Origin: Bacteroidota bacterium
Lineage (GTDB): Bacteria; Bacteroidota; Bacteroidia; NS11-12g; UBA9320
Length of the DNA: 64,000 nt
Direction of reading: 5' to 3'
NCBI GenBank assembly: GCA_018700895.1
Contig: JABIUV010000025.1
Location: 56,075 to 120,074 of the forward strand
Shown: piece after piece, positions 1-64,000 of the stretch
Layout of the letters: every line of letters starts with the position of its first letter
Numbering within the stretch: the first letter of the stretch is position 1
Made by a program: the position numbers and the translations under genes
The notes under the pieces: model-generated
Database searches by the model: none
The model's input: the letters and a program-made list of their open reading frames with translations, nothing else
What the model was told of the DNA's origin: nothing

Positions 1-252
1 GGTATCCAGAATAAGTTCTTTGGCTTGTGCTAAATTATCAAAAGTTAAGGTGGCACTTCCTTTCAGTAAAGTGGAGTCAAAATCCACGGCAAGGTTCAAA
101 GAAATGTGTGTTACAATGGCCTCCTTTGTATTGGCAAAAGAATGTTGGTCAATAGTAGACGCCTTGTCATCTCCTGCTTCTTTTGGCTCATTACTGCATC
201 CTATAGACAAGATTAGTACTAAAAACACACATGTTTTGATTGAAAATTTCAT
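1..252 (-). CDS. M1-family metallopeptidase (aminopeptidase N-like) lipoprotein, N-terminal fragment running off window edge
   Basis: Minus-strand translation from ATG at 252: MKFSIKTCVFLVLILSIGCSNEPKE...HISLNLAVDFDSTLLKGSATLTFDNLAQAKELILDT. Lipoprotein signal plus the N-terminal beta-sandwich pattern typical of M1 aminopeptidases. Absent from ORF track only because it is partial. Confidence 0.5.
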   Translation of the reverse strand, partial: MKFSIKTCVFLVLILSIGCSNEPKEAGDDKASTIDQHSFANTKEAIVTHISLNLAVDFDSTLLKGSATLTFDNLAQAKELILDT

Positions 253-420
253 TGTGTTGCAAAGTAATGCACCATCTTACGAGCATCGTTCTATTAGTGT
301 AATTTTTTTTAATCCACAACTCCTCCACTTGCATCCAATTAAAAAAGGGGTATTTTCGCTGACCGTTTGCAGTATTGGCACGCTATTTGGCCTAAGTGAA
401 AGCGGAATATTACAGTTTAT

Positions 421-1311
421 ATGAAAAAAGTACTTTTTACACTGCTGGTTTTAGGATTATTCACCATGTCGTCTTATGCCCAAGCTGATGGTGACGGATG
501 GGGGAGCGATTCTGGCGACGGCTGGGGAGATGATTCTGGCGATGGTTGGGGTTCTGACGATAATTCAGGCTCTGATTATGATTACGACCAAGGTTCAGGG
601 GCTAGCTATACAGATGACAGCACAACAAACGATGATGCTTGGGGTTCTGACGATGACAGTTGGGGTTCTTCTGACGATGACAACAGCTATGGTTACGGTG
701 GTGATGATAGAGTAAGAGCAGCTAGACCACAAGTTACCTCAAAACCATACGAACGATTTACGGGTATGCCGTATGACAGCACCTCTCAGTTAGTGGCTTA
801 TATGGAAATAGTAGAAGTAATAGTTCCAGATAGATTTTTAGATTTAGGTGGCGAAGATTATGCAGTGTATGATTCTCTATACGCTCGTGCATTGACTTGG
901 ATGCAAAAAGAATTTGGAAAAAAAGAAGCAAAACAAATGATAGAAGCCGCCGGTGCCGATCCTAACGGTAAAGAAGGCTCTACGATTAATGCTTTTGTAA
1001 CTATGCCTTTACTCGTACAAGTAAATAAGTACCAAACTAAAGAAGCTGGTCAACTGCAATTTGATATGGAGTTGCGTTTCAAAGATGAACGTTACAGATA
1101 TAAATTTGAAAATTTCATGCACATCCATCCTAATCCTAGCGGGGATAAAAAAGATGAAAAAACATATATGGAATATTATCTAAACGCTAAAAAGAATGTG
1201 CGTAAAAACGATGTGATTCTGATAGCGTGTAATAATCAAATGAACAAACTAATTGAAGGGCTTAAAGCTACGTGTGCTGCAGTACCTTATATAGACGATG
1301 ACGATTGGTAG
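421..1311 (+). CDS. secreted hypothetical protein with acidic Gly/Trp/Asp/Ser repeat linker and a conserved C-terminal globular domain
   Basis: Signal peptide MKKVLFTLLVLGLFTMSSYAQA. About 80 aa of DGDGWGSDSGDGWGDDSGDGWGSDD low-complexity sequence. A roughly 190-aa C-terminal domain follows, ending YIDDDDW. Confidence 0.6.
   Translation: MKKVLFTLLVLGLFTMSSYAQADGDGWGSDSGDGWGDDSGDGWGSDDNSGSDYDYDQGSGASYTDDSTTNDDAWGSDDDSWGSSDDDNSYGYGGDDRVRAARPQVTSKPYERFTGMPYDSTSQLVAYMEIVEVIVPDRFLDLGGEDYAVYDSLYARALTWMQKEFGKKEAKQMIEAAGADPNGKEGSTINAFVTMPLLVQVNKYQTKEAGQLQFDMELRFKDERYRYKFENFMHIHPNPSGDKKDEKTYMEYYLNAKKNVRKNDVILIACNNQMNKLIEGLKATCAAVPYIDDDDW
487..700 (+). repeat. in-frame tandem, degenerate about 24-nt repeats (gattctggcga[cy]gg[ct]tgggg...) encoding D-S-G-D-G-W-G units
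   Basis: Three near-identical units at 487-558 and further (D/S)WGS(D) units to about 700, seen directly in the sequence. Confidence 0.5.
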
Positions 1312-1397
1312 AGGCCGCTACATCAAAATATTCAAAAGTCTCTCACCTTGGTGGGGGACTTTTTCGTTTGAGGTAACGTTGACTTTGTAAGTAATGA

Positions 1398-1808
1398 ATG
1401 ACAAGCAACAGACAGCAATGGATAGATGCCATCCTACACCTCAGGCTCCACTTTTCCCTGTTGCTTATGCCGGTATACTTGTTTGCCTTATCTCAGGTTC
1501 CTACACTTCCATTTGTGGAAGATTCTTATACAAACCCTTACACTATTTCAGGAATAATCGTCTTTTTCATTCTACACGTACTCGTTTATCCCGCCAGCAA
1601 TATTTTTAACGGATATTATGATACTGATACCAGAAGCGTAGGTGGTTTGAAGAATCCACCACCTTCCAATGTAAAGATGTTGTGGTTGGCAAACATTTTG
1701 GATTTGGTAGCACTTGCTATCTCATTTCTGCTGAAAATAGAATTTACTCTCATATTACTCTCCTATATCACAGCTTCACGAATATATAGCTACAGACTCT
1801 TCCTGTAA
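1398..1808 (+). pseudogene. UbiA-family prenyltransferase-like membrane protein, apparently truncated (136 aa versus about 290 expected)
   Basis: Hydrophobic helices LHLRLHFSLLLMPVYLFAL and ASNIFNGYYDTDTRS. The latter resembles a degraded NDxxDxxxD first Asp-rich motif of UbiA enzymes. ORF stops 160 nt before the tRNA-Val 3' end. The downstream frames carry only a short remnant. Confidence 0.3.
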
Positions 1809-1967
1809 ATCCTTTGTGATTACAATTATGCTTGCCGATTCTCTCAATCATCGCTTCATACGTATGACCTACGTAGAATTTATCCATCTTTTGAGAATGT
1901 AAAACCTAGAATCTGCACATAAAGTAAAATAAAAAAAGTCCCGCCGTTAAGCGAGACTTCTGTTTTG

Positions 1968-2042
1968 TGGGCAATGTTGGATTCGAACCAACGACCCCCT
2001 GCTTGTAAGGCAGGTGCTCTAAACCAACTGAGCTAATCGCCC
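1968..2042 (-). tRNA. tRNA-Val (anticodon UAC)
   Basis: Reverse complement GGGCGATTAGCTCAGTTGGTTTAGAGCACCTGCCTTACAAGCAGGGGGTCGTTGGTTCGAATCCAACATTGCCCA folds as a canonical cloverleaf. Acceptor stem GGGCGAT/ATTGCCC, anticodon loop CTTACAA, T-loop TTCGAAT. CCA is not encoded. Confidence 0.9.
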
Positions 2043-2275
2043 CGTTTTAAAGGGTTGCAAATATAATTTCAGTTTTATACTTACCAAACAAATATTTTAA
2101 AAAAATAGAAGGCCATATTAAGACCTTCTGCCCCCTAGCTTTATGCCTTGTTTATATATGGCGTTCAACGAAATAATACACTCCCAATACACCAATGTGC
2201 ATTGTTAATTGGTTATACTATATACAATACTATTTATAGCCGTCCTTTGTCGGAAATATTGGTGTTACAATAGCC

Positions 2276-4750
2276 GTGCTAAAAAAAATACTGAAAATAT
2301 CCCTACTTCTTTTCATACTGTTTGGTATGCTAGTGGCGGCACTTGCTCTTTATTTTCATCAAAACATACAGCCTGTACTCGTATCCGAAATAAACAAATC
2401 GCTAGCCGTAAAAGTAGAAGTACAACAGATATCGCTCTCCAGCCTGCGTGACTTCCCAAACTTGGGTATAAAAATGTCCGACGTGAGCATAGCTCAAAGT
2501 ACGCCTTATTACAAAGAAAAATTACTAGTAGCAGAAGAGTTAAATCTATTTGTAGATATCTGGAAACTGTACAAAGGTGAATACGTAATAGACAAAATCA
2601 TCATTCGGGATGCAGCACTTCGCGTAGCTGATTTGAACTATGGCACTAACTATGACATCCTAAAACCAAGTGAAGAAGATGCAGCTACTCCCGTAAGTTT
2701 TGAAATAAGTAAACTAATAATGATAAACTGTGACATACGCTATGAGCACAGACCAAGTAAACTATTGTGTAACACCTACACGCCAAGCAGCACCTTGTCG
2801 CTCAAGTACACAGGAAATGATATAATACTAGGTGTAAATGCACAACTTAATGCTTCACACTTACGATCGGGCAAGGATGATTACCTCACAAAAAAGAATC
2901 TCAAAATAAATGCAAACCTAGAAGTACTCACCGATGAAGAGCGGCTGGTAGTGTACCCTAGTGATATGCTCATAGAAAAGGTAAACTTGAGTGTAGATGG
3001 CGAGGTAAACTATAGTGCTGCCTCGGCTATCGACTTACGATTCAGCAACGACCGTGCTCCATTGGCCGATATACTCAGTATGCTGCCTCGCAGTGCTACA
3101 GAGAGTCTGGACCACTTACAGCTAAGTGGAGATGCCACGATAAATGCGTACCTTAGAGGCAAAACATACGCTCGTAATGAGCCAAGTTTTGGGTTAGACT
3201 ACCTATTAAAAGAGGGCACGGTAACAATAGCTGAGCAAAGTCTTACCTTATCCCACATATCTGCTGAGGGCAAGTTACGTATGCCCACACTCAGCAATAT
3301 GAAAGAAGCCGAAGCTTCTGCAATAATCCAAAATGCAGCCACTGGCAACAATGCCATAAGTGGGACATTGGCGGTAAAAGATTTTGAAATACCCACGATA
3401 ACCTGGGACGGACAAGCTAAACTGGATGCTAGTTTCATTTTTGGATTGTTAGGTGATGCTAATTTTGAACCGAGCAGTGGTCAGATAACCGCCAATGGTA
3501 AACTCAGACTGCAATATAACACCTACACCCAAGAGTTAGCCAAAGACGCTTTTTCATACATAGGAGAAATTGCCGTAAAAAACCTGAAAGGTAAACTTAC
3601 TAATCCAGCACTCAATGTAAAAGATTTTAGTCTAAACCTCACTGCCAATAAACGCAATGTACAAATTAAAAATGCCACCTTTGCTTACAACCAAACTTCG
3701 GGGAAATTTAATGGTGACGTACTCAATTTCAAGTCTTTGCTCAACCCACAAAGCAATTTAAAACTTACCGGCAACCTTACAGTAAATAATTTGTATATCA
3801 ATGAGTTATACGCCACTTCCGATACCTCTGAAAAACAAAATGGGACTTCAACTGATGATTTATTACCTATAAATTTAGCTGTACAAACCACGTTTAACAA
3901 CTTCCAATACAATGATTTTATAGCACAAAAAATGAGCGGCACACTACTCTCAGACCGTAAGTCTATTAGTTTGCCAAATTGTAAAATCATTGCCTTACAA
4001 GGAAACACCATCGCCAATGTTTCATTGAAAAAATGGGGAGCCTCTCACTTACTCGACATACACTCCGATATTGCCAATATTAACATTACCGAGCTATTTA
4101 AGCAGTTTAATAATTTTGAACAATCTGAAATCACTTATGAGAACTTAAGCGGAACGCTAAATGGTAAAATTATAGCTAAAATAATTCTTGATGAAAACTA
4201 TGAACCCATAATGCCAAAGCTATATGTCAAAGCAGATGTAGTAGTAAGTGACGGTGCACTAGTAGCTTATGAGCCGCTTATGGAACTTTCCACCTTTGCC
4301 AAGGTAGACGACCTTAAGAATGTAAAATTCAAAACCTTACAGAATACCATCGAAATATTTGACCAGACTATTTTCATACCCAAGATGAAAATACGGAATA
4401 ACGCTCTTAACCTACAGATAGAAGGCACTCATACCTTTGAGAACTATATGACTTACAATATGGAGCTAAGCATAGCCGAGCTACTTGCCACCAAAGCCAA
4501 TTGGATAGCACGTAAAGCAGAGAAACGAATAGAAAAAAACCAAGAAGGTGGTCTCACTGCATACATCACTATGGAGGGCACACCAGACGATCTCAAAATA
4601 CGCTATGACAAAGCCACTGTAAAAGAGAACGTGAAGGAAGAGGTAAAAAATGAAAAGAAAAAATTCATAAAAGCCCTGAAAGGAGAAGCCACCTTAGACC
4701 AAAAAAAGGCTGATACCAAAGATTATGATAATGTTTGGGATGAGGAGTAA
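2276..4750 (+). CDS. AsmA-family outer-membrane assembly protein
   Basis: N-terminal membrane anchor MLKKILKISLLLFILFGMLVAALALYF followed by an 800-aa periplasmic repetitive beta-rich region typical of AsmA/TamB-like proteins. Lys/Glu-rich C-terminus. Confidence 0.65.
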   Translation: MLKKILKISLLLFILFGMLVAALALYFHQNIQPVLVSEINKSLAVKVEVQQISLSSLRDFPNLGIKMSDVSIAQSTPYYKEKLLVAEELNLFVDIWKLYKGEYVIDKIIIRDAALRVADLNYGTNYDILKPSEEDAATPVSFEISKLIMINCDIRYEHRPSKLLCNTYTPSSTLSLKYTGNDIILGVNAQLNASHLRSGKDDYLTKKNLKINANLEVLTDEERLVVYPSDMLIEKVNLSVDGEVNYSAASAIDLRFSNDRAPLADILSMLPRSATESLDHLQLSGDATINAYLRGKTYARNEPSFGLDYLLKEGTVTIAEQSLTLSHISAEGKLRMPTLSNMKEAEASAIIQNAATGNNAISGTLAVKDFEIPTITWDGQAKLDASFIFGLLGDANFEPSSGQITANGKLRLQYNTYTQELAKDAFSYIGEIAVKNLKGKLTNPALNVKDFSLNLTANKRNVQIKNATFAYNQTSGKFNGDVLNFKSLLNPQSNLKLTGNLTVNNLYINELYATSDTSEKQNGTSTDDLLPINLAVQTTFNNFQYNDFIAQKMSGTLLSDRKSISLPNCKIIALQGNTIANVSLKKWGASHLLDIHSDIANINITELFKQFNNFEQSEITYENLSGTLNGKIIAKIILDENYEPIMPKLYVKADVVVSDGALVAYEPLMELSTFAKVDDLKNVKFKTLQNTIEIFDQTIFIPKMKIRNNALNLQIEGTHTFENYMTYNMELSIAELLATKANWIARKAEKRIEKNQEGGLTAYITMEGTPDDLKIRYDKATVKENVKEEVKNEKKKFIKALKGEATLDQKKADTKDYDNVWDEE

Positions 4751-4756
4751 TACTCG

Positions 4757-5893
4757 CTACTCCTCACTTGCAAATAACTCACTGGCGATATAATCGGCAA
4801 AAAGAAAACCACTGTCTGTCAGTGAAAATTGGTCTCCGTCGAGCTTTGCCCATCCATTGGCCATCCATGCATTGAGTTCCGCGTTATACAGATGGCGTAT
4901 ATCATACCCATAGCCACTATGTATCTCCGCCAAATTTACACCCCATGTAGCTCGCAGTCCCGTAAGCATTTGCTCATTGAGCTTATCAGTAGCAGAGAGT
5001 ATTTCTATTTCGTAGGTGTTTTTATCCGCCGCGAGTAATTCTAAGTATATTTTATTACTGCTTACATTCCACATTCTACTTTTTTGGTCAAAACTATGAG
5101 CAGAAGGACCTACGCCTAGGTACTTTTTGTATTGCCAATACGCCGTATTGTGTTTGGAGTAATTTCCTTTTTTACAAAAATTACTCACTTCGTAATGCTC
5201 CCAATTGGCGGCATTAATTTCTTGGATGAGAATATCGTAGTGTTCCGAAGATTGGTCCTCATTGGGCTTTACATACTTCTTTTGCTGCACGAGTTTTTTG
5301 TACGGAGTATTTTCCTCCAGTGTAAGGCTATAAGCCGATAGATGATTGATGGGTAATTGAAGAGCCTGCTGCACCGTATCACGCCATTGAGCAGCTGAGA
5401 GAGCAGGTATGCCATATATCAAATCGATGGTAATATCCTCAAAACCCACTTGAGCTGCATAGGTGACACACTCCAAACTTTGTGCTGCTGTATGACTGCG
5501 ATTCATCCACTTAAGATGCGATTCATCAAAACTTTGTATACCTATACTCAAGCGATTTACCCCTACCGATTTTAACATCTGTAAATAGTCTAAGGACAAG
5601 TCGTCGGGATTACATTCAAAGGTTATTTCTGGGTTTTCTACTAGATTATAATGCTGCTTGATAATAGAAAGCAACGTAGAAATTTGCTCCTTATTCAGTA
5701 CACTAGGTGTGCCTCCACCGAAGTATACGGTTGCAATACGTTCATCTGCAGCAAAAAAATCACTTCTACTCACAAGCTCTTCGGCTATGCCAAATACAAT
5801 ATCATCTTGGTGCTTAAACGACACCGAAAAATGAAAATCGCAATAGAAGCAAGCTTTTTTGCAAAAGGGTACATGTATATATATTCCAGCCAA
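4757..5893 (-). CDS. hemW: radical-SAM heme chaperone HemW (HemN-like)
   Basis: N-terminal YIHVPFCKKACFYCDFH CxxxCxxC radical-SAM motif with the GGGTPS signature. 378 aa. Confidence 0.85.
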   Translation of the reverse strand: MAGIYIHVPFCKKACFYCDFHFSVSFKHQDDIVFGIAEELVSRSDFFAADERIATVYFGGGTPSVLNKEQISTLLSIIKQHYNLVENPEITFECNPDDLSLDYLQMLKSVGVNRLSIGIQSFDESHLKWMNRSHTAAQSLECVTYAAQVGFEDITIDLIYGIPALSAAQWRDTVQQALQLPINHLSAYSLTLEENTPYKKLVQQKKYVKPNEDQSSEHYDILIQEINAANWEHYEVSNFCKKGNYSKHNTAYWQYKKYLGVGPSAHSFDQKSRMWNVSSNKIYLELLAADKNTYEIEILSATDKLNEQMLTGLRATWGVNLAEIHSGYGYDIRHLYNAELNAWMANGWAKLDGDQFSLTDSGFLFADYIASELFASEE

Positions 5894-5939
5894 GGTGTAA
5901 TTTCGGTATCTTTAATATCGTTTACCTTTGTGAGCAAAC

Positions 5940-7679
5940 GTGTACAAAGGTATTTTAATTTTGAGCTTTGTGCTTATGGGTATATCCGCTAAGGCACAAC
6001 AATACACCTTCACTATGAATCAAGGTGCGGAGGCTACCCACCTTAAAGTATCAGACTCCTTACAAGCTTATCAGCTGCTAAACCGCCAACTTACCCAACT
6101 TAGAAACGAAGGTTATCTTGCGGCGTATGCAGATAGTCTATTGCAGCAAAACGACACACTGCTCAGCACTGTGCACAAAGGTTACAGGTACAAGGCTATA
6201 CACATCAATAGTCACAACATAAGCAGAGAATATCTAGCTCAGCAAAAGCATATAGGCCTAGACCTCGCAAGCTTTGGCCGTTTTCAGCAGCAACTTATTA
6301 CCCTACACGAAAACAACGGATTTCCATTTGCTCATCTCAAACTACAGGATAACTATGCCCGAGGTGATACGCTTTATACCACCTTGTTTTTTGATCCTTA
6401 TATCAAATTTGAGTATGATAGCATCGTATATAACGGGAGTGCTACTATATCTAAAACATACTTAGCCAAGTACCTCAATATAGAGCAGGGCAAACTTTAC
6501 GATGAATCGGTAGTGAAAACAATAGACCAAAAGCTACGTAACTTACCCTTGGTAAAAATGAAGGGAGCAAGTAGAATTGTTTTTTTTAGAGGCAAGGTGC
6601 GTGTTGTGTTAAAAATAGATGATAATATAACCGATAGACTAGATGGAGTAGTAGGATTGGCACCCAATAGTGCCAATAGCCAAGAAAATCAGTTGCTCAT
6701 TACAGGTGAGCTCAATATAGAACTCAATAACCTTTTCAAAAGCGGAAAACAACTGGAGCTTCATTGGCGAAATTACTTGCAAAACTCACAGAAACTAGAC
6801 CTTGGTTTCACCTACCCCTACTTATTCAATACGCGTGTAGGCATATCGAGCGAGTTTAATCTCAATAAGTTTGACACGCTATTTGTTAATCTGCAGAGTA
6901 AGCTTTCGCTGAGGTATCAGCAGCAGGGCAACAATTATGTGCAGGTTTACTACCAAAACGTCAATAGTAATTTGCTCAGTGCCGATACTTCGGCTGTACG
7001 AGTATCAAAAAAAATTCCTACCAACAATCCGTATACTATACGCAATTATGGTTTAGCCATTTTTCAGCAAGACTTAGATTACTTACCCAATCCTAGAAAA
7101 GGTTACCGCATACTTGCCGATGGAGCTATTGGCCAAAAGCAAATTGTACGCAATGCCGATATACGGCAAGTAAAATTTGCAAACAGCGACAACGGCAGCA
7201 TTATATCGGTATATGACACCGCTCAGCTCAAAAGTACACGCCTAGAGTTTAAAGTGGCCTCGTCTTATTTTATTCCTATAAAAAAACGTAGCACTCTACA
7301 CCAAAAATTATCCTTTCAAGGCCTATTTGCCAGCAACGTTTTTTTTAATGAGTTATATAACTTTGGAGGCTATTCGTCGCTTCGGGGTTTCGACGAGAAT
7401 GAGTTTTTTGCCAGCAAAATGCTTACCTACACCGCAGAGTATAGATACCTCATAGGCGAAAATAGTTATGTTGGTCTATTTGCCAATACAGCCTTGCTCG
7501 AGAATAAACTTGAAAGTGATGTACTGATATTTGACATCCCTTATGGTTTTGGTGTGTCGGCCAATATACAAGTTGGCAAAGGAATACTCAATTTGGCATA
7601 TGCATTAGGTAGTAGACAAGGCAACACCTTACAACTTAGTGCTGCAAAGTTTCACTTTGGTGTGGTCAATTATTTTTAG
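5940..7679 (+). CDS. Omp85/BamA-TamA-family outer-membrane protein
   Basis: Signal peptide, POTRA-like N-terminal region, C-terminal beta-barrel with YNFGGYSSLRGFDENEF surface-antigen (D15) motif. Confidence 0.65.
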   Translation: MYKGILILSFVLMGISAKAQQYTFTMNQGAEATHLKVSDSLQAYQLLNRQLTQLRNEGYLAAYADSLLQQNDTLLSTVHKGYRYKAIHINSHNISREYLAQQKHIGLDLASFGRFQQQLITLHENNGFPFAHLKLQDNYARGDTLYTTLFFDPYIKFEYDSIVYNGSATISKTYLAKYLNIEQGKLYDESVVKTIDQKLRNLPLVKMKGASRIVFFRGKVRVVLKIDDNITDRLDGVVGLAPNSANSQENQLLITGELNIELNNLFKSGKQLELHWRNYLQNSQKLDLGFTYPYLFNTRVGISSEFNLNKFDTLFVNLQSKLSLRYQQQGNNYVQVYYQNVNSNLLSADTSAVRVSKKIPTNNPYTIRNYGLAIFQQDLDYLPNPRKGYRILADGAIGQKQIVRNADIRQVKFANSDNGSIISVYDTAQLKSTRLEFKVASSYFIPIKKRSTLHQKLSFQGLFASNVFFNELYNFGGYSSLRGFDENEFFASKMLTYTAEYRYLIGENSYVGLFANTALLENKLESDVLIFDIPYGFGVSANIQVGKGILNLAYALGSRQGNTLQLSAAKFHFGVVNYF

Positions 7680-7703
7680 AAAAAATAAAACACCTTTGTA
7701 GTA

Positions 7704-8387
7704 ATGCTCATCGCAGTTCTGACAACAGACTTAGTGCTCAAACATGAGGCACCCATGTACCTCAAGGTATTGTTGCTTTTTTTACTGATGTGTATTGTCT
7801 TTGTATACACGACTAATGGCAGATGGTTCTCCTCTATGTTTTATTTAGCCACCTTACCTATTCAGCGTTTCAATTGGCAGAGTGAGCAATTTTTGGGCAA
7901 CCCTATCTTTCGCATAGCATCGTTTGTACTGTCTAGTTTTACGATAGCCATCTTCGTTTGCACCTATGAGCTTACCCCTCCCGACTTCATATTTCTAGAT
8001 AACATTGCGATATTTACATGTGTACTTGTTGCAGCAATTGTCCTTTTTTTAATCAAGTATGCAGGCAATTTGTTTTACTTTGGAATGCACGAGGAGAGCA
8101 ACTTAGGCTCGCGTGTGGTAGATTTTCAATCAAGTATTAATCAGTTATTTAGTCTTGTAATCAGCGGATTGATATTGGTCGATATTTTTTACCTCAGACT
8201 GAGCGGCGACCTTTTTCATATCGTATTGATTGGTATAGCTATTTACTTTTTGATACGGCTATATGGTACCATAGTAATCCTCCAATCCAATTTTAAACAC
8301 TCCTTTCTCGCTGTTTTTGTCTACCTTTGCACCTACGAAATAGTACCGGCACTTGTATTTGCCAAAATACTATTCGTAAACAGCTAA
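7704..8387 (+). CDS. polytopic membrane protein (DUF4271-like), immediately upstream of hemD
   Basis: Six predicted TM helices. DUF4271-hemD pairing is a common Bacteroidota arrangement. Confidence 0.45.
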   Translation: MLIAVLTTDLVLKHEAPMYLKVLLLFLLMCIVFVYTTNGRWFSSMFYLATLPIQRFNWQSEQFLGNPIFRIASFVLSSFTIAIFVCTYELTPPDFIFLDNIAIFTCVLVAAIVLFLIKYAGNLFYFGMHEESNLGSRVVDFQSSINQLFSLVISGLILVDIFYLRLSGDLFHIVLIGIAIYFLIRLYGTIVILQSNFKHSFLAVFVYLCTYEIVPALVFAKILFVNS

Positions 8388-8398
8388 AGAGAATTAAT

Positions 8399-9148
8399 TT
8401 GAGTGTAAAAACGATATTAATATCGCAACCCCATCCGGGAAGCAACAAAACTGTGTATGATGTGCTTACAGAGAAGTACGGAGTACGCGTTGATTTCCAT
8501 CAATTTATTGAGGTGCAGCCAGTAGCTGCAAGAGAGTTGCGAAAGCAGAAACTCAGAATATTGGACCACGATGCCATAATTTTTAATTCACGCAATGCCA
8601 TCGATCATTTTTTCAGAATAGTAGAAGAAATGAAGGTAGAGATACCTGCTACTATGAAATATTTCTGTACAAACGAAGGCGTTTCACTCTATATACAGAA
8701 GTATACCCAACTGCGAAAACGAAAAATGTTCGTAGGCAAAGGGACCGATTCTTCTTTCTTAGATTTACTCAAAAAGCATAAAGCACTCAACTATCTATTT
8801 CCGTGTAGCAATATACGCAATGAGGTGATTCCTAATTACCTTAACGAAATGAATATCACCCATACCGAAGCAATAATGTATCATACGGTAAATTCTGACC
8901 TCTCGGGACTTACCAATGTCTATTATGATATTTTGGTATTCTTTAGCCCGCAAGGTATTGTGTCTTTATTTGCCAATTTCCCAGATTTCGTACAGGAAGG
9001 CTCTAGAGCTATAGCAGGTTGGGGTAAAACTACCGATCAAGCTCTCAAAGAAGCTGGTCTCGTAAATACGATTCCTGCTCCTACAGCAGATCATCCGAGT
9101 ATGGTGGCTGCACTTGATGCCTATATCAAGGAACAACTTAAGAAATAA
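8399..9148 (+). CDS. hemD: uroporphyrinogen-III synthase
   Basis: LSVKTILISQPHPGSNKTVYDVLTEKYGVRVDFHQFIEVQPV matches the Bacteroidota HemD N-terminus. I place the start at TTG 8399 (about 250 aa). The ORF track extends to 8327, overlapping the upstream gene. Confidence 0.6.
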   Translation: MSVKTILISQPHPGSNKTVYDVLTEKYGVRVDFHQFIEVQPVAARELRKQKLRILDHDAIIFNSRNAIDHFFRIVEEMKVEIPATMKYFCTNEGVSLYIQKYTQLRKRKMFVGKGTDSSFLDLLKKHKALNYLFPCSNIRNEVIPNYLNEMNITHTEAIMYHTVNSDLSGLTNVYYDILVFFSPQGIVSLFANFPDFVQEGSRAIAGWGKTTDQALKEAGLVNTIPAPTADHPSMVAALDAYIKEQLKK

Positions 9149-10358
9149 ACCGAGCTAGTAATGCTTCGTTTTCTGCTCCTTTGAGCAAAAATAAAAATAG
9201 ATTTCCGCCGTCTTTTGTCCCTAGTTTTTGATGCCAGGTACTGGGCTTATCTGCTACCCCCTTTATTACCACATTACACTGTTTTACCTCTTGCAGTTTC
9301 AGGCATTTTTTTATTGCCTTAGCATTTAGGCTACATCTTGCTACTATCTCAAAATTTCGCGTGCCTGGTATTGCAATGTTGTTCGAAAAATAGATTTCAA
9401 AATCTGGGTGCTTCCCTACTTCTTCATTTGCCAAAAAGTGATGTATGACTCCTGCTTTGGCAACAAGTGCCAAAGGAATATGGAGGCCCTTATAATTTGA
9501 CTTCGTATATGAAACGTTCGGGATTTTATTCGTAAGACTCGTGAGTTCAAAATGCGTATAGACATCTTTGAGATGCACCTGAAAACTGTTCGTAGTGCAT
9601 GCAAAATCAATTAAAATACCCAGTTCTTTTATCTCACCACGTTCTGCTAAAATATAGACACACGCTACGTGTTCAAACTGTTTCCAAACCTCCTTGAGTT
9701 CAAAAAGTGGGGAGAGCTTGATATACACTTTTCGTGCCTTTGCACGTGACATAGGAATTAAATCCAGCACATTAGGAGACAAATGCTCCAATGCTACTGA
9801 CCTGCCAAAATCGCTACGCCTATCTGGATCTATGTAAATCAAGTCGTGGGTGATACTCGTATCTTGCAGGTAGGATGTACCATCGTCATTTACCCTAAGC
9901 ACATTTTCTAATCCCAATACATCTATATTATATGCCGCCATCGTGTGAAGCTGATCATTCTGCTCTACTACCGTAACTTGGTCAAAGGCCGATGCTAAAA
10001 AAATACTATCTACTCCCAAGCCGCCCGTGATGTCTAAAAGGGTGTTTCCTCGGAGGAAAGTGGTTTTATACTGAGCAACACGCTGAGAGGTGCATTGCAT
10101 ATATGAACGCTCATCCAGAGCGAGCATATGCTCCACAAAAAGAGGTAGTTTTTTCTTACTCTTTTGGTACAACTTTATGAGTTGCAAGCTTGCAGCTAAA
10201 TTAAAATCTGTCGTGCCACTGTGCTTGAGGGCGAGTTGCGTAACATTGTCATCTAGGTGTAGACTAATGAAGCTTGCAGCCTCATTGTTTTTTAATACCT
10301 CTATAATATTGTTACTTTGCACTATACGATACGCAAACGACGTTACGTCTGCAAGCAT
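9138..10358 (-). CDS. class I SAM-dependent RNA methyltransferase with THUMP-like N-terminal domain
   Basis: LDITGGLGVDSIFLASAFDQVTVVEQND SAM-binding motif I with DPDRR motif. 406 aa. Confidence 0.55.
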   Translation of the reverse strand: MLADVTSFAYRIVQSNNIIEVLKNNEAASFISLHLDDNVTQLALKHSGTTDFNLAASLQLIKLYQKSKKKLPLFVEHMLALDERSYMQCTSQRVAQYKTTFLRGNTLLDITGGLGVDSIFLASAFDQVTVVEQNDQLHTMAAYNIDVLGLENVLRVNDDGTSYLQDTSITHDLIYIDPDRRSDFGRSVALEHLSPNVLDLIPMSRAKARKVYIKLSPLFELKEVWKQFEHVACVYILAERGEIKELGILIDFACTTNSFQVHLKDVYTHFELTSLTNKIPNVSYTKSNYKGLHIPLALVAKAGVIHHFLANEEVGKHPDFEIYFSNNIAIPGTRNFEIVARCSLNAKAIKKCLKLQEVKQCNVVIKGVADKPSTWHQKLGTKDGGNLFLFLLKGAENEALLARFIS

Positions 10359-10605
10359 ACAACATTATCTAATTTACATGAACATAAAAAAAATCTTAAG
10401 CATTTTTGCCATTGCACTTTTCATAAGTGCTTTATTCACTTCTTGCCGCTCTAGAGACGCTTGTCCTGGCGTAGGATCTGTTACTCCTGTACACACACTT
10501 TATACCGTTTAACATTTATTGACCAGGCAAGTGGCCACTGGTTTTGCAAGACAATTATTCGTGTCTTGTATTGATACTCAAACCCATTTAGCCACTATTA
10601 CGCAC

Positions 10606-11012
10606 TTATTCTTCTGCGTAATTAAAATGCACTTCTATAGCTAAGGCGTCATTCAAGCTTTTCGCTACCGGGCAGGTAAGTGCCGTTTGTTCGAGTAAAG
10701 ATTTGTCGCCAGGCAACCACGAATCCTTAATCGTAAAAGTCACCTCTATCTTTGAGATACTCCTTGGCGAAGAACTCATGTTTTTTTTCACTTCAGCCAT
10801 TACATTCTCAAAAGGTATATGCTTACTCGCTGCTTTAATGGCCATAACTGTAATCATACAGGAGGCAAGAGCCGTTGCTACAAGGTCTGTTGGGCTAAAT
10901 ATTTCTCCCTTGCCATGATTGTCTTTGAGGCATCTGTGAGTATTTCACTTTTCGAATCCAAATGAACGCAAGACGTTCTCAAATTGCCTTGGTACGTAAC
11001 TATAGATGTCAT
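10606..11012 (-). pseudogene. OsmC/Ohr-family peroxiredoxin-like gene interrupted by a single-base frameshift
   Basis: Frame A gives ...DNHGKGEIFSPTDLVATALASCMITVMA...ALTCPVAKSL (OsmC core). The N-terminus MTSIVTYQGNLRTSCVHLDSKSEILTDASK lies in the -1 frame from ATG at 11012. The frames meet at plus-strand about 10923-10926 (tcaaagacaat on the minus strand). One extra A or G would restore S-K-D-N-H-G. Confidence 0.55.
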
Positions 11013-11065
11013 TTTAGTTGTGATATTCAGCAAAGTTGCGTTTTTAATTCTATTTTTACCACGAT

Positions 11066-11779
11066 TTGAAATTTGTAAAGGTACCTATAACAGTTCTTGT
11101 ATTGGCATTGTTGACACTGTTGCCTTCTACTACTGCTTATGGTCAAGATGCGAAAAAAATACATTTTGGAACATTTACCTTAGCTACCAACGGAGCTGGA
11201 TTGGGATACACTCGCTATGATGATGCTAAGAAAAGAGCGATTTTTGTGAATTTACAGACTATTCATCACTCCCAAGAAACCAATTCTCAAAACACACGTG
11301 TTATCAATCCGAGAAATTACGTCTACGGAAAGCTAAACGCTGCTGCTAGTCTAAGTTCCGGATATACCGTTTACAAAACCATTAGTGCAGGAACCAAAAG
11401 ATATGCATCGCCCGATATTCTTCTAGGAGTTTCATTAGCTCCTAGCCTTGGCATTATGAAACCGTACTACATTAGCTATCAGCACAATAGAAATGACGGA
11501 ACAGGCCCTGATATCATACAGCAAAATATAGAAACTATTCAGAATAAAGACTCGATTTATGGTCCCGCATCGTGGACCAATGGTTTCACCAAGCTATCCA
11601 CTACACTAGGTGTACATACTGACCTGCACGTAGCTTTAAACTGGAATCATTCTTATTATTTTCAAAGTTGTAAGCTAGGTGTCAGATTTGATTTGTATCC
11701 GAGACGACTTAATATTATGTATGGTGCTAATAATCAATATTTTACTTCGCTATATATTACCTATAGTTCCGGCAAATAA
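11066..11779 (+). CDS. hypothetical secreted or outer-membrane protein (TTG start)
   Basis: Signal-peptide-like KFVKVPITVLVLALLTLLPSTTAYGQ. Ser/Thr/Tyr/Gly-rich beta-like sequence. No recognisable domain. Confidence 0.45.
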   Translation: MKFVKVPITVLVLALLTLLPSTTAYGQDAKKIHFGTFTLATNGAGLGYTRYDDAKKRAIFVNLQTIHHSQETNSQNTRVINPRNYVYGKLNAAASLSSGYTVYKTISAGTKRYASPDILLGVSLAPSLGIMKPYYISYQHNRNDGTGPDIIQQNIETIQNKDSIYGPASWTNGFTKLSTTLGVHTDLHVALNWNHSYYFQSCKLGVRFDLYPRRLNIMYGANNQYFTSLYITYSSGK

Positions 11780-11897
11780 CAGAATTTTGAAATGCATTAG
11801 TCAATCCAAATGCACAGTTGCTTAAGTATTGCTTGATAGTCTAAAATCAAAAAGTAAATTTGTGTGTTAAAATTTTTAATAAACGTTAATAAGAGAT

Positions 11898-14618
11898 ATG
11901 AATAAAAGATCAGTACTATCTATTGCTTTTGCACTTGTTTTTGTAGCAGGAGCATTGCTTTACACTAATTCTTCGAACGAAGGAATCTACTCTCCACGTA
12001 CTAAAACTGAGCAAGGCATTGCTGGTTATGAAGCGTATTTGAAAACGGTTCGTGCAAATCAGACGACAGGGGTTGTAACCATAGATGACATCGAAGCTGT
12101 AAAAGCTGAAATAAAAGGGCAACAAAATGTTAAGTTTAAGGCGGATTGGCCACTCACTTGGGAATTTAGAGGCCCAGATAATGTTGGTGGACGAACAAGA
12201 TGTCTGGTGATTGACAAGGATGACCCAAGTATCCTGTACTCTGGTGGTGTTTCTGGTTCGGTATTTAAAAGTACAAACGGCGGTGGTTCTTGGTATCCGC
12301 TTACCATAGGCGAAGATAACTTTGGTGTGGTAAGTATGGCTCAAAATGATAAGGGGGAGCTTTTTTACGGTACAGGTGAAGCAGGTCTAACTTCTGCAAC
12401 TGGTGGTGAAAACGGTACGGCTGGTTTCAATGGAATGGGGATATTCAAATCTACCGATGGCGAAACATTTTCTCAATTAACAGGTTCTCAAGCATTCGGC
12501 AGTATTTTTATGCTCACGGTAGACCCTACTACTGATTTCATATACGCAGGGTCATCTAATGGTTTAAGAGTGAGTAAGGATGGCGGGACATCTTGGACGT
12601 TGGTGCGAGGTGGAACATGTCGTGATATCCAGTTTAACTCAAATGGTGTAGCCCTTGCAAGTATCGGTAATTCTATTTGGAGATCTACCACACCAGATGT
12701 AGGTTCATCATACGGAAATATTACGGATGTAGCGGGTAGCAGTAGAGCAGCAATAGGTTGGGCAGCTTCTGACCCAAATTATGCGTACGTAGTTACAGTA
12801 AGTTCTGTTGCTTTTGATGGTCAAACCTATGGTGGTGGTGCACTCTCAGGATTGTTCAGATCTACCGACGGCGGACAAACATTCACAGAAGAAGTAGACC
12901 AGATAAGCCAATTCTTTGCTCCATTTACTATCATTGGTTTGCAAGCACAAGGCGATTATGACATTGCCATCGGAGTTCACCCAAGAGATAAGGATCGTGT
13001 ATTCATTGGAGGTATAGAGTTTGCAGAATGGTCATTGCAAGAAGGGCCAAAAATTGTTGGGAACAAGTTCAGTTCACCTACCAACCCATTTGGAATTCAC
13101 TCGGACAAACACCTCATCAAATTTGATAACTCAGGCGAAGATCCTATTATGTATATCTGTTCAGATGGGGGAATAGCTCGTACGACAAACGCTGATTTAG
13201 ACAGATACAAAGATATCAATACGAACATGATAACTACGCAGTTTTACGCTATAGCTGCTGACGCAGAAGGACGTTTGCTAGGTGGTACTCAAGATAATAA
13301 CACTATGCTTCTTACAGGTGAGTCTTTCCCGCGTAAAATTGCACAAGACGTAATAGGCGGTGACGGTTTCCAAACAGCTATCAGTAAGTACGACGGCAAT
13401 TTTATGTTCGGTGAAAGCCAATATGGCAACCTAAGACGTTCTATAACTGGTGGGGGTTCTTTTGAGTCTATCTGGGATAATAGAATAAGAAGTACCTTTG
13501 GCAGTGCATCGCAGCCTACTAATTATTTCAATAATGCCCTGTGCTTATGGGAAAACCCTGATGTACTAGCGGAAGTAGAAACGCGTGATAAAACAGAAGC
13601 AGATGACTCATTGATCAATGCTAAGCTATACTTTGCTGCAAATGATGGAGTTTGGGTATGTAATAATGCACTTGGAAAACCACACGATGGTTCGGCACCT
13701 AAAGATTTTGGTGCTGTAAGGTGGTTTAGAATATCTAACGTAGGAAGAGTGCACTACTTGCATCCTACTAAAGACGGAAAGTCTCTATTTGTAGCGACTA
13801 CTAACGGACAGATTCACAGAATAGACGGATTGCTAGATGCTAACTTTGACACAACTATACTGGCGGTAAATAATGCAATTGCTTCAGAGCTTACCACCAC
13901 TCGAATCAATGGAAACCTTTCGCTGGGGAGCAGAACAGTTACTTCTATAGCCATAGATGAGAATGATCCTAACAGAGTAGTACTCACCGCAGGAAACTAT
14001 GGTAATACAAACTTTGTTTACGTAACTAATGATGCACTATCTGCATCACCTACCTGGACGAGTATTCAGGGGAATCTTCCTCGTTTCCCAGTTTACCACG
14101 CTGTAATTGCAGCTGATAATCCAGACATCATCGTGCTTGGCACTGAATTTGGAATATGGGCTACAAGCAACGGAACAGCTGGTACACCAACTTGGGCCGA
14201 GGCTCTAGAAGGCGTAGATTCAGATATGCCGTTTCCTAAAGTCCCAGTATTTCACTTAGCACAAGTAGTAAGCAAATCGTGGAGTGGACCTAGAATATAT
14301 GCAGGTACTCACGGTATGGGTATATGGGAGAGTAAGTCATTGCTATCTAGCATACGTAACGACAAAGAGCAGTTAGAAGAAACTAAATTGTCTACCTTCC
14401 CTAATCCAGCAAACAACTATGTGAATATATCATCTACCATCACCGGTAAGTACACACTTAATGTATATGACCTAAAAGGTACTCAAGTATATAGTACAGA
14501 GGGAACAAACAGTGGAACGATCAGAATAAACACCACTCAATTAGTAAGTGGAAACTATTTTGTAGAAGTTATAGGAGCAAACGACAAAGGTGTTTCTAAG
14601 CTTATAGTACAGCACTAG
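11898..14618 (+). CDS. T9SS C-terminal-domain cargo protein with BNR/Asp-box (sialidase or GH74-like) repeats
   Basis: Multiple S-x-D-G-G-x-T-W/F Asp-box motifs (STNGGGSW, SKDGGTSW, STDGGQTF). C-terminal TFPNPANNYVNISS...GNYFVEVIGANDKGVSKLIVQH is a type A T9SS sorting domain. Confidence 0.7.
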   Translation: MNKRSVLSIAFALVFVAGALLYTNSSNEGIYSPRTKTEQGIAGYEAYLKTVRANQTTGVVTIDDIEAVKAEIKGQQNVKFKADWPLTWEFRGPDNVGGRTRCLVIDKDDPSILYSGGVSGSVFKSTNGGGSWYPLTIGEDNFGVVSMAQNDKGELFYGTGEAGLTSATGGENGTAGFNGMGIFKSTDGETFSQLTGSQAFGSIFMLTVDPTTDFIYAGSSNGLRVSKDGGTSWTLVRGGTCRDIQFNSNGVALASIGNSIWRSTTPDVGSSYGNITDVAGSSRAAIGWAASDPNYAYVVTVSSVAFDGQTYGGGALSGLFRSTDGGQTFTEEVDQISQFFAPFTIIGLQAQGDYDIAIGVHPRDKDRVFIGGIEFAEWSLQEGPKIVGNKFSSPTNPFGIHSDKHLIKFDNSGEDPIMYICSDGGIARTTNADLDRYKDINTNMITTQFYAIAADAEGRLLGGTQDNNTMLLTGESFPRKIAQDVIGGDGFQTAISKYDGNFMFGESQYGNLRRSITGGGSFESIWDNRIRSTFGSASQPTNYFNNALCLWENPDVLAEVETRDKTEADDSLINAKLYFAANDGVWVCNNALGKPHDGSAPKDFGAVRWFRISNVGRVHYLHPTKDGKSLFVATTNGQIHRIDGLLDANFDTTILAVNNAIASELTTTRINGNLSLGSRTVTSIAIDENDPNRVVLTAGNYGNTNFVYVTNDALSASPTWTSIQGNLPRFPVYHAVIAADNPDIIVLGTEFGIWATSNGTAGTPTWAEALEGVDSDMPFPKVPVFHLAQVVSKSWSGPRIYAGTHGMGIWESKSLLSSIRNDKEQLEETKLSTFPNPANNYVNISSTITGKYTLNVYDLKGTQVYSTEGTNSGTIRINTTQLVSGNYFVEVIGANDKGVSKLIVQH

Positions 14619-14642
14619 ATATAATTGAATAAAAACGATATT

Positions 14643-14680
14643 AAGCCTCTTACCAGACAACTGGTAAGAGGCTTTTTATT
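14643..14680 (+). terminator. intrinsic terminator after the T9SS BNR gene
   Basis: 14-bp perfect stem aagcctcttaccag / ctggtaagaggctt, loop acaa, then TTTTTATT. Confidence 0.65.
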
Positions 14681-14704
14681 ATGATTAAAACATTCATAAA
14701 ATAG

Positions 14705-15249
14705 ATATTCTCCTTTGTATGGGACATTTCCATCGAAAGAACCAAATCTCCTTACAATGACTATTTGGAAGTCGTTTGGTGCAATGGCATCAAAATGTTA
14801 AATACCCGAGATGCAAATTACGCGTTTAGTAATGGTTATAAGGTGTTTGAATATGCAATGAAGCAAATTACAGAACCGATAGATACAGCCGAGAACATAC
14901 TTATATTTGGTTTCGGATGCAGAAGTATTCTACATCTGTTAGAAAAAAATACAATTATCAAGGGAAAGTAGTAGGTGTAGAATATGATAACGAAATCATA
15001 CGCTTATATCATCAGCATTTTAAATCTAAATACACCTTAACACCTACCCTATATACCTCCGATGCAGAAGCATTCATATCCGTCGCAGATAACAGTACAT
15101 ACGACATCATATTTATTGATTTATTCATAGAATTAGATAACTCCCCATTGTTGCACAAACAACAGTTTCTGGAATCTTTAAAGAAGAAATGCACCAGCTC
15201 GAGCACTCTTGTATTTAATATCACAACGGTAAATCAAAGCGGGATATAA
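14705..15249 (+). pseudogene. spermidine-synthase-like (class I MTase fold) gene lacking a start codon and broken by a frameshift in an A7 run
   Basis: Frame 2 has ...SPYNDYLEVVWCNGIKMLNTRDANYAFSNGYKVFEYAMKQ...ILIFGFGCRSILHLLEKN. Frame 1 continues KVVGVEYDNEIIRLY...TYDIIFIDLF. The join is at gaaaaaaat (14942-14950); one extra A restores EKKYNYQGKVVGVEYD. No in-frame ATG, GTG or TTG upstream. A short ATG ORF at 14719 in frame 1 suggests a second shift. Confidence 0.45.
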
Positions 15250-15459
15250 ACTGCAGACAACTTGTGTACGGTGCTAGGTAGTCAATTTAAATCTGTGAGT
15301 AGAATGCCATTTCAAGAGCTTAATCAGATCATTATCGCAAATAATTAGCCATTATGTCATTTTTATTTGATTTAAAAGTTCTATTTGTGCCATTTTGGCA
15401 TTAATTATCGTAAGGAATGGCATTTGTCTATTACCCACTACAATAACAAAGAATAAAAA

Positions 15460-15897
15460 ATGAACACAATTAAAAGAACACACAGACCAACAACTTCAAT
15501 ACTAACCGATGTATGGGAAAAAAATTTTGAGAATCTAGTAAACGAGATTATTAACGAAACCAAAACCCCTGAATACCTGAGACCAAGAATAAACTTACTG
15601 GAAAAAGAAAATGGATACGAGCTAGCAACAGCACTACCTGGGTTGACCAAAGAAAACATTAAGCTATCTATAGAAGATCACATTCTCACGCTGGAGGCAA
15701 AATCCGCCGAAAGAAAAACAGAATCAGGTGAAAAAGTGCATCTAAAAGAGCTACAAACAGGCACGTACAAACGTATTATTCAACTACCTAAAAATGCCGA
15801 CACAGAAAGTACAGACGCAAGTATGGAAAACGGCATTTTAAAAGTTTACCTAGCAAAAAGAAAAGAGAGTCTACCCAAACAAATAACCATAAAATAA
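15460..15897 (+). CDS. Hsp20/alpha-crystallin small heat-shock protein
   Basis: Alpha-crystallin domain pattern (ELATALPGLTKENIKLSIEDHILTLEAKS...GTYKRIIQLPKNAD...ENGILKVYLAK). Confidence 0.85.
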   Translation: MNTIKRTHRPTTSILTDVWEKNFENLVNEIINETKTPEYLRPRINLLEKENGYELATALPGLTKENIKLSIEDHILTLEAKSAERKTESGEKVHLKELQTGTYKRIIQLPKNADTESTDASMENGILKVYLAKRKESLPKQITIK

Positions 15898-15913
15898 CTC
15901 ATAAAATATTTGA

Positions 15914-15947
15914 ACGGTGGGTGCATGGTGCACTCACCGTTTTTTTT
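15914..15947. terminator. bidirectional intrinsic terminator between convergent hsp20 (+) and the gld gene string (-)
   Basis: Hairpin cggtgggtgca-tgg-tgcactcaccg followed by T7 on the plus strand and preceded by an A-rich tract. Confidence 0.55.
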
Positions 15948-15976
15948 GGTGAAAGCACTGTTGAGTTGCTTATTTC

Positions 15977-16711
15977 TCACTTTTGAACTACAGTACCCGT
16001 GCTCAGTTGCTTATTTACAATTTCATAATCCGTAGCCCGACCATACTGTTCAATATTTCCAGTATTATAAATATTTAAGTAATACCCTTTAGTAGCATTC
16101 ATTGTGCAGACTATTGGGGTATGACTATCTAAGAAAACCTCGTCACAGGCAACGCCTTTTGCATCTAAGTTTGACACGTCTTCTATAGATGCTTTGAGCG
16201 ACCTTAGTCGTCCGTGTAGAATAGTACTCGCGGAATTACGTGATTGTACAAAAATCTCTCTGCCATTAACATTCAACTCAATGTCTGATAGTGCATTATG
16301 GTAGATCTCTAATCGGTCAAAGGCAAGAGTTTCCTTTATAGTAACCTCAGCAATGGACTCTACTTTGAGCATACTGAGGGTACTGATATAAACATCCACA
16401 TCTAGCGAGTAATCAAATGAACGCAGGAAGTTGCACGTATTATTATTGGTAAGTGTAAGCTCACCATCTTTCACATCTCTACCTATGCTACTGAGTAAGT
16501 TCTCGGGACCGTGAAGAATAATCTTTCCAGCTTGGGACGAGTCCTGTATAAGCCGCATCTTAATTCTATCCTCCACCCTAATTTTATCAAAAGGAAGTGC
16601 TAGGTAATCCACTACAGTAGCTGGGTCTCCCAATGATTTCAAACACCTATTGTCCTCACTGCAACTCACTATACAGCAAACAATAAACGCTATGTAGGCT
16701 AACCTTTTCAT
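15977..16711 (-). CDS. lipoprotein, DUF2807/GIN-head (putative adhesin beta-helix) domain
   Basis: Lipobox FIVCCIVSC-SED. Repeated beta-strand pattern (ILHGPENLLSSI, VDVYISTLSMLKVESIAEVTI, ILHGRLRSLKASIEDVSNLDA) typical of DUF2807. Start codon overlaps the upstream stop by ATGA. Confidence 0.45.
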   Translation of the reverse strand: MKRLAYIAFIVCCIVSCSEDNRCLKSLGDPATVVDYLALPFDKIRVEDRIKMRLIQDSSQAGKIILHGPENLLSSIGRDVKDGELTLTNNNTCNFLRSFDYSLDVDVYISTLSMLKVESIAEVTIKETLAFDRLEIYHNALSDIELNVNGREIFVQSRNSASTILHGRLRSLKASIEDVSNLDAKGVACDEVFLDSHTPIVCTMNATKGYYLNIYNTGNIEQYGRATDYEIVNKQLSTGTVVQK

Positions 16712-17772
16712 AACGTATAACCTACGCCTATTTCAAAAAAATCTGCCACGCCCCTATGAAAACGTAACGTACCTTGAGTACTTAAATGTTGCGAAACACG
16801 ATATACCAAACCTATACGCTGACTTAGAGCATTTTTTAGCACTGCAGGCTTGTATAGGTAAGCTCCCACCTCGGTCAGTACATCTACCTTGCCAAATGTC
16901 CACTGAAAACCTCCTGCTATGGCAACTTCACTTTTATCTAGCAGAGAAATAGAACCTAATGGATACGATGCATCTTCCGAATATTTATAAGATTTGTCCA
17001 AAGTGTAATCTACTCCCATCCTCCAAGCCTTCACCAAAGAAACATGTCTTAAGGCTCGTGCTTGTAATCCAAAATTATAGAAGTCTTGCGGATTAGCAAA
17101 GTTGCGTTGCTTTTTGCCATATATCAATGTTAAACTAGATGTCCATTGTGAAGGATTTAACCGTATTGAATCTTCCGAAGCTACACGACCTAGACCAAAC
17201 CCATAACGAGCCGTAAGATGAGGAATATTGTACCCTAAATTAGGAACTTTAAATGCCGCATTTGAGAAATGTGTAATACCAATGCCTAATTCTACATAGC
17301 TATGTTGTTTATCTAAATCAATATGGCTAAGAAGTCCAAAATGCATTGTACCGTTAAGGTGACTGCCTATTGCCTGATTCCGTCTATTTTCTAATGGTTC
17401 AAATTTCTCTGTAAGATACGCCAAACCTGCCCCCATCTTAAACCTTAAGTCTACATGTTTACGTTGTATTAAGGCAAATTTAATATGCGTAAATCCACTT
17501 ACTGCGTGACCGGTAACATCAGAGCCCAAATTATTGTAACCAACTCCGAAACCTACAACGGGTTTTCTGTAGTAGCCTCCCCAATCGGTTTCAGTTCTAT
17601 CCAACTCATACGAAACATTCACGCCCCAATTATGTGCAGCCAGACCCTTAATGTCAGCTCTATGTGCAAGTAAGAAGCCAGGAGTATAAGCCACACCAAG
17701 ATAACGGCTATCCTGTGCAAAAGCACCAACCAATATCATTAGGGACACTATAACTACCGCAATTCTTCTCAT
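16708..17772 (-). CDS. outer-membrane beta-barrel protein, acyloxyacyl-hydrolase (PagL-like) family candidate
   Basis: Signal peptide MRRIAVVIVSLMILVGAFAQ. Alternating beta-strand pattern with C-terminal FFEIGVGYTL. Internal GIGITHFSNA resembles the H-x-S-N catalytic motif of PagL-type lipid A deacylases. ATG directly abuts the gldG stop codon (TAGATG). Confidence 0.4.
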   Translation of the reverse strand: MRRIAVVIVSLMILVGAFAQDSRYLGVAYTPGFLLAHRADIKGLAAHNWGVNVSYELDRTETDWGGYYRKPVVGFGVGYNNLGSDVTGHAVSGFTHIKFALIQRKHVDLRFKMGAGLAYLTEKFEPLENRRNQAIGSHLNGTMHFGLLSHIDLDKQHSYVELGIGITHFSNAAFKVPNLGYNIPHLTARYGFGLGRVASEDSIRLNPSQWTSSLTLIYGKKQRNFANPQDFYNFGLQARALRHVSLVKAWRMGVDYTLDKSYKYSEDASYPLGSISLLDKSEVAIAGGFQWTFGKVDVLTEVGAYLYKPAVLKNALSQRIGLVYRVSQHLSTQGTLRFHRGVADFFEIGVGYTL

Positions 17773-19554
17773 CTACTTCCATCTGCGACGCCTGTACCAG
17801 GCATTTCCAAAACCAAAAAGCAGAACTAAAACAATAGGGAGTATCATATTGAGGGACTGCCAAAAAAATCGTTCTTGTTTTATCTTACTTTTATCAAGCA
17901 ATCGCAGCACTACTTCTCTGCTCCGCACTTCTATCAAGTTAGACTCATCGCACAGAAAGTCAACGCAATTCAAAAAGAATTTTTTATTAGCAAACTCAAT
18001 AGGTGTCCCAAATTGTTTAGAAGCAAAATGATCATATCCTAAAGGGTAAACTTGCCCGTCTGACATCACTTGATTTCGTATCAAGTCTCCATCACCAATA
18101 ACAATCATAGCATTATTCTTCACACCTTCTTTGTAAGGTATATCAAACGCTCGTTTTACACCTTCTCTGTATCTAAACGGACTTGTAAATTCTCCTTCTA
18201 TAAGCACCGCAGATATTTTGTTTCCATTCACAAAGTTGGCAGGATTAGGTCTATCCTTGAGCATATTGAGTGATATGAAAACGGGATTAGCCGCTACTCT
18301 AGATTGTGGTGAAGACCGAAGCAAGACTGTTTTATTCAGCGATTTACGATTTGTCGTATCTAAGGTGCTACAATACCTACCCCATACATTTTCAAGGTTC
18401 TTACTCACAGGATTATCGTCTACAGCATTAAATAATGGATAGAACACCCACGGGAAGAACCCTGGTCTGTTAGTTTGTTGATTAATAGCTGGGATACCGT
18501 GACTTTGCAGATCTTGCACGAGCGTGTTCTGTACTTTTACACCGTAATGAAATAGAAGGTCGTCTAGATTATGCGAATGATTAATGGTAGACACCTCACC
18601 ATATTTGGCTATGGAATCCATTTCCGCAAGCAAGCTTTCTACCAAGAAGATAACCTTGCCCCCATTCATCACATATTGGTCTAGCACAAATTTCTCTGGC
18701 TCGGTAAACTTACTTCGGGGCTTAGCTATGATAACGCCACTGTAACGTTGTAGTTTTTTTACAAGACCTTCTACCAGTATGCTGAATACAGGTTTATCTG
18801 GATTCTCAGCTACATCTTTGGCAAATACCTTGTAGCAATTACTGTCGGTGAGATTAAGGTTGATACGCTCCAGATCATAAAACTCTCCAAGTGCTGCACT
18901 GATATCGGCCGTTTCTATATCGGTGAGCTCGCCATGACCAGCTGTGAATGCCAGTTTTAGTTCTCTGCCTGCTAGCCCCCTTCGCAGTGCTGTGCCTATT
19001 TCATACTCCAGCAGCTCTATTGATCCGTTTATCTCTACTTCCAGAGGTTTACCAAACTCGCGTTTTAATAGGTTCAGCGGATATTCTTTGCCTTTGTAAA
19101 AAACAACACCTGCAGGAATAATATACTTTTCGGAAGGTGCTTCGTCTGGCTTTGTTTCAGGTCTTTCTATGCGTAATCCTTTGCCATAAAATTCTTTTAG
19201 GATGGCCTCTTTTTCCTTCAGTTCTTTATCTGCTAATACATCCTCAAATTCGAAATGAATATCACCTCCTGATGCCAGTTTAAACTCATTGAGCATATCT
19301 CGAGTTGCAGATTGTAATCGCTTATAATCAAGCGGTAAATCCCCGTCTAAAAATATTGTTACGTAGGCATCTTCTTCTAGTTTGTCAATGAGATTTTTGG
19401 TGGATTCGGAGAGTGTATACCTTTTTTCCTTGGTCAAATCAAAACGCCTATAGACCTGAGAGGAGAGTATACTTACAATAGCTATAATCCCCACAAAGAG
19501 TCCTACCTGCTTAAGCAGTTTTTTATTCGCTCGTATTTTTTTGATCCCTACCAT
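17773..19554 (-). CDS. gldG: gliding-motility-associated ABC transporter component GldG
   Basis: 593 aa with N- and C-terminal TM anchors and a large periplasmic domain. Follows gldF with a 7-nt start/stop overlap. Confidence 0.7.
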   Translation of the reverse strand: MVGIKKIRANKKLLKQVGLFVGIIAIVSILSSQVYRRFDLTKEKRYTLSESTKNLIDKLEEDAYVTIFLDGDLPLDYKRLQSATRDMLNEFKLASGGDIHFEFEDVLADKELKEKEAILKEFYGKGLRIERPETKPDEAPSEKYIIPAGVVFYKGKEYPLNLLKREFGKPLEVEINGSIELLEYEIGTALRRGLAGRELKLAFTAGHGELTDIETADISAALGEFYDLERINLNLTDSNCYKVFAKDVAENPDKPVFSILVEGLVKKLQRYSGVIIAKPRSKFTEPEKFVLDQYVMNGGKVIFLVESLLAEMDSIAKYGEVSTINHSHNLDDLLFHYGVKVQNTLVQDLQSHGIPAINQQTNRPGFFPWVFYPLFNAVDDNPVSKNLENVWGRYCSTLDTTNRKSLNKTVLLRSSPQSRVAANPVFISLNMLKDRPNPANFVNGNKISAVLIEGEFTSPFRYREGVKRAFDIPYKEGVKNNAMIVIGDGDLIRNQVMSDGQVYPLGYDHFASKQFGTPIEFANKKFFLNCVDFLCDESNLIEVRSREVVLRLLDKSKIKQERFFWQSLNMILPIVLVLLFGFGNAWYRRRRWK

Positions 19555-20276
19555 TTTCTGCTTCCTAATGTCACGTAAGTTAAGCCCAAGAACACACTCA
19601 TTAAAGACCCAAAGTACACCAAATCACGCGTATCTACCACGCCCCTGCTTATGGAGTCATAGTGCAGTTGTATGCCCAATGACTGTACAGCACTATCCCA
19701 ACTACCGAACAATGCGAGATTGCTAATTTGCTGAAAGCCTACATAAAAAAAGAAGCATAAGAACATGCTAAGAATGAAGGATACAATCTGATTGGGTGTA
19801 ACTGCCGAAGCAAAAACGCCAATAGAACAATAACACGATCCCAATAGCACTAGACCAATATAAGAACCCCAAGTAGCACCCACATCTATATTTCCCTTAG
19901 GTAAACCCAGTTGGTACACGGAATAAAAATATAGCAACGTAGGCAAAATGGCAAAAATCACTAATACAACTGATGCTAAGAATTTGCCCAAAATGATTTG
20001 AGTATCGGTAATAGGCTTAGTACTAAGTGTCTCAAACGTACCTTGTTTTATCTCCTCTGAAAATGAACGCATCGTAATAGCCGAAATTAAAAAGATAAAC
20101 ACCCATGGAGCCATAAAGAAAAGTACATCAAGATTAGAATAGCCTTGCGAAAGCACATTCCCATCAGCAAATACCCACGTAAATAGACCTATCACGAGCA
20201 AAAAAACGATAATCACCACATAGGCAATTAAGGAACTCAGGAAACTCCTGATCTCTTTTTTAAATATGCTATACAT
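19548..20276 (-). CDS. gldF: gliding-motility ABC transporter permease GldF (ABC-2 type)
   Basis: 242-aa six-TM ABC-2 permease. Start overlaps the gldA stop by 8 nt. Confidence 0.75.
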   Translation of the reverse strand: MYSIFKKEIRSFLSSLIAYVVIIVFLLVIGLFTWVFADGNVLSQGYSNLDVLFFMAPWVFIFLISAITMRSFSEEIKQGTFETLSTKPITDTQIILGKFLASVVLVIFAILPTLLYFYSVYQLGLPKGNIDVGATWGSYIGLVLLGSCYCSIGVFASAVTPNQIVSFILSMFLCFFFYVGFQQISNLALFGSWDSAVQSLGIQLHYDSISRGVVDTRDLVYFGSLMSVFLGLTYVTLGSRKW

Positions 20277-21183
20277 TTTTTGTCAACTCTTGAAATACTG
20301 CCTCTAATGATTCTTTTATTTCTTTTTGTTCTACAATTACGGTATTGCTCTCCACGGCAAATTTAAAGAGTATGGCCGCTAAGTCTGCTCCTTGGTTGGC
20401 AGATATAGTAAAGCCCCCTTCTGCAGCAGATTCTACTTTTTTCACTCCTTGTAGCTGCAATAGACTAGCAGCATCTACCACATCTCTAAACCGAATATAA
20501 ACCTCCTTATTGCCTGACGAGATTTGTTGCTTAACATTACTTACCGTATCATCTGCCACTATACTCCCTCTATTGATAATAATAACACGATTACACATAG
20601 CCTCTACCTCCTGCATAATATGGGTAGATAGTAATATGGTTTTCTCTTTGCTCAGATTGGCGATAAGTTGTCTTATCTCACTCATCTGGTTTGGGTCTAG
20701 TCCACTTGTAGGTTCATCCAAGATAAGTACATCAGGATTATTTAGCAATGCTTGAGCTAAGCCCACTCGTTGCCGATATCCTTTTGATAGTTGAGATATC
20801 TTTTTGTGCCGCTCCACGCTCAAACCCGTTTTGTTTATGACACGCTCTATTTCCTGCTTGGCATTTTTGAGCTGGTATATATCTGCATTAAACTGAAGGT
20901 ACTCCACAATGAACATATCATCATAAAGTGGATTCAGCTCTGGCAGATAACCTATTCGTTTCTTAACAGCAAGAGGATCTTTTGCTACATCTATACCCAT
21001 AACCTTAGCCGTACCGCTAGTAGCAGGTATAAATCCACTCAATATTTTCATAGTGGTACTCTTCCCCGCTCCATTAGGCCCTAAGAATCCTACTACCTCT
21101 CCAGTACCAACACTGAAAGAGATATTATTAATGGCTTTTTGTTCGCCATATACCTTAGTGAGTTGGTTTATCTCTATAGACAT
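20269..21183 (-). CDS. gldA: gliding-motility ABC transporter ATP-binding protein GldA
   Basis: Walker A GPNGAGKST, ABC signature LSKGYRQRV, Walker B LILDEP. N-terminus MSIEINQLTKVYGEQKAINNISF is GldA-like. Confidence 0.8.
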   Translation of the reverse strand: MSIEINQLTKVYGEQKAINNISFSVGTGEVVGFLGPNGAGKSTTMKILSGFIPATSGTAKVMGIDVAKDPLAVKKRIGYLPELNPLYDDMFIVEYLQFNADIYQLKNAKQEIERVINKTGLSVERHKKISQLSKGYRQRVGLAQALLNNPDVLILDEPTSGLDPNQMSEIRQLIANLSKEKTILLSTHIMQEVEAMCNRVIIINRGSIVADDTVSNVKQQISSGNKEVYIRFRDVVDAASLLQLQGVKKVESAAEGGFTISANQGADLAAILFKFAVESNTVIVEQKEIKESLEAVFQELTKNV

Positions 21184-21195
21184 ACTTGCTTTTGT

Positions 21196-24069
21196 TTAAC
21201 GCTTGATTATAACGTTGAAACGTGCCGTACTATTTCGGTTAGATAACAATAAGGTGTATATGCCCGAAGATATCGTTGAAACATTGAGATTGACTTCCGT
21301 ACCGTTTACTGCTTTGTCTAGCAGGACACTCCCTTGATTATCTATCAACTTTATACGTTCTGCAGTATTTATTCCTTGTGTTTTTACATGAATAAAGTTT
21401 GAAGCTGGGTTTGGATAAATAGCATATCGCGTTTTGTCTAGCAATAGGACATTTACTGCACTTAGTATTTCCATTTCATCAAAACCAGTACATCCATTAG
21501 AATCTGTCACGGTAACGGAGTACTTCCCTTTGTCTTTCACACTAATAGATTCTAAGGTCTCGCCCGTACTCCAATCGTATCTGTCAAAGTCAGGACCTGG
21601 TGTTAATATGAGTGGGTCATTCGTGCGAAGCGAAGTGTCATTTCCAAGACTTATAGTTGGACTTTGATACACAAATACATCTATACTATCGGTATAAAGG
21701 CAACCTTGTGTACTCTCTACGGTAAGGTAGTATAATCCGGGACCACTTACATTGAAAGTTTGCATACCTGTACCGTTGAACCACGTATAATCCGCCATGC
21801 CATTTGGCCCCACTAGTTGGAATGCGATGTTATCACAAGCTCCTGTATCATTGCCCAATGAAAATTGAGGTAGTGGATGTACCGTAAAGTCTAAGGTATC
21901 ATAACTCGGACAACCAAAGCTGTTATAAGCTTCTACAGTGTATCTGCCCGCCTGAGAAATAGTATACTCAAAGTTATTAGTGATCACGCCATTCCAAATA
22001 AACCCATTCAGAACACTTGGAGCAAATAAAACAACTTCGTCGCCATCACAAGCACTGGTGTCCGGACCTATACTAAATGGCGAGTTAGGATTAGTAAGCA
22101 CCTGCACCTCGTCTGTATATTCACATCCAAAACTGTCTATTACCATCAAAGAATGCACTTGTGAATTGTTGGTAGTAAAGGTCCTATTTGTAGTGCTCAA
22201 TCCATTCCAAGTATAACTAGCCATATCAGCTGGACCTTCAAAGGTAATGCTCAAGTTTTCACATATAGTGGTGTCGTTACCCAATGAGAATGCAGGAATT
22301 TCCTTATTCAATACAGCAACGGTATCATAATAAAAGCATCCATTACTACTTATTGTTTTTAGGTAAAATGTATCTGCAGCCGAAACCACTCGCGTTTGGT
22401 TATTAGTCGTCCCGCTTGTTCCTTTCCATTCATAAAAAATCATATCACTTGCCGCCGTTAAGCTTAACGTATTTCCATCGCAGAAAAACGTGTCTGACAA
22501 TGCTGACACAGCAAGTCTCGAATTTACTTTTACGTACACTTCAGCACTGTCTGGAGTACATTTACCATCTGACGAACTAACAACTAGCTTGTATGCCGTA
22601 CTTATTGTTGGGGAAACACTAGGATTAGAGCTTGTACTAGTAAAGGATGGTGCCGTCCAGTTATATAAATAGCCCGAAGTACTACTTCTGCCTAGTGAGG
22701 CAAAATCTCCCTCACATATCGTAATAGTATCCGCACTTACACGTGCCTCAAGCGTACAACATAAGGTCGAATCATTATTGATTTCTGTATTTCTTACCAA
22801 GGTAATCAATGGATAAACCGTAAGTGTATTAGTGTTACTGTTAAAAGTGTCGGAGGACAAAAACAACGGGCCAAAGTCCAACACTTCATTTTGGAAAACA
22901 CATGATACGCCGAATTGACCATTTAACTTAGATATGTAAAGATCTTCAGATGATGTGGCCCCTAATGAGTTTCCTGAGCTAAACAACGAGTACCCGGTAC
23001 TCAATCTACCTGTGATAGCCATTCCTGATTGACCATCAGCAAATGCACCACCCACAGATAATGCTGGAGGAGCTCCAGTCAATGAGCTAAATTCAAAAAC
23101 CAGAGAAGTATTTACCGAACTAGAGGATGCAGACGAAGTAGCAACCATCCACTTGTTACTGCTTATCGATTTGAAATCTAGTAAACTATCATACCCCGGA
23201 ACACCAAAGTAATATGCATCGGTATTGGTCAAATTAGTATCGATGCTCATCAAGAACATATCATACGTACCATCAAAACCTTGATCAACATTGCCGCCAA
23301 CCGTATAATTATTGGCTGATTCTTGCACTATTTTAGTGGCAAACTCATTATGTACTGTCCCAATGTTCTTATGAATAAGGACCGTTCCGCCACTGTTCAA
23401 TGCGAGCAAACTTATATCAACATCGCCACTACCACCTATTGCAGTAGAGTCATATGCTGTACTTCCTACTACGACTACTCTCCCCAATTGGTCTTCTATG
23501 ATAGAATTTCCTACATCAGCACCTTCATTTCCATAGTGTTTTGTCCAAAGTACAATACCATTGTTGGTGAGTCGAGAAACCAAAATATTTTGACCCATGG
23601 TGTCTTGGTCTATATATCCTGTAGCATAAATATCTCCATTTATACTTTCCGCTACACCGAGAAAATGCTCTACACTATCTGTTCTTACTGAGCGTGTCCA
23701 TTGCAAAACACCTGTACTACTAACCTTTGTCACAAAAGCATCTTCCGATATAGAGTATCCATTCGTGTACCCGCATATCACAAATCCATTGTCAGAAGTA
23801 GATGTCATAGCCGTTGCTACATCGTCCGACGTGCTTCCATATCTATAACTCCATAGGGTGTTGCCTAAGCCGTCAGTTTTAGTCAATTGGAAATCTGCAT
23901 GACCTGCACTGTTCGTGTTAGATAGCAGGTAATAGTCACCATTATCCGTCTGAATTGCATCTACAGCTCTATCTGCCGAGTCATTATTAATAACCTTTAA
24001 GAAGCTACTGTTTTGGGCATATACAAAAGCACAAACACCGCAACTCAATGCCAATAAAATTTTTCTCAT
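21196..24069 (-). CDS. large T9SS cargo protein with N-terminal beta-propeller-type repeats and about six tandem two-Cys Ig-like modules
   Basis: Signal peptide MRKILLALSCGVCAFVYAQ. Modules start FSLGNDTTICENL / FSIGPDTSACDGD / FSLGNDTGACDNI / ISLGNDTSLRTND. C-terminal YAIYPNPASNFIHVKTQG...GIYTLLLSNRNSTARFNVIIKR is a T9SS type A sorting domain. The stop lies 12 nt upstream of the gldA start. Confidence 0.7.
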   Translation of the reverse strand: MRKILLALSCGVCAFVYAQNSSFLKVINNDSADRAVDAIQTDNGDYYLLSNTNSAGHADFQLTKTDGLGNTLWSYRYGSTSDDVATAMTSTSDNGFVICGYTNGYSISEDAFVTKVSSTGVLQWTRSVRTDSVEHFLGVAESINGDIYATGYIDQDTMGQNILVSRLTNNGIVLWTKHYGNEGADVGNSIIEDQLGRVVVVGSTAYDSTAIGGSGDVDISLLALNSGGTVLIHKNIGTVHNEFATKIVQESANNYTVGGNVDQGFDGTYDMFLMSIDTNLTNTDAYYFGVPGYDSLLDFKSISSNKWMVATSSASSSSVNTSLVFEFSSLTGAPPALSVGGAFADGQSGMAITGRLSTGYSLFSSGNSLGATSSEDLYISKLNGQFGVSCVFQNEVLDFGPLFLSSDTFNSNTNTLTVYPLITLVRNTEINNDSTLCCTLEARVSADTITICEGDFASLGRSSTSGYLYNWTAPSFTSTSSNPSVSPTISTAYKLVVSSSDGKCTPDSAEVYVKVNSRLAVSALSDTFFCDGNTLSLTAASDMIFYEWKGTSGTTNNQTRVVSAADTFYLKTISSNGCFYYDTVAVLNKEIPAFSLGNDTTICENLSITFEGPADMASYTWNGLSTTNRTFTTNNSQVHSLMVIDSFGCEYTDEVQVLTNPNSPFSIGPDTSACDGDEVVLFAPSVLNGFIWNGVITNNFEYTISQAGRYTVEAYNSFGCPSYDTLDFTVHPLPQFSLGNDTGACDNIAFQLVGPNGMADYTWFNGTGMQTFNVSGPGLYYLTVESTQGCLYTDSIDVFVYQSPTISLGNDTSLRTNDPLILTPGPDFDRYDWSTGETLESISVKDKGKYSVTVTDSNGCTGFDEMEILSAVNVLLLDKTRYAIYPNPASNFIHVKTQGINTAERIKLIDNQGSVLLDKAVNGTEVNLNVSTISSGIYTLLLSNRNSTARFNVIIKR

Positions 24070-24105
24070 AAGTTTTTATTTTACGTGGCCGCAAAATAAA
24101 TTTTT

Positions 24106-24675
24106 CTAGTCACTTAGCTGCCATCTTTTGGCAACTTTTACGGAGTATTCCAAAAAGGCCTTAAAACCAGCATTAAACGCTTCATTGTCCAGCAGATTAC
24201 CTTCTTCGTCTATACACTTGGTCACTTCTTGTGCTTCGAACGTACGCGGGCTGGTGATACTATTCAAGTCAAATACATTAAAAATCTTATTAAAAACATA
24301 CCCTAACTGAACGGCAGGCATTCTACCTCCACGGCCTGTACTTACACCTACTGTAGACACCACCTTATTATCAAAAATATGCTTATAGGCTGCTCCCGCC
24401 AACTGATGAATCGTATTTATGATTTCGGCACTTGGAAACCAATTATACTCCGGGCTAAGTACAATGAGTAAATCACACTCATTTATCGTTTTTATCAAGT
24501 GCTGTTGAAAAGGTGTTTCTGCATCGGGATTCACCCAACCTTCTGCAAAATTAGGTAAGTCATAGCCCTGAAAATCAACTATTTCACTTGAGCCATGCAA
24601 TTTTTGAAGTGCCTTTGCAACACGAAGTGTATTGTTCCCTTTTCTGGCTGAGCCAGATATAATTCCTAATTTCAT
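24106..24675 (-). CDS. NADPH-dependent FMN reductase-family (flavodoxin-like) oxidoreductase
   Basis: MKLGIISGSARKGNNTLRVAKAL N-terminal flavodoxin-like P-loop pattern. 189 aa. Confidence 0.7.
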   Translation of the reverse strand: MKLGIISGSARKGNNTLRVAKALQKLHGSSEIVDFQGYDLPNFAEGWVNPDAETPFQQHLIKTINECDLLIVLSPEYNWFPSAEIINTIHQLAGAAYKHIFDNKVVSTVGVSTGRGGRMPAVQLGYVFNKIFNVFDLNSITSPRTFEAQEVTKCIDEEGNLLDNEAFNAGFKAFLEYSVKVAKRWQLSD

Positions 24676-25205
24676 TTATCTAATTTAATGTAAGTTGCCA
24701 ATGCCTTTACCGTTTTATAATTGCGTGCAAAGTCAATAAACCATAGTTTGCTGAAGGGCTTACTAGCCAAAGTAAACACTCCATCTTGCTGGTATACTAC
24801 TACCCTATCAGGACTCAAAAAGTGAACTTTCTTTTTAGCTGAGATGACACCGTTATCGATTACAACATTTTTATATTTCTGGTGGTTTACCATCCAATCA
24901 TACACTCCTTCTATGGGTTTATCACTTCGCACCTTCACCACTTGGTGTGTTTTCATATAATTCTCAGCGGGTGCATCCTCCACTTCATCAAAACTGAGGG
25001 CATGATACATACTCACCAAAAAACCGATAGCAAAAGATACGAAAAATGCTACATTCAAGCTGTTTTGGATAAAAGTGAAACCGTATTTCCAACCACCTTC
25101 TTTGGTGATTACAACCACAAGAGCGATTGGTAAAACCATTAAGGCTACTCTAATCAAATACGTAAGTATAATTACAAATTTGAATAGTAATTTTTGTATA
25201 TTCAT
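24672..25205 (-). CDS. small membrane protein (two or three TM segments), unknown function
   Basis: Hydrophobic N-terminal half (FKFVIILTYLIRVALMVLPIALVVVI, VAFFVSFAIGFLVSMY) and a soluble C-terminal half. Overlaps the neighbours by 4 nt and 0 nt. Confidence 0.45.
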   Translation of the reverse strand: MNIQKLLFKFVIILTYLIRVALMVLPIALVVVITKEGGWKYGFTFIQNSLNVAFFVSFAIGFLVSMYHALSFDEVEDAPAENYMKTHQVVKVRSDKPIEGVYDWMVNHQKYKNVVIDNGVISAKKKVHFLSPDRVVVYQQDGVFTLASKPFSKLWFIDFARNYKTVKALATYIKLDK

Positions 25206-26051
25206 TTATAGTACTCTTAATAAAACAGCGTATGCCTGTTGTGGTTTGTTTTGAGCCAAAAAGTCTTTGGCTAGCGAAAATGAAGGTGTATCAATGACAG
25301 CCAAAGCTTTCTTAATATCCTCATCAGTTGGCAAGGAGGCCATATTGCCCAATATCCCTAATTCATTGCCTGTGAGTTGGTTGCTCGTTCGTATTTGCTC
25401 GGGTAAAGCATCCACTCCTACACCTATAGTAGTAATGGGTTTGTCTACCTCAAACATCGAAGCATCATTTGCTCTGCAATACCAATTGCCACCCATTCTA
25501 CTTACTAGGTCTATTTTTTGTTGGTCTACCATTTGGTTTTCGTCCAGTACTTCTTCAGCGATATGTATTTTTTGTACTTCACATATCACTAGATTACCAG
25601 CACCACCATCTTTCCCTAATTCTTTCACTTCCAACACCTTACACTCTATCTGAACGGGCGACTCTTTTACTCTATAAGGTCGAATAGTATCCGAAGCTAC
25701 AGGAGTAAATCGGGCTTTTTCAAACTCATCTACACCCGCCTCAAATGGAGAGCTCGTCAAGCTCATTTGGTGCACCATATCATAGGTTACTACATTAATC
25801 ACTACCTCGGCTACGTCCTTCACATTGTCGTGTGTATTTTTAGTGGTATTTGTCCTTCCGCTTCTAGCTGGTGAGAAGATAAGAATAGGTGGATTAGCAC
25901 TGAACACATTGAAAAAACTAAATGGTGCCAGATTTCTATTGCCTTCCTTATCCACGGTACTTGCAAACGCGATAGGCCGCGGACCAATACTACCGAGCAG
26001 GTAGTGGTGCAATTTGGGAACGGGTAATTCTTTGGGGTCTAGAGTCAACAT
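25206..26051 (-). CDS. flavin-reductase-like (FMN-binding split-barrel) protein with about 80-aa C-terminal extension
   Basis: PRPIAFASTVDKEGNRNLAPFSFFNVFSANPPILIFSP is the flavin reductase-like domain signature. Start lies 2 nt after the tyrS stop. Confidence 0.65.
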   Translation of the reverse strand: MLTLDPKELPVPKLHHYLLGSIGPRPIAFASTVDKEGNRNLAPFSFFNVFSANPPILIFSPARSGRTNTTKNTHDNVKDVAEVVINVVTYDMVHQMSLTSSPFEAGVDEFEKARFTPVASDTIRPYRVKESPVQIECKVLEVKELGKDGGAGNLVICEVQKIHIAEEVLDENQMVDQQKIDLVSRMGGNWYCRANDASMFEVDKPITTIGVGVDALPEQIRTSNQLTGNELGILGNMASLPTDEDIKKALAVIDTPSFSLAKDFLAQNKPQQAYAVLLRVL

Positions 26052-26053
26052 AC

Positions 26054-27361
26054 TTATTTCTTTATTAATAAAAATTTGTTCTTCTTTCCTCGCTGTAATA
26101 ATACGTATTTACCATTGATTAGGTCAGAGGTCGATAAATTGAAATCTTCGGTTATTTTCTCACTGTTAACAGATACCGAATTCTCTTTGAGAGCTCTTCT
26201 CGCTTCACTTTTACTAGCTAAAAATCCTGAGTATCCGCAAATATCTATTATATTAATTCCCTCTATATCATCCACTTCTGCACTTTTAACACCATCAAAT
26301 ATGGAAAGAAAGTCTTTTTCGGAAAGGCTGCGTAAACTATCTGCAGTTCCCTTCCCAAATAATATCTGAGTAGCAGCCAAAGCAGTATTACATCCCTCTT
26401 CTCCGTGTACCCAAGTGGTGATATACTTGGCAAGCTCTTTTTGCAACGCACGAGCATGTGGAGCTTCTTTATGCTCAACTATCAAACTGTGTATGAACGA
26501 CTTATCGTGCAGAGTGAATATTTTGATATATCGCTCTGCGTCCTCATCACTCGTATTCATCCAAAACTGGTAAAACTCATATGGGCTCGTTTTGTCCGCA
26601 TCTAGCCATACATTACCACCTTCGCTCTTACCAAACTTACTACCGTCAGCCTTAGTAATAAGTGGTGCAGTCATTGCAAAACCTTTATTCTGACCTTCTG
26701 CTACATCATCACTCGCACTTCCTTTTCTACGGATAAGTTCTGTTCCGGTCACTATATTTCCCCACTGGTCGCTTCCACCCATTTGGAGTTTTACATTCTT
26801 CTCTTTCCACAAGTGGTAAAAATCATATCCTTGTACAAGCTGATAGCTGAACTCCGTGAAACTCATTCCATCCTCCAATCTATTTTTTACAGAATCTTTG
26901 GCCATCATGTAGTTTACCGAGATATGCTTGCCTACATCTCGGATAAAATCTAAAAAGTTAAAATCCTTGAACCAGTCATAGTTATTCACCATCTCAGCAC
27001 TGTTCCCACCACAATCAAAATCCAAAAACTGTTGCAATTGCTTATGTACACATGCTACATTATGATTGAGTGTGTCTAAGTCGAGTAGAGTTCGTTCTGC
27101 TTTCTTCCCACTTGGGTCTCCCACCATACCTGTGGCTCCACCTACTAGTGCAAAAGGTTTATGGCCAGCACGTTGCAAATGTACTAGCAATATAATAGGC
27201 ACCATATTACCAATGTGTAGTGAGTCTGCCGTAGGATCAAAACCTACATATCCGCCTACCATCTCTTTCATCAGTAATTCTTCGGTACCCGGCATATCTT
27301 GGTGGTGCAAGCCACGCCATTTTAACTCTTCTATGAGGTTATATTTTGGTGTAAATGACAT
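26054..27361 (-). CDS. tyrS: tyrosine--tRNA ligase
   Basis: HIGN (HIGH) motif, KFGKS (KMSKS) motif, C-terminal S4-like domain. 435 aa. Confidence 0.9.
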
Positions 27362-27516
27362 CTTGTATTAGAATGATGACAAAGGTAGGATTTTGAAAGA
27401 AGTACGTACGTTAATGAGAAAGCATTTTGATATAAATAGGGAACTATCATTCATAGCTTGTTTTATTTTTCACTGAAAATTAGTAACATTGACCTCAACA
27501 TTAACACATTATCTAT

Positions 27517-28215
27517 ATGGAAAATCAAACAGACTCTTATGAATTGTCTTATGCAGACAACCTAGAAAAAGCAACATTTTACAAGAAAACCTACCTCCAC
27601 GTAGCTTTAGCATTTTTAGTATTTGTACTAGTAGAAGCACTCTTTCTCAACACGCCAGCCATTGTTAGTATCGGTTTGGCTATGACCCAAGGGTGGACTT
27701 GGCTGGTAGTACTCGGAGTATTTATGTTTATCACTAACTATGCCGAAAACCTCGCCGCAAAATCTACTGACAAAAAAATGCAATACGCCGGATTTGGTTT
27801 ATATATCATCGCAGAGGCCTTCATTTTTGTTCCATTGATGTATATCGCCATTCAGATGACGGGTGGTTATGACGTATTACAACAAGCTTTTTTAGTTACA
27901 CTCTTCTTGTTCGTAGCTTTAACGGCCGTTGTCTTCGTTACGGGCAAAGATTTTTCATTCCTCAAAACAGCCATCACCGTAGGGAGTATTGTAGCTATCG
28001 GAATTATCATAGCAGGAATGATATTTGGTTTTAATCTGGGCTTAGTGTTTTCAGGATTTATGGTTCTCTTAGCGGCTGGTTCTATCTTGTACCAAACATC
28101 TAACATGATACACCGCTATAGTGCCGATCAGTATGTGGTGGCGTCTATTGGGTTATTTGCATCCTTTATGCTTATGCTCTGGTATATTATCCAGTTTTTT
28201 ATGAGTAGGGATTAA
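27517..28215 (+). CDS. Bax inhibitor-1/YccA-family membrane protein
   Basis: Seven TM helices, 232 aa, characteristic charged C-terminus (FFMSRD). Confidence 0.75.
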   Translation: MENQTDSYELSYADNLEKATFYKKTYLHVALAFLVFVLVEALFLNTPAIVSIGLAMTQGWTWLVVLGVFMFITNYAENLAAKSTDKKMQYAGFGLYIIAEAFIFVPLMYIAIQMTGGYDVLQQAFLVTLFLFVALTAVVFVTGKDFSFLKTAITVGSIVAIGIIIAGMIFGFNLGLVFSGFMVLLAAGSILYQTSNMIHRYSADQYVVASIGLFASFMLMLWYIIQFFMSRD

Positions 28216-28233
28216 AGATTACTAAATATTTTT

Positions 28234-28263
28234 GGGGGCGGATAATTTCCTCCCCTTTTTTTT
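28234..28263 (+). terminator. possible intrinsic terminator (GC hairpin plus T8)
   Basis: gggggcggataatttcctcccc followed by tttttttt. Confidence 0.35.
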
Positions 28264-28487
28264 GCTAAATCTATTTCATACTGAAGTTGTGTCAACTTTT
28301 TAGTTTGAAGTCGAAACGAAGCATTTTTTGCTCAATTGAACCTAATTTTCTCAGCATAGCCATAGTTACGGCGATAAAAATTGGTGAAAAGTGAACGAAA
28401 AAGGCAAATTTGTAGATCGAAGTAGAAAGTTAAAACAACTTCGCTACAAATGTGCGTCACACCTACCTTTGAACAGATAATAACGAA

Positions 28488-29245
28488 ATGAATTCTGGCA
28501 TAATCACTAAGCTTATTAAAGCTATAAACACCCTGTTTAATATTAGGATAGAACTCATAACCTATGGAAGATTGGTATTGTCTGTTCCGCTACAGCCAGA
28601 ACACGAACACACACAGCAAACCCTTACCAAACTCATAGAATCTAATCTACACACTAATTTTTCTTTATCCAAGTAGGTGCTAATGAAGGGAAGTCATTTG
28701 ATCCGATACACGATATGGTAACCAAGCATAAGCTTAAAGGTATATGTGTGGAGCCCATCAAAGAATATTTTGCTAAACTATCACACACCTATCAAAACTA
28801 CCAACACGTAAAACCAATAAATAAAGCTATTGCCGAAAAAAGTGGGCCAATTAGCATGTATCGAGTAAATACGGAACACCAAGATTCCCTTCCCGATTGG
28901 TCTGTAGGGATAGCCTCGCTAGATAGCAAACATCATCAGAAGAGCAACATTGATAAGCACTATATGGTAGAAGAAACCGTGGAGGCTATCACCTTCTCTA
29001 CTTTGCTCCAAGAAGAAGAAATCACCGACGTAGATTTAGTTGTGATAGACACAGAAGGCTACGACCTTAAAATAATAGAAATGATACGATCATCTCATAT
29101 CAAACCCAAGATCGTATTCTTTGAGCATCAGCATTTTATTGGGAGCGAGAATAAAGATCAACTGACTGCGAGCCTTGCTGAATTTCAGAAAAATGGATAT
29201 CTCATTTACCTAGGCTCTTGTAATACAATAGCGTACCTTCCCTAA
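28488..29245 (+). pseudogene. FkbM-family methyltransferase split by a -1 frameshift in a T5 run
   Basis: Frame 0 ORF (28488-28676) ends ...HTNFSLSK*. Frame 2 carries FFFIQVGANEGKSFDPIHDMVTKHKLKGICVEP...DLVVIDTEGYDLKIIE (FkbM core). One extra T at 28658-28662 (T5 to T6) yields the continuous HTNFFFIQVGANEG. Confidence 0.45.
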
Positions 29246-29350
29246 CGGCTATGAGCTGAAAATACGCTCTCCAATACTAGAAAGAGTTTATTATGATTCT
29301 TTGCATTATCCTCTTCTCTTCCTTTTTTCTACTACATTTGACATTGAATC

Positions 29351-32146
29351 ATGTCATCCGAAAAAAAACTATTTCTGCTTGATGCTTATGCACTCATATT
29401 TCGTTCGTATTATGCTTTTATAAAAAACCCAAGAATAACCTCTTACGGTCTGAATACCAACGCCATATTTGGTTTTACTACTACTTTGCTTGAAGTGCTA
29501 GAAAAGTACGAACCTACGCACATAGCCGTATGTTTTGACCATAAGTCCGAGAATGTACGAAAGCAAGAGTATCCGCTCTATAAAGCTAATAGAGACGAAA
29601 CACCCGAAGACATCAAACGCTCTGAGCCGTTTATCCGTCAAATAATAGATGCCTTTAATATTCCACTCATAGAAAAGGAAGGGTATGAGGCCGATGATGT
29701 AATCGTGACCTTAGCCACAAGAGCAGAAAAAGAAGGGTACACCACCTATATGATGACACCAGACAAGGATTTTGGTCAGGCGGTGACAGAAAAAACACTT
29801 ATGTTTAAACCCGCACGCGGTGGAAACCCTCCTGAAGTAATGGGTCCTGCTGAAGTATGCGAAAAATTTGGTCTAGATCGTACAGAACAAATCATCGACT
29901 ACCTTGGGCTAATGGGTGATGCCGTAGACAACATTCCCGGCGTACCCGGTGTGGGTGCCAAAACTGCATCCAAGCTACTCAAAGAGTTTGGTAGTATGGA
30001 TGGCATTTATGAAAATATAGATAAACTGAAAGGTAAGCTTCGCGAAAAAATAGAAGATAACAAGGAGCAAGCCTATTTATCTAAACACCTTGCAACAATT
30101 ATTACAGATGTTCCTGTTGAGTTTGATGAGGAGTCACTCCTTAAAGCTGAACCCAATAAAGAGAAAATAAACCAACTCTTCACGGAGCTAGAATTTAGAA
30201 CGCTAAGCAAGCGGGTTTTTAAGGAAACAATGAGTGCTCCCGTGTCAGTACAAGGTGATTTATTTGCGAGCAGTAGCACTGCCGGTACAGTATCTCCCGT
30301 AGTTGCTCCAAAGGAAGAAACTTTAGTGGAACTCAAAACCATATCTACTACTAATCACGATTATCAACTAATTGATAGTCAAGTAAAAAGACAAAAATTA
30401 ATAGCCGAATTAGAAAAACAAAAGGTATTTTGTTTTGACACCGAAACTACATCACTAGAGGAGCTGGACGCAGAGGTACTTGGTCTAGCTATAGCCTATG
30501 AAGAGGGCAAGGCTTACTATGTAAATATGCCTGCCGATTTTGAAGAAACGAAAGCCATACTAGCCGAGTTCAAGCATCTGTTTGCCTCTCCTACCATCGA
30601 AAAAATAGCACAGAACCTTAAATATGACCTTAAAGTACTGATAAAGTACGACATACAAATTGCAGGGCCTCAATTTGATACGATGCTCGCACACTACTTG
30701 GTGAATCCTGATGGTCGCCACGGAATGGACATTCTATCGGAAAAATACCTCAATTACAAACCGGTGTCTATCTCAGAGCTCATTGGTAAGAAAGGAAAGA
30801 ACCAGCTCAACTTCAGAGATGTTCCCCTCGACAAAGCCACCGAGTACGCAGCCGAGGATGCAGATATTACGCTACAACTGAAAGCTAAACTGCACCAAGA
30901 ACTGATGGATAAGCAAGTAGCACATCTTATGCAACGACTCGAAATGCCTTTGGTACCCGTTCTATCTGCCATGGAAATGGAAGGCATTCGCGTAGATGAC
31001 AAATTTCTTGGTGATTACTCAAGTGAGTTGGAGGGAATGTCTAAAGACTTGGAAAAAAGTATTTATGAAATGTCAGGTGCCAATTTCAATATTGCCAGTC
31101 CCAAGCAGATGGGTGAAGTACTTTTTGACCATATGAAACTGGATGCCAAAGCCAAAAAGACAAAAACAGGTCAGTACAAAACGGATGAAGCTACGCTCAC
31201 AAAACTCGCTGCTGAACACGAAATAGTAAGCAAAATATTGGATTACAGAAAGGTGAACAAACTACGCTCTACCTATGTAGACGCTTTACCTAAACTGATA
31301 CACCCAAGCACAGGACGAGTGCATACGAGCTATGCACAAGCAGTAGCCGCTACGGGCAGATTGAGCAGCACCAATCCTAATTTACAAAACATCCCTATAC
31401 GAACTGACTTGGGCAAAGAGATACGAAAGGCGTTTGTGCCACGCGATGATAATCATACACTTCTAGCCGTGGATTATTCTCAAATAGAGCTACGCATCGT
31501 CGCTTCGGTGGCTGAAGACCCTGGAATGATGGAAGCGTTTCATGCGGGTATAGATATACACACCGCTACGGCGTCCAAAGTTTTTGGCGTAGAAGTAGCA
31601 GATGTCACTAAGGATCAACGATATAAAGCTAAGAGTGTCAACTTTGGATTGATATACGGACAAGGAGCATTTGGCCTTGCTCAAAACCTCGGAATAAAAC
31701 GTGGTGAAGCCAAGGATTTGATAGATGCCTATTTTGAACAGTTTGGTGGGGTGAAGACCTATATGGATGATTCGATAAAATTCTGTAGAGAACATGGTTT
31801 TGTAAAGACTATTATGGGTCGTAAGCGATTTATCCCAGACATTAATTCGAGTAACCAGACAGTAGTTGGTTTTGCGGAGCGAAATGCTATCAATGCTCCC
31901 ATACAAGGTAGTGCAGCAGATATGATAAAACTCGCAATGATTAACATTCATAATCGATTTAGTAAGATGGATATCGGCACGCGTATGCTACTTCAGGTAC
32001 ATGATGAATTGTTATTTGACGTGCCAAAAACTGAGCTAGAAGAAATCACTGCCGTGATAAAAGAAGAAATGGAACGAGCAATGCCGCTTAAAGTTCCAGT
32101 AATCGCAGAAGCTGGTCACGGAGCTAATTGGCTGGAGGCACATTAA
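29351..32146 (+). CDS. polA: DNA polymerase I
   Basis: N-terminal 5'-3' exonuclease (LLDAYALIFRSYYAF), 3'-5' exonuclease domain (CFDTETTSL) and polymerase motifs (RRxAKxxNFGxxYG-like KAKSVNFGLIYG, VHDELLF). 931 aa. Confidence 0.9.
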   Translation: MSSEKKLFLLDAYALIFRSYYAFIKNPRITSYGLNTNAIFGFTTTLLEVLEKYEPTHIAVCFDHKSENVRKQEYPLYKANRDETPEDIKRSEPFIRQIIDAFNIPLIEKEGYEADDVIVTLATRAEKEGYTTYMMTPDKDFGQAVTEKTLMFKPARGGNPPEVMGPAEVCEKFGLDRTEQIIDYLGLMGDAVDNIPGVPGVGAKTASKLLKEFGSMDGIYENIDKLKGKLREKIEDNKEQAYLSKHLATIITDVPVEFDEESLLKAEPNKEKINQLFTELEFRTLSKRVFKETMSAPVSVQGDLFASSSTAGTVSPVVAPKEETLVELKTISTTNHDYQLIDSQVKRQKLIAELEKQKVFCFDTETTSLEELDAEVLGLAIAYEEGKAYYVNMPADFEETKAILAEFKHLFASPTIEKIAQNLKYDLKVLIKYDIQIAGPQFDTMLAHYLVNPDGRHGMDILSEKYLNYKPVSISELIGKKGKNQLNFRDVPLDKATEYAAEDADITLQLKAKLHQELMDKQVAHLMQRLEMPLVPVLSAMEMEGIRVDDKFLGDYSSELEGMSKDLEKSIYEMSGANFNIASPKQMGEVLFDHMKLDAKAKKTKTGQYKTDEATLTKLAAEHEIVSKILDYRKVNKLRSTYVDALPKLIHPSTGRVHTSYAQAVAATGRLSSTNPNLQNIPIRTDLGKEIRKAFVPRDDNHTLLAVDYSQIELRIVASVAEDPGMMEAFHAGIDIHTATASKVFGVEVADVTKDQRYKAKSVNFGLIYGQGAFGLAQNLGIKRGEAKDLIDAYFEQFGGVKTYMDDSIKFCREHGFVKTIMGRKRFIPDINSSNQTVVGFAERNAINAPIQGSAADMIKLAMINIHNRFSKMDIGTRMLLQVHDELLFDVPKTELEEITAVIKEEMERAMPLKVPVIAEAGHGANWLEAH

Positions 32147-32195
32147 ACCGAAGTATGTTCCTGCAATTTTTTACAATTAACTTCGCATCTCAAAA

Positions 32196-32939
32196 ATGAG
32201 CAAAATCTACTTCGCATCTGATTTTCACTTGGGCACTCCTAGTTATGAGGCGTCACTAGTACGTGAGAAGAAAGTAGTGCGTTGGCTCAACGAAATAGAA
32301 TCGGATTGCGAAACGCTATTCTTGCTCGGTGATGTGTTCGATTTTTGGTATGAATATAAGACCGCTGTTCCGAAATACTATACACGCTTACTTGGCAAAC
32401 TCGCCCAAATGTGCGATAGCGGAATTAAAATTTACTTTTTTAAAGGCAACCACGATATGTGGACTTTTGACTACCTCACCAAAGAAATAGGCCTAGAAAT
32501 CATAGATGAAGAATGGCAAGGAACGTTGCAGGACAAGCAGTTCTACCTCCATCACGGTGATGCTTTATGGAAAGGTGAAGCCGGTTATAAGTTTATTCGC
32601 AAGGTATTCCGAAGCAGATGGGCTATTTGGCTCTTTCATAGGCTGCACCCCAACTTTGGTATTGGTCTTGCAAACTACCTGAGCAGAAGCAGCCGAAAAA
32701 AGAATAGTGTAAAGGATGAACTTGATATTCAACTTGAAAAAGAATATCAATATCAATTTGCATTGGACCACAATGTCCAAAACAACATCGATTTTTACAT
32801 TTTTGGTCATCGGCACAAGCCAATGGATGTACCAATAGGCGAAAATGCTCGTTTAATAAACCTAGGCGATTGGGTAAGTAAATATACCTACGCCACGTTA
32901 GAACAAGGAAATGTCACGTTACATACTTACGACACTTAG
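32196..32939 (+). CDS. UDP-2,3-diacylglucosamine diphosphatase-like calcineurin-family metallophosphoesterase (LpxH family)
   Basis: SDFHLG ... GDVFDFW ... KGNHDMW metallophosphatase motifs in LpxH order. Confidence 0.65.
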   Translation: MSKIYFASDFHLGTPSYEASLVREKKVVRWLNEIESDCETLFLLGDVFDFWYEYKTAVPKYYTRLLGKLAQMCDSGIKIYFFKGNHDMWTFDYLTKEIGLEIIDEEWQGTLQDKQFYLHHGDALWKGEAGYKFIRKVFRSRWAIWLFHRLHPNFGIGLANYLSRSSRKKNSVKDELDIQLEKEYQYQFALDHNVQNNIDFYIFGHRHKPMDVPIGENARLINLGDWVSKYTYATLEQGNVTLHTYDT

Positions 32940-33699
32940 TAGCTTACTGCTTCTTTGGGCTTATGCTCAGGATACCACCGTGCTTGCTAAGGTGAGTAAT
33001 ATAACGTCTTTTAGTATAGATTCTAAGGGCAACACCTTCGCGGCTGACGATAATCTATCACTATATAAATTTGATGCTAAAGGGTCACTCGTCACCAATG
33101 TAAATATTAAATCCTACGGAGAGATTACGAGTATAGATTGCTCTAATCCTTTTGAGATCTATGTGTATCACCAAGATCAAAATATCGTGGTTTTTTATGA
33201 TAATATGCTCAATCAACGCGGTGAGATACGCTTGAATGATTACTACTACTATAATGTAGCCTGCGTTGCACGATCGTTTGACAATCACCTTTGGGTAATG
33301 GACTTGTCACAGTACCAATTAATAAAAATCAACAAACAAGGAAAACGCCTAGCCGAGTCACCGTACCTTAATAATATCACAGGCAAAAAACTGAGTCCTT
33401 TTAAAATGTGGGAACAGAATAATGATGTATATCTAGCAGACTCTACTAATGGAGTTCACAAGTTTGATATGTACGCTACGTATGCTACCACCTATTTTCA
33501 TCCTAAATTAACCAATGCTCTAAGTATTAAAACCAATTTGATACTGGTTCAAGATACGAGCTTGTTCTTTTATAATACCTTATTACGCAATCCGCTTCCT
33601 TTAGATATACATTTACCTGCTAATGTCACCTTGCAGTATTATGATAGGCATTTGGTGTATGCTATTAAAAACAGGCTAATTCGCCTAAAGATGCCTTAG
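32911..33699 (+). CDS. secreted beta-propeller-like (NHL/YWTD-type blade repeats) hypothetical protein
   Basis: Signal peptide MSRYILTTLSSLLLLWAYAQ. At least three blade-like repeats (FAADDNLSLYKFDAKGSLV, LWVMDLSQYQLIKINKQGKRL, VYLADSTNGVHKFDMYA). Overlaps the lpxH-like gene by 29 nt. Confidence 0.4.
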   Translation: MSRYILTTLSSLLLLWAYAQDTTVLAKVSNITSFSIDSKGNTFAADDNLSLYKFDAKGSLVTNVNIKSYGEITSIDCSNPFEIYVYHQDQNIVVFYDNMLNQRGEIRLNDYYYYNVACVARSFDNHLWVMDLSQYQLIKINKQGKRLAESPYLNNITGKKLSPFKMWEQNNDVYLADSTNGVHKFDMYATYATTYFHPKLTNALSIKTNLILVQDTSLFFYNTLLRNPLPLDIHLPANVTLQYYDRHLVYAIKNRLIRLKMP

Positions 33700-33915
33700 T
33701 CTCACCTTAGCTTTTGAAAAACAAGAAGGTAAGACACCAATATAGCCATTGAATGTCACCCATAAATCGATTCTATTCAGTACTAATCTTGTTGAAAATA
33801 ATAGTCATAGCCCGGCTATGCCGATAATTTCCCCTAATTGTAATTGAACATAGTTCAATTTATTTATACGGCATTTTATAACTAAATTGGTATTGGATAC
33901 CTTTGCCCCTCAATT

Positions 33916-34983
33916 ATGCTCGAAACATTAGAGGGAATATACGCACGATTTAAGCAAGTAGAACTACTACTCAGTAGTCCAGAGGTGGCTTCGGATATGA
34001 AGCAATTTACCAAGCTAAACAAAGAATATAGCGACCTCAAGCAGATAGTAGAACGCTATTTTGAGTACAAAAACTTGGTAAGCAACTTGGCCGAGGCCAG
34101 AGAAATGCTAGAAAGTGATGATCCTGAAATGAAGGAGATGGCCAAAGAAGAGTTTGAAACGCTCAACGCTCTTCAAGGTCCGCTAGAAGAAGAGATCAAA
34201 ATGCTCCTCATCCCTAAAGACCCAGAGGATGATAAAAATGCCATGGTAGAGATACGTGCCGGAGCAGGTGGAGACGAGGCTAGTATTTTTGCAGGTGATC
34301 TTTTCCGTATGTACACCAAGTTTTTTGATAGTCAAGGATGGAAACATGAGATAATGGATATCACAGAAGGTACAGCAGGTGGGTACAAGGAGATTGTAGT
34401 AAAGGTAGAGGGTTCTGAGATTTTTGGCACATTGAAATTTGAGGCGGGAGTACACCGCGTGCAGCGTGTGCCGGAGACGGAGACTCAAGGAAGAGTACAT
34501 ACTTCTGCAGCTACAGTAGCTGTGCTGCCAGAAGTAGAAGAAATAGACCTCGTTATAAACCCTGCAGATATCGATATGCAAACATCAAGAAGTGGTGGAG
34601 CCGGTGGTCAGAATGTAAATAAGGTAGAGACCAAGGTACAGCTTACGCACAAACCGAGTGGCATAGTAGTAGTATGTTCACAAGCACGCTCGCAGCTAGC
34701 CAATAGAGAAATTGCTATGGACATGATACGTGCTAAGCTATATGATATTGAGCTACTCAAACGTAATGGAGACATTGCAGCCAAACGTAAAACAATGGTA
34801 AGCACGGGTGATCGTTCGGCTAAGATAAGAACGTATAACTACCCACAAGGAAGAGTAACCGACCATCGTATCAACTTGACGTTATATAATCTGAATGGTG
34901 TGATGAATGGCGATATACAAGAAATCATAGACGCACTCAAGATGGCAGAAAATGCCGAAAAGCTAAAAGAGGGTGGATTGTAG
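33916..34983 (+). CDS. prfA: peptide chain release factor 1
   Basis: GGQ motif ([15 protein letters not shown]) and RF1-type tripeptide region [26 protein letters not shown]. Uninterrupted ORF. Confidence 0.9.
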
Positions 34984-35024
34984 TATTATGTCATTTTTGT
35001 AAAATTATTCACAAAAAGGCCTCA

Positions 35025-35058
35025 TTGGGCGTCAAATCGCAGCAAAAAAATATTTTTG
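35025..35058 (+). promoter_or_regulatory. putative Bacteroidota sigma-A promoter (TTG-N23-TATTTTTG) for glnN
   Basis: TAnnTTTG -7 box TATTTTTG at 35051-35058, 21 nt before the ATG. TTG at 35025-35027. Confidence 0.3.
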
Positions 35059-35078
35059 CACCATAAATAGTATATAAA

Positions 35079-37241
35079 ATGCGATTTGATTCAATAAAAA
35101 CAGCGACAAACAGAAAAAACAAGTTTTCTGCTAAGCACAAAGTTTCTTTCACCGAGTTATACAAATCAAATGTTTTTGATGACTCAGCTATGCGAGATTT
35201 CTTAAGCAAAGAGGCTTACGAATCTGTAAGTGCAGCTATTAGCAATGGCAAAACCATTAATCGAAAAATGGCAGAGCACGTAGCGGCAGGAATGAAAAGA
35301 TGGGCTCTAAGTAAGGGTGCATCTCATTACACTCACTGGTTTCAACCACTTACCGGAGCTACTGCCGAAAAGCACGACTCTTTTTATGAGCCAGACAATG
35401 GCAAAGCAGTTGAGAAATTCTCGGCTAATGCATTAGTTCAGCAAGAGCCAGATGCATCTAGTTTGCCAAATGGTGGACTAAGAAACACCTTTGAAGCAAG
35501 AGGTTACACAGCGTGGGACCCTTCTTCACCAGCATTTATTCACGAAAACACCACGGGCAAAACGCTTTGTATTCCTACCGTATTTGTATCATATAACGGT
35601 GAGGCCCTTGATTATAAAGCACCATTGCTTAAGTCTGTAAATTTAGTAGACAAAGCAGCTACCGATATCTGTAAATATTTCTTGAAAAAAGTCACTTCTT
35701 GTACTGCCTCATTGGGTATAGAGCAAGAATACTTTTTGGTAGATGAGGCTATGTTCAATGCACGACCAGACTTGGTAATGTGTGGAAGAACCCTAGTAGG
35801 TCACGCCCCTGCTAAAGGTCAGCAAATGGACGACCACTACTTCGGTTCTATTCCAGATCGTGTATTTAACTACATGTATGAGGTAGAAATAGAAGCAGCC
35901 AAGTTGGGTATACCTCTGAAAACAAGACACAACGAAGTTGCTCCAGGGCAATATGAGTGTGCACCTATGTTCGAAGATGTGAATCTTGCAGTTGATCACA
36001 ATCAGTTGCTTATGGACCTTATGGACCAAATAGCACACAAGCATCACTTTAGAGTATTATTCCACGAGAAGCCCTTTGCTCAAATAAATGGTAGCGGTAA
36101 GCACAATAACTGGTCACTAATTACCAATACGGGAGTTAACTTATTATCTCCAGGTACAGACCCTAATTCTAATATGTTGTTCTTAACGATTTTCATCAAT
36201 ACGATAAAAGCCTTACAAGACAATGCAGACATCATCAGAGCAAGTATCGCTTCTGCATCTAACGATCATAGACTTGGTGCCAATGAGGCTCCTCCAGCAA
36301 TCATATCTGCTTTCATCGGTTCTAAACTTACCGAAGTATTAGAAGCATTTATGAATGACGGTACCGCAGATAATACGGGTGACAAAAAATCAATCAACAT
36401 TGATAAAATACCTGAGATACTAAGAGACAACACTGACCGTAACAGAACAAGTCCGTTTGCCTTTACCGGCAATAAATTTGAGTTGAGAGCGGTAGGTTCT
36501 AGCACAAACTCTGCACAACCTATGACGGCACTTAATGCTGCGGTTGCAAATCAGTTGATTGCATTTAAGAAAAATGTAGACGCTGCAATAGCATCAGGAA
36601 TAGATCAAAAATCGGCTATCATAGCTGAATTGAAAAGTGCCTTGAAATCTTCACAAAACATTCTTTTTGAGGGAAATAATTATAGTGATGAGTGGGCTGC
36701 AGAGGCTGAAAAACGAGGACTAAGCAATATCAAGAACACACCAGAGGCTCTGAAAGCGTACATCAGCAAGCAAGCCGAAGAAACGTTCGTAAACAACGGC
36801 ATATTTACTAACGAGGAGCTACACGCTCGCTATGAAGTAATGCTAGAGGATTATGCTAAGAAAATACAAATAGAAGGACGCGTACTTGGCGAGCTGGTTT
36901 ACTCTCACATTTTGCCTCCTGCTATCGATTATCTTACTTCGTTAGCCAATAATGTTAAGTCACTCAAAGATGCAGGATTAAAAGCAGGTGCTGCTCAGTC
37001 AGAATTGATAGAGGCGGTTTCTAAGCATATAGATGCCGCTAAGCAAAAAACAGATCAAATGATAGAAGCTCGTAAAAAAGCGAATGCTATGGATAGCACC
37101 GAGGAAATGGCGGTTTCTTACCACTATGATATTAAAGAATCATTTGAAGATATACGATACCATACAGACAAATTAGAACAATTGGTAGATGACAAAAACT
37201 GGCAATTACCGAAGTACCGAGAATTACTTTTTATTAGGTAA
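35079..37241 (+). CDS. glnN: glutamine synthetase type III
   Basis: 720-aa GS with the long type III N-terminal extension and the GS catalytic core (NEVAPGQYECAPMFE, HEKPFAQINGSGKHNNWSL). Confidence 0.85.
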   Translation: MRFDSIKTATNRKNKFSAKHKVSFTELYKSNVFDDSAMRDFLSKEAYESVSAAISNGKTINRKMAEHVAAGMKRWALSKGASHYTHWFQPLTGATAEKHDSFYEPDNGKAVEKFSANALVQQEPDASSLPNGGLRNTFEARGYTAWDPSSPAFIHENTTGKTLCIPTVFVSYNGEALDYKAPLLKSVNLVDKAATDICKYFLKKVTSCTASLGIEQEYFLVDEAMFNARPDLVMCGRTLVGHAPAKGQQMDDHYFGSIPDRVFNYMYEVEIEAAKLGIPLKTRHNEVAPGQYECAPMFEDVNLAVDHNQLLMDLMDQIAHKHHFRVLFHEKPFAQINGSGKHNNWSLITNTGVNLLSPGTDPNSNMLFLTIFINTIKALQDNADIIRASIASASNDHRLGANEAPPAIISAFIGSKLTEVLEAFMNDGTADNTGDKKSINIDKIPEILRDNTDRNRTSPFAFTGNKFELRAVGSSTNSAQPMTALNAAVANQLIAFKKNVDAAIASGIDQKSAIIAELKSALKSSQNILFEGNNYSDEWAAEAEKRGLSNIKNTPEALKAYISKQAEETFVNNGIFTNEELHARYEVMLEDYAKKIQIEGRVLGELVYSHILPPAIDYLTSLANNVKSLKDAGLKAGAAQSELIEAVSKHIDAAKQKTDQMIEARKKANAMDSTEEMAVSYHYDIKESFEDIRYHTDKLEQLVDDKNWQLPKYRELLFIR

Positions 37242-37265
37242 TTACCATCTTCATAACACTAAAAA

Positions 37266-37292
37266 CCGAGCCCAATAGCTCGGTTTTTTTTT
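37266..37292 (+). terminator. intrinsic terminator after glnN
   Basis: ccgagc-ccaata-gctcgg followed by T9. Confidence 0.6.
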
Positions 37293-37355
37293 ATATCTCA
37301 TTATAAATTTGTTTTTGGGTACGGAATTTTGGATTTTTGACGTTCTATTTACGCA

Positions 37356-39953
37356 ATGAAATTGAAAAATACTTTTGCTTTTAAGCTTATTTGTGCTGTT
37401 TTTATACTTTCATTATTAGCTGGCTGTAAGTCGCTTACCATGAAAAAAGCAGCAGAAGCAATGAACAATAAACGCTATGCTGAATCTGCTGATATGTATG
37501 CACAATTGGCCAGTAGCACGGACATACCAAAAGACCAACGCCAAACGGCGGCTTTCAGAAGTGCTGAAAGTTACCAATATAATCACCAGCCTAAGCAAGC
37601 ACTAAAGATGTACGCTAAAGCACAGAGCTATGGTGCTAAAGATCCTGAAATTCTTTACAGACTGGCACAAACCAACAAACAACTTGGCAATTATGAAGAG
37701 GCTATACGCTACTTCAAACTTTACCAAAAAGAAGAACCCGGAGATGACCGCATAGAGTTGATGATAGAAGGTTGTGAAAACGCTTTGGTATGGAAAGAAG
37801 AAAAATCACGATATACCGTAGAGTCATTCAAACCTGCTAACGACAAAAAAGCAGATGATTTCTCGCCGGTTTGGGCCGATAGAAAAAATAAGTCGATCAT
37901 GTTTACTTCGGACCGTTCGGAGGGCAATGTTTCCAAAGGTAAATACGACAGAACACTTAGAGGTTTTACAGACGTGTGGCAAGTGAAACAAGCAGGTTCT
38001 AGAGGTCAAGTAAAGTGGGGTAAGCCAGAGTTAGTAGAAGGTCTTAACACCAAGTACAACGACGGTACCGTAACATTTAATTCACGTAAATCTAAAATGT
38101 ATGTTACTCAGTGTAACGGAGTAAATGGTAAAGAGCCAAAATGTAAGATATACGAGGCACGAAAAGCAGGAAAAGGATGGCAAATGAACCCTGATCCATT
38201 GAATTTTTGTGCTGGCGAAGGAAACAATAGATGGAATTATGGTCACCCAGTACTCGCAGACAAGGACAAAACAATGTACTTTGCTTCTGATAGACCAGGT
38301 GGATATGGAGATACGGGAGTATTAGAAAAAACCAAGGATATATGGATGGTAACCTTCGTGCGTAGAGGTCGAACGTGGAGCGAACCAGTTAACCTTGGCC
38401 CTGCCATTAACACTACGGGTAATGAGATGTTCCCTTATGTGCATACAGACGGAGCACTATATTTCTCTTCAGACGGACATCCAGGGCTTGGAGCTTTAGA
38501 CATTTTTGAAAGTAGAAAAGATGGTGAAGGACCCATGGATTGGTCTGACCCAAGCAATATGAAAAGTCCTGTAAACTCTGGCGGCGATGATTTCGGCATC
38601 ATAATGGATGCAACTAAAGAGCACGGTTTTTTCACTTCCAATAGAACCAAAAATCAAGATGATATTTTTGAGTTTACGATGGAGCCTATCGAATGTAAAC
38701 TCAAAGGGCAAGTAACCGATTGCGATAGCGGAACGGCTATTTCTCAAGCTCTTGTACTTATTAGTAACAATGTAGACTCAACCAAAATCAGACTACGCAC
38801 AGATGAAAGAGGTTACTATGAAACAGATTTAGGAATAAACAGAGAGTACACTATTGAAGTGTCAAAACGAAGTGCATACTACTATGATGCTAAGCCACAG
38901 TATGTAAGCACAATGAATGTAGAGAATTCATTGGAGTGTCAGCACGTGAAAGATTTCTGTATGAAGAATACGTGTAATGACGTGTTTGTATTGCCTATTT
39001 ACTATGATGTCGCCAAGTGGGATATCAGAGAAGATGCGGAGCCTATTTTAGATGATTTGATAAAAACACTACAAAAATACCCACGTATGGCCGTAGAGTT
39101 GGGTTCGCATACAGATTGTAGAGCATCATATGAGTACAACAGAGACCTATCGCAAAAACGTGCGGACGAAGCCATTAAGTACTTAGTAGAGAAAGGTAAA
39201 ATAAATCCATTTAGACTAGAGGCGAGAGGTTATGGTGAGAGCCAGTTAGTAACCGATTGTCCTTGTGAAGGTCCTGTAAAAAGTTCTTGTTCAGAAGATG
39301 AACATCAACAAAACAGAAGAACAACAATCAAGGTTGTGAACTGTAATTTTGACGTATTGAACATCGGTGTAGATTATACTCAACGTAACGATGAGGCACT
39401 TAACGGACGTGGCTCAGTGTACAGCCCTTATCTTTTAACACAACAACGTGATTTCCTTATCAAAACCAAAGGTGACATAGACAGCTTTATGAATGCCCGA
39501 GCACTTGAGGATAGCCTTTTACTTGTGAAAAAAGCTGAGAATGAATTGATGGCCAAGTATGACTTCATACCATTGAGTAAAGGAAGAGGCGATAGCTACA
39601 GCTTATATGGGTACATTGGTCGTAAAAAAGTGAAATTCGCGTACAATGGAGAGGAGAGAAGAACCCTTGTACCGCAGTCGTTAGTGGAGCAATTGATTAA
39701 GTCTGGTGCTATCAAGGCAAGTGATTTCAGAGATCAAGGTGAGAAAATAAAACTCGCAGACGGAACGAAATTATTCGGCACATCGTTTAACCTACCTGAG
39801 TTAAAGATAAATGACAAGGTATACAAAAAAGTGAAGTGTAAGATGGTACAAAGCAAAACAGCAGTACTAGGATACAACATATTTGACCGTGAATATGTAG
39901 ACTTCGAAATAAAAGAGGACAAAATCTGGCTCTTGAAAGATACCGAAGAATAA
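37356..39953 (+). CDS. PorE-like T9SS-associated lipoprotein (TPR, TolB-like beta-propeller, CRD and OmpA_C domains) with extra 200-aa C-terminal extension
   Basis: Lipobox LLAGC. TPR-like N-terminal region. TolB/WD40-like repeats (SPVWADRKNKSIMFTSDR, HPVLADKDKTMYFASDRPGG, FPYVHTDGALYFSSDGHPG). Carboxypeptidase-regulatory-like CKLKGQVTDCDSGTAI. OmpA_C signature (YYDVAKWDIRED...LGSHTDCRASYEYNRDLSQKRADEAIKYLVEKG). An unassigned region from about residue 660 to 865 follows. Confidence 0.55.
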   Translation: MKLKNTFAFKLICAVFILSLLAGCKSLTMKKAAEAMNNKRYAESADMYAQLASSTDIPKDQRQTAAFRSAESYQYNHQPKQALKMYAKAQSYGAKDPEILYRLAQTNKQLGNYEEAIRYFKLYQKEEPGDDRIELMIEGCENALVWKEEKSRYTVESFKPANDKKADDFSPVWADRKNKSIMFTSDRSEGNVSKGKYDRTLRGFTDVWQVKQAGSRGQVKWGKPELVEGLNTKYNDGTVTFNSRKSKMYVTQCNGVNGKEPKCKIYEARKAGKGWQMNPDPLNFCAGEGNNRWNYGHPVLADKDKTMYFASDRPGGYGDTGVLEKTKDIWMVTFVRRGRTWSEPVNLGPAINTTGNEMFPYVHTDGALYFSSDGHPGLGALDIFESRKDGEGPMDWSDPSNMKSPVNSGGDDFGIIMDATKEHGFFTSNRTKNQDDIFEFTMEPIECKLKGQVTDCDSGTAISQALVLISNNVDSTKIRLRTDERGYYETDLGINREYTIEVSKRSAYYYDAKPQYVSTMNVENSLECQHVKDFCMKNTCNDVFVLPIYYDVAKWDIREDAEPILDDLIKTLQKYPRMAVELGSHTDCRASYEYNRDLSQKRADEAIKYLVEKGKINPFRLEARGYGESQLVTDCPCEGPVKSSCSEDEHQQNRRTTIKVVNCNFDVLNIGVDYTQRNDEALNGRGSVYSPYLLTQQRDFLIKTKGDIDSFMNARALEDSLLLVKKAENELMAKYDFIPLSKGRGDSYSLYGYIGRKKVKFAYNGEERRTLVPQSLVEQLIKSGAIKASDFRDQGEKIKLADGTKLFGTSFNLPELKINDKVYKKVKCKMVQSKTAVLGYNIFDREYVDFEIKEDKIWLLKDTEE

Positions 39954-39963
39954 GAAATTACCT

Positions 39964-41121
39964 GTGAGTAGATATGAGAAGAGAGGCGTTTCCTCTCAAA
40001 AGGAAGACGTACATAAGGCTATAACCAATGTAGACAAAGGTATTTTTCCAAACGCTTTTTGTAAAATAGTAGAAGACTATATAGGCGATGACGATGCTTA
40101 CTGTAACATCGTTCATGCGGATGGTGCAGGCACTAAGTCTTCATTAGCATACTTGTATTGGAAGGAAACTGGAGACATTAGCGTATGGCGAGGTATTGCC
40201 CAAGATGCGTTGGTGATGAACCTAGATGACATCATCTGTACAGGTGCAACTGGTCCTTTTCTCTTATCCAATACCATTGGTAGAAACAAACATCTTATTC
40301 CTGGTATAGTTATAAAGGAAATTATAGATGGTTTTGAGGAGTGCATTGATACGATGGAGTCCTTTGGGACTAAGATAAAATTTACTGGAGGTGAAACCGC
40401 AGATGTAGGAGACCTCGTAAAAACCATCATAGTAGACAGTACAGTAGCGTGCCGACCTAAACGAGACGAAATATTAGAGGTTGATATTCAGCCTACCGAT
40501 GTCATCGTAGGATTCTCATCTTATGGGCAAGCTACTTATGAGAAGGAATACAATGCAGGGATGGGTTCTAACGGACTTACTAGCGGAAGGCACGATTTGC
40601 TTTTTCATGAATACTATAGCAAATACCCAGAATCCTTTGACACCAATACGGACGAAGAATACATCTATAGTGGTAACTTTTCACTAACCAACTCCTTAGA
40701 GGGTACACCCGTAGATATTGGAAAGGCATTACTTTCACCTACACGCACGTATGCTCCTATTTTGAATGACGTAGTAGCTAATCCTCAGTTAAAATCTGCC
40801 ATTCACGGCATCATACATTGTACAGGTGGTGCACAAACTAAGGTGATGAAGTTTTTAGACAAACCACTCCATATCATCAAGGATAACTTATTACCTATTC
40901 CTGCATTGTTTGATACGATACAAAAAACAACGGGAACGGAAATGAAAGAGATGTTTGAGGTCTTTAATATGGGCCATCGTTTAGAAATGTATTGTGATCA
41001 AGAAGTAGCACAAGAACTCATTGATATAGCAGCTAGTTATAACGTAGAAGCAAAGATTATTGGTAGATGTGAGCCTAGTTCTACCAAAAAATTGACCATA
41101 AACGGTATCGAATATCAATAA
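39964..41121 (+). CDS. purM: phosphoribosylformylglycinamidine cyclo-ligase (AIR synthetase)
   Basis: Bacteroidota-type long PurM (RGVSSQKEDVHKAITNVDKGIFPNAFCKIV ... HADGAGTKSSLAY). GTG start. Confidence 0.8.
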   Translation: MSRYEKRGVSSQKEDVHKAITNVDKGIFPNAFCKIVEDYIGDDDAYCNIVHADGAGTKSSLAYLYWKETGDISVWRGIAQDALVMNLDDIICTGATGPFLLSNTIGRNKHLIPGIVIKEIIDGFEECIDTMESFGTKIKFTGGETADVGDLVKTIIVDSTVACRPKRDEILEVDIQPTDVIVGFSSYGQATYEKEYNAGMGSNGLTSGRHDLLFHEYYSKYPESFDTNTDEEYIYSGNFSLTNSLEGTPVDIGKALLSPTRTYAPILNDVVANPQLKSAIHGIIHCTGGAQTKVMKFLDKPLHIIKDNLLPIPALFDTIQKTTGTEMKEMFEVFNMGHRLEMYCDQEVAQELIDIAASYNVEAKIIGRCEPSSTKKLTINGIEYQ

Positions 41122-41230
41122 CCGATCCTAAAATTTTAATAATCTGACCTCTAGATTGCAGATTTTACACAAGACTCTCTCTGATTTCAAAATATTAGTA
41201 TACTTTTGGGGTTCAATAAACTTATATAGA

Positions 41231-42055
41231 ATGAAAAAAATATTTTTACTAAGCGTAATCGCTTCTATGTTTCTTTTCGGTTGTGGTCCGGATGATACAA
41301 CTACAACTCCTAAAGAAGAAACAGACAAACTAGCTGTAGCTTCTGTTTTGAAAGAGAACAAATCAATGGTTGTTAAATTCAGTGGTACTAATTGCCCTCC
41401 TTGTGGTACTTGGGGATGGCAAATGGCATCATCTCTTAAGGATGGCGTTGAAGGATTCGGAACTTTTATGACTGTTTACGGTCAAAACTTCGTTGCTGAA
41501 AATTACATTACTGGCGAATCAACAACATTGCAAAATGCTTGGGGTGCTACTGGTTACCCGCACTTCGGTGCAAACGGCAGTGTAACATCAATCGATAGAT
41601 CTGCAGGTGTAAACGTTGCTGCTGAGGAACAAGAAATATACGACAGAGTAAATGCACACGCGGCAGCTGATGTAGTTGCTAATACTACTCTAAATTACGA
41701 GATAGTAGATGGCAAAATCAACATGAAATATGCTGTAGCTCAGTGGGCAGATCTTACCGCTCCATATTTAGCTATATACGTAATAGAAGATAAAGTAGAA
41801 GGATACCAAGCTGGTCACTCAGAAGGAAACGGTGCACTACACAAAAATGTACTTAGAAAAGAACTTACTGCGGGTGAAGGATATGGATCTGCTGTAGAAG
41901 GTCTTGCTGTAGGTACTAATGTTACTGGTGAAATTTCTATCGATGTAGATAGTGAATGGGATGCTAGTAAAATATCTATCGTACCTGTAATGTACAGCAA
42001 AGTAGTTGGTGGATACAGTTTTGTTAACGCTTCTATCGGAAACAAAGTAGACTAA
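41231..42055 (+). CDS. abundant-type lipoprotein with thioredoxin-like CPPC motif, function unknown
   Basis: Lipobox MFLFGC at ATG 41231 (the ORF track extends to 41156). The motif is KFSGTNCPPCGTWGW. Ala/Gly/Val-rich. Codon usage strongly biased to ggt/gct/gtt/act-type codons, unlike the neighbouring genes. Confidence 0.5.
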   Translation: MKKIFLLSVIASMFLFGCGPDDTTTTPKEETDKLAVASVLKENKSMVVKFSGTNCPPCGTWGWQMASSLKDGVEGFGTFMTVYGQNFVAENYITGESTTLQNAWGATGYPHFGANGSVTSIDRSAGVNVAAEEQEIYDRVNAHAAADVVANTTLNYEIVDGKINMKYAVAQWADLTAPYLAIYVIEDKVEGYQAGHSEGNGALHKNVLRKELTAGEGYGSAVEGLAVGTNVTGEISIDVDSEWDASKISIVPVMYSKVVGGYSFVNASIGNKVD

Positions 42056-42079
42056 TTTAAGTCGCTTTAAAATATTTGA

Positions 42080-42111
42080 AGCTCTGATGTTAATTCATCA
42101 GAGCTTTTTTT
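42080..42111 (+). terminator. intrinsic terminator after the CPPC lipoprotein gene
   Basis: 10-bp perfect stem agctctgatg / catcagagct, loop ttaatt, then T7. Confidence 0.65.
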
Positions 42112-42142
42112 GTGCAAAAAATTCGTGCCTATCTTTGTCCTC

Positions 42143-43174
42143 TTGAAAAACATTCGCTCACTTACTAAACAAGAACTCCTAGCCCTATGCGAAAGTCTAG
42201 GTGAAAAGAAGTTCAGAGCCAATCAACTGTGGGAGTGGTTGTGGCAAAAAAGTGCTCGATCTTTTGACGAAATGACCAATTTGTCCAAAGACTTCAGAGC
42301 AAAATTAGCAGCAGAATTTTCCTTCCCCGTAATGACCATCGCCAATTCGCAACGCAGTAGCGATGGCACTATTAAGTATGCTTTCCGGTTGAATGACGAC
42401 CACCTAGTAGAAGGTGTACTCATACCTACGAGCGATAGAGTTACGGCGTGTATATCATCCCAAGTGGGGTGCAGCTTGAGTTGTACGTTTTGTGCTACAG
42501 GATTTATGAAACGCGAACGTAACCTCAGAACTGATGAAATGTATGATCAGGTAGCCATACTACGTGAAGAAGCTCAAAAAGAATATGGTATAAACCTCAC
42601 CAATATTGTCCTAATGGGAATGGGTGAACCCCTTCTGAACTATGCCAACGTGATGAGTGGTATACATCATATTACCTCTCCAGATGGACTAGGAATGAGT
42701 CCACAACGTATCACACTGAGCACTGCGGGAATAGCCAAAATGATTAAAAAATTAGGAGATGATGATGCACGTTTTAATTTGGCCCTATCACTCCACTCTG
42801 CCAATAATGAGCAGCGAGCTAAGATTATGCCTATAACGGAGAGTAACTCATTAGATGACCTTGTAGAAGCTCTCAATTATTTCCACGATAAAACAGGGAC
42901 TCGCGTCACACTCGAGTATTGTGTGATAAACGATATAAATGACGACCCGCTAGAGGCTGAAGAATTGGTCGCCTTTTGTAACAGAATCACGTGTAAGGTA
43001 AACCTGATCGAATATAATCCTATCGACTTAGCTGAATTCAGGTCTAGTTCTACAGAAAAGATAGAACGCTTTGCCGCTTACCTAGAGCGTAAGAAGGTGA
43101 TAGTCAATATTCGCCGAAGTAGGGGAAAGGATATAGATGCAGCGTGTGGTCAGTTGGCCAACAAACTAGCCTAA
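42143..43174 (+). CDS. rlmN: 23S rRNA (adenine2503-C2)/tRNA methyltransferase, radical SAM
   Basis: LKNIRSLTKQELLALCESLGEKKFRANQLWEWLW N-terminus. CxxxCxxC (CSLSCTFCATG). 343 aa from TTG 42143. The ORF-track start at 42110 would overlap the upstream terminator. Confidence 0.8.
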   Translation: MKNIRSLTKQELLALCESLGEKKFRANQLWEWLWQKSARSFDEMTNLSKDFRAKLAAEFSFPVMTIANSQRSSDGTIKYAFRLNDDHLVEGVLIPTSDRVTACISSQVGCSLSCTFCATGFMKRERNLRTDEMYDQVAILREEAQKEYGINLTNIVLMGMGEPLLNYANVMSGIHHITSPDGLGMSPQRITLSTAGIAKMIKKLGDDDARFNLALSLHSANNEQRAKIMPITESNSLDDLVEALNYFHDKTGTRVTLEYCVINDINDDPLEAEELVAFCNRITCKVNLIEYNPIDLAEFRSSSTEKIERFAAYLERKKVIVNIRRSRGKDIDAACGQLANKLA

Positions 43175-43561
43175 CAGCTTATCTCTTTCTTGAGGTGTAG
43201 GAATTCTGCACGTATCTCGCTTTCCAAACCATTTGTACCTATTGCGTGCTACAAGTCTGTATACAGTATCTCGTATATTCATAGGCACAATACTGAGAAA
43301 ATTTAACCAGCTATATGGCCGTTTTAAGAACCTAGCAATACAAAGCACCGCCGTAGATTCTACCAGCAACTTCCCATCGTTGTACAACAATATACTATCC
43401 GGTATTACTTCAACTCCACTTTTCTCTAAGATAGCCTTCCCCACATCGGATTGTAAAGAAGCAAACGTGAGTTTGTCTCCTTTTTCGTGGCGTATGATGA
43501 AGTCTATGCTAGCATTACACAGCGAACACACACCATCAAAAAGTACTACATTATTATACAT
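43166..43561 (-). CDS. thiol-disulfide oxidoreductase DCC (DUF393) family protein
   Basis: VVLFDGVCSLCN motif. 131 aa. Confidence 0.7.
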   Translation of the reverse strand: MYNNVVLFDGVCSLCNASIDFIIRHEKGDKLTFASLQSDVGKAILEKSGVEVIPDSILLYNDGKLLVESTAVLCIARFLKRPYSWLNFLSIVPMNIRDTVYRLVARNRYKWFGKRDTCRIPTPQERDKLLG

Positions 43562-43671
43562 TCTTTCACATACTCAACAACTGAAACAGATTCCTTGTTT
43601 ATCGAATATTACAAACAAATTTATACCTCTGCTTCTTAATTGCTTGATAACAGAATAAATACCTTTGCACC

Positions 43672-45522
43672 ATGGCCAGAATATCTATCGATTTGAACTC
43701 AGGAACTATCACCAAGCCCCAAGCTGTGATAGGTATAGACTTAGGAACTACCAATAGTCTGATTGCGAGTATAAATGAGTCTGATCGATTACCGTACTGT
43801 ATCACCCAGGATGAGGCCAGTATAGTGCCAAGTGCATTATACTTCGACAACCAAGATATAATTGTAGGTCACGCAGCCATTGCCCAAATGGTAAACCAAC
43901 CTGAGAATACTATTTACTCCGTAAAGCGGTTGATGGGTAAAAGTTATGACGACCTTCAAAATTTGAATCATAACCTTAACTATACCATCGTAGACACTGA
44001 AGATCAACTCGTAAAAGTACAAATAGGTGGGAAACAATATTCTCCTATTGAGCTTTCTGCTCATATTTTGCGTAAGCTAAAAACCGTAGCAGAGGACAAA
44101 CTTGACAACTCTGTAAAAAAGGTCGTAATTACTGTACCAGCCTATTTCAATGACTCACAGCGGCAGGCAACACGAGATGCTGGTAAACTTGCGGGAATGG
44201 ACGTACTGCGTATTATCAATGAGCCCACAGCTGCAAGTTTGGCTTACGGAATTGGGCTAAAAGGAGAAGAAGGTAAAACTGTTGCGGTATATGACCTGGG
44301 CGGTGGAACTTTTGATATATCAATTCTCTATATCCAAAATGGCATTTTCGAAGTGCTGGCTACCAATGGAGATACCTACTTAGGTGGAGATGACTTTGAT
44401 AAAGCAATAATGGCTCTTTGGATTGAGGAACATAGTCTTGATAACTTAAGTTCAAGTGAAAACCAATTACTTAGGCTTACTGCGGAAGAAGGAAAAAAAC
44501 ACCTATCTCATCACGATAATTACACTAAAACAATAGCCTTAAATGGTGTAGAGGTAAACTTATCACTCAATGTGGAGCAACTAAATGACGCCATTAAGCC
44601 ACTTATAGATAAAACCATAGTGAGCTGTAAAAGTGCCATATCAGATGCAGAAATAGAGGTGAATGCTATACAAGAAGTAATCCTAGTGGGTGGAAGTACA
44701 CGCACATCTCTAGTCAAGAATAGCGTAGCTACATATTTCAGCCAAGCTCACATAAACGATGAACTCAATCCAGACGAGGTGGTTGCTATGGGAGCAGCTA
44801 TAGAAGCAGATATATTGGCTGGCAATAGAAAAGATATGCTACTGCTGGATGTAACACCTTTATCGCTCGGCATTGAGACTTTGGGGGGACTTATGGATGT
44901 ATTGATACCACGCAACAATAAAATCCCTACAAAGCTCCAAAAAGAATACACTACAAGCGTAGATGGTCAAGTGAATTTGGCGGTTAATGTATATCAAGGA
45001 GAGCGGGAGATGGTAGCGGATAATCGTAAGCTCGGGGAGTTTGTGCTTAGCGGAATTCCGGCCATGCCGGCTGGACTGCCTAAAGTGGAGATGACCTTTA
45101 TGCTCAATGCTGATGGTATTCTGCAGGTAAGTGCCGAGGAAAAACGCAGCGGTGTAAAGCAAGAAGTGCAAATGAAACCGCAATATGGACTGAGCGATAT
45201 GCAGATAAAACAAATGCTAGAAGCAAGCATTGTAAATGCCCAAGAGGATATGGACCGACGTGGTATTGCGGAGGCGACTACCGAAGGTGAACAGCTTATC
45301 TATGCAACCCATAAATTTGTGAAAGAGAACGAGGATTTATTGAATGATGAAAATAAATTGGTCATAAACCAGCTTATTGAAAAAATAAAAGATGCGATAA
45401 GTGTTAAAAACAAAGATTCCATCGTTTCAACTACAGAAGATCTTAATAGTTACAGTCGTCAGTTTGCCGAAAAAGTAATGGACAAGCAGATAAGCAAAGC
45501 TCTTCAGGGTAAAAAGATATAA
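43672..45522 (+). CDS. Hsp70-family chaperone paralog (HscA/HscC-like, not DnaK)
   Basis: IGIDLGTTNS, DLGGGTFD and VILVGGSTR actin-like ATPase motifs. 616 aa. No adjacent dnaJ or grpE. Confidence 0.8.
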   Translation: MARISIDLNSGTITKPQAVIGIDLGTTNSLIASINESDRLPYCITQDEASIVPSALYFDNQDIIVGHAAIAQMVNQPENTIYSVKRLMGKSYDDLQNLNHNLNYTIVDTEDQLVKVQIGGKQYSPIELSAHILRKLKTVAEDKLDNSVKKVVITVPAYFNDSQRQATRDAGKLAGMDVLRIINEPTAASLAYGIGLKGEEGKTVAVYDLGGGTFDISILYIQNGIFEVLATNGDTYLGGDDFDKAIMALWIEEHSLDNLSSSENQLLRLTAEEGKKHLSHHDNYTKTIALNGVEVNLSLNVEQLNDAIKPLIDKTIVSCKSAISDAEIEVNAIQEVILVGGSTRTSLVKNSVATYFSQAHINDELNPDEVVAMGAAIEADILAGNRKDMLLLDVTPLSLGIETLGGLMDVLIPRNNKIPTKLQKEYTTSVDGQVNLAVNVYQGEREMVADNRKLGEFVLSGIPAMPAGLPKVEMTFMLNADGILQVSAEEKRSGVKQEVQMKPQYGLSDMQIKQMLEASIVNAQEDMDRRGIAEATTEGEQLIYATHKFVKENEDLLNDENKLVINQLIEKIKDAISVKNKDSIVSTTEDLNSYSRQFAEKVMDKQISKALQGKKI

Positions 45523-46127
45523 TGAGAAAGATACTAGTCATATTAACCATAGTTATGAGTTGTGCGTGTTACGCTCAATCGAGTAAGGGAAATAAGCTAG
45601 GAATTAAGACGAGTATTAACCTGTCTACACTTTTGGGTGACGAATTTCAGAATCCAAGGCCGAAATATGGCTATACAGCCGGGGCTTTTTACCAAATCAA
45701 CCCTCAAAAAAAATGGAGCATGTACACCGAGTTGGTAGGCAGTTTTAGAGGTTCTAGATTTAGCAACGGCGATACAGGTTACTCTAAGGTGGCTCTTTTT
45801 TATATGGACGTAGCCGCTATGCCAAGTTATAAGATAGATGAAAAAAAGAAAGTGTCCTTAGGGCCATATCTTTCTTACCTCGCTTTGTCGTCTATGTTTA
45901 AAGGTGCCCAACAAAAAGCATTTTTAAATGATATTGGTGTGCGGCCAATAGACTTAGGGTTAGCTGCTTACTACTCTACACAAGGGCCCATCGTTGGTTT
46001 TCAAGTAGGTGCTAAACTTGGACTATTAGATGCTAATAATGGCGTGAACTTTACCGATGTATTACCACCTACGGGCACAGGTGGATTCATACGTAATTTG
46101 AGTCTCGAAATTGGGATGCTTTTTTAA
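45522..46127 (+). CDS. small outer-membrane beta-barrel (porin-fold) protein, hypothetical
   Basis: Signal peptide MRKILVILTIVMSCACYAQ. 201 aa with alternating beta pattern, C-terminal LEIGMLF. Confidence 0.5.
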   Translation: MRKILVILTIVMSCACYAQSSKGNKLGIKTSINLSTLLGDEFQNPRPKYGYTAGAFYQINPQKKWSMYTELVGSFRGSRFSNGDTGYSKVALFYMDVAAMPSYKIDEKKKVSLGPYLSYLALSSMFKGAQQKAFLNDIGVRPIDLGLAAYYSTQGPIVGFQVGAKLGLLDANNGVNFTDVLPPTGTGGFIRNLSLEIGMLF

Positions 46128-46138
46128 AACACTTCAAT

Positions 46139-47035
46139 ATGATAAAAAATCTATCGCTTTTACTTATCACCTGCTTTAGCGTATACCTTCTCTTTACTGC
46201 TCAAAAAGCATCCGAAAACGAAGAGCAACAAGCAACTATGGAAAAAGGACAACAGATTTATCCTGTTCCTATTCCTAATGAAATGACTTTTGGCGGTGAG
46301 CTAGTTCCTCTCAATAAATATGGCGTTAAGGAACGTCTTGACCGCGAACTATTAGCTAATACCTACTGGCAAAGTAATATGGTATTACTCTTGAAACGGA
46401 GTAAGCGAGCATTTGCTGTGATAGAACCCATACTTGCTGAGAATGGATTGCCTGACGACTTGAAGTATCTAGCGGTAGCTGAAAGTGGTCTGGTAAACGC
46501 TACTTCTGCAGTGGGAGCAAAAGGAGTGTGGCAGTTTATGCCACGTACGGCAAAATCCTATGGACTAAGAGTAAATGACCAAGCAGATGAAAGGTTGAAT
46601 TTAGAAAAGAGCACACGTGCTGCCTGTCAATACCTCAAGGAGGCCTACGACCACTTTGGCAATTGGTCATTAGCCGCAGCATCGTACAACCAAGGAAGAG
46701 CAGCCACCAATAGGGATATGGCCAAGCAGAAAGTGACTGACTACTATGACTTGCATCTCAACACCGAAACTTCGCGTTATATGCTTCGTATATTGGCCCT
46801 AAAGCAGATTATGTCAAACCCTAACCTATATGGTTTTCATATAGCTGATAAAGATTACTACGCATCACCTGCATTTAAAACCATAGAAGTAACCGAAAGT
46901 ATTGCTAATCTGTCCGAATATGCTCAAGCTATTGGGACTAACTATCACATCCTTAAATCTATGAACCCATGGATAAAGGGAAATGAACTCCTAGTTACAG
47001 CAGGATCATATAAACTAAAAGCCCCACTGCAGTAG
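46139..47035 (+). CDS. lytic transglycosylase (SLT domain) protein
   Basis: LAVAESGLVNATSAVGAKGVWQFMPRTAKSYGL SLT catalytic motif. TM/signal anchor at the N-terminus. Confidence 0.7.
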   Translation: MIKNLSLLLITCFSVYLLFTAQKASENEEQQATMEKGQQIYPVPIPNEMTFGGELVPLNKYGVKERLDRELLANTYWQSNMVLLLKRSKRAFAVIEPILAENGLPDDLKYLAVAESGLVNATSAVGAKGVWQFMPRTAKSYGLRVNDQADERLNLEKSTRAACQYLKEAYDHFGNWSLAAASYNQGRAATNRDMAKQKVTDYYDLHLNTETSRYMLRILALKQIMSNPNLYGFHIADKDYYASPAFKTIEVTESIANLSEYAQAIGTNYHILKSMNPWIKGNELLVTAGSYKLKAPLQ

Positions 47036-47074
47036 CAATGAGGCTTTGTGAAATCCTGATTTATTAATAAATTG

Positions 47075-47296
47075 TTATAGCTCGTCTTGGTTAAAAAAGT
47101 AATCATCCGTGGATGGATACTCGGACCAAATTTCTTCAATAGTTTCGAAAGGCTCGCCATCATCTTCTAATTCCTGAAGATTTTCTACGACCTCTAGCGG
47201 GGCTCCTGTACGTATGGCAAAATCAATTAGCTCATCCTTGGTAGCCGGCCATGGTGCGTCATCTAAGTAAGATGCAAGTTCTAAAGTCCAATACAT
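47075..47296 (-). CDS. small acidic protein, DUF2795-like
   Basis: 73 aa, MYWTLELASYLDDAPWPATKDELIDFAIRTGAPLEVVENLQELEDDGE. A conserved small-protein family in Bacteroidota. Confidence 0.45.
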   Translation of the reverse strand: MYWTLELASYLDDAPWPATKDELIDFAIRTGAPLEVVENLQELEDDGEPFETIEEIWSEYPSTDDYFFNQDEL

Positions 47297-47422
47297 TTTG
47301 TTAAAATTTTATAATATTAATGATAGTTGGCACAATACAAATGGTGTACCTTAATCTTGCTGCGAAAATAATTTTTTATTTCAATCAGAAAAATAACTTG
47401 CAAAAAAAACGTAAACGTCTTA

Positions 47423-48157
47423 TTAAAAGCTATTTATGTGATACAAGAGCACTCCTGCCGCTACTGACACATTGAGTGAGTCTATACTTCCTGGCATATC
47501 AATGCGTACTGTGGTGTCCATTTCTGCGAGTCGCTCTCTCGATAATCCTTTATCCTCATTACCCATCCATAGAGCATACGATTCCATTTGTTTGAATGTT
47601 TCTGGGTTTAAGACGTTCTCCGTTTTTTCGGTAGCGGCTATCTGAGCTATCCCCCAACTCTTGAGGTACTCCAATGTATTACTTAGGCTACTTACGCGTG
47701 CTACAGGTAGCTTTAGCAAAGCTCCTGCAGACGATTTTATTGCCCCTTCACCTATCTCTGCATTGGCTTTTACACCTACTATCATTAGATCCACCCCAAA
47801 GGCCAAACATGAGCGTGATATTGCCCCTATGTTGCGTATATCTTGTACGCCATCACATATCAATATCTTAGGAGGTTTTCCCTCTTCAAACATCCGTGTT
47901 ACTGTTTCTTCTAATGGAACAAACTCTATAGGACTCTTGATGGCAACCACTCCTTGATGATTTGCCCGCGTTATGCGATTAAGTTTTTCTATGGGGACCA
48001 TAGAGAAAGGAGTGTCATTGGTCTTAGCCAGTTGACGTAACACTCCTATCTTTTTTCTATCTGCTTGGTTATTTACGTATACTTTACCAATAGTGACACC
48101 ACTATTGAGTAGGTCTTCCACCGCGTGAAAACCTATTACGATACCTTCTTTGCTCAT
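47423..48157 (-). CDS. rlmB: 23S rRNA (guanosine-2'-O)-methyltransferase RlmB/TrmH-family
   Basis: SpoU/TrmH fold (GVVAIKSPIEF...ILICDGVQDIRNIGAISRSCLAFGVDLMIV). 244 aa. Confidence 0.7.
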   Translation of the reverse strand: MSKEGIVIGFHAVEDLLNSGVTIGKVYVNNQADRKKIGVLRQLAKTNDTPFSMVPIEKLNRITRANHQGVVAIKSPIEFVPLEETVTRMFEEGKPPKILICDGVQDIRNIGAISRSCLAFGVDLMIVGVKANAEIGEGAIKSSAGALLKLPVARVSSLSNTLEYLKSWGIAQIAATEKTENVLNPETFKQMESYALWMGNEDKGLSRERLAEMDTTVRIDMPGSIDSLNVSVAAGVLLYHINSF

Positions 48158-48163
48158 ACTGTA

Positions 48164-51100
48164 CTAGTATACTCTACTCGCCTCAGCGTACAAATCCGTA
48201 TATTTTTTGTTAAGCTCATCACGCTTGTACTCACGGGTAAGCGCACCTACATTTCTTAGTATATCCAGGTTATCTTGCCTATCCCTAGCTAGACTCTGAA
48301 TTCCTTTTACATCAAACTTGCCATAATAATTTGCCATTTCATAAGCTCTGTCGCCTATTTCTGTGGTAATGACATCTGCTTTTTCGGTAAGTCCAGCACG
48401 ATAATAGATATCCGCACTCAGTGCTTTTACGTTCAATCGCATAGGCAATATACTTTCTGGCATTACGGTATAACACTTATCTAGCACGGCAACCGCGGTA
48501 TCCATTTTCCCATTACGTGAGTAATAATCTGCTACTTGCACGAAGAGAGAGCGTAAATTTTGAGGTACAAGTTGAGCTTTATCATCTAAGTACAACTCAC
48601 CTTTATCCATATTACCCCACTCATAATCTACCATAAGTCGCTTGTAAAGCAAGTCCATATCATCCATTCCTCGCATACTTCTGTTTGCTTCTATGGGCAA
48701 TAGTTGGTAGGTCAATCCATTGTGACGTAAGTATTTATCTAAATTCAGATATACCGAAGAACCTGTGGTAGTAGTCCAGTAAATAGGTCTTTTCCAACCG
48801 GTCTTGGCATTAGTAGCTATTACATCAAGCACTACGAGATCTCCTTTGCTCAGTCCGTTACGACCAATATTCCACTTCATTTGGTCTACAATACGAGCTG
48901 TATCTTTAGCAGGCACGTATCCAGTAGCTATCACTGCTTCCTTATCTACGGCTACCCTAAAGTTTTTAACCGGGTAAACATTGATCAATTCACCGGAATT
49001 TGCTCTTTGCTTTTTACTATTATCGTCTGTAGTAGCATAACTCAATACCTGATCCAGCGGGTAGTATTGATTCTTAGGGAATTTCTTGCTATCAAAGTAG
49101 CGAACATAATCACTTCTTCCTGCTACCAGATTCTCGGCAGGTATGCTTTGCGGCAGTGGTTCGGAGTCAAACACTTTGCGTCTGAGTGCACTACTATACC
49201 ACTCTGTAGGAAGTAAACTAAGATTAATCACACGCACATCTGTACGTATACCTTCCACGTTTTGTGCGTACCAGAGCGGGTAGGTATCATTGTCACCATT
49301 AGTAAATAGTATAGCGTTTTCCTCACAACTGTTTAGGTAATTCTTGGCAAACGATATTGCAAGTTCTCTATCCGATCTATCGTGATCATCCCAGTTTTGC
49401 GAGGCCATAAGATACGGTGCGGCAAACAGGGCGAATATGGTTGCACTTGTAGCAACAGCTGTTTTACTTACTTTGTTGCGGAGAATATCTACAAAGAAGA
49501 GAACACTTAGCCCTATCCATATACAGAAGGTCTGGAAAGACCCTGCAAAGGTGTAATCACGTTCACGTGGTTCCATAGGAGGCTGATTCAGATAAATTAC
49601 AACGAGCAAACCGGTAAATAAGAACATCACCAGCACCGTGTAAAAATCCATCTTACTACGCTTGTACATTACAAAAATGCCTAGTAATCCGAGTATCAAA
49701 GGTAAGAAGTAGTAAGTGTTTCTTCCTTTATTATAGGCCATTTCACTTGGCACTTCCATAGGAGCATTTAGTCTCCACTCGTCAAAACCGTCTATACCCG
49801 ATATCCAATTACCCTGTTGGCTATTACCTGTTACATTTTGCAGGTCGTTTTGTCGCCCTACGAAATTCCACATAAAGTATCTCCAGTACATCCAGCCCAT
49901 CTGATACCTGAACATGAATTTCATGTTATGACTAAATTTAGGCTTTGTCATTTGAGCGGCTTCTAGTTGTTGCCTAAGGTCAGCATTGGTAGGGTCTGCC
50001 GCAACTTGTTGTTCTAACCTACTTACCTTCATAAACATATCGTCCATATCACACCATATCGGGTAATATTTTGATTTTTCGGACATGTCGCCCATTCGAG
50101 GTAAAACAGTAGAAAAACGATCGTCATACTTAGGCTCTTGCTTAGTTCCCACTTCTTCATAACCTTCTTCACCTCTTCTGTATTGAGTCTTGCCCTCATC
50201 TATAGCGGTTAATCTAGCATTCCAGTAAGGACCATATACCAATGGACGAGACCCATATTGCTCACGATTTATATAACTCAACAAGCTTTGAGCATCTTGT
50301 GGGTCATTCATATCAATCGCAGGTTCAGCGGACGATCGTATAACCACCATTGAGTAGGAGCTAAATCCAATCATAATGAATGCATAACATAATATCACAA
50401 GATTTGCAACTGGTTTATTGGTTTGGGCGGTGTATCGCAATCCAACAACTATGAACACAAATATGAGGAACATAAAGAATAACACTCCCGTATTATAAGG
50501 AAGGCCAAAGTTATTTACGAATACCAAGTCAAAAGCAGCTGCAACAGCTGGTGTTTTAGGTATGATACCCCACTGTAGTAAAGCGATAGATCCAAAACCA
50601 ATAGCTGCTGCTTTCATAATATTGGCAGCCGAAGCACCATACTTATTTACGAAGTAATACAAGAAAATAGCAGGAACAACCAAGATGTTAAGAAGGTGAA
50701 GACCAATACCTAGCCCTACAACATAAGCTATAAATACAATCCATCTGTCTGAGCGTGGCTCATCTTTCACCTTTTCCCATTTCAGTATAGCCCAAAAAGC
50801 TAAAGCCATAAAGCAAGATGAACCTGCGTAAACCTCTGCCTCTACAGCACTAAACCAAAATGTATCCATAAAGGTAACTGCTAATCCAGCAACTAGTCCC
50901 GCACCAAGTATAGCAATGGCATCACCCAATTCTACCGTTTTAGCATTCAGGTCTACTTTTAATATTTTTTTAGCAAAGTGTGAAGTTATCCAAAAAGTGA
51001 ACATCACTGTAGCAGCACTCGCAACAGCACTCAACATATTTACTGCTATAGCTACCTCATTGGTTCCTTCTTGAGCGAAGAGGGTAAATATTCTACCCAA

Positions 51101-51277
51101 CATCAAGAATAATGGAGCCCCTGGAGGATGCACTACTTGCAATCTATAAGATGCCGAAATGAACTCACCACAATCCCAAAGACTTACAGACTGCTCAAGT
51201 GTGAGCACATATACTGCTAAGGCGATTAGGAATGCCACCCACCCGAAGATGGTATTTATCTTGTTAAAATTATTCAT
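48164..51277 (-). CDS. DUF2723-family large polytopic membrane protein (glycosyltransferase-like) with C-terminal TPR region
   Basis: N-terminus LEQSVSLWDCGEFISASYRLQVVHPPGAPLFLMLGRIF is the DUF2723 signature. About 11 TM helices. 1037 aa. Confidence 0.7.
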   Translation of the reverse strand: MNNFNKINTIFGWVAFLIALAVYVLTLEQSVSLWDCGEFISASYRLQVVHPPGAPLFLMLGRIFTLFAQEGTNEVAIAVNMLSAVASAATVMFTFWITSHFAKKILKVDLNAKTVELGDAIAILGAGLVAGLAVTFMDTFWFSAVEAEVYAGSSCFMALAFWAILKWEKVKDEPRSDRWIVFIAYVVGLGIGLHLLNILVVPAIFLYYFVNKYGASAANIMKAAAIGFGSIALLQWGIIPKTPAVAAAFDLVFVNNFGLPYNTGVLFFMFLIFVFIVVGLRYTAQTNKPVANLVILCYAFIMIGFSSYSMVVIRSSAEPAIDMNDPQDAQSLLSYINREQYGSRPLVYGPYWNARLTAIDEGKTQYRRGEEGYEEVGTKQEPKYDDRFSTVLPRMGDMSEKSKYYPIWCDMDDMFMKVSRLEQQVAADPTNADLRQQLEAAQMTKPKFSHNMKFMFRYQMGWMYWRYFMWNFVGRQNDLQNVTGNSQQGNWISGIDGFDEWRLNAPMEVPSEMAYNKGRNTYYFLPLILGLLGIFVMYKRSKMDFYTVLVMFLFTGLLVVIYLNQPPMEPRERDYTFAGSFQTFCIWIGLSVLFFVDILRNKVSKTAVATSATIFALFAAPYLMASQNWDDHDRSDRELAISFAKNYLNSCEENAILFTNGDNDTYPLWYAQNVEGIRTDVRVINLSLLPTEWYSSALRRKVFDSEPLPQSIPAENLVAGRSDYVRYFDSKKFPKNQYYPLDQVLSYATTDDNSKKQRANSGELINVYPVKNFRVAVDKEAVIATGYVPAKDTARIVDQMKWNIGRNGLSKGDLVVLDVIATNAKTGWKRPIYWTTTTGSSVYLNLDKYLRHNGLTYQLLPIEANRSMRGMDDMDLLYKRLMVDYEWGNMDKGELYLDDKAQLVPQNLRSLFVQVADYYSRNGKMDTAVAVLDKCYTVMPESILPMRLNVKALSADIYYRAGLTEKADVITTEIGDRAYEMANYYGKFDVKGIQSLARDRQDNLDILRNVGALTREYKRDELNKKYTDLYAEASRVY

Positions 51278-51467
51278 ACTGTTGTTTTTGTGCTTATTTC
51301 TTAACTATCGGCGAAAATAAATATTTAGTTCATAATCTCGACAGATAGCTAGAATCTGTAGACGATTACAACATCAAATAAGTCCGCTTTAAAATTATTT
51401 TTACTCGGTACATTTGTCGAAGGAGCCAATAAGATGGTTATTTGCATAGCATAAAAGCTATCGTATT

Positions 51468-52364
51468 TTGAGTAATCATTTTGATATATCGACCTGTCCT
51501 GTATGTGATCATACTGAGTTTGAACTATTCAAGAAAGTGCCCGATTGGTTGGTATCTAAAGAGTTGTTTGACATACATAGGTGCACCGCGTGTAACTTTA
51601 AGTTTACCAGTAATGCTCCTACAGAAGTAAACGTTGGCCCATACTACAATAGCGAAGAGTATGTGGAACATAGCGATACTAACAAAGGACTGATATACAG
51701 TGTGTATCATAAGGCTAGAGAGCTCATGCTTCGCTACAAGCTACACATTATCAAAAAGCGTGTGGAAGGTAAAAAAGTATTGGATATAGGCTCTGGGTCT
51801 GGTTATTTCCTAAATCATATGATGCAGAATGGTTATGACGTAACCGGTGTTGAAATAAGTGAAAAAGCTCGTGATTTATGTTTCGATAAATTCAGTATTA
51901 AGGCGAATGTTCCGCAAGATTTTTTGGATAAAAAGCTGGGTAATGACTATGACTTAATATCGCTTTGGCACGTATTCGAACATGTATATACGTACGAAGA
52001 ATACTTTGACCTTTTTGCAAAATCATTAAATAACAAAGGCAAACTTATACTCGCATTGCCTAATAGCAACAGTGCGGATGCTGACATTTACAAAGAGCAT
52101 TGGGCTGCTTATGATACGCCTCGGCACCTTTGGCACTTCACACCACATACCATTGAGCAATTTGCACGTCACAGAGGTTTTGTACTTGAGCGAAAATACA
52201 GACTGCCGCTCGACCCATTTTTTAACGCTATGGTAAGTGCCAGCTATAAGGATTCCTTTACATTTTTGCCTATAACCATGCTCAAAGCACTATGGTCATA
52301 CCTAGTGTCACTTATCCAGCTTGATAAATCGAGCTCACTTATCTACGTATTTAGAAAAGCGTAA
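51468..52364 (+). CDS. class I SAM-dependent methyltransferase with N-terminal Cys4 zinc-ribbon
   Basis: CPVCDH...CTACNF zinc ribbon. VLDIGSGSGYF motif I. TTG start. Confidence 0.6.
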   Translation: MSNHFDISTCPVCDHTEFELFKKVPDWLVSKELFDIHRCTACNFKFTSNAPTEVNVGPYYNSEEYVEHSDTNKGLIYSVYHKARELMLRYKLHIIKKRVEGKKVLDIGSGSGYFLNHMMQNGYDVTGVEISEKARDLCFDKFSIKANVPQDFLDKKLGNDYDLISLWHVFEHVYTYEEYFDLFAKSLNNKGKLILALPNSNSADADIYKEHWAAYDTPRHLWHFTPHTIEQFARHRGFVLERKYRLPLDPFFNAMVSASYKDSFTFLPITMLKALWSYLVSLIQLDKSSSLIYVFRKA

Positions 52365-52386
52365 ATAAGCTGAATTGAAGAGAATC

Positions 52387-53274
52387 TTAATACTTTACAA
52401 AGGTCTTGGTAAGCACCGCCTGTTCGGCAACCAGTTTAAAAATATAATTACCCTTAGGTAGTTCTTGTACTTCGATAGTTTCCGTGTAAGGTTGTTCTAT
52501 TACTTTCTTGCCTGTAGCGTCTATTATCAGAATCTGTGCGTTTGACACCTTGAAACCTTTGATATGTAATACATTTACCACAGGGTTTGGATATAGAACA
52601 ATCTCTTGATTCAGCAAATCTTGAAGAGAGGCTTTTTCATTCTCAGCGATAGCAAGTGTATCAATTATCAATTTGTCCCCACCCGTTTTGCCGTTGCCAT
52701 TTGCTGCCAGTACAGAAACAAAAATCTGAAGATCACCACTTCCAGATGCAGGTGCTTTCCAGTCGAGTACCCATGTCTTAGTGTCTCCACCGCCGCCACT
52801 TGCAAATTTGTGTGTGATGCGTGTAGCATTACCGCTTATAATATTCCCATCGCCATTAGATGTAAATTCACCTACGGCTGCCTCATTAGCATCTTGCACC
52901 ATCATTTCAAAACCCCATCGGCCTGCACCTTCACTCGTAGGGTTAAGCGTAATTTGATAATTTGTTCCTGGCACATAGCCTTCTACTGGTATATCCGTAG
53001 AAATCAGGTCCTGAGACAATATGGGTTGACTAGCATTAGAATGACACCCCCCTTGTGTGGAACAGGTTTTTTCGCCATCCGTGGCAGAACCACTTCTGTT
53101 TCCCGGACTACCGCCACTATTCGCCATAAAAAGTATAGACACAGCTGCTAATGCAATTGTTTTGAAGAAGGTACTAATTTTTATCAATTGACTATTATTA
53201 AGATTTGTAGAAGTCAAAAATAGTATTTTACCTTGAGTGTTGTATGAACAAGTTGTGAGATATGAACAAAACAC
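52387..53274 (-). CDS. T9SS C-terminal-domain cargo protein, hypothetical (true start probably TTG at 53187)
   Basis: C-terminal LYPNPVVNVLHIKG...GNYIFKLVAEQAVLTKTFVKY T9SS sorting domain. Signal peptide FFKTIALAAVSILFMANS only after an internal TTG, so the first about 29 codons of the ORF-track call are doubtful. Confidence 0.5.
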   Translation of the reverse strand: MFCSYLTTCSYNTQGKILFLTSTNLNNSQLIKISTFFKTIALAAVSILFMANSGGSPGNRSGSATDGEKTCSTQGGCHSNASQPILSQDLISTDIPVEGYVPGTNYQITLNPTSEGAGRWGFEMMVQDANEAAVGEFTSNGDGNIISGNATRITHKFASGGGGDTKTWVLDWKAPASGSGDLQIFVSVLAANGNGKTGGDKLIIDTLAIAENEKASLQDLLNQEIVLYPNPVVNVLHIKGFKVSNAQILIIDATGKKVIEQPYTETIEVQELPKGNYIFKLVAEQAVLTKTFVKY

Positions 53275-53283
53275 CTACATTTG
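53253..53283 (+). promoter_or_regulatory. putative Bacteroidota-type promoter (TTG-N20-TACATTTG) of the rimP-nusA-infB operon
   Basis: -33-like TTG at 53253-53255 and -7 box TACATTTG at 53276-53283, found by eye. Confidence 0.3.
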
Positions 53284-53301
53284 CGGCAAGATAATAACAA
53301 A

Positions 53302-53326
53302 TAAAAGGGGTCAAAGACCCCTTTTT
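53302..53326 (+). terminator. leader hairpin plus U-tract (attenuator-like intrinsic terminator) between the putative promoter and rimP
   Basis: aaaaggggtc-aaa-gacccctttt: 10-bp stem, 3-nt loop, T6 tract, ending 15 nt before the rimP start codon. Confidence 0.4.
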
Positions 53327-53340
53327 TCTTAGCTAAAATT

Positions 53341-53805
53341 TTGGACGTAAGACATTTCATAACGCAAATTATAGAGGAAGAACTATCAGCCACCAACTGC
53401 TTTTTGGTAAACATCAAGAGCAACGAAAGCGGATCTGATTTGAGATTCTTCATTGATGGTATGCAAGGTGTTGGAATCCAAACCTGTGCTAGATTGAGTC
53501 GTAAAGTATCCCGCTTGCTTGATGAGGAGTATGAGGAGGAAACACCTTTTAGGTACGAAATATCATCTCCAGGGGTAGACCAACCTCTGCTAGACATAAG
53601 ACAATATAATCAGCACATAGGCAGAGAGTTAGAGATAGAACTACACACCGAAGAAACCTTAAAAGGTGAACTACTAAATGTGGCAGAGGCAACGATAGAT
53701 GTAGAGATTGTATTATCTAAAAAAGAAAAAGAACAGCGAACCATAGCGTTTGATGACATAAAAAATAGCATTGTAATAATATCCTTTAAACGAAAAAAGA
53801 AATGA
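53341..53805 (+). CDS. rimP: ribosome maturation factor RimP
   Basis: RimP N-domain pattern (QIIEEELSATNCFLVNIK...RYEISSPGVDQPL). TTG start. Stop overlaps the nusA start. Confidence 0.7.
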   Translation: MDVRHFITQIIEEELSATNCFLVNIKSNESGSDLRFFIDGMQGVGIQTCARLSRKVSRLLDEEYEEETPFRYEISSPGVDQPLLDIRQYNQHIGRELEIELHTEETLKGELLNVAEATIDVEIVLSKKEKEQRTIAFDDIKNSIVIISFKRKKK

Positions 53806-55037
53806 GCTTGCAACTAGTAGAATCTTTCTCGGAATTCAAAGAATTCAAAAACATAGACAGAGCAACTATGATGAGAGTTTTGGAAGATGTTTTCAGAACC
53901 ATGATACGTCGTAAATATGGCTCAGACGATAACTTTGATGTTATTGTAAATACCGATAATGGTGACCTCGAGATATATCGTAATCGTGAGATTGTGGATA
54001 TGGGTGAGGTAGAGGACGCTAATAAAGAAATCAATATAGAAGACGCTCGCAAACTTGAAGAAGATTACGAAATAGGTGAAGAAGCTATTGAAGAAATTGA
54101 TATGGCTTCCTTTGGTAGACGAACTATACTTACTGCACGTCAAACACTATTGAGTAAAGTACTTGAGCTAGAAAAAGACGAATTCTATAAATTATACAAG
54201 GATCGTTCTGGTGAAATTATTACAGGAGAAGTTTATCAGATTTGGAAAAACGAAATCATGATACTCGATGATGAGGGTAATGAGCTCATCTTGCCTAAGC
54301 GTGAAATGATACCAAGAGATTTCTTCAAAAAAGGAGACTCGGTAAGGGCAGTAGTATTACGTGTAGAAATGTATAACTCTAATCCTAAGGTTATTCTTTC
54401 TAGAACAGCACCTGAGTTCTTGGAGCGTTTGTTTGAGTTAGAAGTACCAGAAATCTTAGACGGACTTATTACCGTTAAGAAAATAGTACGTGAACCAGGA
54501 GAACGAGCTAAAGTAGCTGTAGAAAGCTATGATGACAGAGTAGATCCTGTGGGAGCTTGTGTAGGTATGAAAGGTAGCCGTATACACGGCATAGTGCGTG
54601 AGCTGAAAAATGAAAATATTGACGTAATTAACTTCACCTCAAACCTTCAATTGCTGATACAACGTAGTATTAGTCCAGCAAAGGTCTCATCTATTAATAT
54701 TAATGAAGAAGAAGGCAAAGCACACGTATTCCTTCCTGCAGACCAAGTATCTCTGGCGATAGGTAAGGGAGGGCACAATATAAAACTTGCTGGCAGATTA
54801 GTGGGATACAACATTGACGTATATCGAGAGACCAGCGAGGAAGAGAACGTAGATGTAGTGTTAGACGAATTTACAGACGAAATAGATACGTGGATCATAG
54901 ACGAGTTGAAAAACATAGGTCTAGACACGGCAAAAAGTGTGCTTGATATGAGCAATGAAGACCTCATATCACGTACGGAACTAGAACAAGAAACAATAGA
55001 AGAAATCAAGAAAATACTACAGGCAGAATTTGAATAA
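53802..55037 (+). CDS. nusA: transcription termination/antitermination factor NusA
   Basis: N-terminal RNAP-binding domain, S1, and two KH domains (GACVGMKGSRIHGIVREL). 411 aa. Confidence 0.9.
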   Translation: MSLQLVESFSEFKEFKNIDRATMMRVLEDVFRTMIRRKYGSDDNFDVIVNTDNGDLEIYRNREIVDMGEVEDANKEINIEDARKLEEDYEIGEEAIEEIDMASFGRRTILTARQTLLSKVLELEKDEFYKLYKDRSGEIITGEVYQIWKNEIMILDDEGNELILPKREMIPRDFFKKGDSVRAVVLRVEMYNSNPKVILSRTAPEFLERLFELEVPEILDGLITVKKIVREPGERAKVAVESYDDRVDPVGACVGMKGSRIHGIVRELKNENIDVINFTSNLQLLIQRSISPAKVSSININEEEGKAHVFLPADQVSLAIGKGGHNIKLAGRLVGYNIDVYRETSEEENVDVVLDEFTDEIDTWIIDELKNIGLDTAKSVLDMSNEDLISRTELEQETIEEIKKILQAEFE

Positions 55038-55087
55038 TATCGCTTTAAACACATAAAGTATTATCTTCGAATGCTGCTTAGCAATAC

Positions 55088-57862
55088 ATGGCTGACAATA
55101 AAAAAACATACCGAATAAATAAAGTTGCAACAGAGTTCAATGTAAGTTGGAAAACTATCGTAGAACATCTGAACGAAAAAGGTTTTGACGTGGAGGCAAA
55201 AATCACTGCGAAGCTTGATAGTGCCATGTATCGAGAATTGCTTGGTTTTTATAAAAAAGATAAGCAGGCAAAGGAAGAATCGCAGCAACTCGAAATCAAC
55301 ATTCGTAAGGATGTAAAAACACAGGAAATCAAGGAAACTAAAATGCCTGAACCTCCCAAACCTGAGTTCAAACCTGAGTTCAAACCAGAGCCAACTATCT
55401 TCATCAAGGATAACTCACTTGGCACTAAAACCGAGAAGGAAGAAGCTCCTGCTCCAGCTAAGGAGGAACCTGTGGCCACTGAACCTCCTGAACCTGAGGA
55501 AGAAAAAGCCGAGAAAAAACCAACCGAAGAGCCAGCGGATAACAAACCCGCAATATTACAAGCAGACGATAAAGACACCGGTAACCTTACTGTAATAGGT
55601 AAGATTAACATAGATAAACCTGCTCCCAAAAAGAAGCCTTCGAAAGCCACGCCCGCCAAGAAAGAAGAAAAGTCAAAGACAGAAGCAGCACCAAAACCTG
55701 AGGTCTCAAAACTTAAGGAAGAAGAAGTACCTGAAAATGTAAATACGGAGTATAAAAAACTGGAAGGAACTACCGTCTTAGGTAAAATTACTATTAAGCC
55801 GCCAATAAAACGTGCCAAGAAAGAAAGCGAACCGAAGAAAAAACGGAAGCGTATACACGGCGAGAAGGTGACTGCTGAGAAACTACGTAACGAGCGTAAC
55901 TCAGGTAGACCTGGAGTTAAACCCGGTGAAAAAACTGAAGTTTCTGAAAAAGAAATTCAGGATAAAATAAAGAAAACACTTGCCCGTATGCAGGCAGGAA
56001 AGCAAGCACCATCTCATGGTGGTAAGGTGAGACAAAAAGCTCGTAAATTTAGAAGACAAGAGCACAAAAAGAAGTGGGAAGAAAAACAACTTCAAGATAT
56101 TGTAGAAAGTAAGATATTAGACATTACTGAGTTTGTAACGGCAAATGACCTTGCTAATATGATGGATGTGAGCGTGAACGAAATTATCGGTGCGTGTTTC
56201 TCTCTTGGGCTAATGGTATCTATCAACCAACGTCTGGATGCTGAAACAATACAAATTGTAGCTGAAGAGTTTGACTACGAAATAAACTTTGTAGATGCTG
56301 ACGAAACAATTGAGATAGACGAAGATGATGATAGCGAAGAAGATTTACTTCCACGTCATCCAATCGTTACTGTAATGGGTCACGTAGACCACGGTAAGAC
56401 TTCATTACTCGACCATATTCGTAATGCAAACGTAATAGCTGGTGAAGCTGGAGGTATAACACAACACGTTGCATCATACGAAGTGCAGCTAAAGAGTGGT
56501 GATAAAATGACCTTTATCGATACTCCAGGTCACGAGGCGTTTACCGCGATGCGTGCAAGGGGTGCACAGGTTACTGATATTGCGATTATTGTAATAGCGG
56601 CAGATGATGTGGTGATGCCACAAACCAAAGAGGCTATCAGCCATGCTCAAGCGGCAGATGTACCTATCGTATTTGCTATAAACAAGATAGACAAAGAAGG
56701 AGCTAACCCCGACCGTGTACGTGAGTCACTTTCTGCTATGAATATACTCGTAGAGGAATGGGGAGGTAAGTTCCAGTGTCAAGAGATATCAGCTAAGCAA
56801 GGAATTAACATAGAGGAATTACTAGAAAAAGTATCGCTAGAAGCAGAGCTACTTGAACTCAAAGCAAATCCTAATAAAAATGCTAAAGGTGCAGTACTCG
56901 AGGCTAAAATAGAGAAAGGTAGAGGTGTAGTTGCATCTATGCTGGTAAGTGAAGGAACCTTGAAAATAGGTGACGCACTTGTAGCAGGACAACACTATGC
57001 AAGAGTGAAAGCAATGTTCAACGAGCGTGGCAAGCCTATGAAAGAGGCCGGACCAGCTTCGCCAGTATCCATTCTTGGATTCTCAGCGGCTCCCGCAGCA
57101 GGTGAAACTTTCCAAGTACTTTCTGACGAATCACAAGCGAAAGATATTGCTAACAAACGTGAGCAATTACAACGTGAGCAGTCTATACGAACTACATCTA
57201 TGCTTACGCTAGATACGATCGGTAAGCGACTTGCTATCGGTAACTTCCAAGAGCTTAAGTTGATCATAAAAGCAGATGTGGATGGTAGTAGTGAAGCACT
57301 TTCTGACTCGTTACTGAGATTATCCACTGAGGAAATAGAAGTGAAAATCATTCAGAAATCGGTAGGACCTATTACGGATAATGATGTACTTCTCGCGAAA
57401 GCTTCGGATGCCATTGTAATAGGTTTCCAAGTAAGACCTATGCCAAGTGCTCGCAAGCTTGCTGACTCCGAAGGTGTAGAAATAAAACAATATAGTATAA
57501 TATACCAAGCTATAGAGGAGATTAAAGCTGCTATGGAAGGTATGCTTGCTCCAGACCTCAAAGAAGAGGTTACGGGTACTGCCGAAGTACGTGAGGTATT
57601 CAAAATCACTAAGGTGGGCACAGTAGCAGGTTGTATGCAAACCGAAGGTAAGATGTACCGCGACAACAAAGTGCGTATCATACGGGAGGGTGTGGTAGTA
57701 TACTCGGGTGAAATAGAAGCACTAAAACGTTTCAAAGACGACGTAAAAGAAGTAGCCAAAGGCTATGAGTGTGGTATCCAAATACGCAATTACAACGACT
57801 TACAAGAGTTTGACTTAATAGAAGGGTTCAGAGAAGTAGAAGTAGCTCGAAAGTTGAAATAA
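55088..57862 (+). CDS. infB: translation initiation factor IF-2
   Basis: Low-complexity Lys/Glu/Pro-rich N-terminal linker. GTPase G1-G4 ([24 protein letters not shown]) and C-terminal beta-barrel domains. 924 aa. Confidence 0.9.
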
Positions 57863-57891
57863 AAACAAGAGTAGATAAGAGTTTGAAGAAA

Positions 57892-57920
57892 ATCCGATAC
57901 AGCGATGTGTCGGATTTTTT
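57892..57920. terminator. intrinsic terminator between convergent infB and metG
   Basis: atccgataca-gcga-tgtgtcggat imperfect 10-bp stem followed by T6. Confidence 0.5.
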
Positions 57921-57936
57921 CATTTATGCAAACCCG

Positions 57937-59946
57937 TTAGGCTATGATACTTCCTGCGGCAGTGGCATCTCCCGGAGCTACAAACTTGAGCTTGCCATCA
58001 GCATCCTCAGCCATGAGTATCATTCCACTGCTTTCTATTCCTTTGAGCTTACGCGGAGCTAAATTGGCTAAGTAAGTTACTTGTTTACCTACAATTTCTT
58101 CTGGAGAAAAATGTTCAGCAATACCACTAACTACTGTACGTTTTTCTGACCCAATATCGAGTGTAATATTCAATAGACGGTCGGCCTTTTTTACCTTGGT
58201 AGCCGCCACAATCGTTCCTACGCGAATGTCCAGCTTTACGAAATCCTCGTATTGTATCGTTGGTTTTACTTCGGGCAGGTCTGCCGTTGCTATTTCGGAG
58301 GAATCAGCAATTGTCGCCTTTTTAATAGGCTTTACTAGCTTAGCAACTTGTGCGGCAATCAGCTCATCTTCTATTTTCTCAAAAAGCAAAACAGGCTTAT
58401 TAATCACATGTCCTTCTGCGATTGGATCTTGATAGCTACTAAGGTTTAATAACTGAAGTACTTTGATAGCCGTTTCTGGTAAAAATATCTGTGAATATTC
58501 TCCTATTTGCTTCACTATCTGAATACACGTAAATAGACAATCAGCTACCGCTTGAGCATTAGTCTCATCTTTGATGAGTTTCCATGGTTCTGTATCCTGT
58601 AAATATTTATTACCATTACGGGCTATTTCCATAAATGCCTCAAGTCCCTGTCGCTGATTGAATTGGTCCAATGCTGCTTTTAATTTGTCCGTAACATCAG
58701 GCAATGAAGTATTCATCGTGCCATTTGGCACCTTGCCCTCATAATATTTGTTAGTGAGTACCACTACTCTATTCACAAAGTTGCCTAGGATGGCCACTAG
58801 CTCATTATTTACTTTAGCTTGGTAATCTGCCCATGTGAAATCTGCATCTTTGGTCTCTGGCAATATAGCGGTAAGTACATAGCGGAGCTCATCCGTTTTG
58901 TTGGGTAAGTCATTGATATACTCGTGTAACCATATGGCGTGATTTCTACTCGTTGATATTTTGTCTCCTTCCAGATTCAAAAACTCATTGGCAGGCACGT
59001 GAGTAGGCAAGTTGTAATCACCGTGAGCGTGCAACATCGCCGGGAATATTATCGTATGAAAAACAATATTGTCCTTTCCTAAGAAATGTGTCATTTCTGT
59101 TTCGGGATCTTGCCACCATTTAGCCCAATCATCTGTGGCCTCTTTGGTAGCAGTAATGTAGCCTATAGGGGCGTCAAACCATACGTACATTACTTTGCCA
59201 TCAGCTCCCTCTACAGGAACTTTCACACCCCAATCAAGGTCTCTAGTCATAGCACGAGGTTTCAGACCTTCTTGTAGCCAGCTATTGCATTGTCCATATA
59301 CATTTGATTTCCATTCATCCTTTTTACTCGCTACCCACTCATTTAAAAATTCTTGTTGAATCTTATCTAAAGGAAGGTACCAATTTTTGGTTTCTTTCAG
59401 TACGGGATTATTTCCTGTTAATGCAGATTTAGGATTAAGCAGGTCTTGCGGTGAGTTATTTCTGTTACACTTTTCACACGGGTCAGCCGTTGCATTTTCA
59501 TTCCCACAGCCTGGGCAGGTTCCTATGATATACTTATCTGCCAAAAACTGGTTGGCTTCGGCATCATACAGTTGCTCGGTCACCTCCTCTACAAAGACTC
59601 CTTTGTCATACAAATTCTTGAAAAATGCGTCTGCAGTGGCGTGATGCAACGCGTTAGTCGTGCGACTGAACGTGTCAAAGTTGATTCCAAAATCTTTGAG
59701 TCCAGTGGCTATTATCGTGTGATTTTCATCTACCACTTGTTGTGGTGTTTTGCCCTCGTTTTTAGCCTTTAGTGTAATGGGCACACCATGTTCATCCGTA
59801 CCACATACAAAAAGCACCTCCTTACCTTGCATGCGTAAGTGTCGGTTGTAAATATCAGAGGGTAAGAAACATCCAGCCAGATGACCAATATGAATTGGGC
59901 CATTAGCATACGGAAGTGCACAAGTGATAAGATGTCTTTTTGCCAT
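57937..59946 (-). CDS. metG: methionine--tRNA ligase
   Basis: HIGH (PIHIGHLAG), KMSKS-type region, zinc knuckle CPGCGNENATADPCEKC, C-terminal tRNA-binding (EMAP-like) domain. 669 aa. Confidence 0.9.
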   Translation of the reverse strand: MAKRHLITCALPYANGPIHIGHLAGCFLPSDIYNRHLRMQGKEVLFVCGTDEHGVPITLKAKNEGKTPQQVVDENHTIIATGLKDFGINFDTFSRTTNALHHATADAFFKNLYDKGVFVEEVTEQLYDAEANQFLADKYIIGTCPGCGNENATADPCEKCNRNNSPQDLLNPKSALTGNNPVLKETKNWYLPLDKIQQEFLNEWVASKKDEWKSNVYGQCNSWLQEGLKPRAMTRDLDWGVKVPVEGADGKVMYVWFDAPIGYITATKEATDDWAKWWQDPETEMTHFLGKDNIVFHTIIFPAMLHAHGDYNLPTHVPANEFLNLEGDKISTSRNHAIWLHEYINDLPNKTDELRYVLTAILPETKDADFTWADYQAKVNNELVAILGNFVNRVVVLTNKYYEGKVPNGTMNTSLPDVTDKLKAALDQFNQRQGLEAFMEIARNGNKYLQDTEPWKLIKDETNAQAVADCLFTCIQIVKQIGEYSQIFLPETAIKVLQLLNLSSYQDPIAEGHVINKPVLLFEKIEDELIAAQVAKLVKPIKKATIADSSEIATADLPEVKPTIQYEDFVKLDIRVGTIVAATKVKKADRLLNITLDIGSEKRTVVSGIAEHFSPEEIVGKQVTYLANLAPRKLKGIESSGMILMAEDADGKLKFVAPGDATAAGSIIA

Positions 59947-59979
59947 TACGGCAAAGGTAAGACGTGAAGTTGTTTTATA

Positions 59980-61539
59980 CTATTGGTTTACCACTATAAA
60001 CTTTCGTATCGAGCCGCATGCATTTAACCTAAGGTAGTACAATCCCGCGGCGAGTTTTAGCGTAAACTGAGTATTTAGCTCCTCGATATTCAAATCGCGA
60101 TAGACTAACCTGCCATCTGAGCTTATGACATCTACCTTTGTTCCAACAAAGGCGGTCGATGTATTTACCAACCCAAAATTGCCAATATTCACACTTGGTA
60201 CTATCGCCCAACTATTACAAGATTCACTATATGTATAGAATGGAGGAAAAACTTTGGCGGTATCATTGTAACCCAAGGAGAAAGAGTAATATTCAGCTGC
60301 TGTTGAGCCGTAAACCTGACCTAATACTCCTGACGTAGACGATAACAAATAAGACCCACCTTGCAAAGAGGTACTCAGATAAAATAGATCACTGTCGGGT
60401 ATTGGTTTAAAACCATCAACAACGACACTATTCATTATCACACTAGATGGTTCTTTGGTGATAAAGGTTATGGCGTGAGTGAGTATCGTAAATGCTACAT
60501 CCTTTTTGGTCCTGAACCCACTTTTATTCACCATGGAGCTTACCGGCTGATTGATAATCATAGCTGGTCCATCTTTGCCACGTATACCACTACCTACGTG
60601 ATATTGTGCACTGAAAATGGGCTTATTGCTTCTCACCATAAGAGGTGTGCTAACAGCCACTTCTATAGATTCATTTTGGTTGAGTTTCACTGCATTTGCA
60701 CCTACATCTATCTGGGTTCCATCTTCTGATGCGAGTAAAATAATATACGTTCTACTCGCAACACCAAGGTCGGGCACGATGGCATACAACGTGTCGGCAA
60801 AAGTGGTTGGAGGCATTGCCATATAGATATGACTATCGTCTCCGTCGCGAAGTGCTGCTTGCCGAGCACCCGAAAACACAGCAATTGGTTTGTCCCCATT
60901 GACTATTGTACCCGTAAGATCGTCTATCGACTGAAATTGATACGTTTGGCCTCTGTTGAGTATAAAACTAAACTCACCTTTTGTTCCACACGGAGATTGA
61001 CATACATTCACCTCTGTATTATCTGCTGTGGCGACAACAAGTAAGGCGGAAGGGGAAGCATCCATGGCATCTTCAGCCGCAATAATCACGTGATTTAAAC
61101 CCAAACTCTTGTAAGGAAAAAGACGCGTAGTAGCGGAGAAAAATATTCTGTTGTGAATAGCCACTACTTCTATTGGTAAGGTAGTTTGAATATGAATAGC
61201 TAAATCGGAAATTACTCCAGAACCACTAGGCTCGAAATTAAATGATGGCAGCGTGAGCTTCTTGATCTCATTAGCCTTGAGTGAAAATGTAAATGAATAA
61301 TTCCGCCCCGGTACTTCTAATGTCACATCTGTAGCACCTGCTATGGCAAATAACTGAATCGCATATTCAGGCGTACCATTGATACCCTGACTTAGGCTTT
61401 GCATATAGCCAAACCAAAACTCTTTACCTGAACTTTGAAGATTTTGCCCTTGGGCAAATACACAGCACCTTAATAAAAGACATACACATAAAAAAGATCT
61501 AAATATAGAGATTAACATAAGGGTATAAATTTCAAACAA
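59980..61539 (-). CDS. T9SS cargo protein with IgGFc-binding-protein-like N-terminal domain, hypothetical
   Basis: Signal peptide then GKEFWFGYMQ start typical of the IgGFc_binding N-domain family. C-terminal VDVISSDGRLVYRDLNIEELNTQFTLKLAAGLYYLRLNACGSIRKFIVVNQ resembles a T9SS type A sorting domain. Confidence 0.5.
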   Translation of the reverse strand: MFEIYTLMLISIFRSFLCVCLLLRCCVFAQGQNLQSSGKEFWFGYMQSLSQGINGTPEYAIQLFAIAGATDVTLEVPGRNYSFTFSLKANEIKKLTLPSFNFEPSGSGVISDLAIHIQTTLPIEVVAIHNRIFFSATTRLFPYKSLGLNHVIIAAEDAMDASPSALLVVATADNTEVNVCQSPCGTKGEFSFILNRGQTYQFQSIDDLTGTIVNGDKPIAVFSGARQAALRDGDDSHIYMAMPPTTFADTLYAIVPDLGVASRTYIILLASEDGTQIDVGANAVKLNQNESIEVAVSTPLMVRSNKPIFSAQYHVGSGIRGKDGPAMIINQPVSSMVNKSGFRTKKDVAFTILTHAITFITKEPSSVIMNSVVVDGFKPIPDSDLFYLSTSLQGGSYLLSSTSGVLGQVYGSTAAEYYSFSLGYNDTAKVFPPFYTYSESCNSWAIVPSVNIGNFGLVNTSTAFVGTKVDVISSDGRLVYRDLNIEELNTQFTLKLAAGLYYLRLNACGSIRKFIVVNQ

Positions 61540-61542
61540 CTC

Positions 61543-62448
61543 TCATAAACCTTTGGTTTTATTATTCAGTAGTTTGGTCAGAATGGGATGCAATAACACT
61601 GCTCCCAAAATAATAGTAGTCCCAAAATAAAAATCAAAATTGAGATCCTTGTCCTCATTGAGCAACCAAATAGCTAAGAGAATACCATATACGGGCTCTA
61701 GGTTTATACTTAGATTGGATATAAATGCCGAAATGACCTTTAGAGCATCAAGAGACAAAGCGAATGCTAAACTAGTACACAACAAACCGAGTACAATTAG
61801 CCACCACCAATCATCACCCTCGGGAAACCACTGTGGCTGGGGCAATACATATTGCAACACCGGATAACAGACAGATATGAATAAAAATCCAGACGCTAGT
61901 TCGATGGTGCTTACCGATAGGGTATTTTGACCCGAGATGTATTTTTTATTCAACGTAGAAAAAAGTGATGCAAGAAAAGCAGAAACAACACCAATAACAA
62001 TAGCCCAATAATACGTCTCTCCCACTCCGCTCAAAAAATAAATACCTACGATAACCAATAACCCAAGAAGCAGTTCGATCCACTGAAACTTAGATTTGGT
62101 GATGAGCGGTTCAAGTATAGAAGTAAATAAAGACGATGTCGCCAAACAAGCTAGCGTGACCGATGCACTGTTACCCACTTTTATACTCCCATAAAATGTA
62201 AGCCAGTGTAATGCCACTAAAATTCCTATGCCAGCAAACTTTATAAAATTTGTCTTGCTAATATTTCGAATACCGGCTAACACTCCAGGTATAAAAATGA
62301 GCCCTAATACGGCTATCCATAGCCTATTCCAAACTAATGCAGTCTGTTCTAGCGTTATCAGTTTACCGAGAATAGCGGTAAATCCAAAGAGAAAAACAGC
62401 CAAATGGAGTTGTAGGTACGCTTTTTGTTTGTTATTGGGTGTTGCCAA
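61543..62448 (-). CDS. EamA/DMT-family transporter
   Basis: Ten TM helices in two EamA-like halves. 301 aa. Confidence 0.65.
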   Translation of the reverse strand: MATPNNKQKAYLQLHLAVFLFGFTAILGKLITLEQTALVWNRLWIAVLGLIFIPGVLAGIRNISKTNFIKFAGIGILVALHWLTFYGSIKVGNSASVTLACLATSSLFTSILEPLITKSKFQWIELLLGLLVIVGIYFLSGVGETYYWAIVIGVVSAFLASLFSTLNKKYISGQNTLSVSTIELASGFLFISVCYPVLQYVLPQPQWFPEGDDWWWLIVLGLLCTSLAFALSLDALKVISAFISNLSINLEPVYGILLAIWLLNEDKDLNFDFYFGTTIILGAVLLHPILTKLLNNKTKGL

Positions 62449-62483
62449 GGTAGCGACAATATTAATTTAAAACTACAAACGAT

Positions 62484-62828
62484 ATGAAGAAATTACTTGG
62501 AACCATAGCTTTACTGAAGGGAGTATTCAGTGCTAAAAAGACAGACCATACCACTACAAGCTGGACAGAGGATATCTCGGATATGGGTAAAATGGCTAAA
62601 GCTGCCTTTTCGGGAAACTTCCGGTTCAAGAAAAGAAACATCCTTATTGCCCTTGCTAGTTTATTCTATGTGCTCAGTCCGCTAGATATTATTCCTGAGG
62701 CGGTATTTGGCCCATTTGGTCTTGCAGATGATACGGCAATACTTGTTTTTGCATACAAAAGAATCACTAGTGAACTAGAAAGATTCAGAAATGAGTCGAA
62801 AATTGAAGAGGCTGAAGTAATTTCGTAA
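62484..62828 (+). CDS. YkvA/DUF1232-family small membrane protein
   Basis: LFYVLSPLDIIPEAVFGPFGLADDTAILVFA is the DUF1232 signature. Confidence 0.6.
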   Translation: MKKLLGTIALLKGVFSAKKTDHTTTSWTEDISDMGKMAKAAFSGNFRFKKRNILIALASLFYVLSPLDIIPEAVFGPFGLADDTAILVFAYKRITSELERFRNESKIEEAEVIS

Positions 62829-62834
62829 GATATT

Positions 62835-63263
62835 ATGGCCGATCAACACAAGCTTAACGAACTATTTGACAAAGATGGAAACCTCATCAGCCCACAACTG
62901 CCTGATGAAATAAAAAACTATCTCATTGATATAGATGGTACTGTAACAGAAGATGTGCCCAACGAAGAACCAGAAAGAATGGAAACTTGCCTTCCTTTTC
63001 CTGATGCCTTAGAAACATTAAACCGTTGGTATGATCACGGACATATTGTTACATTTTTTACATCACGTACGGTGGAGCATAAAGAGGTAACAGAGAAGTG
63101 GCTTGATAAGCACGGATTCAAGTATCACGGGGTGCTGTACGGAAAACCACGTGGTGGTAACTATCATTGGATAGACAATCACATCGTACGAGCTACCAAA
63201 TATAAAGGCAAGTTTACCGACCTAGTTACTCAAACTAAGAAGGTAGAACTATTCGAAGAATAA
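62835..63263 (+). CDS. small HAD-superfamily phosphatase-like protein
   Basis: IDIDGTV (DxDxT/V HAD motif I) near the N-terminus. 142 aa. Confidence 0.45.
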   Translation: MADQHKLNELFDKDGNLISPQLPDEIKNYLIDIDGTVTEDVPNEEPERMETCLPFPDALETLNRWYDHGHIVTFFTSRTVEHKEVTEKWLDKHGFKYHGVLYGKPRGGNYHWIDNHIVRATKYKGKFTDLVTQTKKVELFEE

Positions 63264-63290
63264 AACTCACTAGCACCGTTAAAAAATATA

Positions 63291-63317
63291 AAAGGCAACC
63301 TTTTCGGGTTGCCTTTT
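63291..63317. terminator. bidirectional intrinsic terminator between convergent genes
   Basis: 10-bp perfect stem aaaggcaacc / ggttgccttt, loop ttttcg, flanked by A and T tracts. Confidence 0.6.
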
Positions 63318-63343
63318 CACTTCTATATGTTTTGGAAATTTCT

Positions 63344-63874
63344 TTAGTTCTTCACGTTTAGTATGATTTTTACCTTCACATCATCACTGAGTATAAAGCT
63401 GCTTTCACCCACACCAAAATCTAACCGGTCTAATTTCAATGTGCCGGAGAATGTTCCAGTCTCACCTTTATTGTCAAAGGTAAATGGCATTTTTAGCGAT
63501 TTTTTCTTACCCTTAATAGTCACATCAAAAGTACCCACATAGCCTTTTTCTACTTTGACGATAGATGTAGACTTTAGCGTAATTTTTGGATAATTTGCGA
63601 CGTCAAAGTACTCCGCTTTTCGCAGATGTTCGTCACGCTTATCTATACCTGTATTTACAGTTGATGCTTTTACCGAGGCAAATATGCTCGAATTAGCAAG
63701 ATCGTTCTCATCAAACTTAATGGAAGCCGTAATGCCCGAAAATTCACCATCTACAGTTATACCTGTGTTTTTAATGTAAAACTTTACGGATCCAGTTGTT
63801 GGTTTCCAAGTGGTAGCAGCAATTGCAGCTATGGTCATTAGCCCGAGAGCTAGTGTTATTTTTATATTTTTCAT
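63344..63874 (-). CDS. YceI-family periplasmic protein
   Basis: Signal peptide plus YceI-like beta-barrel pattern (VKFYIKNTGITVDGEF...TGIDKRDEHLRKAEYFDVANYPKITLKS). Confidence 0.75.
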   Translation of the reverse strand: MKNIKITLALGLMTIAAIAATTWKPTTGSVKFYIKNTGITVDGEFSGITASIKFDENDLANSSIFASVKASTVNTGIDKRDEHLRKAEYFDVANYPKITLKSTSIVKVEKGYVGTFDVTIKGKKKSLKMPFTFDNKGETGTFSGTLKLDRLDFGVGESSFILSDDVKVKIILNVKN

Positions 63875-64000
63875 TTTTTACTTAATTATTAAATGGTTTA
63901 TAGTTGATGCCTATCAAACCCATCAATGATTTATATCTAAAACGATCATTATCTGAGTTGTAGGCAATTTTATTGTTTGTAGTATACTCTGTGAATAGAA

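Follow-up and report, generated by a model that had tools for sequence, protein, structure and literature searches.

A putative PagL-family outer-membrane module encoded behind gldAFG in an uncultured Bacteroidia lineage

The window analysed here, a stretch of 64,000 nucleotides from a Bacteroidota contig, carries on its minus strand the genes gldA, gldF and gldG followed by genes for an outer-membrane protein (OMP) and a lipoprotein. Direct reading of this five-gene block (15977-21183) gave open reading frames and junctions that match exactly the string of overlaps and zero gaps described in the original prediction. The block and its immediate surroundings comprise the following features:

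21196-24069, minus strand: T9SS cargo gene, 957 aa, with a type A CTD (Por_Secre_tail PF18962/TIGR04183 at residues 884-956)
20269-21183, minus strand: gldA, ABC transporter ATPase
19548-20276, minus strand: gldF, ABC-2 permease
17773-19554, minus strand: gldG, accessory subunit with a large periplasmic domain (Pfam ABC_transp_aux and DUF7088)
16708-17772, minus strand: OMP gene, 354 aa, with a signal peptide, an N-terminal PagL-fold 8-stranded barrel and a C-terminal second 8-stranded barrel (predicted)
17227-17271, minus strand: putative active-site stretch of the OMP, H168-F-S170-N171 ... P177-N178-x-G180-x-N182, aligned to PagL H126/S128/N129/E140
16711-17166, minus strand: C-terminal barrel of the OMP (residues 203-354), in which H339 is near-invariant and position 344 acidic, covered by no Pfam family
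15977-16711, minus strand: lipoprotein gene, 244 aa, one DUF2807 (GIN / 'Toastrack') beta-helix domain
15912-15942, no strand assigned: GC-rich hairpin in the interval where the lipoprotein and hsp20 genes converge

Along the block the junctions measure -8, -7, 0 and -4 nt: gldA and gldF overlap by 8 nt (ATGTATAG), gldF and gldG share 7 nt (ATGGTAG), the stop codon of gldG is followed at once by the start codon of the OMP gene (TAGATG), and the stop of the OMP gene overlaps the start of the lipoprotein gene by 4 nt (ATGA). The packing does not open with gldA, as had been supposed, and already begins at tyrS (27361), so that the tight string consists of 10 genes running from 27361 to 15977 in the order tyrS, flavin reductase, hypothetical, FMN reductase, the 957-aa T9SS-CTD protein, gldA, gldF, gldG, OMP and lipoprotein, with successive gaps of 2, 0, -4, 36, 12, -8, -7, 0 and -4 nt. 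Gaps of zero or less are found in 10 of the 35 same-strand gene pairs of the window (median gap 36 nt), and six of those 10 lie inside the string. Taken alone, tight packing is a weak argument, because tyrS and the flavin reductases are equally packed in the same string. The junctions are also conserved in related loci: the gldA/gldF spacing is -8 nt in 23 of 23, gldF/gldG is -7 or -4 nt in 22 of 23, gldG/OMP lies between -13 and +9 nt in 24 of 27, and OMP/lipoprotein is -4 nt in 24 of 27 loci of the window's clade. Because these gaps are maintained across ~27 related genomes, co-transcription or translational coupling of the five genes is, on sequence grounds, very likely. The T9SS cargo gene precedes gldA in the same orientation with 12 nt between them, a gap that in 20 related loci ranges from -1 to 13 nt, and the two genes probably share a transcript.

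The hairpin beyond the lipoprotein gene is a terminator-like site of 14 pairs detected on the plus strand, and its minus-strand RNA folds with -20.8 kcal/mol (z = -4.1). It is followed by a clean T-run on the plus strand alone, that is, on the hsp20 side, the minus-strand tail being only A/T-rich. Of the bidirectional terminator previously placed at 15914-15947, the hairpin is thus real and the clean T-run is confined to one direction; the element likely marks the transcript end. An Rfam search of the window returned a single tRNA and no RNA element that would account for the junctions, while a scan for sigma-70-type promoters, a model unsuited to Bacteroidota promoters, gave 22 sites against 25 expected from shuffled sequence.

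GldF (TIGR03518, 326.6 bits against a cut-off of 288.5) and GldG (TIGR03521, 501.6 bits against 389.85) pass their equivalog models and are encoded by adjacent genes, and GldA matches TIGR03522 over its full length (1-301) with 401.6 bits, 1 bit below the cut-off of 402.6, the next-best model scoring 234 bits and the GldA proteins of relatives 439-483 bits. To our knowledge, the substrate of GldAFG has been unknown since the 1990s. [quoted passage not shown]

The OMP belongs to the PagL family. Residues 50-190 match Pfam PagL (PF09411) with 49.7 bits against a gathering cut-off of 23, the same domain is present in all 120 OMP homologues among the matches listed, and the predicted model of the N-terminal half superimposes on the closed 8-stranded PagL (PDB 2ERV) at 1.6 A. 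H168, S170 and N171 match the catalytic His126 and Ser128 and the neighbouring Asn129 of PagL, and the earlier PagL guess, based on a GIGITHFSNA motif, is upheld by the profile, the fold and these residues together. Among 97 family members none departs from H168, S170, N171, P177, N178 or N182, and G180 is Gly in 93 of 97. The genome scan pattern itself demanded H-[FY]-S-N...P, so that invariance of those residues in L001-L080 is partly by construction; the H, S and N of the pattern are likewise invariant in a word-based homologue set. The third residue of the PagL triad, Glu140, is not kept: it aligns with N182, a position outside the scan pattern and Asn in 97 of 97 proteins, and therefore neither activity nor substrate can be transferred confidently from PagL.

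The full-length model of the OMP has 16 strands. The C-terminal half modelled alone also folds as a barrel (pLDDT 91.7, pTM 0.83), and these predictions show the protein as two complete barrels in one chain and not as one 16-stranded barrel. Among sequences clustered at 50% identity, the profile of the C-terminal barrel gathers 1666 cluster representatives. An origin of the second barrel by recent duplication of the PagL domain was considered and rejected, hhalign finding no relation between the two halves (probability 1%).

This architecture bears directly on the trans-envelope machine put forward in the original prediction, in which GldAFG, the periplasmic domain of GldG, the lipoprotein and the OMP would line up into a continuous conduit of the Lpt or MacAB-TolC kind, its exit pore being the OMP. 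Translational coupling of all five genes, the large periplasmic domain of GldG and the vacant place of the outer-membrane partner of GldAFG, which is unknown (PMC9127263), would all accord with such a conduit. However, exit ducts of the TolC/LptD type provide an open channel, either a large barrel or a TolC-type duct, and the predicted fold of the OMP has neither; we consider an export machine of this kind highly improbable.

The gene that follows encodes a lipoprotein with an IVSC lipobox (Cys17, 16661-16663), residues 40-225 of which match DUF2807 (PF10988) with 86.5 bits against a cut-off of 24.2 (E = 2e-24), a PDB match being 3pet, named 'putative adhesin' (E = 6e-7). Across the ~70 lipoprotein homologues listed, the lipobox Cys is accompanied by a second Cys 5-8 residues on. 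Acidic residues follow the lipid-modified Cys (C-S-E-D), and we take them to resemble the surface-export signals of Bacteroidota lipoproteins.

The OMP and DUF2807 genes are adjacent in 83 of 101 loci with very diverse flanks, and in 53 of 69 loci the two reading frames share 4 nt (ATGA) where the OMP gene stops and the lipoprotein gene starts. No gld gene lies within 6-8 kb in 54 of the 101 OMP loci, and the sister clade of the window's lineage likewise has the pair without gld genes. Judged by this distribution, the OMP and lipoprotein are an autonomous module, common across Bacteroidota; they represent a large family with a fixed two-barrel architecture and a usual ATGA overlap, of which the literature searched holds no description. 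Scans of metagenomes gave no matches with the Shiella OMP alone as query and 10 loci with a small OMP alignment, gld genes standing beside 0 of 10. Some contexts of the pair are, by their gene content, LPS-related: in Fulvivirga lutea and in one metagenome contig kdsB immediately precedes the pair, and two Flavobacterium genomes have rmlBACD upstream and an ArnC-like GT2, a formyltransferase, DegT and PMT_2 downstream.

These contexts help to weigh a non-enzymatic alternative, in which the lipoprotein would be an adhesin, the double barrel its anchor or export helper, and co-expression with gldAFG and a T9SS cargo would serve adhesion for gliding. Such a surface role would suit the acidic C-S-E-D stretch, the T9SS cargo gene directly upstream of gldA, the DUF2807 structures deposited as 'putative adhesin' and PGN_1547, a DUF2807 protein of P. 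gingivalis proposed to be an adhesin, whose mutant shows defects in biofilm formation and in attachment (PMC10949514). However, the same fold is also tied to envelope-stress systems and not to adhesion (bioRxiv 10.1101/2020.09.24.301986), the kdsB and rml/Arn-like neighbours point to LPS chemistry, and the invariance of His-x-Ser-Asn...Asn in all 97 OMPs, imposed in part by the scan pattern, would argue for catalysis over anchoring. Overall, we find a purely adhesive module quite improbable.

Where gld genes do accompany the OMP family, they do so in three geometries. The co-directional gldG-pair arrangement is that of the window's uncultured clade, one monophyletic group; gldA-F-G diverge from the pair in three Cytophagales-type genomes (Shiella aurantiaca, L093 and L102); and gldA converges on the OMP gene or the pair in two Flavobacteriaceae, Flavobacterium kingsejongi and Winogradskyella ursingii. 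The gld genes of the divergent and convergent cases all score above NCBIfam cut-offs, and the three gld-linked groups occupy three separate regions of a neighbour-joining tree of the 97 OMPs. 'GldA-like' neighbours in L050 and L083-L085 are not GldA and proved to be ~560-aa two-domain ABC ATPases. The Flavobacteriaceae arrangement sits in a conserved metH-MTHFR...pheA block and is tail-to-tail, and therefore does not imply co-regulation. A search with GldG, meant to sample gldG contexts elsewhere, returned only matches of at least 70% identity from the same clade and is uninformative beyond it. Synteny with gldG, as originally proposed, holds throughout the window's clade, and the OMP family stands directly beside gldAFG or gldA, in different geometries, in two further lineages; the idea that the two proteins are specific partners of GldG did not survive, given the 54 loci and the sister clade in which the pair lacks gld genes. 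Literature searches on DUF2807, PagL with gliding, gldA with acyloxyacyl hydrolase, and GldG with lipid A retrieved no description of the pairing.

How much the linkage means depends on whether it could have arisen by neutral packing, an independent housekeeping pair having landed behind gldG in a streamlined genome and sharing its transcript and not its function. In the window's clade the whole neighbourhood of ~17 kb around the join is collinear, unrelated genes included, and the linked OMPs are monophyletic, which points to a single join; the conserved adjacency there counts as one event, possibly neutral. The presence in the same string of tyrS, two flavin reductases and the T9SS cargo gene at gaps of 0-36 nt is in line with this explanation, as are the 54 gld-free loci. 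What speaks against it is the recurrence of gld linkage in two other lineages, divergent and convergent: by a rough estimate (no formal test) that assumes ~20 distinct contexts, each with a chance of ~0.003 of a gld gene within two genes, ~0.05 gld adjacencies would be expected and 3 are observed. We regard neutral packing as possible but doubtful.

The explanation that we prefer, and to which we give about even credence as a whole, is that the five genes would form the closing part of a single long and densely packed transcript and that the pair would form a self-contained outer-membrane module, made of a putative PagL-family serine esterase (an 8-stranded barrel plus the second barrel) and its translationally coupled lipoprotein. 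The putative enzyme would most likely cleave an ester-linked acyl chain off lipid A or off some other lipid of the outer leaflet, the lipoprotein would be its partner or its regulator and may dock on the second barrel, and the OMP would not be an outer-membrane exit duct for the transporter. The module would have joined the 3' end of gldAFG once in this uncultured marine Bacteroidia lineage, and the similar juxtapositions in Cytophagales-type genomes and Flavobacteriaceae suggest that it and GldAFG may act in the same envelope process, presumably outer-membrane lipid or LPS homeostasis supporting the gliding/T9SS apparatus. Fold, residues and gene context make a lipid-remodelling module recurrently linked to GldAFG plausible, and from them we infer the enzymatic activity, the substrate, the role of the lipoprotein and the functional dependence on GldAFG. 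The alternative initially offered, a unit that remodels lipid A in connection with gliding or T9SS, fits the evidence best, with its function still putative. More speculatively, GldAFG itself might handle an envelope lipid or LPS-related molecule with the double barrel and the Toastrack lipoprotein as its outer-membrane-side partner; we consider this unlikely, and if true it would explain the destabilisation of gliding/T9SS lipoproteins in gldA/F/G mutants. The recurrent genomic link between GldAFG and an apparently catalytic OMP with its lipoprotein is a concrete, testable lead on the role of the transporter, and cultured genera open to genetic work carry the pair (Flavobacterium, Winogradskyella, Fulvivirga and Marivirga).

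Comparison with known systems sets the module apart in several respects. OMPLA (PldA), an outer-membrane phospholipase A, uses a His142-Ser144-Asn156 triad, whose His-x-Ser...Asn spacing we take to equal that of H168-S170-N182. Both would be outer-membrane lipid hydrolases; OMPLA itself has 12 strands in its barrel and is active as a dimer, and the family and structure searches gave no sequence or fold match between it and the OMP. With PagL, the lipid A 3-O-deacylase of Pseudomonas aeruginosa, the OMP shares ~19% identity; unlike PagL, it has Asn in place of Glu140, carries in the same chain a further 8-stranded barrel unrelated to the first, and has, in nearly all cases, an overlapping gene for a DUF2807 lipoprotein directly downstream. 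Two 8-stranded barrels per chain are also the arrangement of the 8-8 multi-barrel OMPs predicted by Solan et al., who report them as common in Bacteroidetes (bioRxiv 10.1101/2021.02.17.431615; the text makes no mention of PagL). Like the DUF2807/GIN/'Toastrack' proteins (PDB 3PET, 3LJY, 4OPW; LiaG/LiaF-type), the mature lipoprotein is a single beta-helix domain; known members are structural-genomics 'putative adhesins' or parts of cytoplasmic-membrane stress systems, and the literature searched describes no fixed partnership of a DUF2807 protein with a PagL-family barrel. The transporter corresponds to GldAFG of F. johnsoniae, GldF and GldG scoring above the equivalog cut-offs and GldA 1 bit below, and gldF and gldG are adjacent as in Flavobacteriia (PMC5682007). 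In F. johnsoniae, however, gldA (Fjoh_1516) lies far from gldF and gldG (Fjoh_2722/2721) (PMC9127263), whereas here all three share one string; the gene after gldG in F. psychrophilum is dnaN (PMC5682007), whereas here the OMP/lipoprotein pair lies downstream; and a T9SS cargo gene stands upstream of gldA in the window's string.

The five minus-strand reading frames of the original prediction (15977-21183; gldA, gldF, gldG and the genes of an outer-membrane protein, OMP, and a lipoprotein) were borne out with their junctions when ORFs and overlaps were re-read, but the string proved longer than described. Gene spacing over the whole window places it at the end of a compact run of ten minus-strand genes, from 27361 to 15977, that reaches back to tyrS:

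26054-27361, minus strand: tyrS, first gene of the run
25206-26051, minus strand: flavin reductase
24672-25205, minus strand: hypothetical gene
24106-24675, minus strand: FMN reductase (FMN_red)
21196-24069, minus strand: 957-aa T9SS cargo protein with a type A CTD
20269-21183, minus strand: gldA, 401.6 bits (NCBIfam cut-off 402.6)
19548-20276, minus strand: gldF, 326.6 bits (NCBIfam equivalog cut-off 288.5)
17773-19554, minus strand: gldG, 501.6 bits (NCBIfam equivalog cut-off 389.85)
16708-17772, minus strand: OMP gene, 354 aa; Pfam PagL (PF09411) at residues 50-190, 49.7 bits against 23
15977-16711, minus strand: lipoprotein gene, 244 aa; Pfam DUF2807, 86.5 bits against 24.2

The Pfam scores turn the PagL and DUF2807 guesses, of which PagL was originally marked as unverified, into family assignments, and GldA, 1 bit under its cut-off, is nevertheless far ahead of every other model. 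Successive gaps in the run are 2, 0, -4, 36, 12, -8, -7, 0 and -4 nt: gldA and gldF overlap by 8 nt (ATGTATAG), gldF and gldG by 7 nt (ATGGTAG), the OMP start directly abuts the gldG stop (TAGATG), and the last two genes overlap at ATGA. The run is unusual for the window, containing six of its ten non-positive same-strand gaps against a median gap of 36 nt. Since this packing also joins genes of plainly unrelated function, however, overlaps alone are insufficient as a functional argument. The three genes closest to the T9SS cargo gene stay in this order in 17 related loci, with tyrS lying outside the fetched flanks. The proposed bidirectional terminator corresponds to a GC-rich hairpin at 15912-15942 (RNA fold z = -4.1), with a clean T-run on the hsp20 side only.

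Elsewhere in the window, on the plus strand, lie two more envelope genes, for an Omp85-family protein (5976-7679, 567 aa) and an 865-aa protein with TPR/PD40/OmpA domains (37356-39953), and the gene of a second large T9SS cargo protein (11898-14618, 906 aa), in which Pfam finds no domain besides Por_Secre_tail at 834-904 and whose position is kept in 24 related loci. A methyltransferase-like gene (14705-15339, plus strand) is split by a frameshift near 14948, with homologue residues 8-88 in frame 2 and 90-218 in frame 1; its relatives are single ORFs of ~219 aa, so that the split marks a pseudogene or else a fault of the assembly. Scanning the 36 window ORFs revealed no additional gld or spr genes.

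OMP relatives were found at 80 loci when one genome per GTDB species was scanned, and metagenomes and look-ups of named genomes brought the total to 102. The OMP gene is followed directly by a DUF2807 gene in 83 of 101 loci, with the ATGA overlap in 53 of the 69 measured. Because this adjacency persists amid widely differing flanks (mazG in Crocinitomicaceae and other Flavobacteriales, a sigma-factor gene in another group, thyA/alr in Marivirga, pyrH/ksgA in one Weeksellaceae genome), the pair is an autonomous module.

In a profile alignment with PagL, OMP residues H168, S170 and N171 fall on His126, Ser128 and Asn129, whereas the triad residue Glu140 is replaced by N182. None of the 97 collected family members differs at H168, S170, N171, P177, N178 or N182, although the collecting pattern itself demanded H-[FY]-S-N...P, leaving N178 and N182 as positions outside that demand. 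The outer-membrane phospholipase OMPLA has a His-x-Ser ... Asn triad of the same spacing. With triad-type residues invariant and spaced in this way, the putative active site looks complete, though departing from PagL.

The full-length AlphaFold2 model (26 homologues; pLDDT 87) comprises a signal peptide and 16 strands. Modelled alone, the C-terminal 152 residues form a confident 8-stranded barrel (pLDDT 91.7, pTM 0.83) whose fold matches are generic small outer-membrane barrels only, and no sequence similarity is detectable between the two halves; together these observations lead us to predict a tandem of two small barrels. Such an architecture is predicted to be common in Bacteroidetes (Solan et al., bioRxiv 10.1101/2021.02.17.431615). 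With E <= 1e-10 as threshold, the C-terminal profile retrieved 1666 cluster representatives, and in almost every one the match falls at residues ~215-365 of a ~360-aa protein. The family is large, with a fixed architecture. In the second barrel (16711-17166, minus strand), K221, D259, H339 and D344 are invariant in the 26-sequence alignment; across the family H339 is His in 96 of 97 members and position 344 is Asp in 82 and Glu in 14 of 97. Polar residues of this kind are unexpected in a mere membrane anchor and could form a second site or a lipoprotein-binding surface.

The mature lipoprotein is a single DUF2807/GIN domain; a related structure from Bacteroides fragilis, 3pet, was deposited under the name 'putative adhesin'. 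Nearly all homologues adjoining the OMP carry a lipobox Cys and a second Cys 5-8 residues on. Published accounts of DUF2807 differ: for P. gingivalis PGN_1547 it is taken as an adhesin (PMC10949514), and elsewhere it is placed in 'Toastrack', a beta-helix superfamily belonging to envelope-stress systems (bioRxiv 10.1101/2020.09.24.301986).

The idea that GldAFG and the pair build an Lpt- or MacAB-TolC-like conduit is not supported by the predicted OMP structure, as two 8-stranded barrels would offer no channel. The best-supported reading makes the last two genes a module for lipid hydrolysis at the outer membrane, in which the lipoprotein would be partner or regulator and the active-site geometry and inter-barrel arrangement are predicted. 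The neighbourhoods of the pair suggest lipid A/LPS chemistry: Fulvivirga lutea and one metagenome contig have kdsB directly upstream of it, and in two Flavobacterium genomes (L094 6001-12644, L097 6001-12584) the pair sits between rmlBACD and Arn-like genes (ArnC-like GT2, formyltransferase, DegT aminotransferase and PMT_2, ArnT-like, transferase), a cluster resembling a pathway for glycosylation of lipid A or LPS. These contexts and the hydrolase module favour the lipid A-remodelling alternative of the original prediction, whose tie to gld is suggested but unproven. In F. lutea and a related contig the gene immediately after the pair is FMN_red/flavodoxin-like (L098 7826-8356, L101 7856-8386); the window's string also has an FMN_red gene, possibly by coincidence.

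Synteny with gldG holds throughout loci L001-L029 (OMPs 40-69% identical), where the whole string, from T9SS cargo through gldA-gldF-gldG-OMP-lipoprotein to a convergent hsp20, is kept with conserved junction gaps. Their OMPs form one monophyletic clade without an unlinked member (three seeming exceptions are contigs that stop short of gldG), and collinearity extends over about 17 kb around the string, so the linkage there represents one event. It does not extend to the sister clade, in which the pair occurs without gld genes. A divergent gldA-gldF-gldG string (all above cut-offs) adjoins the pair in Shiella aurantiaca, L093 and L102, while the link is absent from related Marivirga, Rhodocytophaga and Pontibacter genomes. 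At Cytophagales-type loci (L048 7258-7962, L093 6257-6958) that string begins with a short-chain dehydrogenase gene facing the OMP over a 39-42 nt gap; a DUF4340-like gene comes after gldG, and in L093 dnaN is next. In Flavobacterium kingsejongi and Winogradskyella ursingii, a genuine gldA (482.7 and 455.6 bits) converges tail-to-tail on the OMP or pair; no gldA was found within 6 kb in Leeuwenhoekiella, which has the same metH-MTHFR block. Its locus (L100 6001-10939) holds two double-barrel OMP copies separated by an amino-acid permease, the second with its DUF2807 gene before rather than after it.

In a neighbour-joining OMP tree the gld-linked state occupies three separate regions. A serious neutral explanation is that a packed super-operon took up a housekeeping module on one occasion and that the two other juxtapositions are accidental; in most genomes the pair and the gld genes lie apart, and the gene after gldG in Flavobacterium psychrophilum is dnaN (PMC5682007). 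By a rough estimate, not a formal test (~20 distinct contexts, each with ~0.003 chance of a gld gene within two genes), ~0.05 gld-adjacent cases would be expected against the three seen. That the module adjoins gldA or gldAFG in several lineages suggests, without proving, a shared envelope process. All functional statements made here are inferred from sequences, structure predictions and the order of genes. The literature searched held no description of the fixed PagL-barrel plus second-barrel architecture, an obligate overlapping lipoprotein partner of the OMP, an Asn-type triad in a PagL-like OMP or the recurrent link of the pair to gldA/gldAFG; GldAFG, PagL, DUF2807 and multi-barrel OMPs are each already known.
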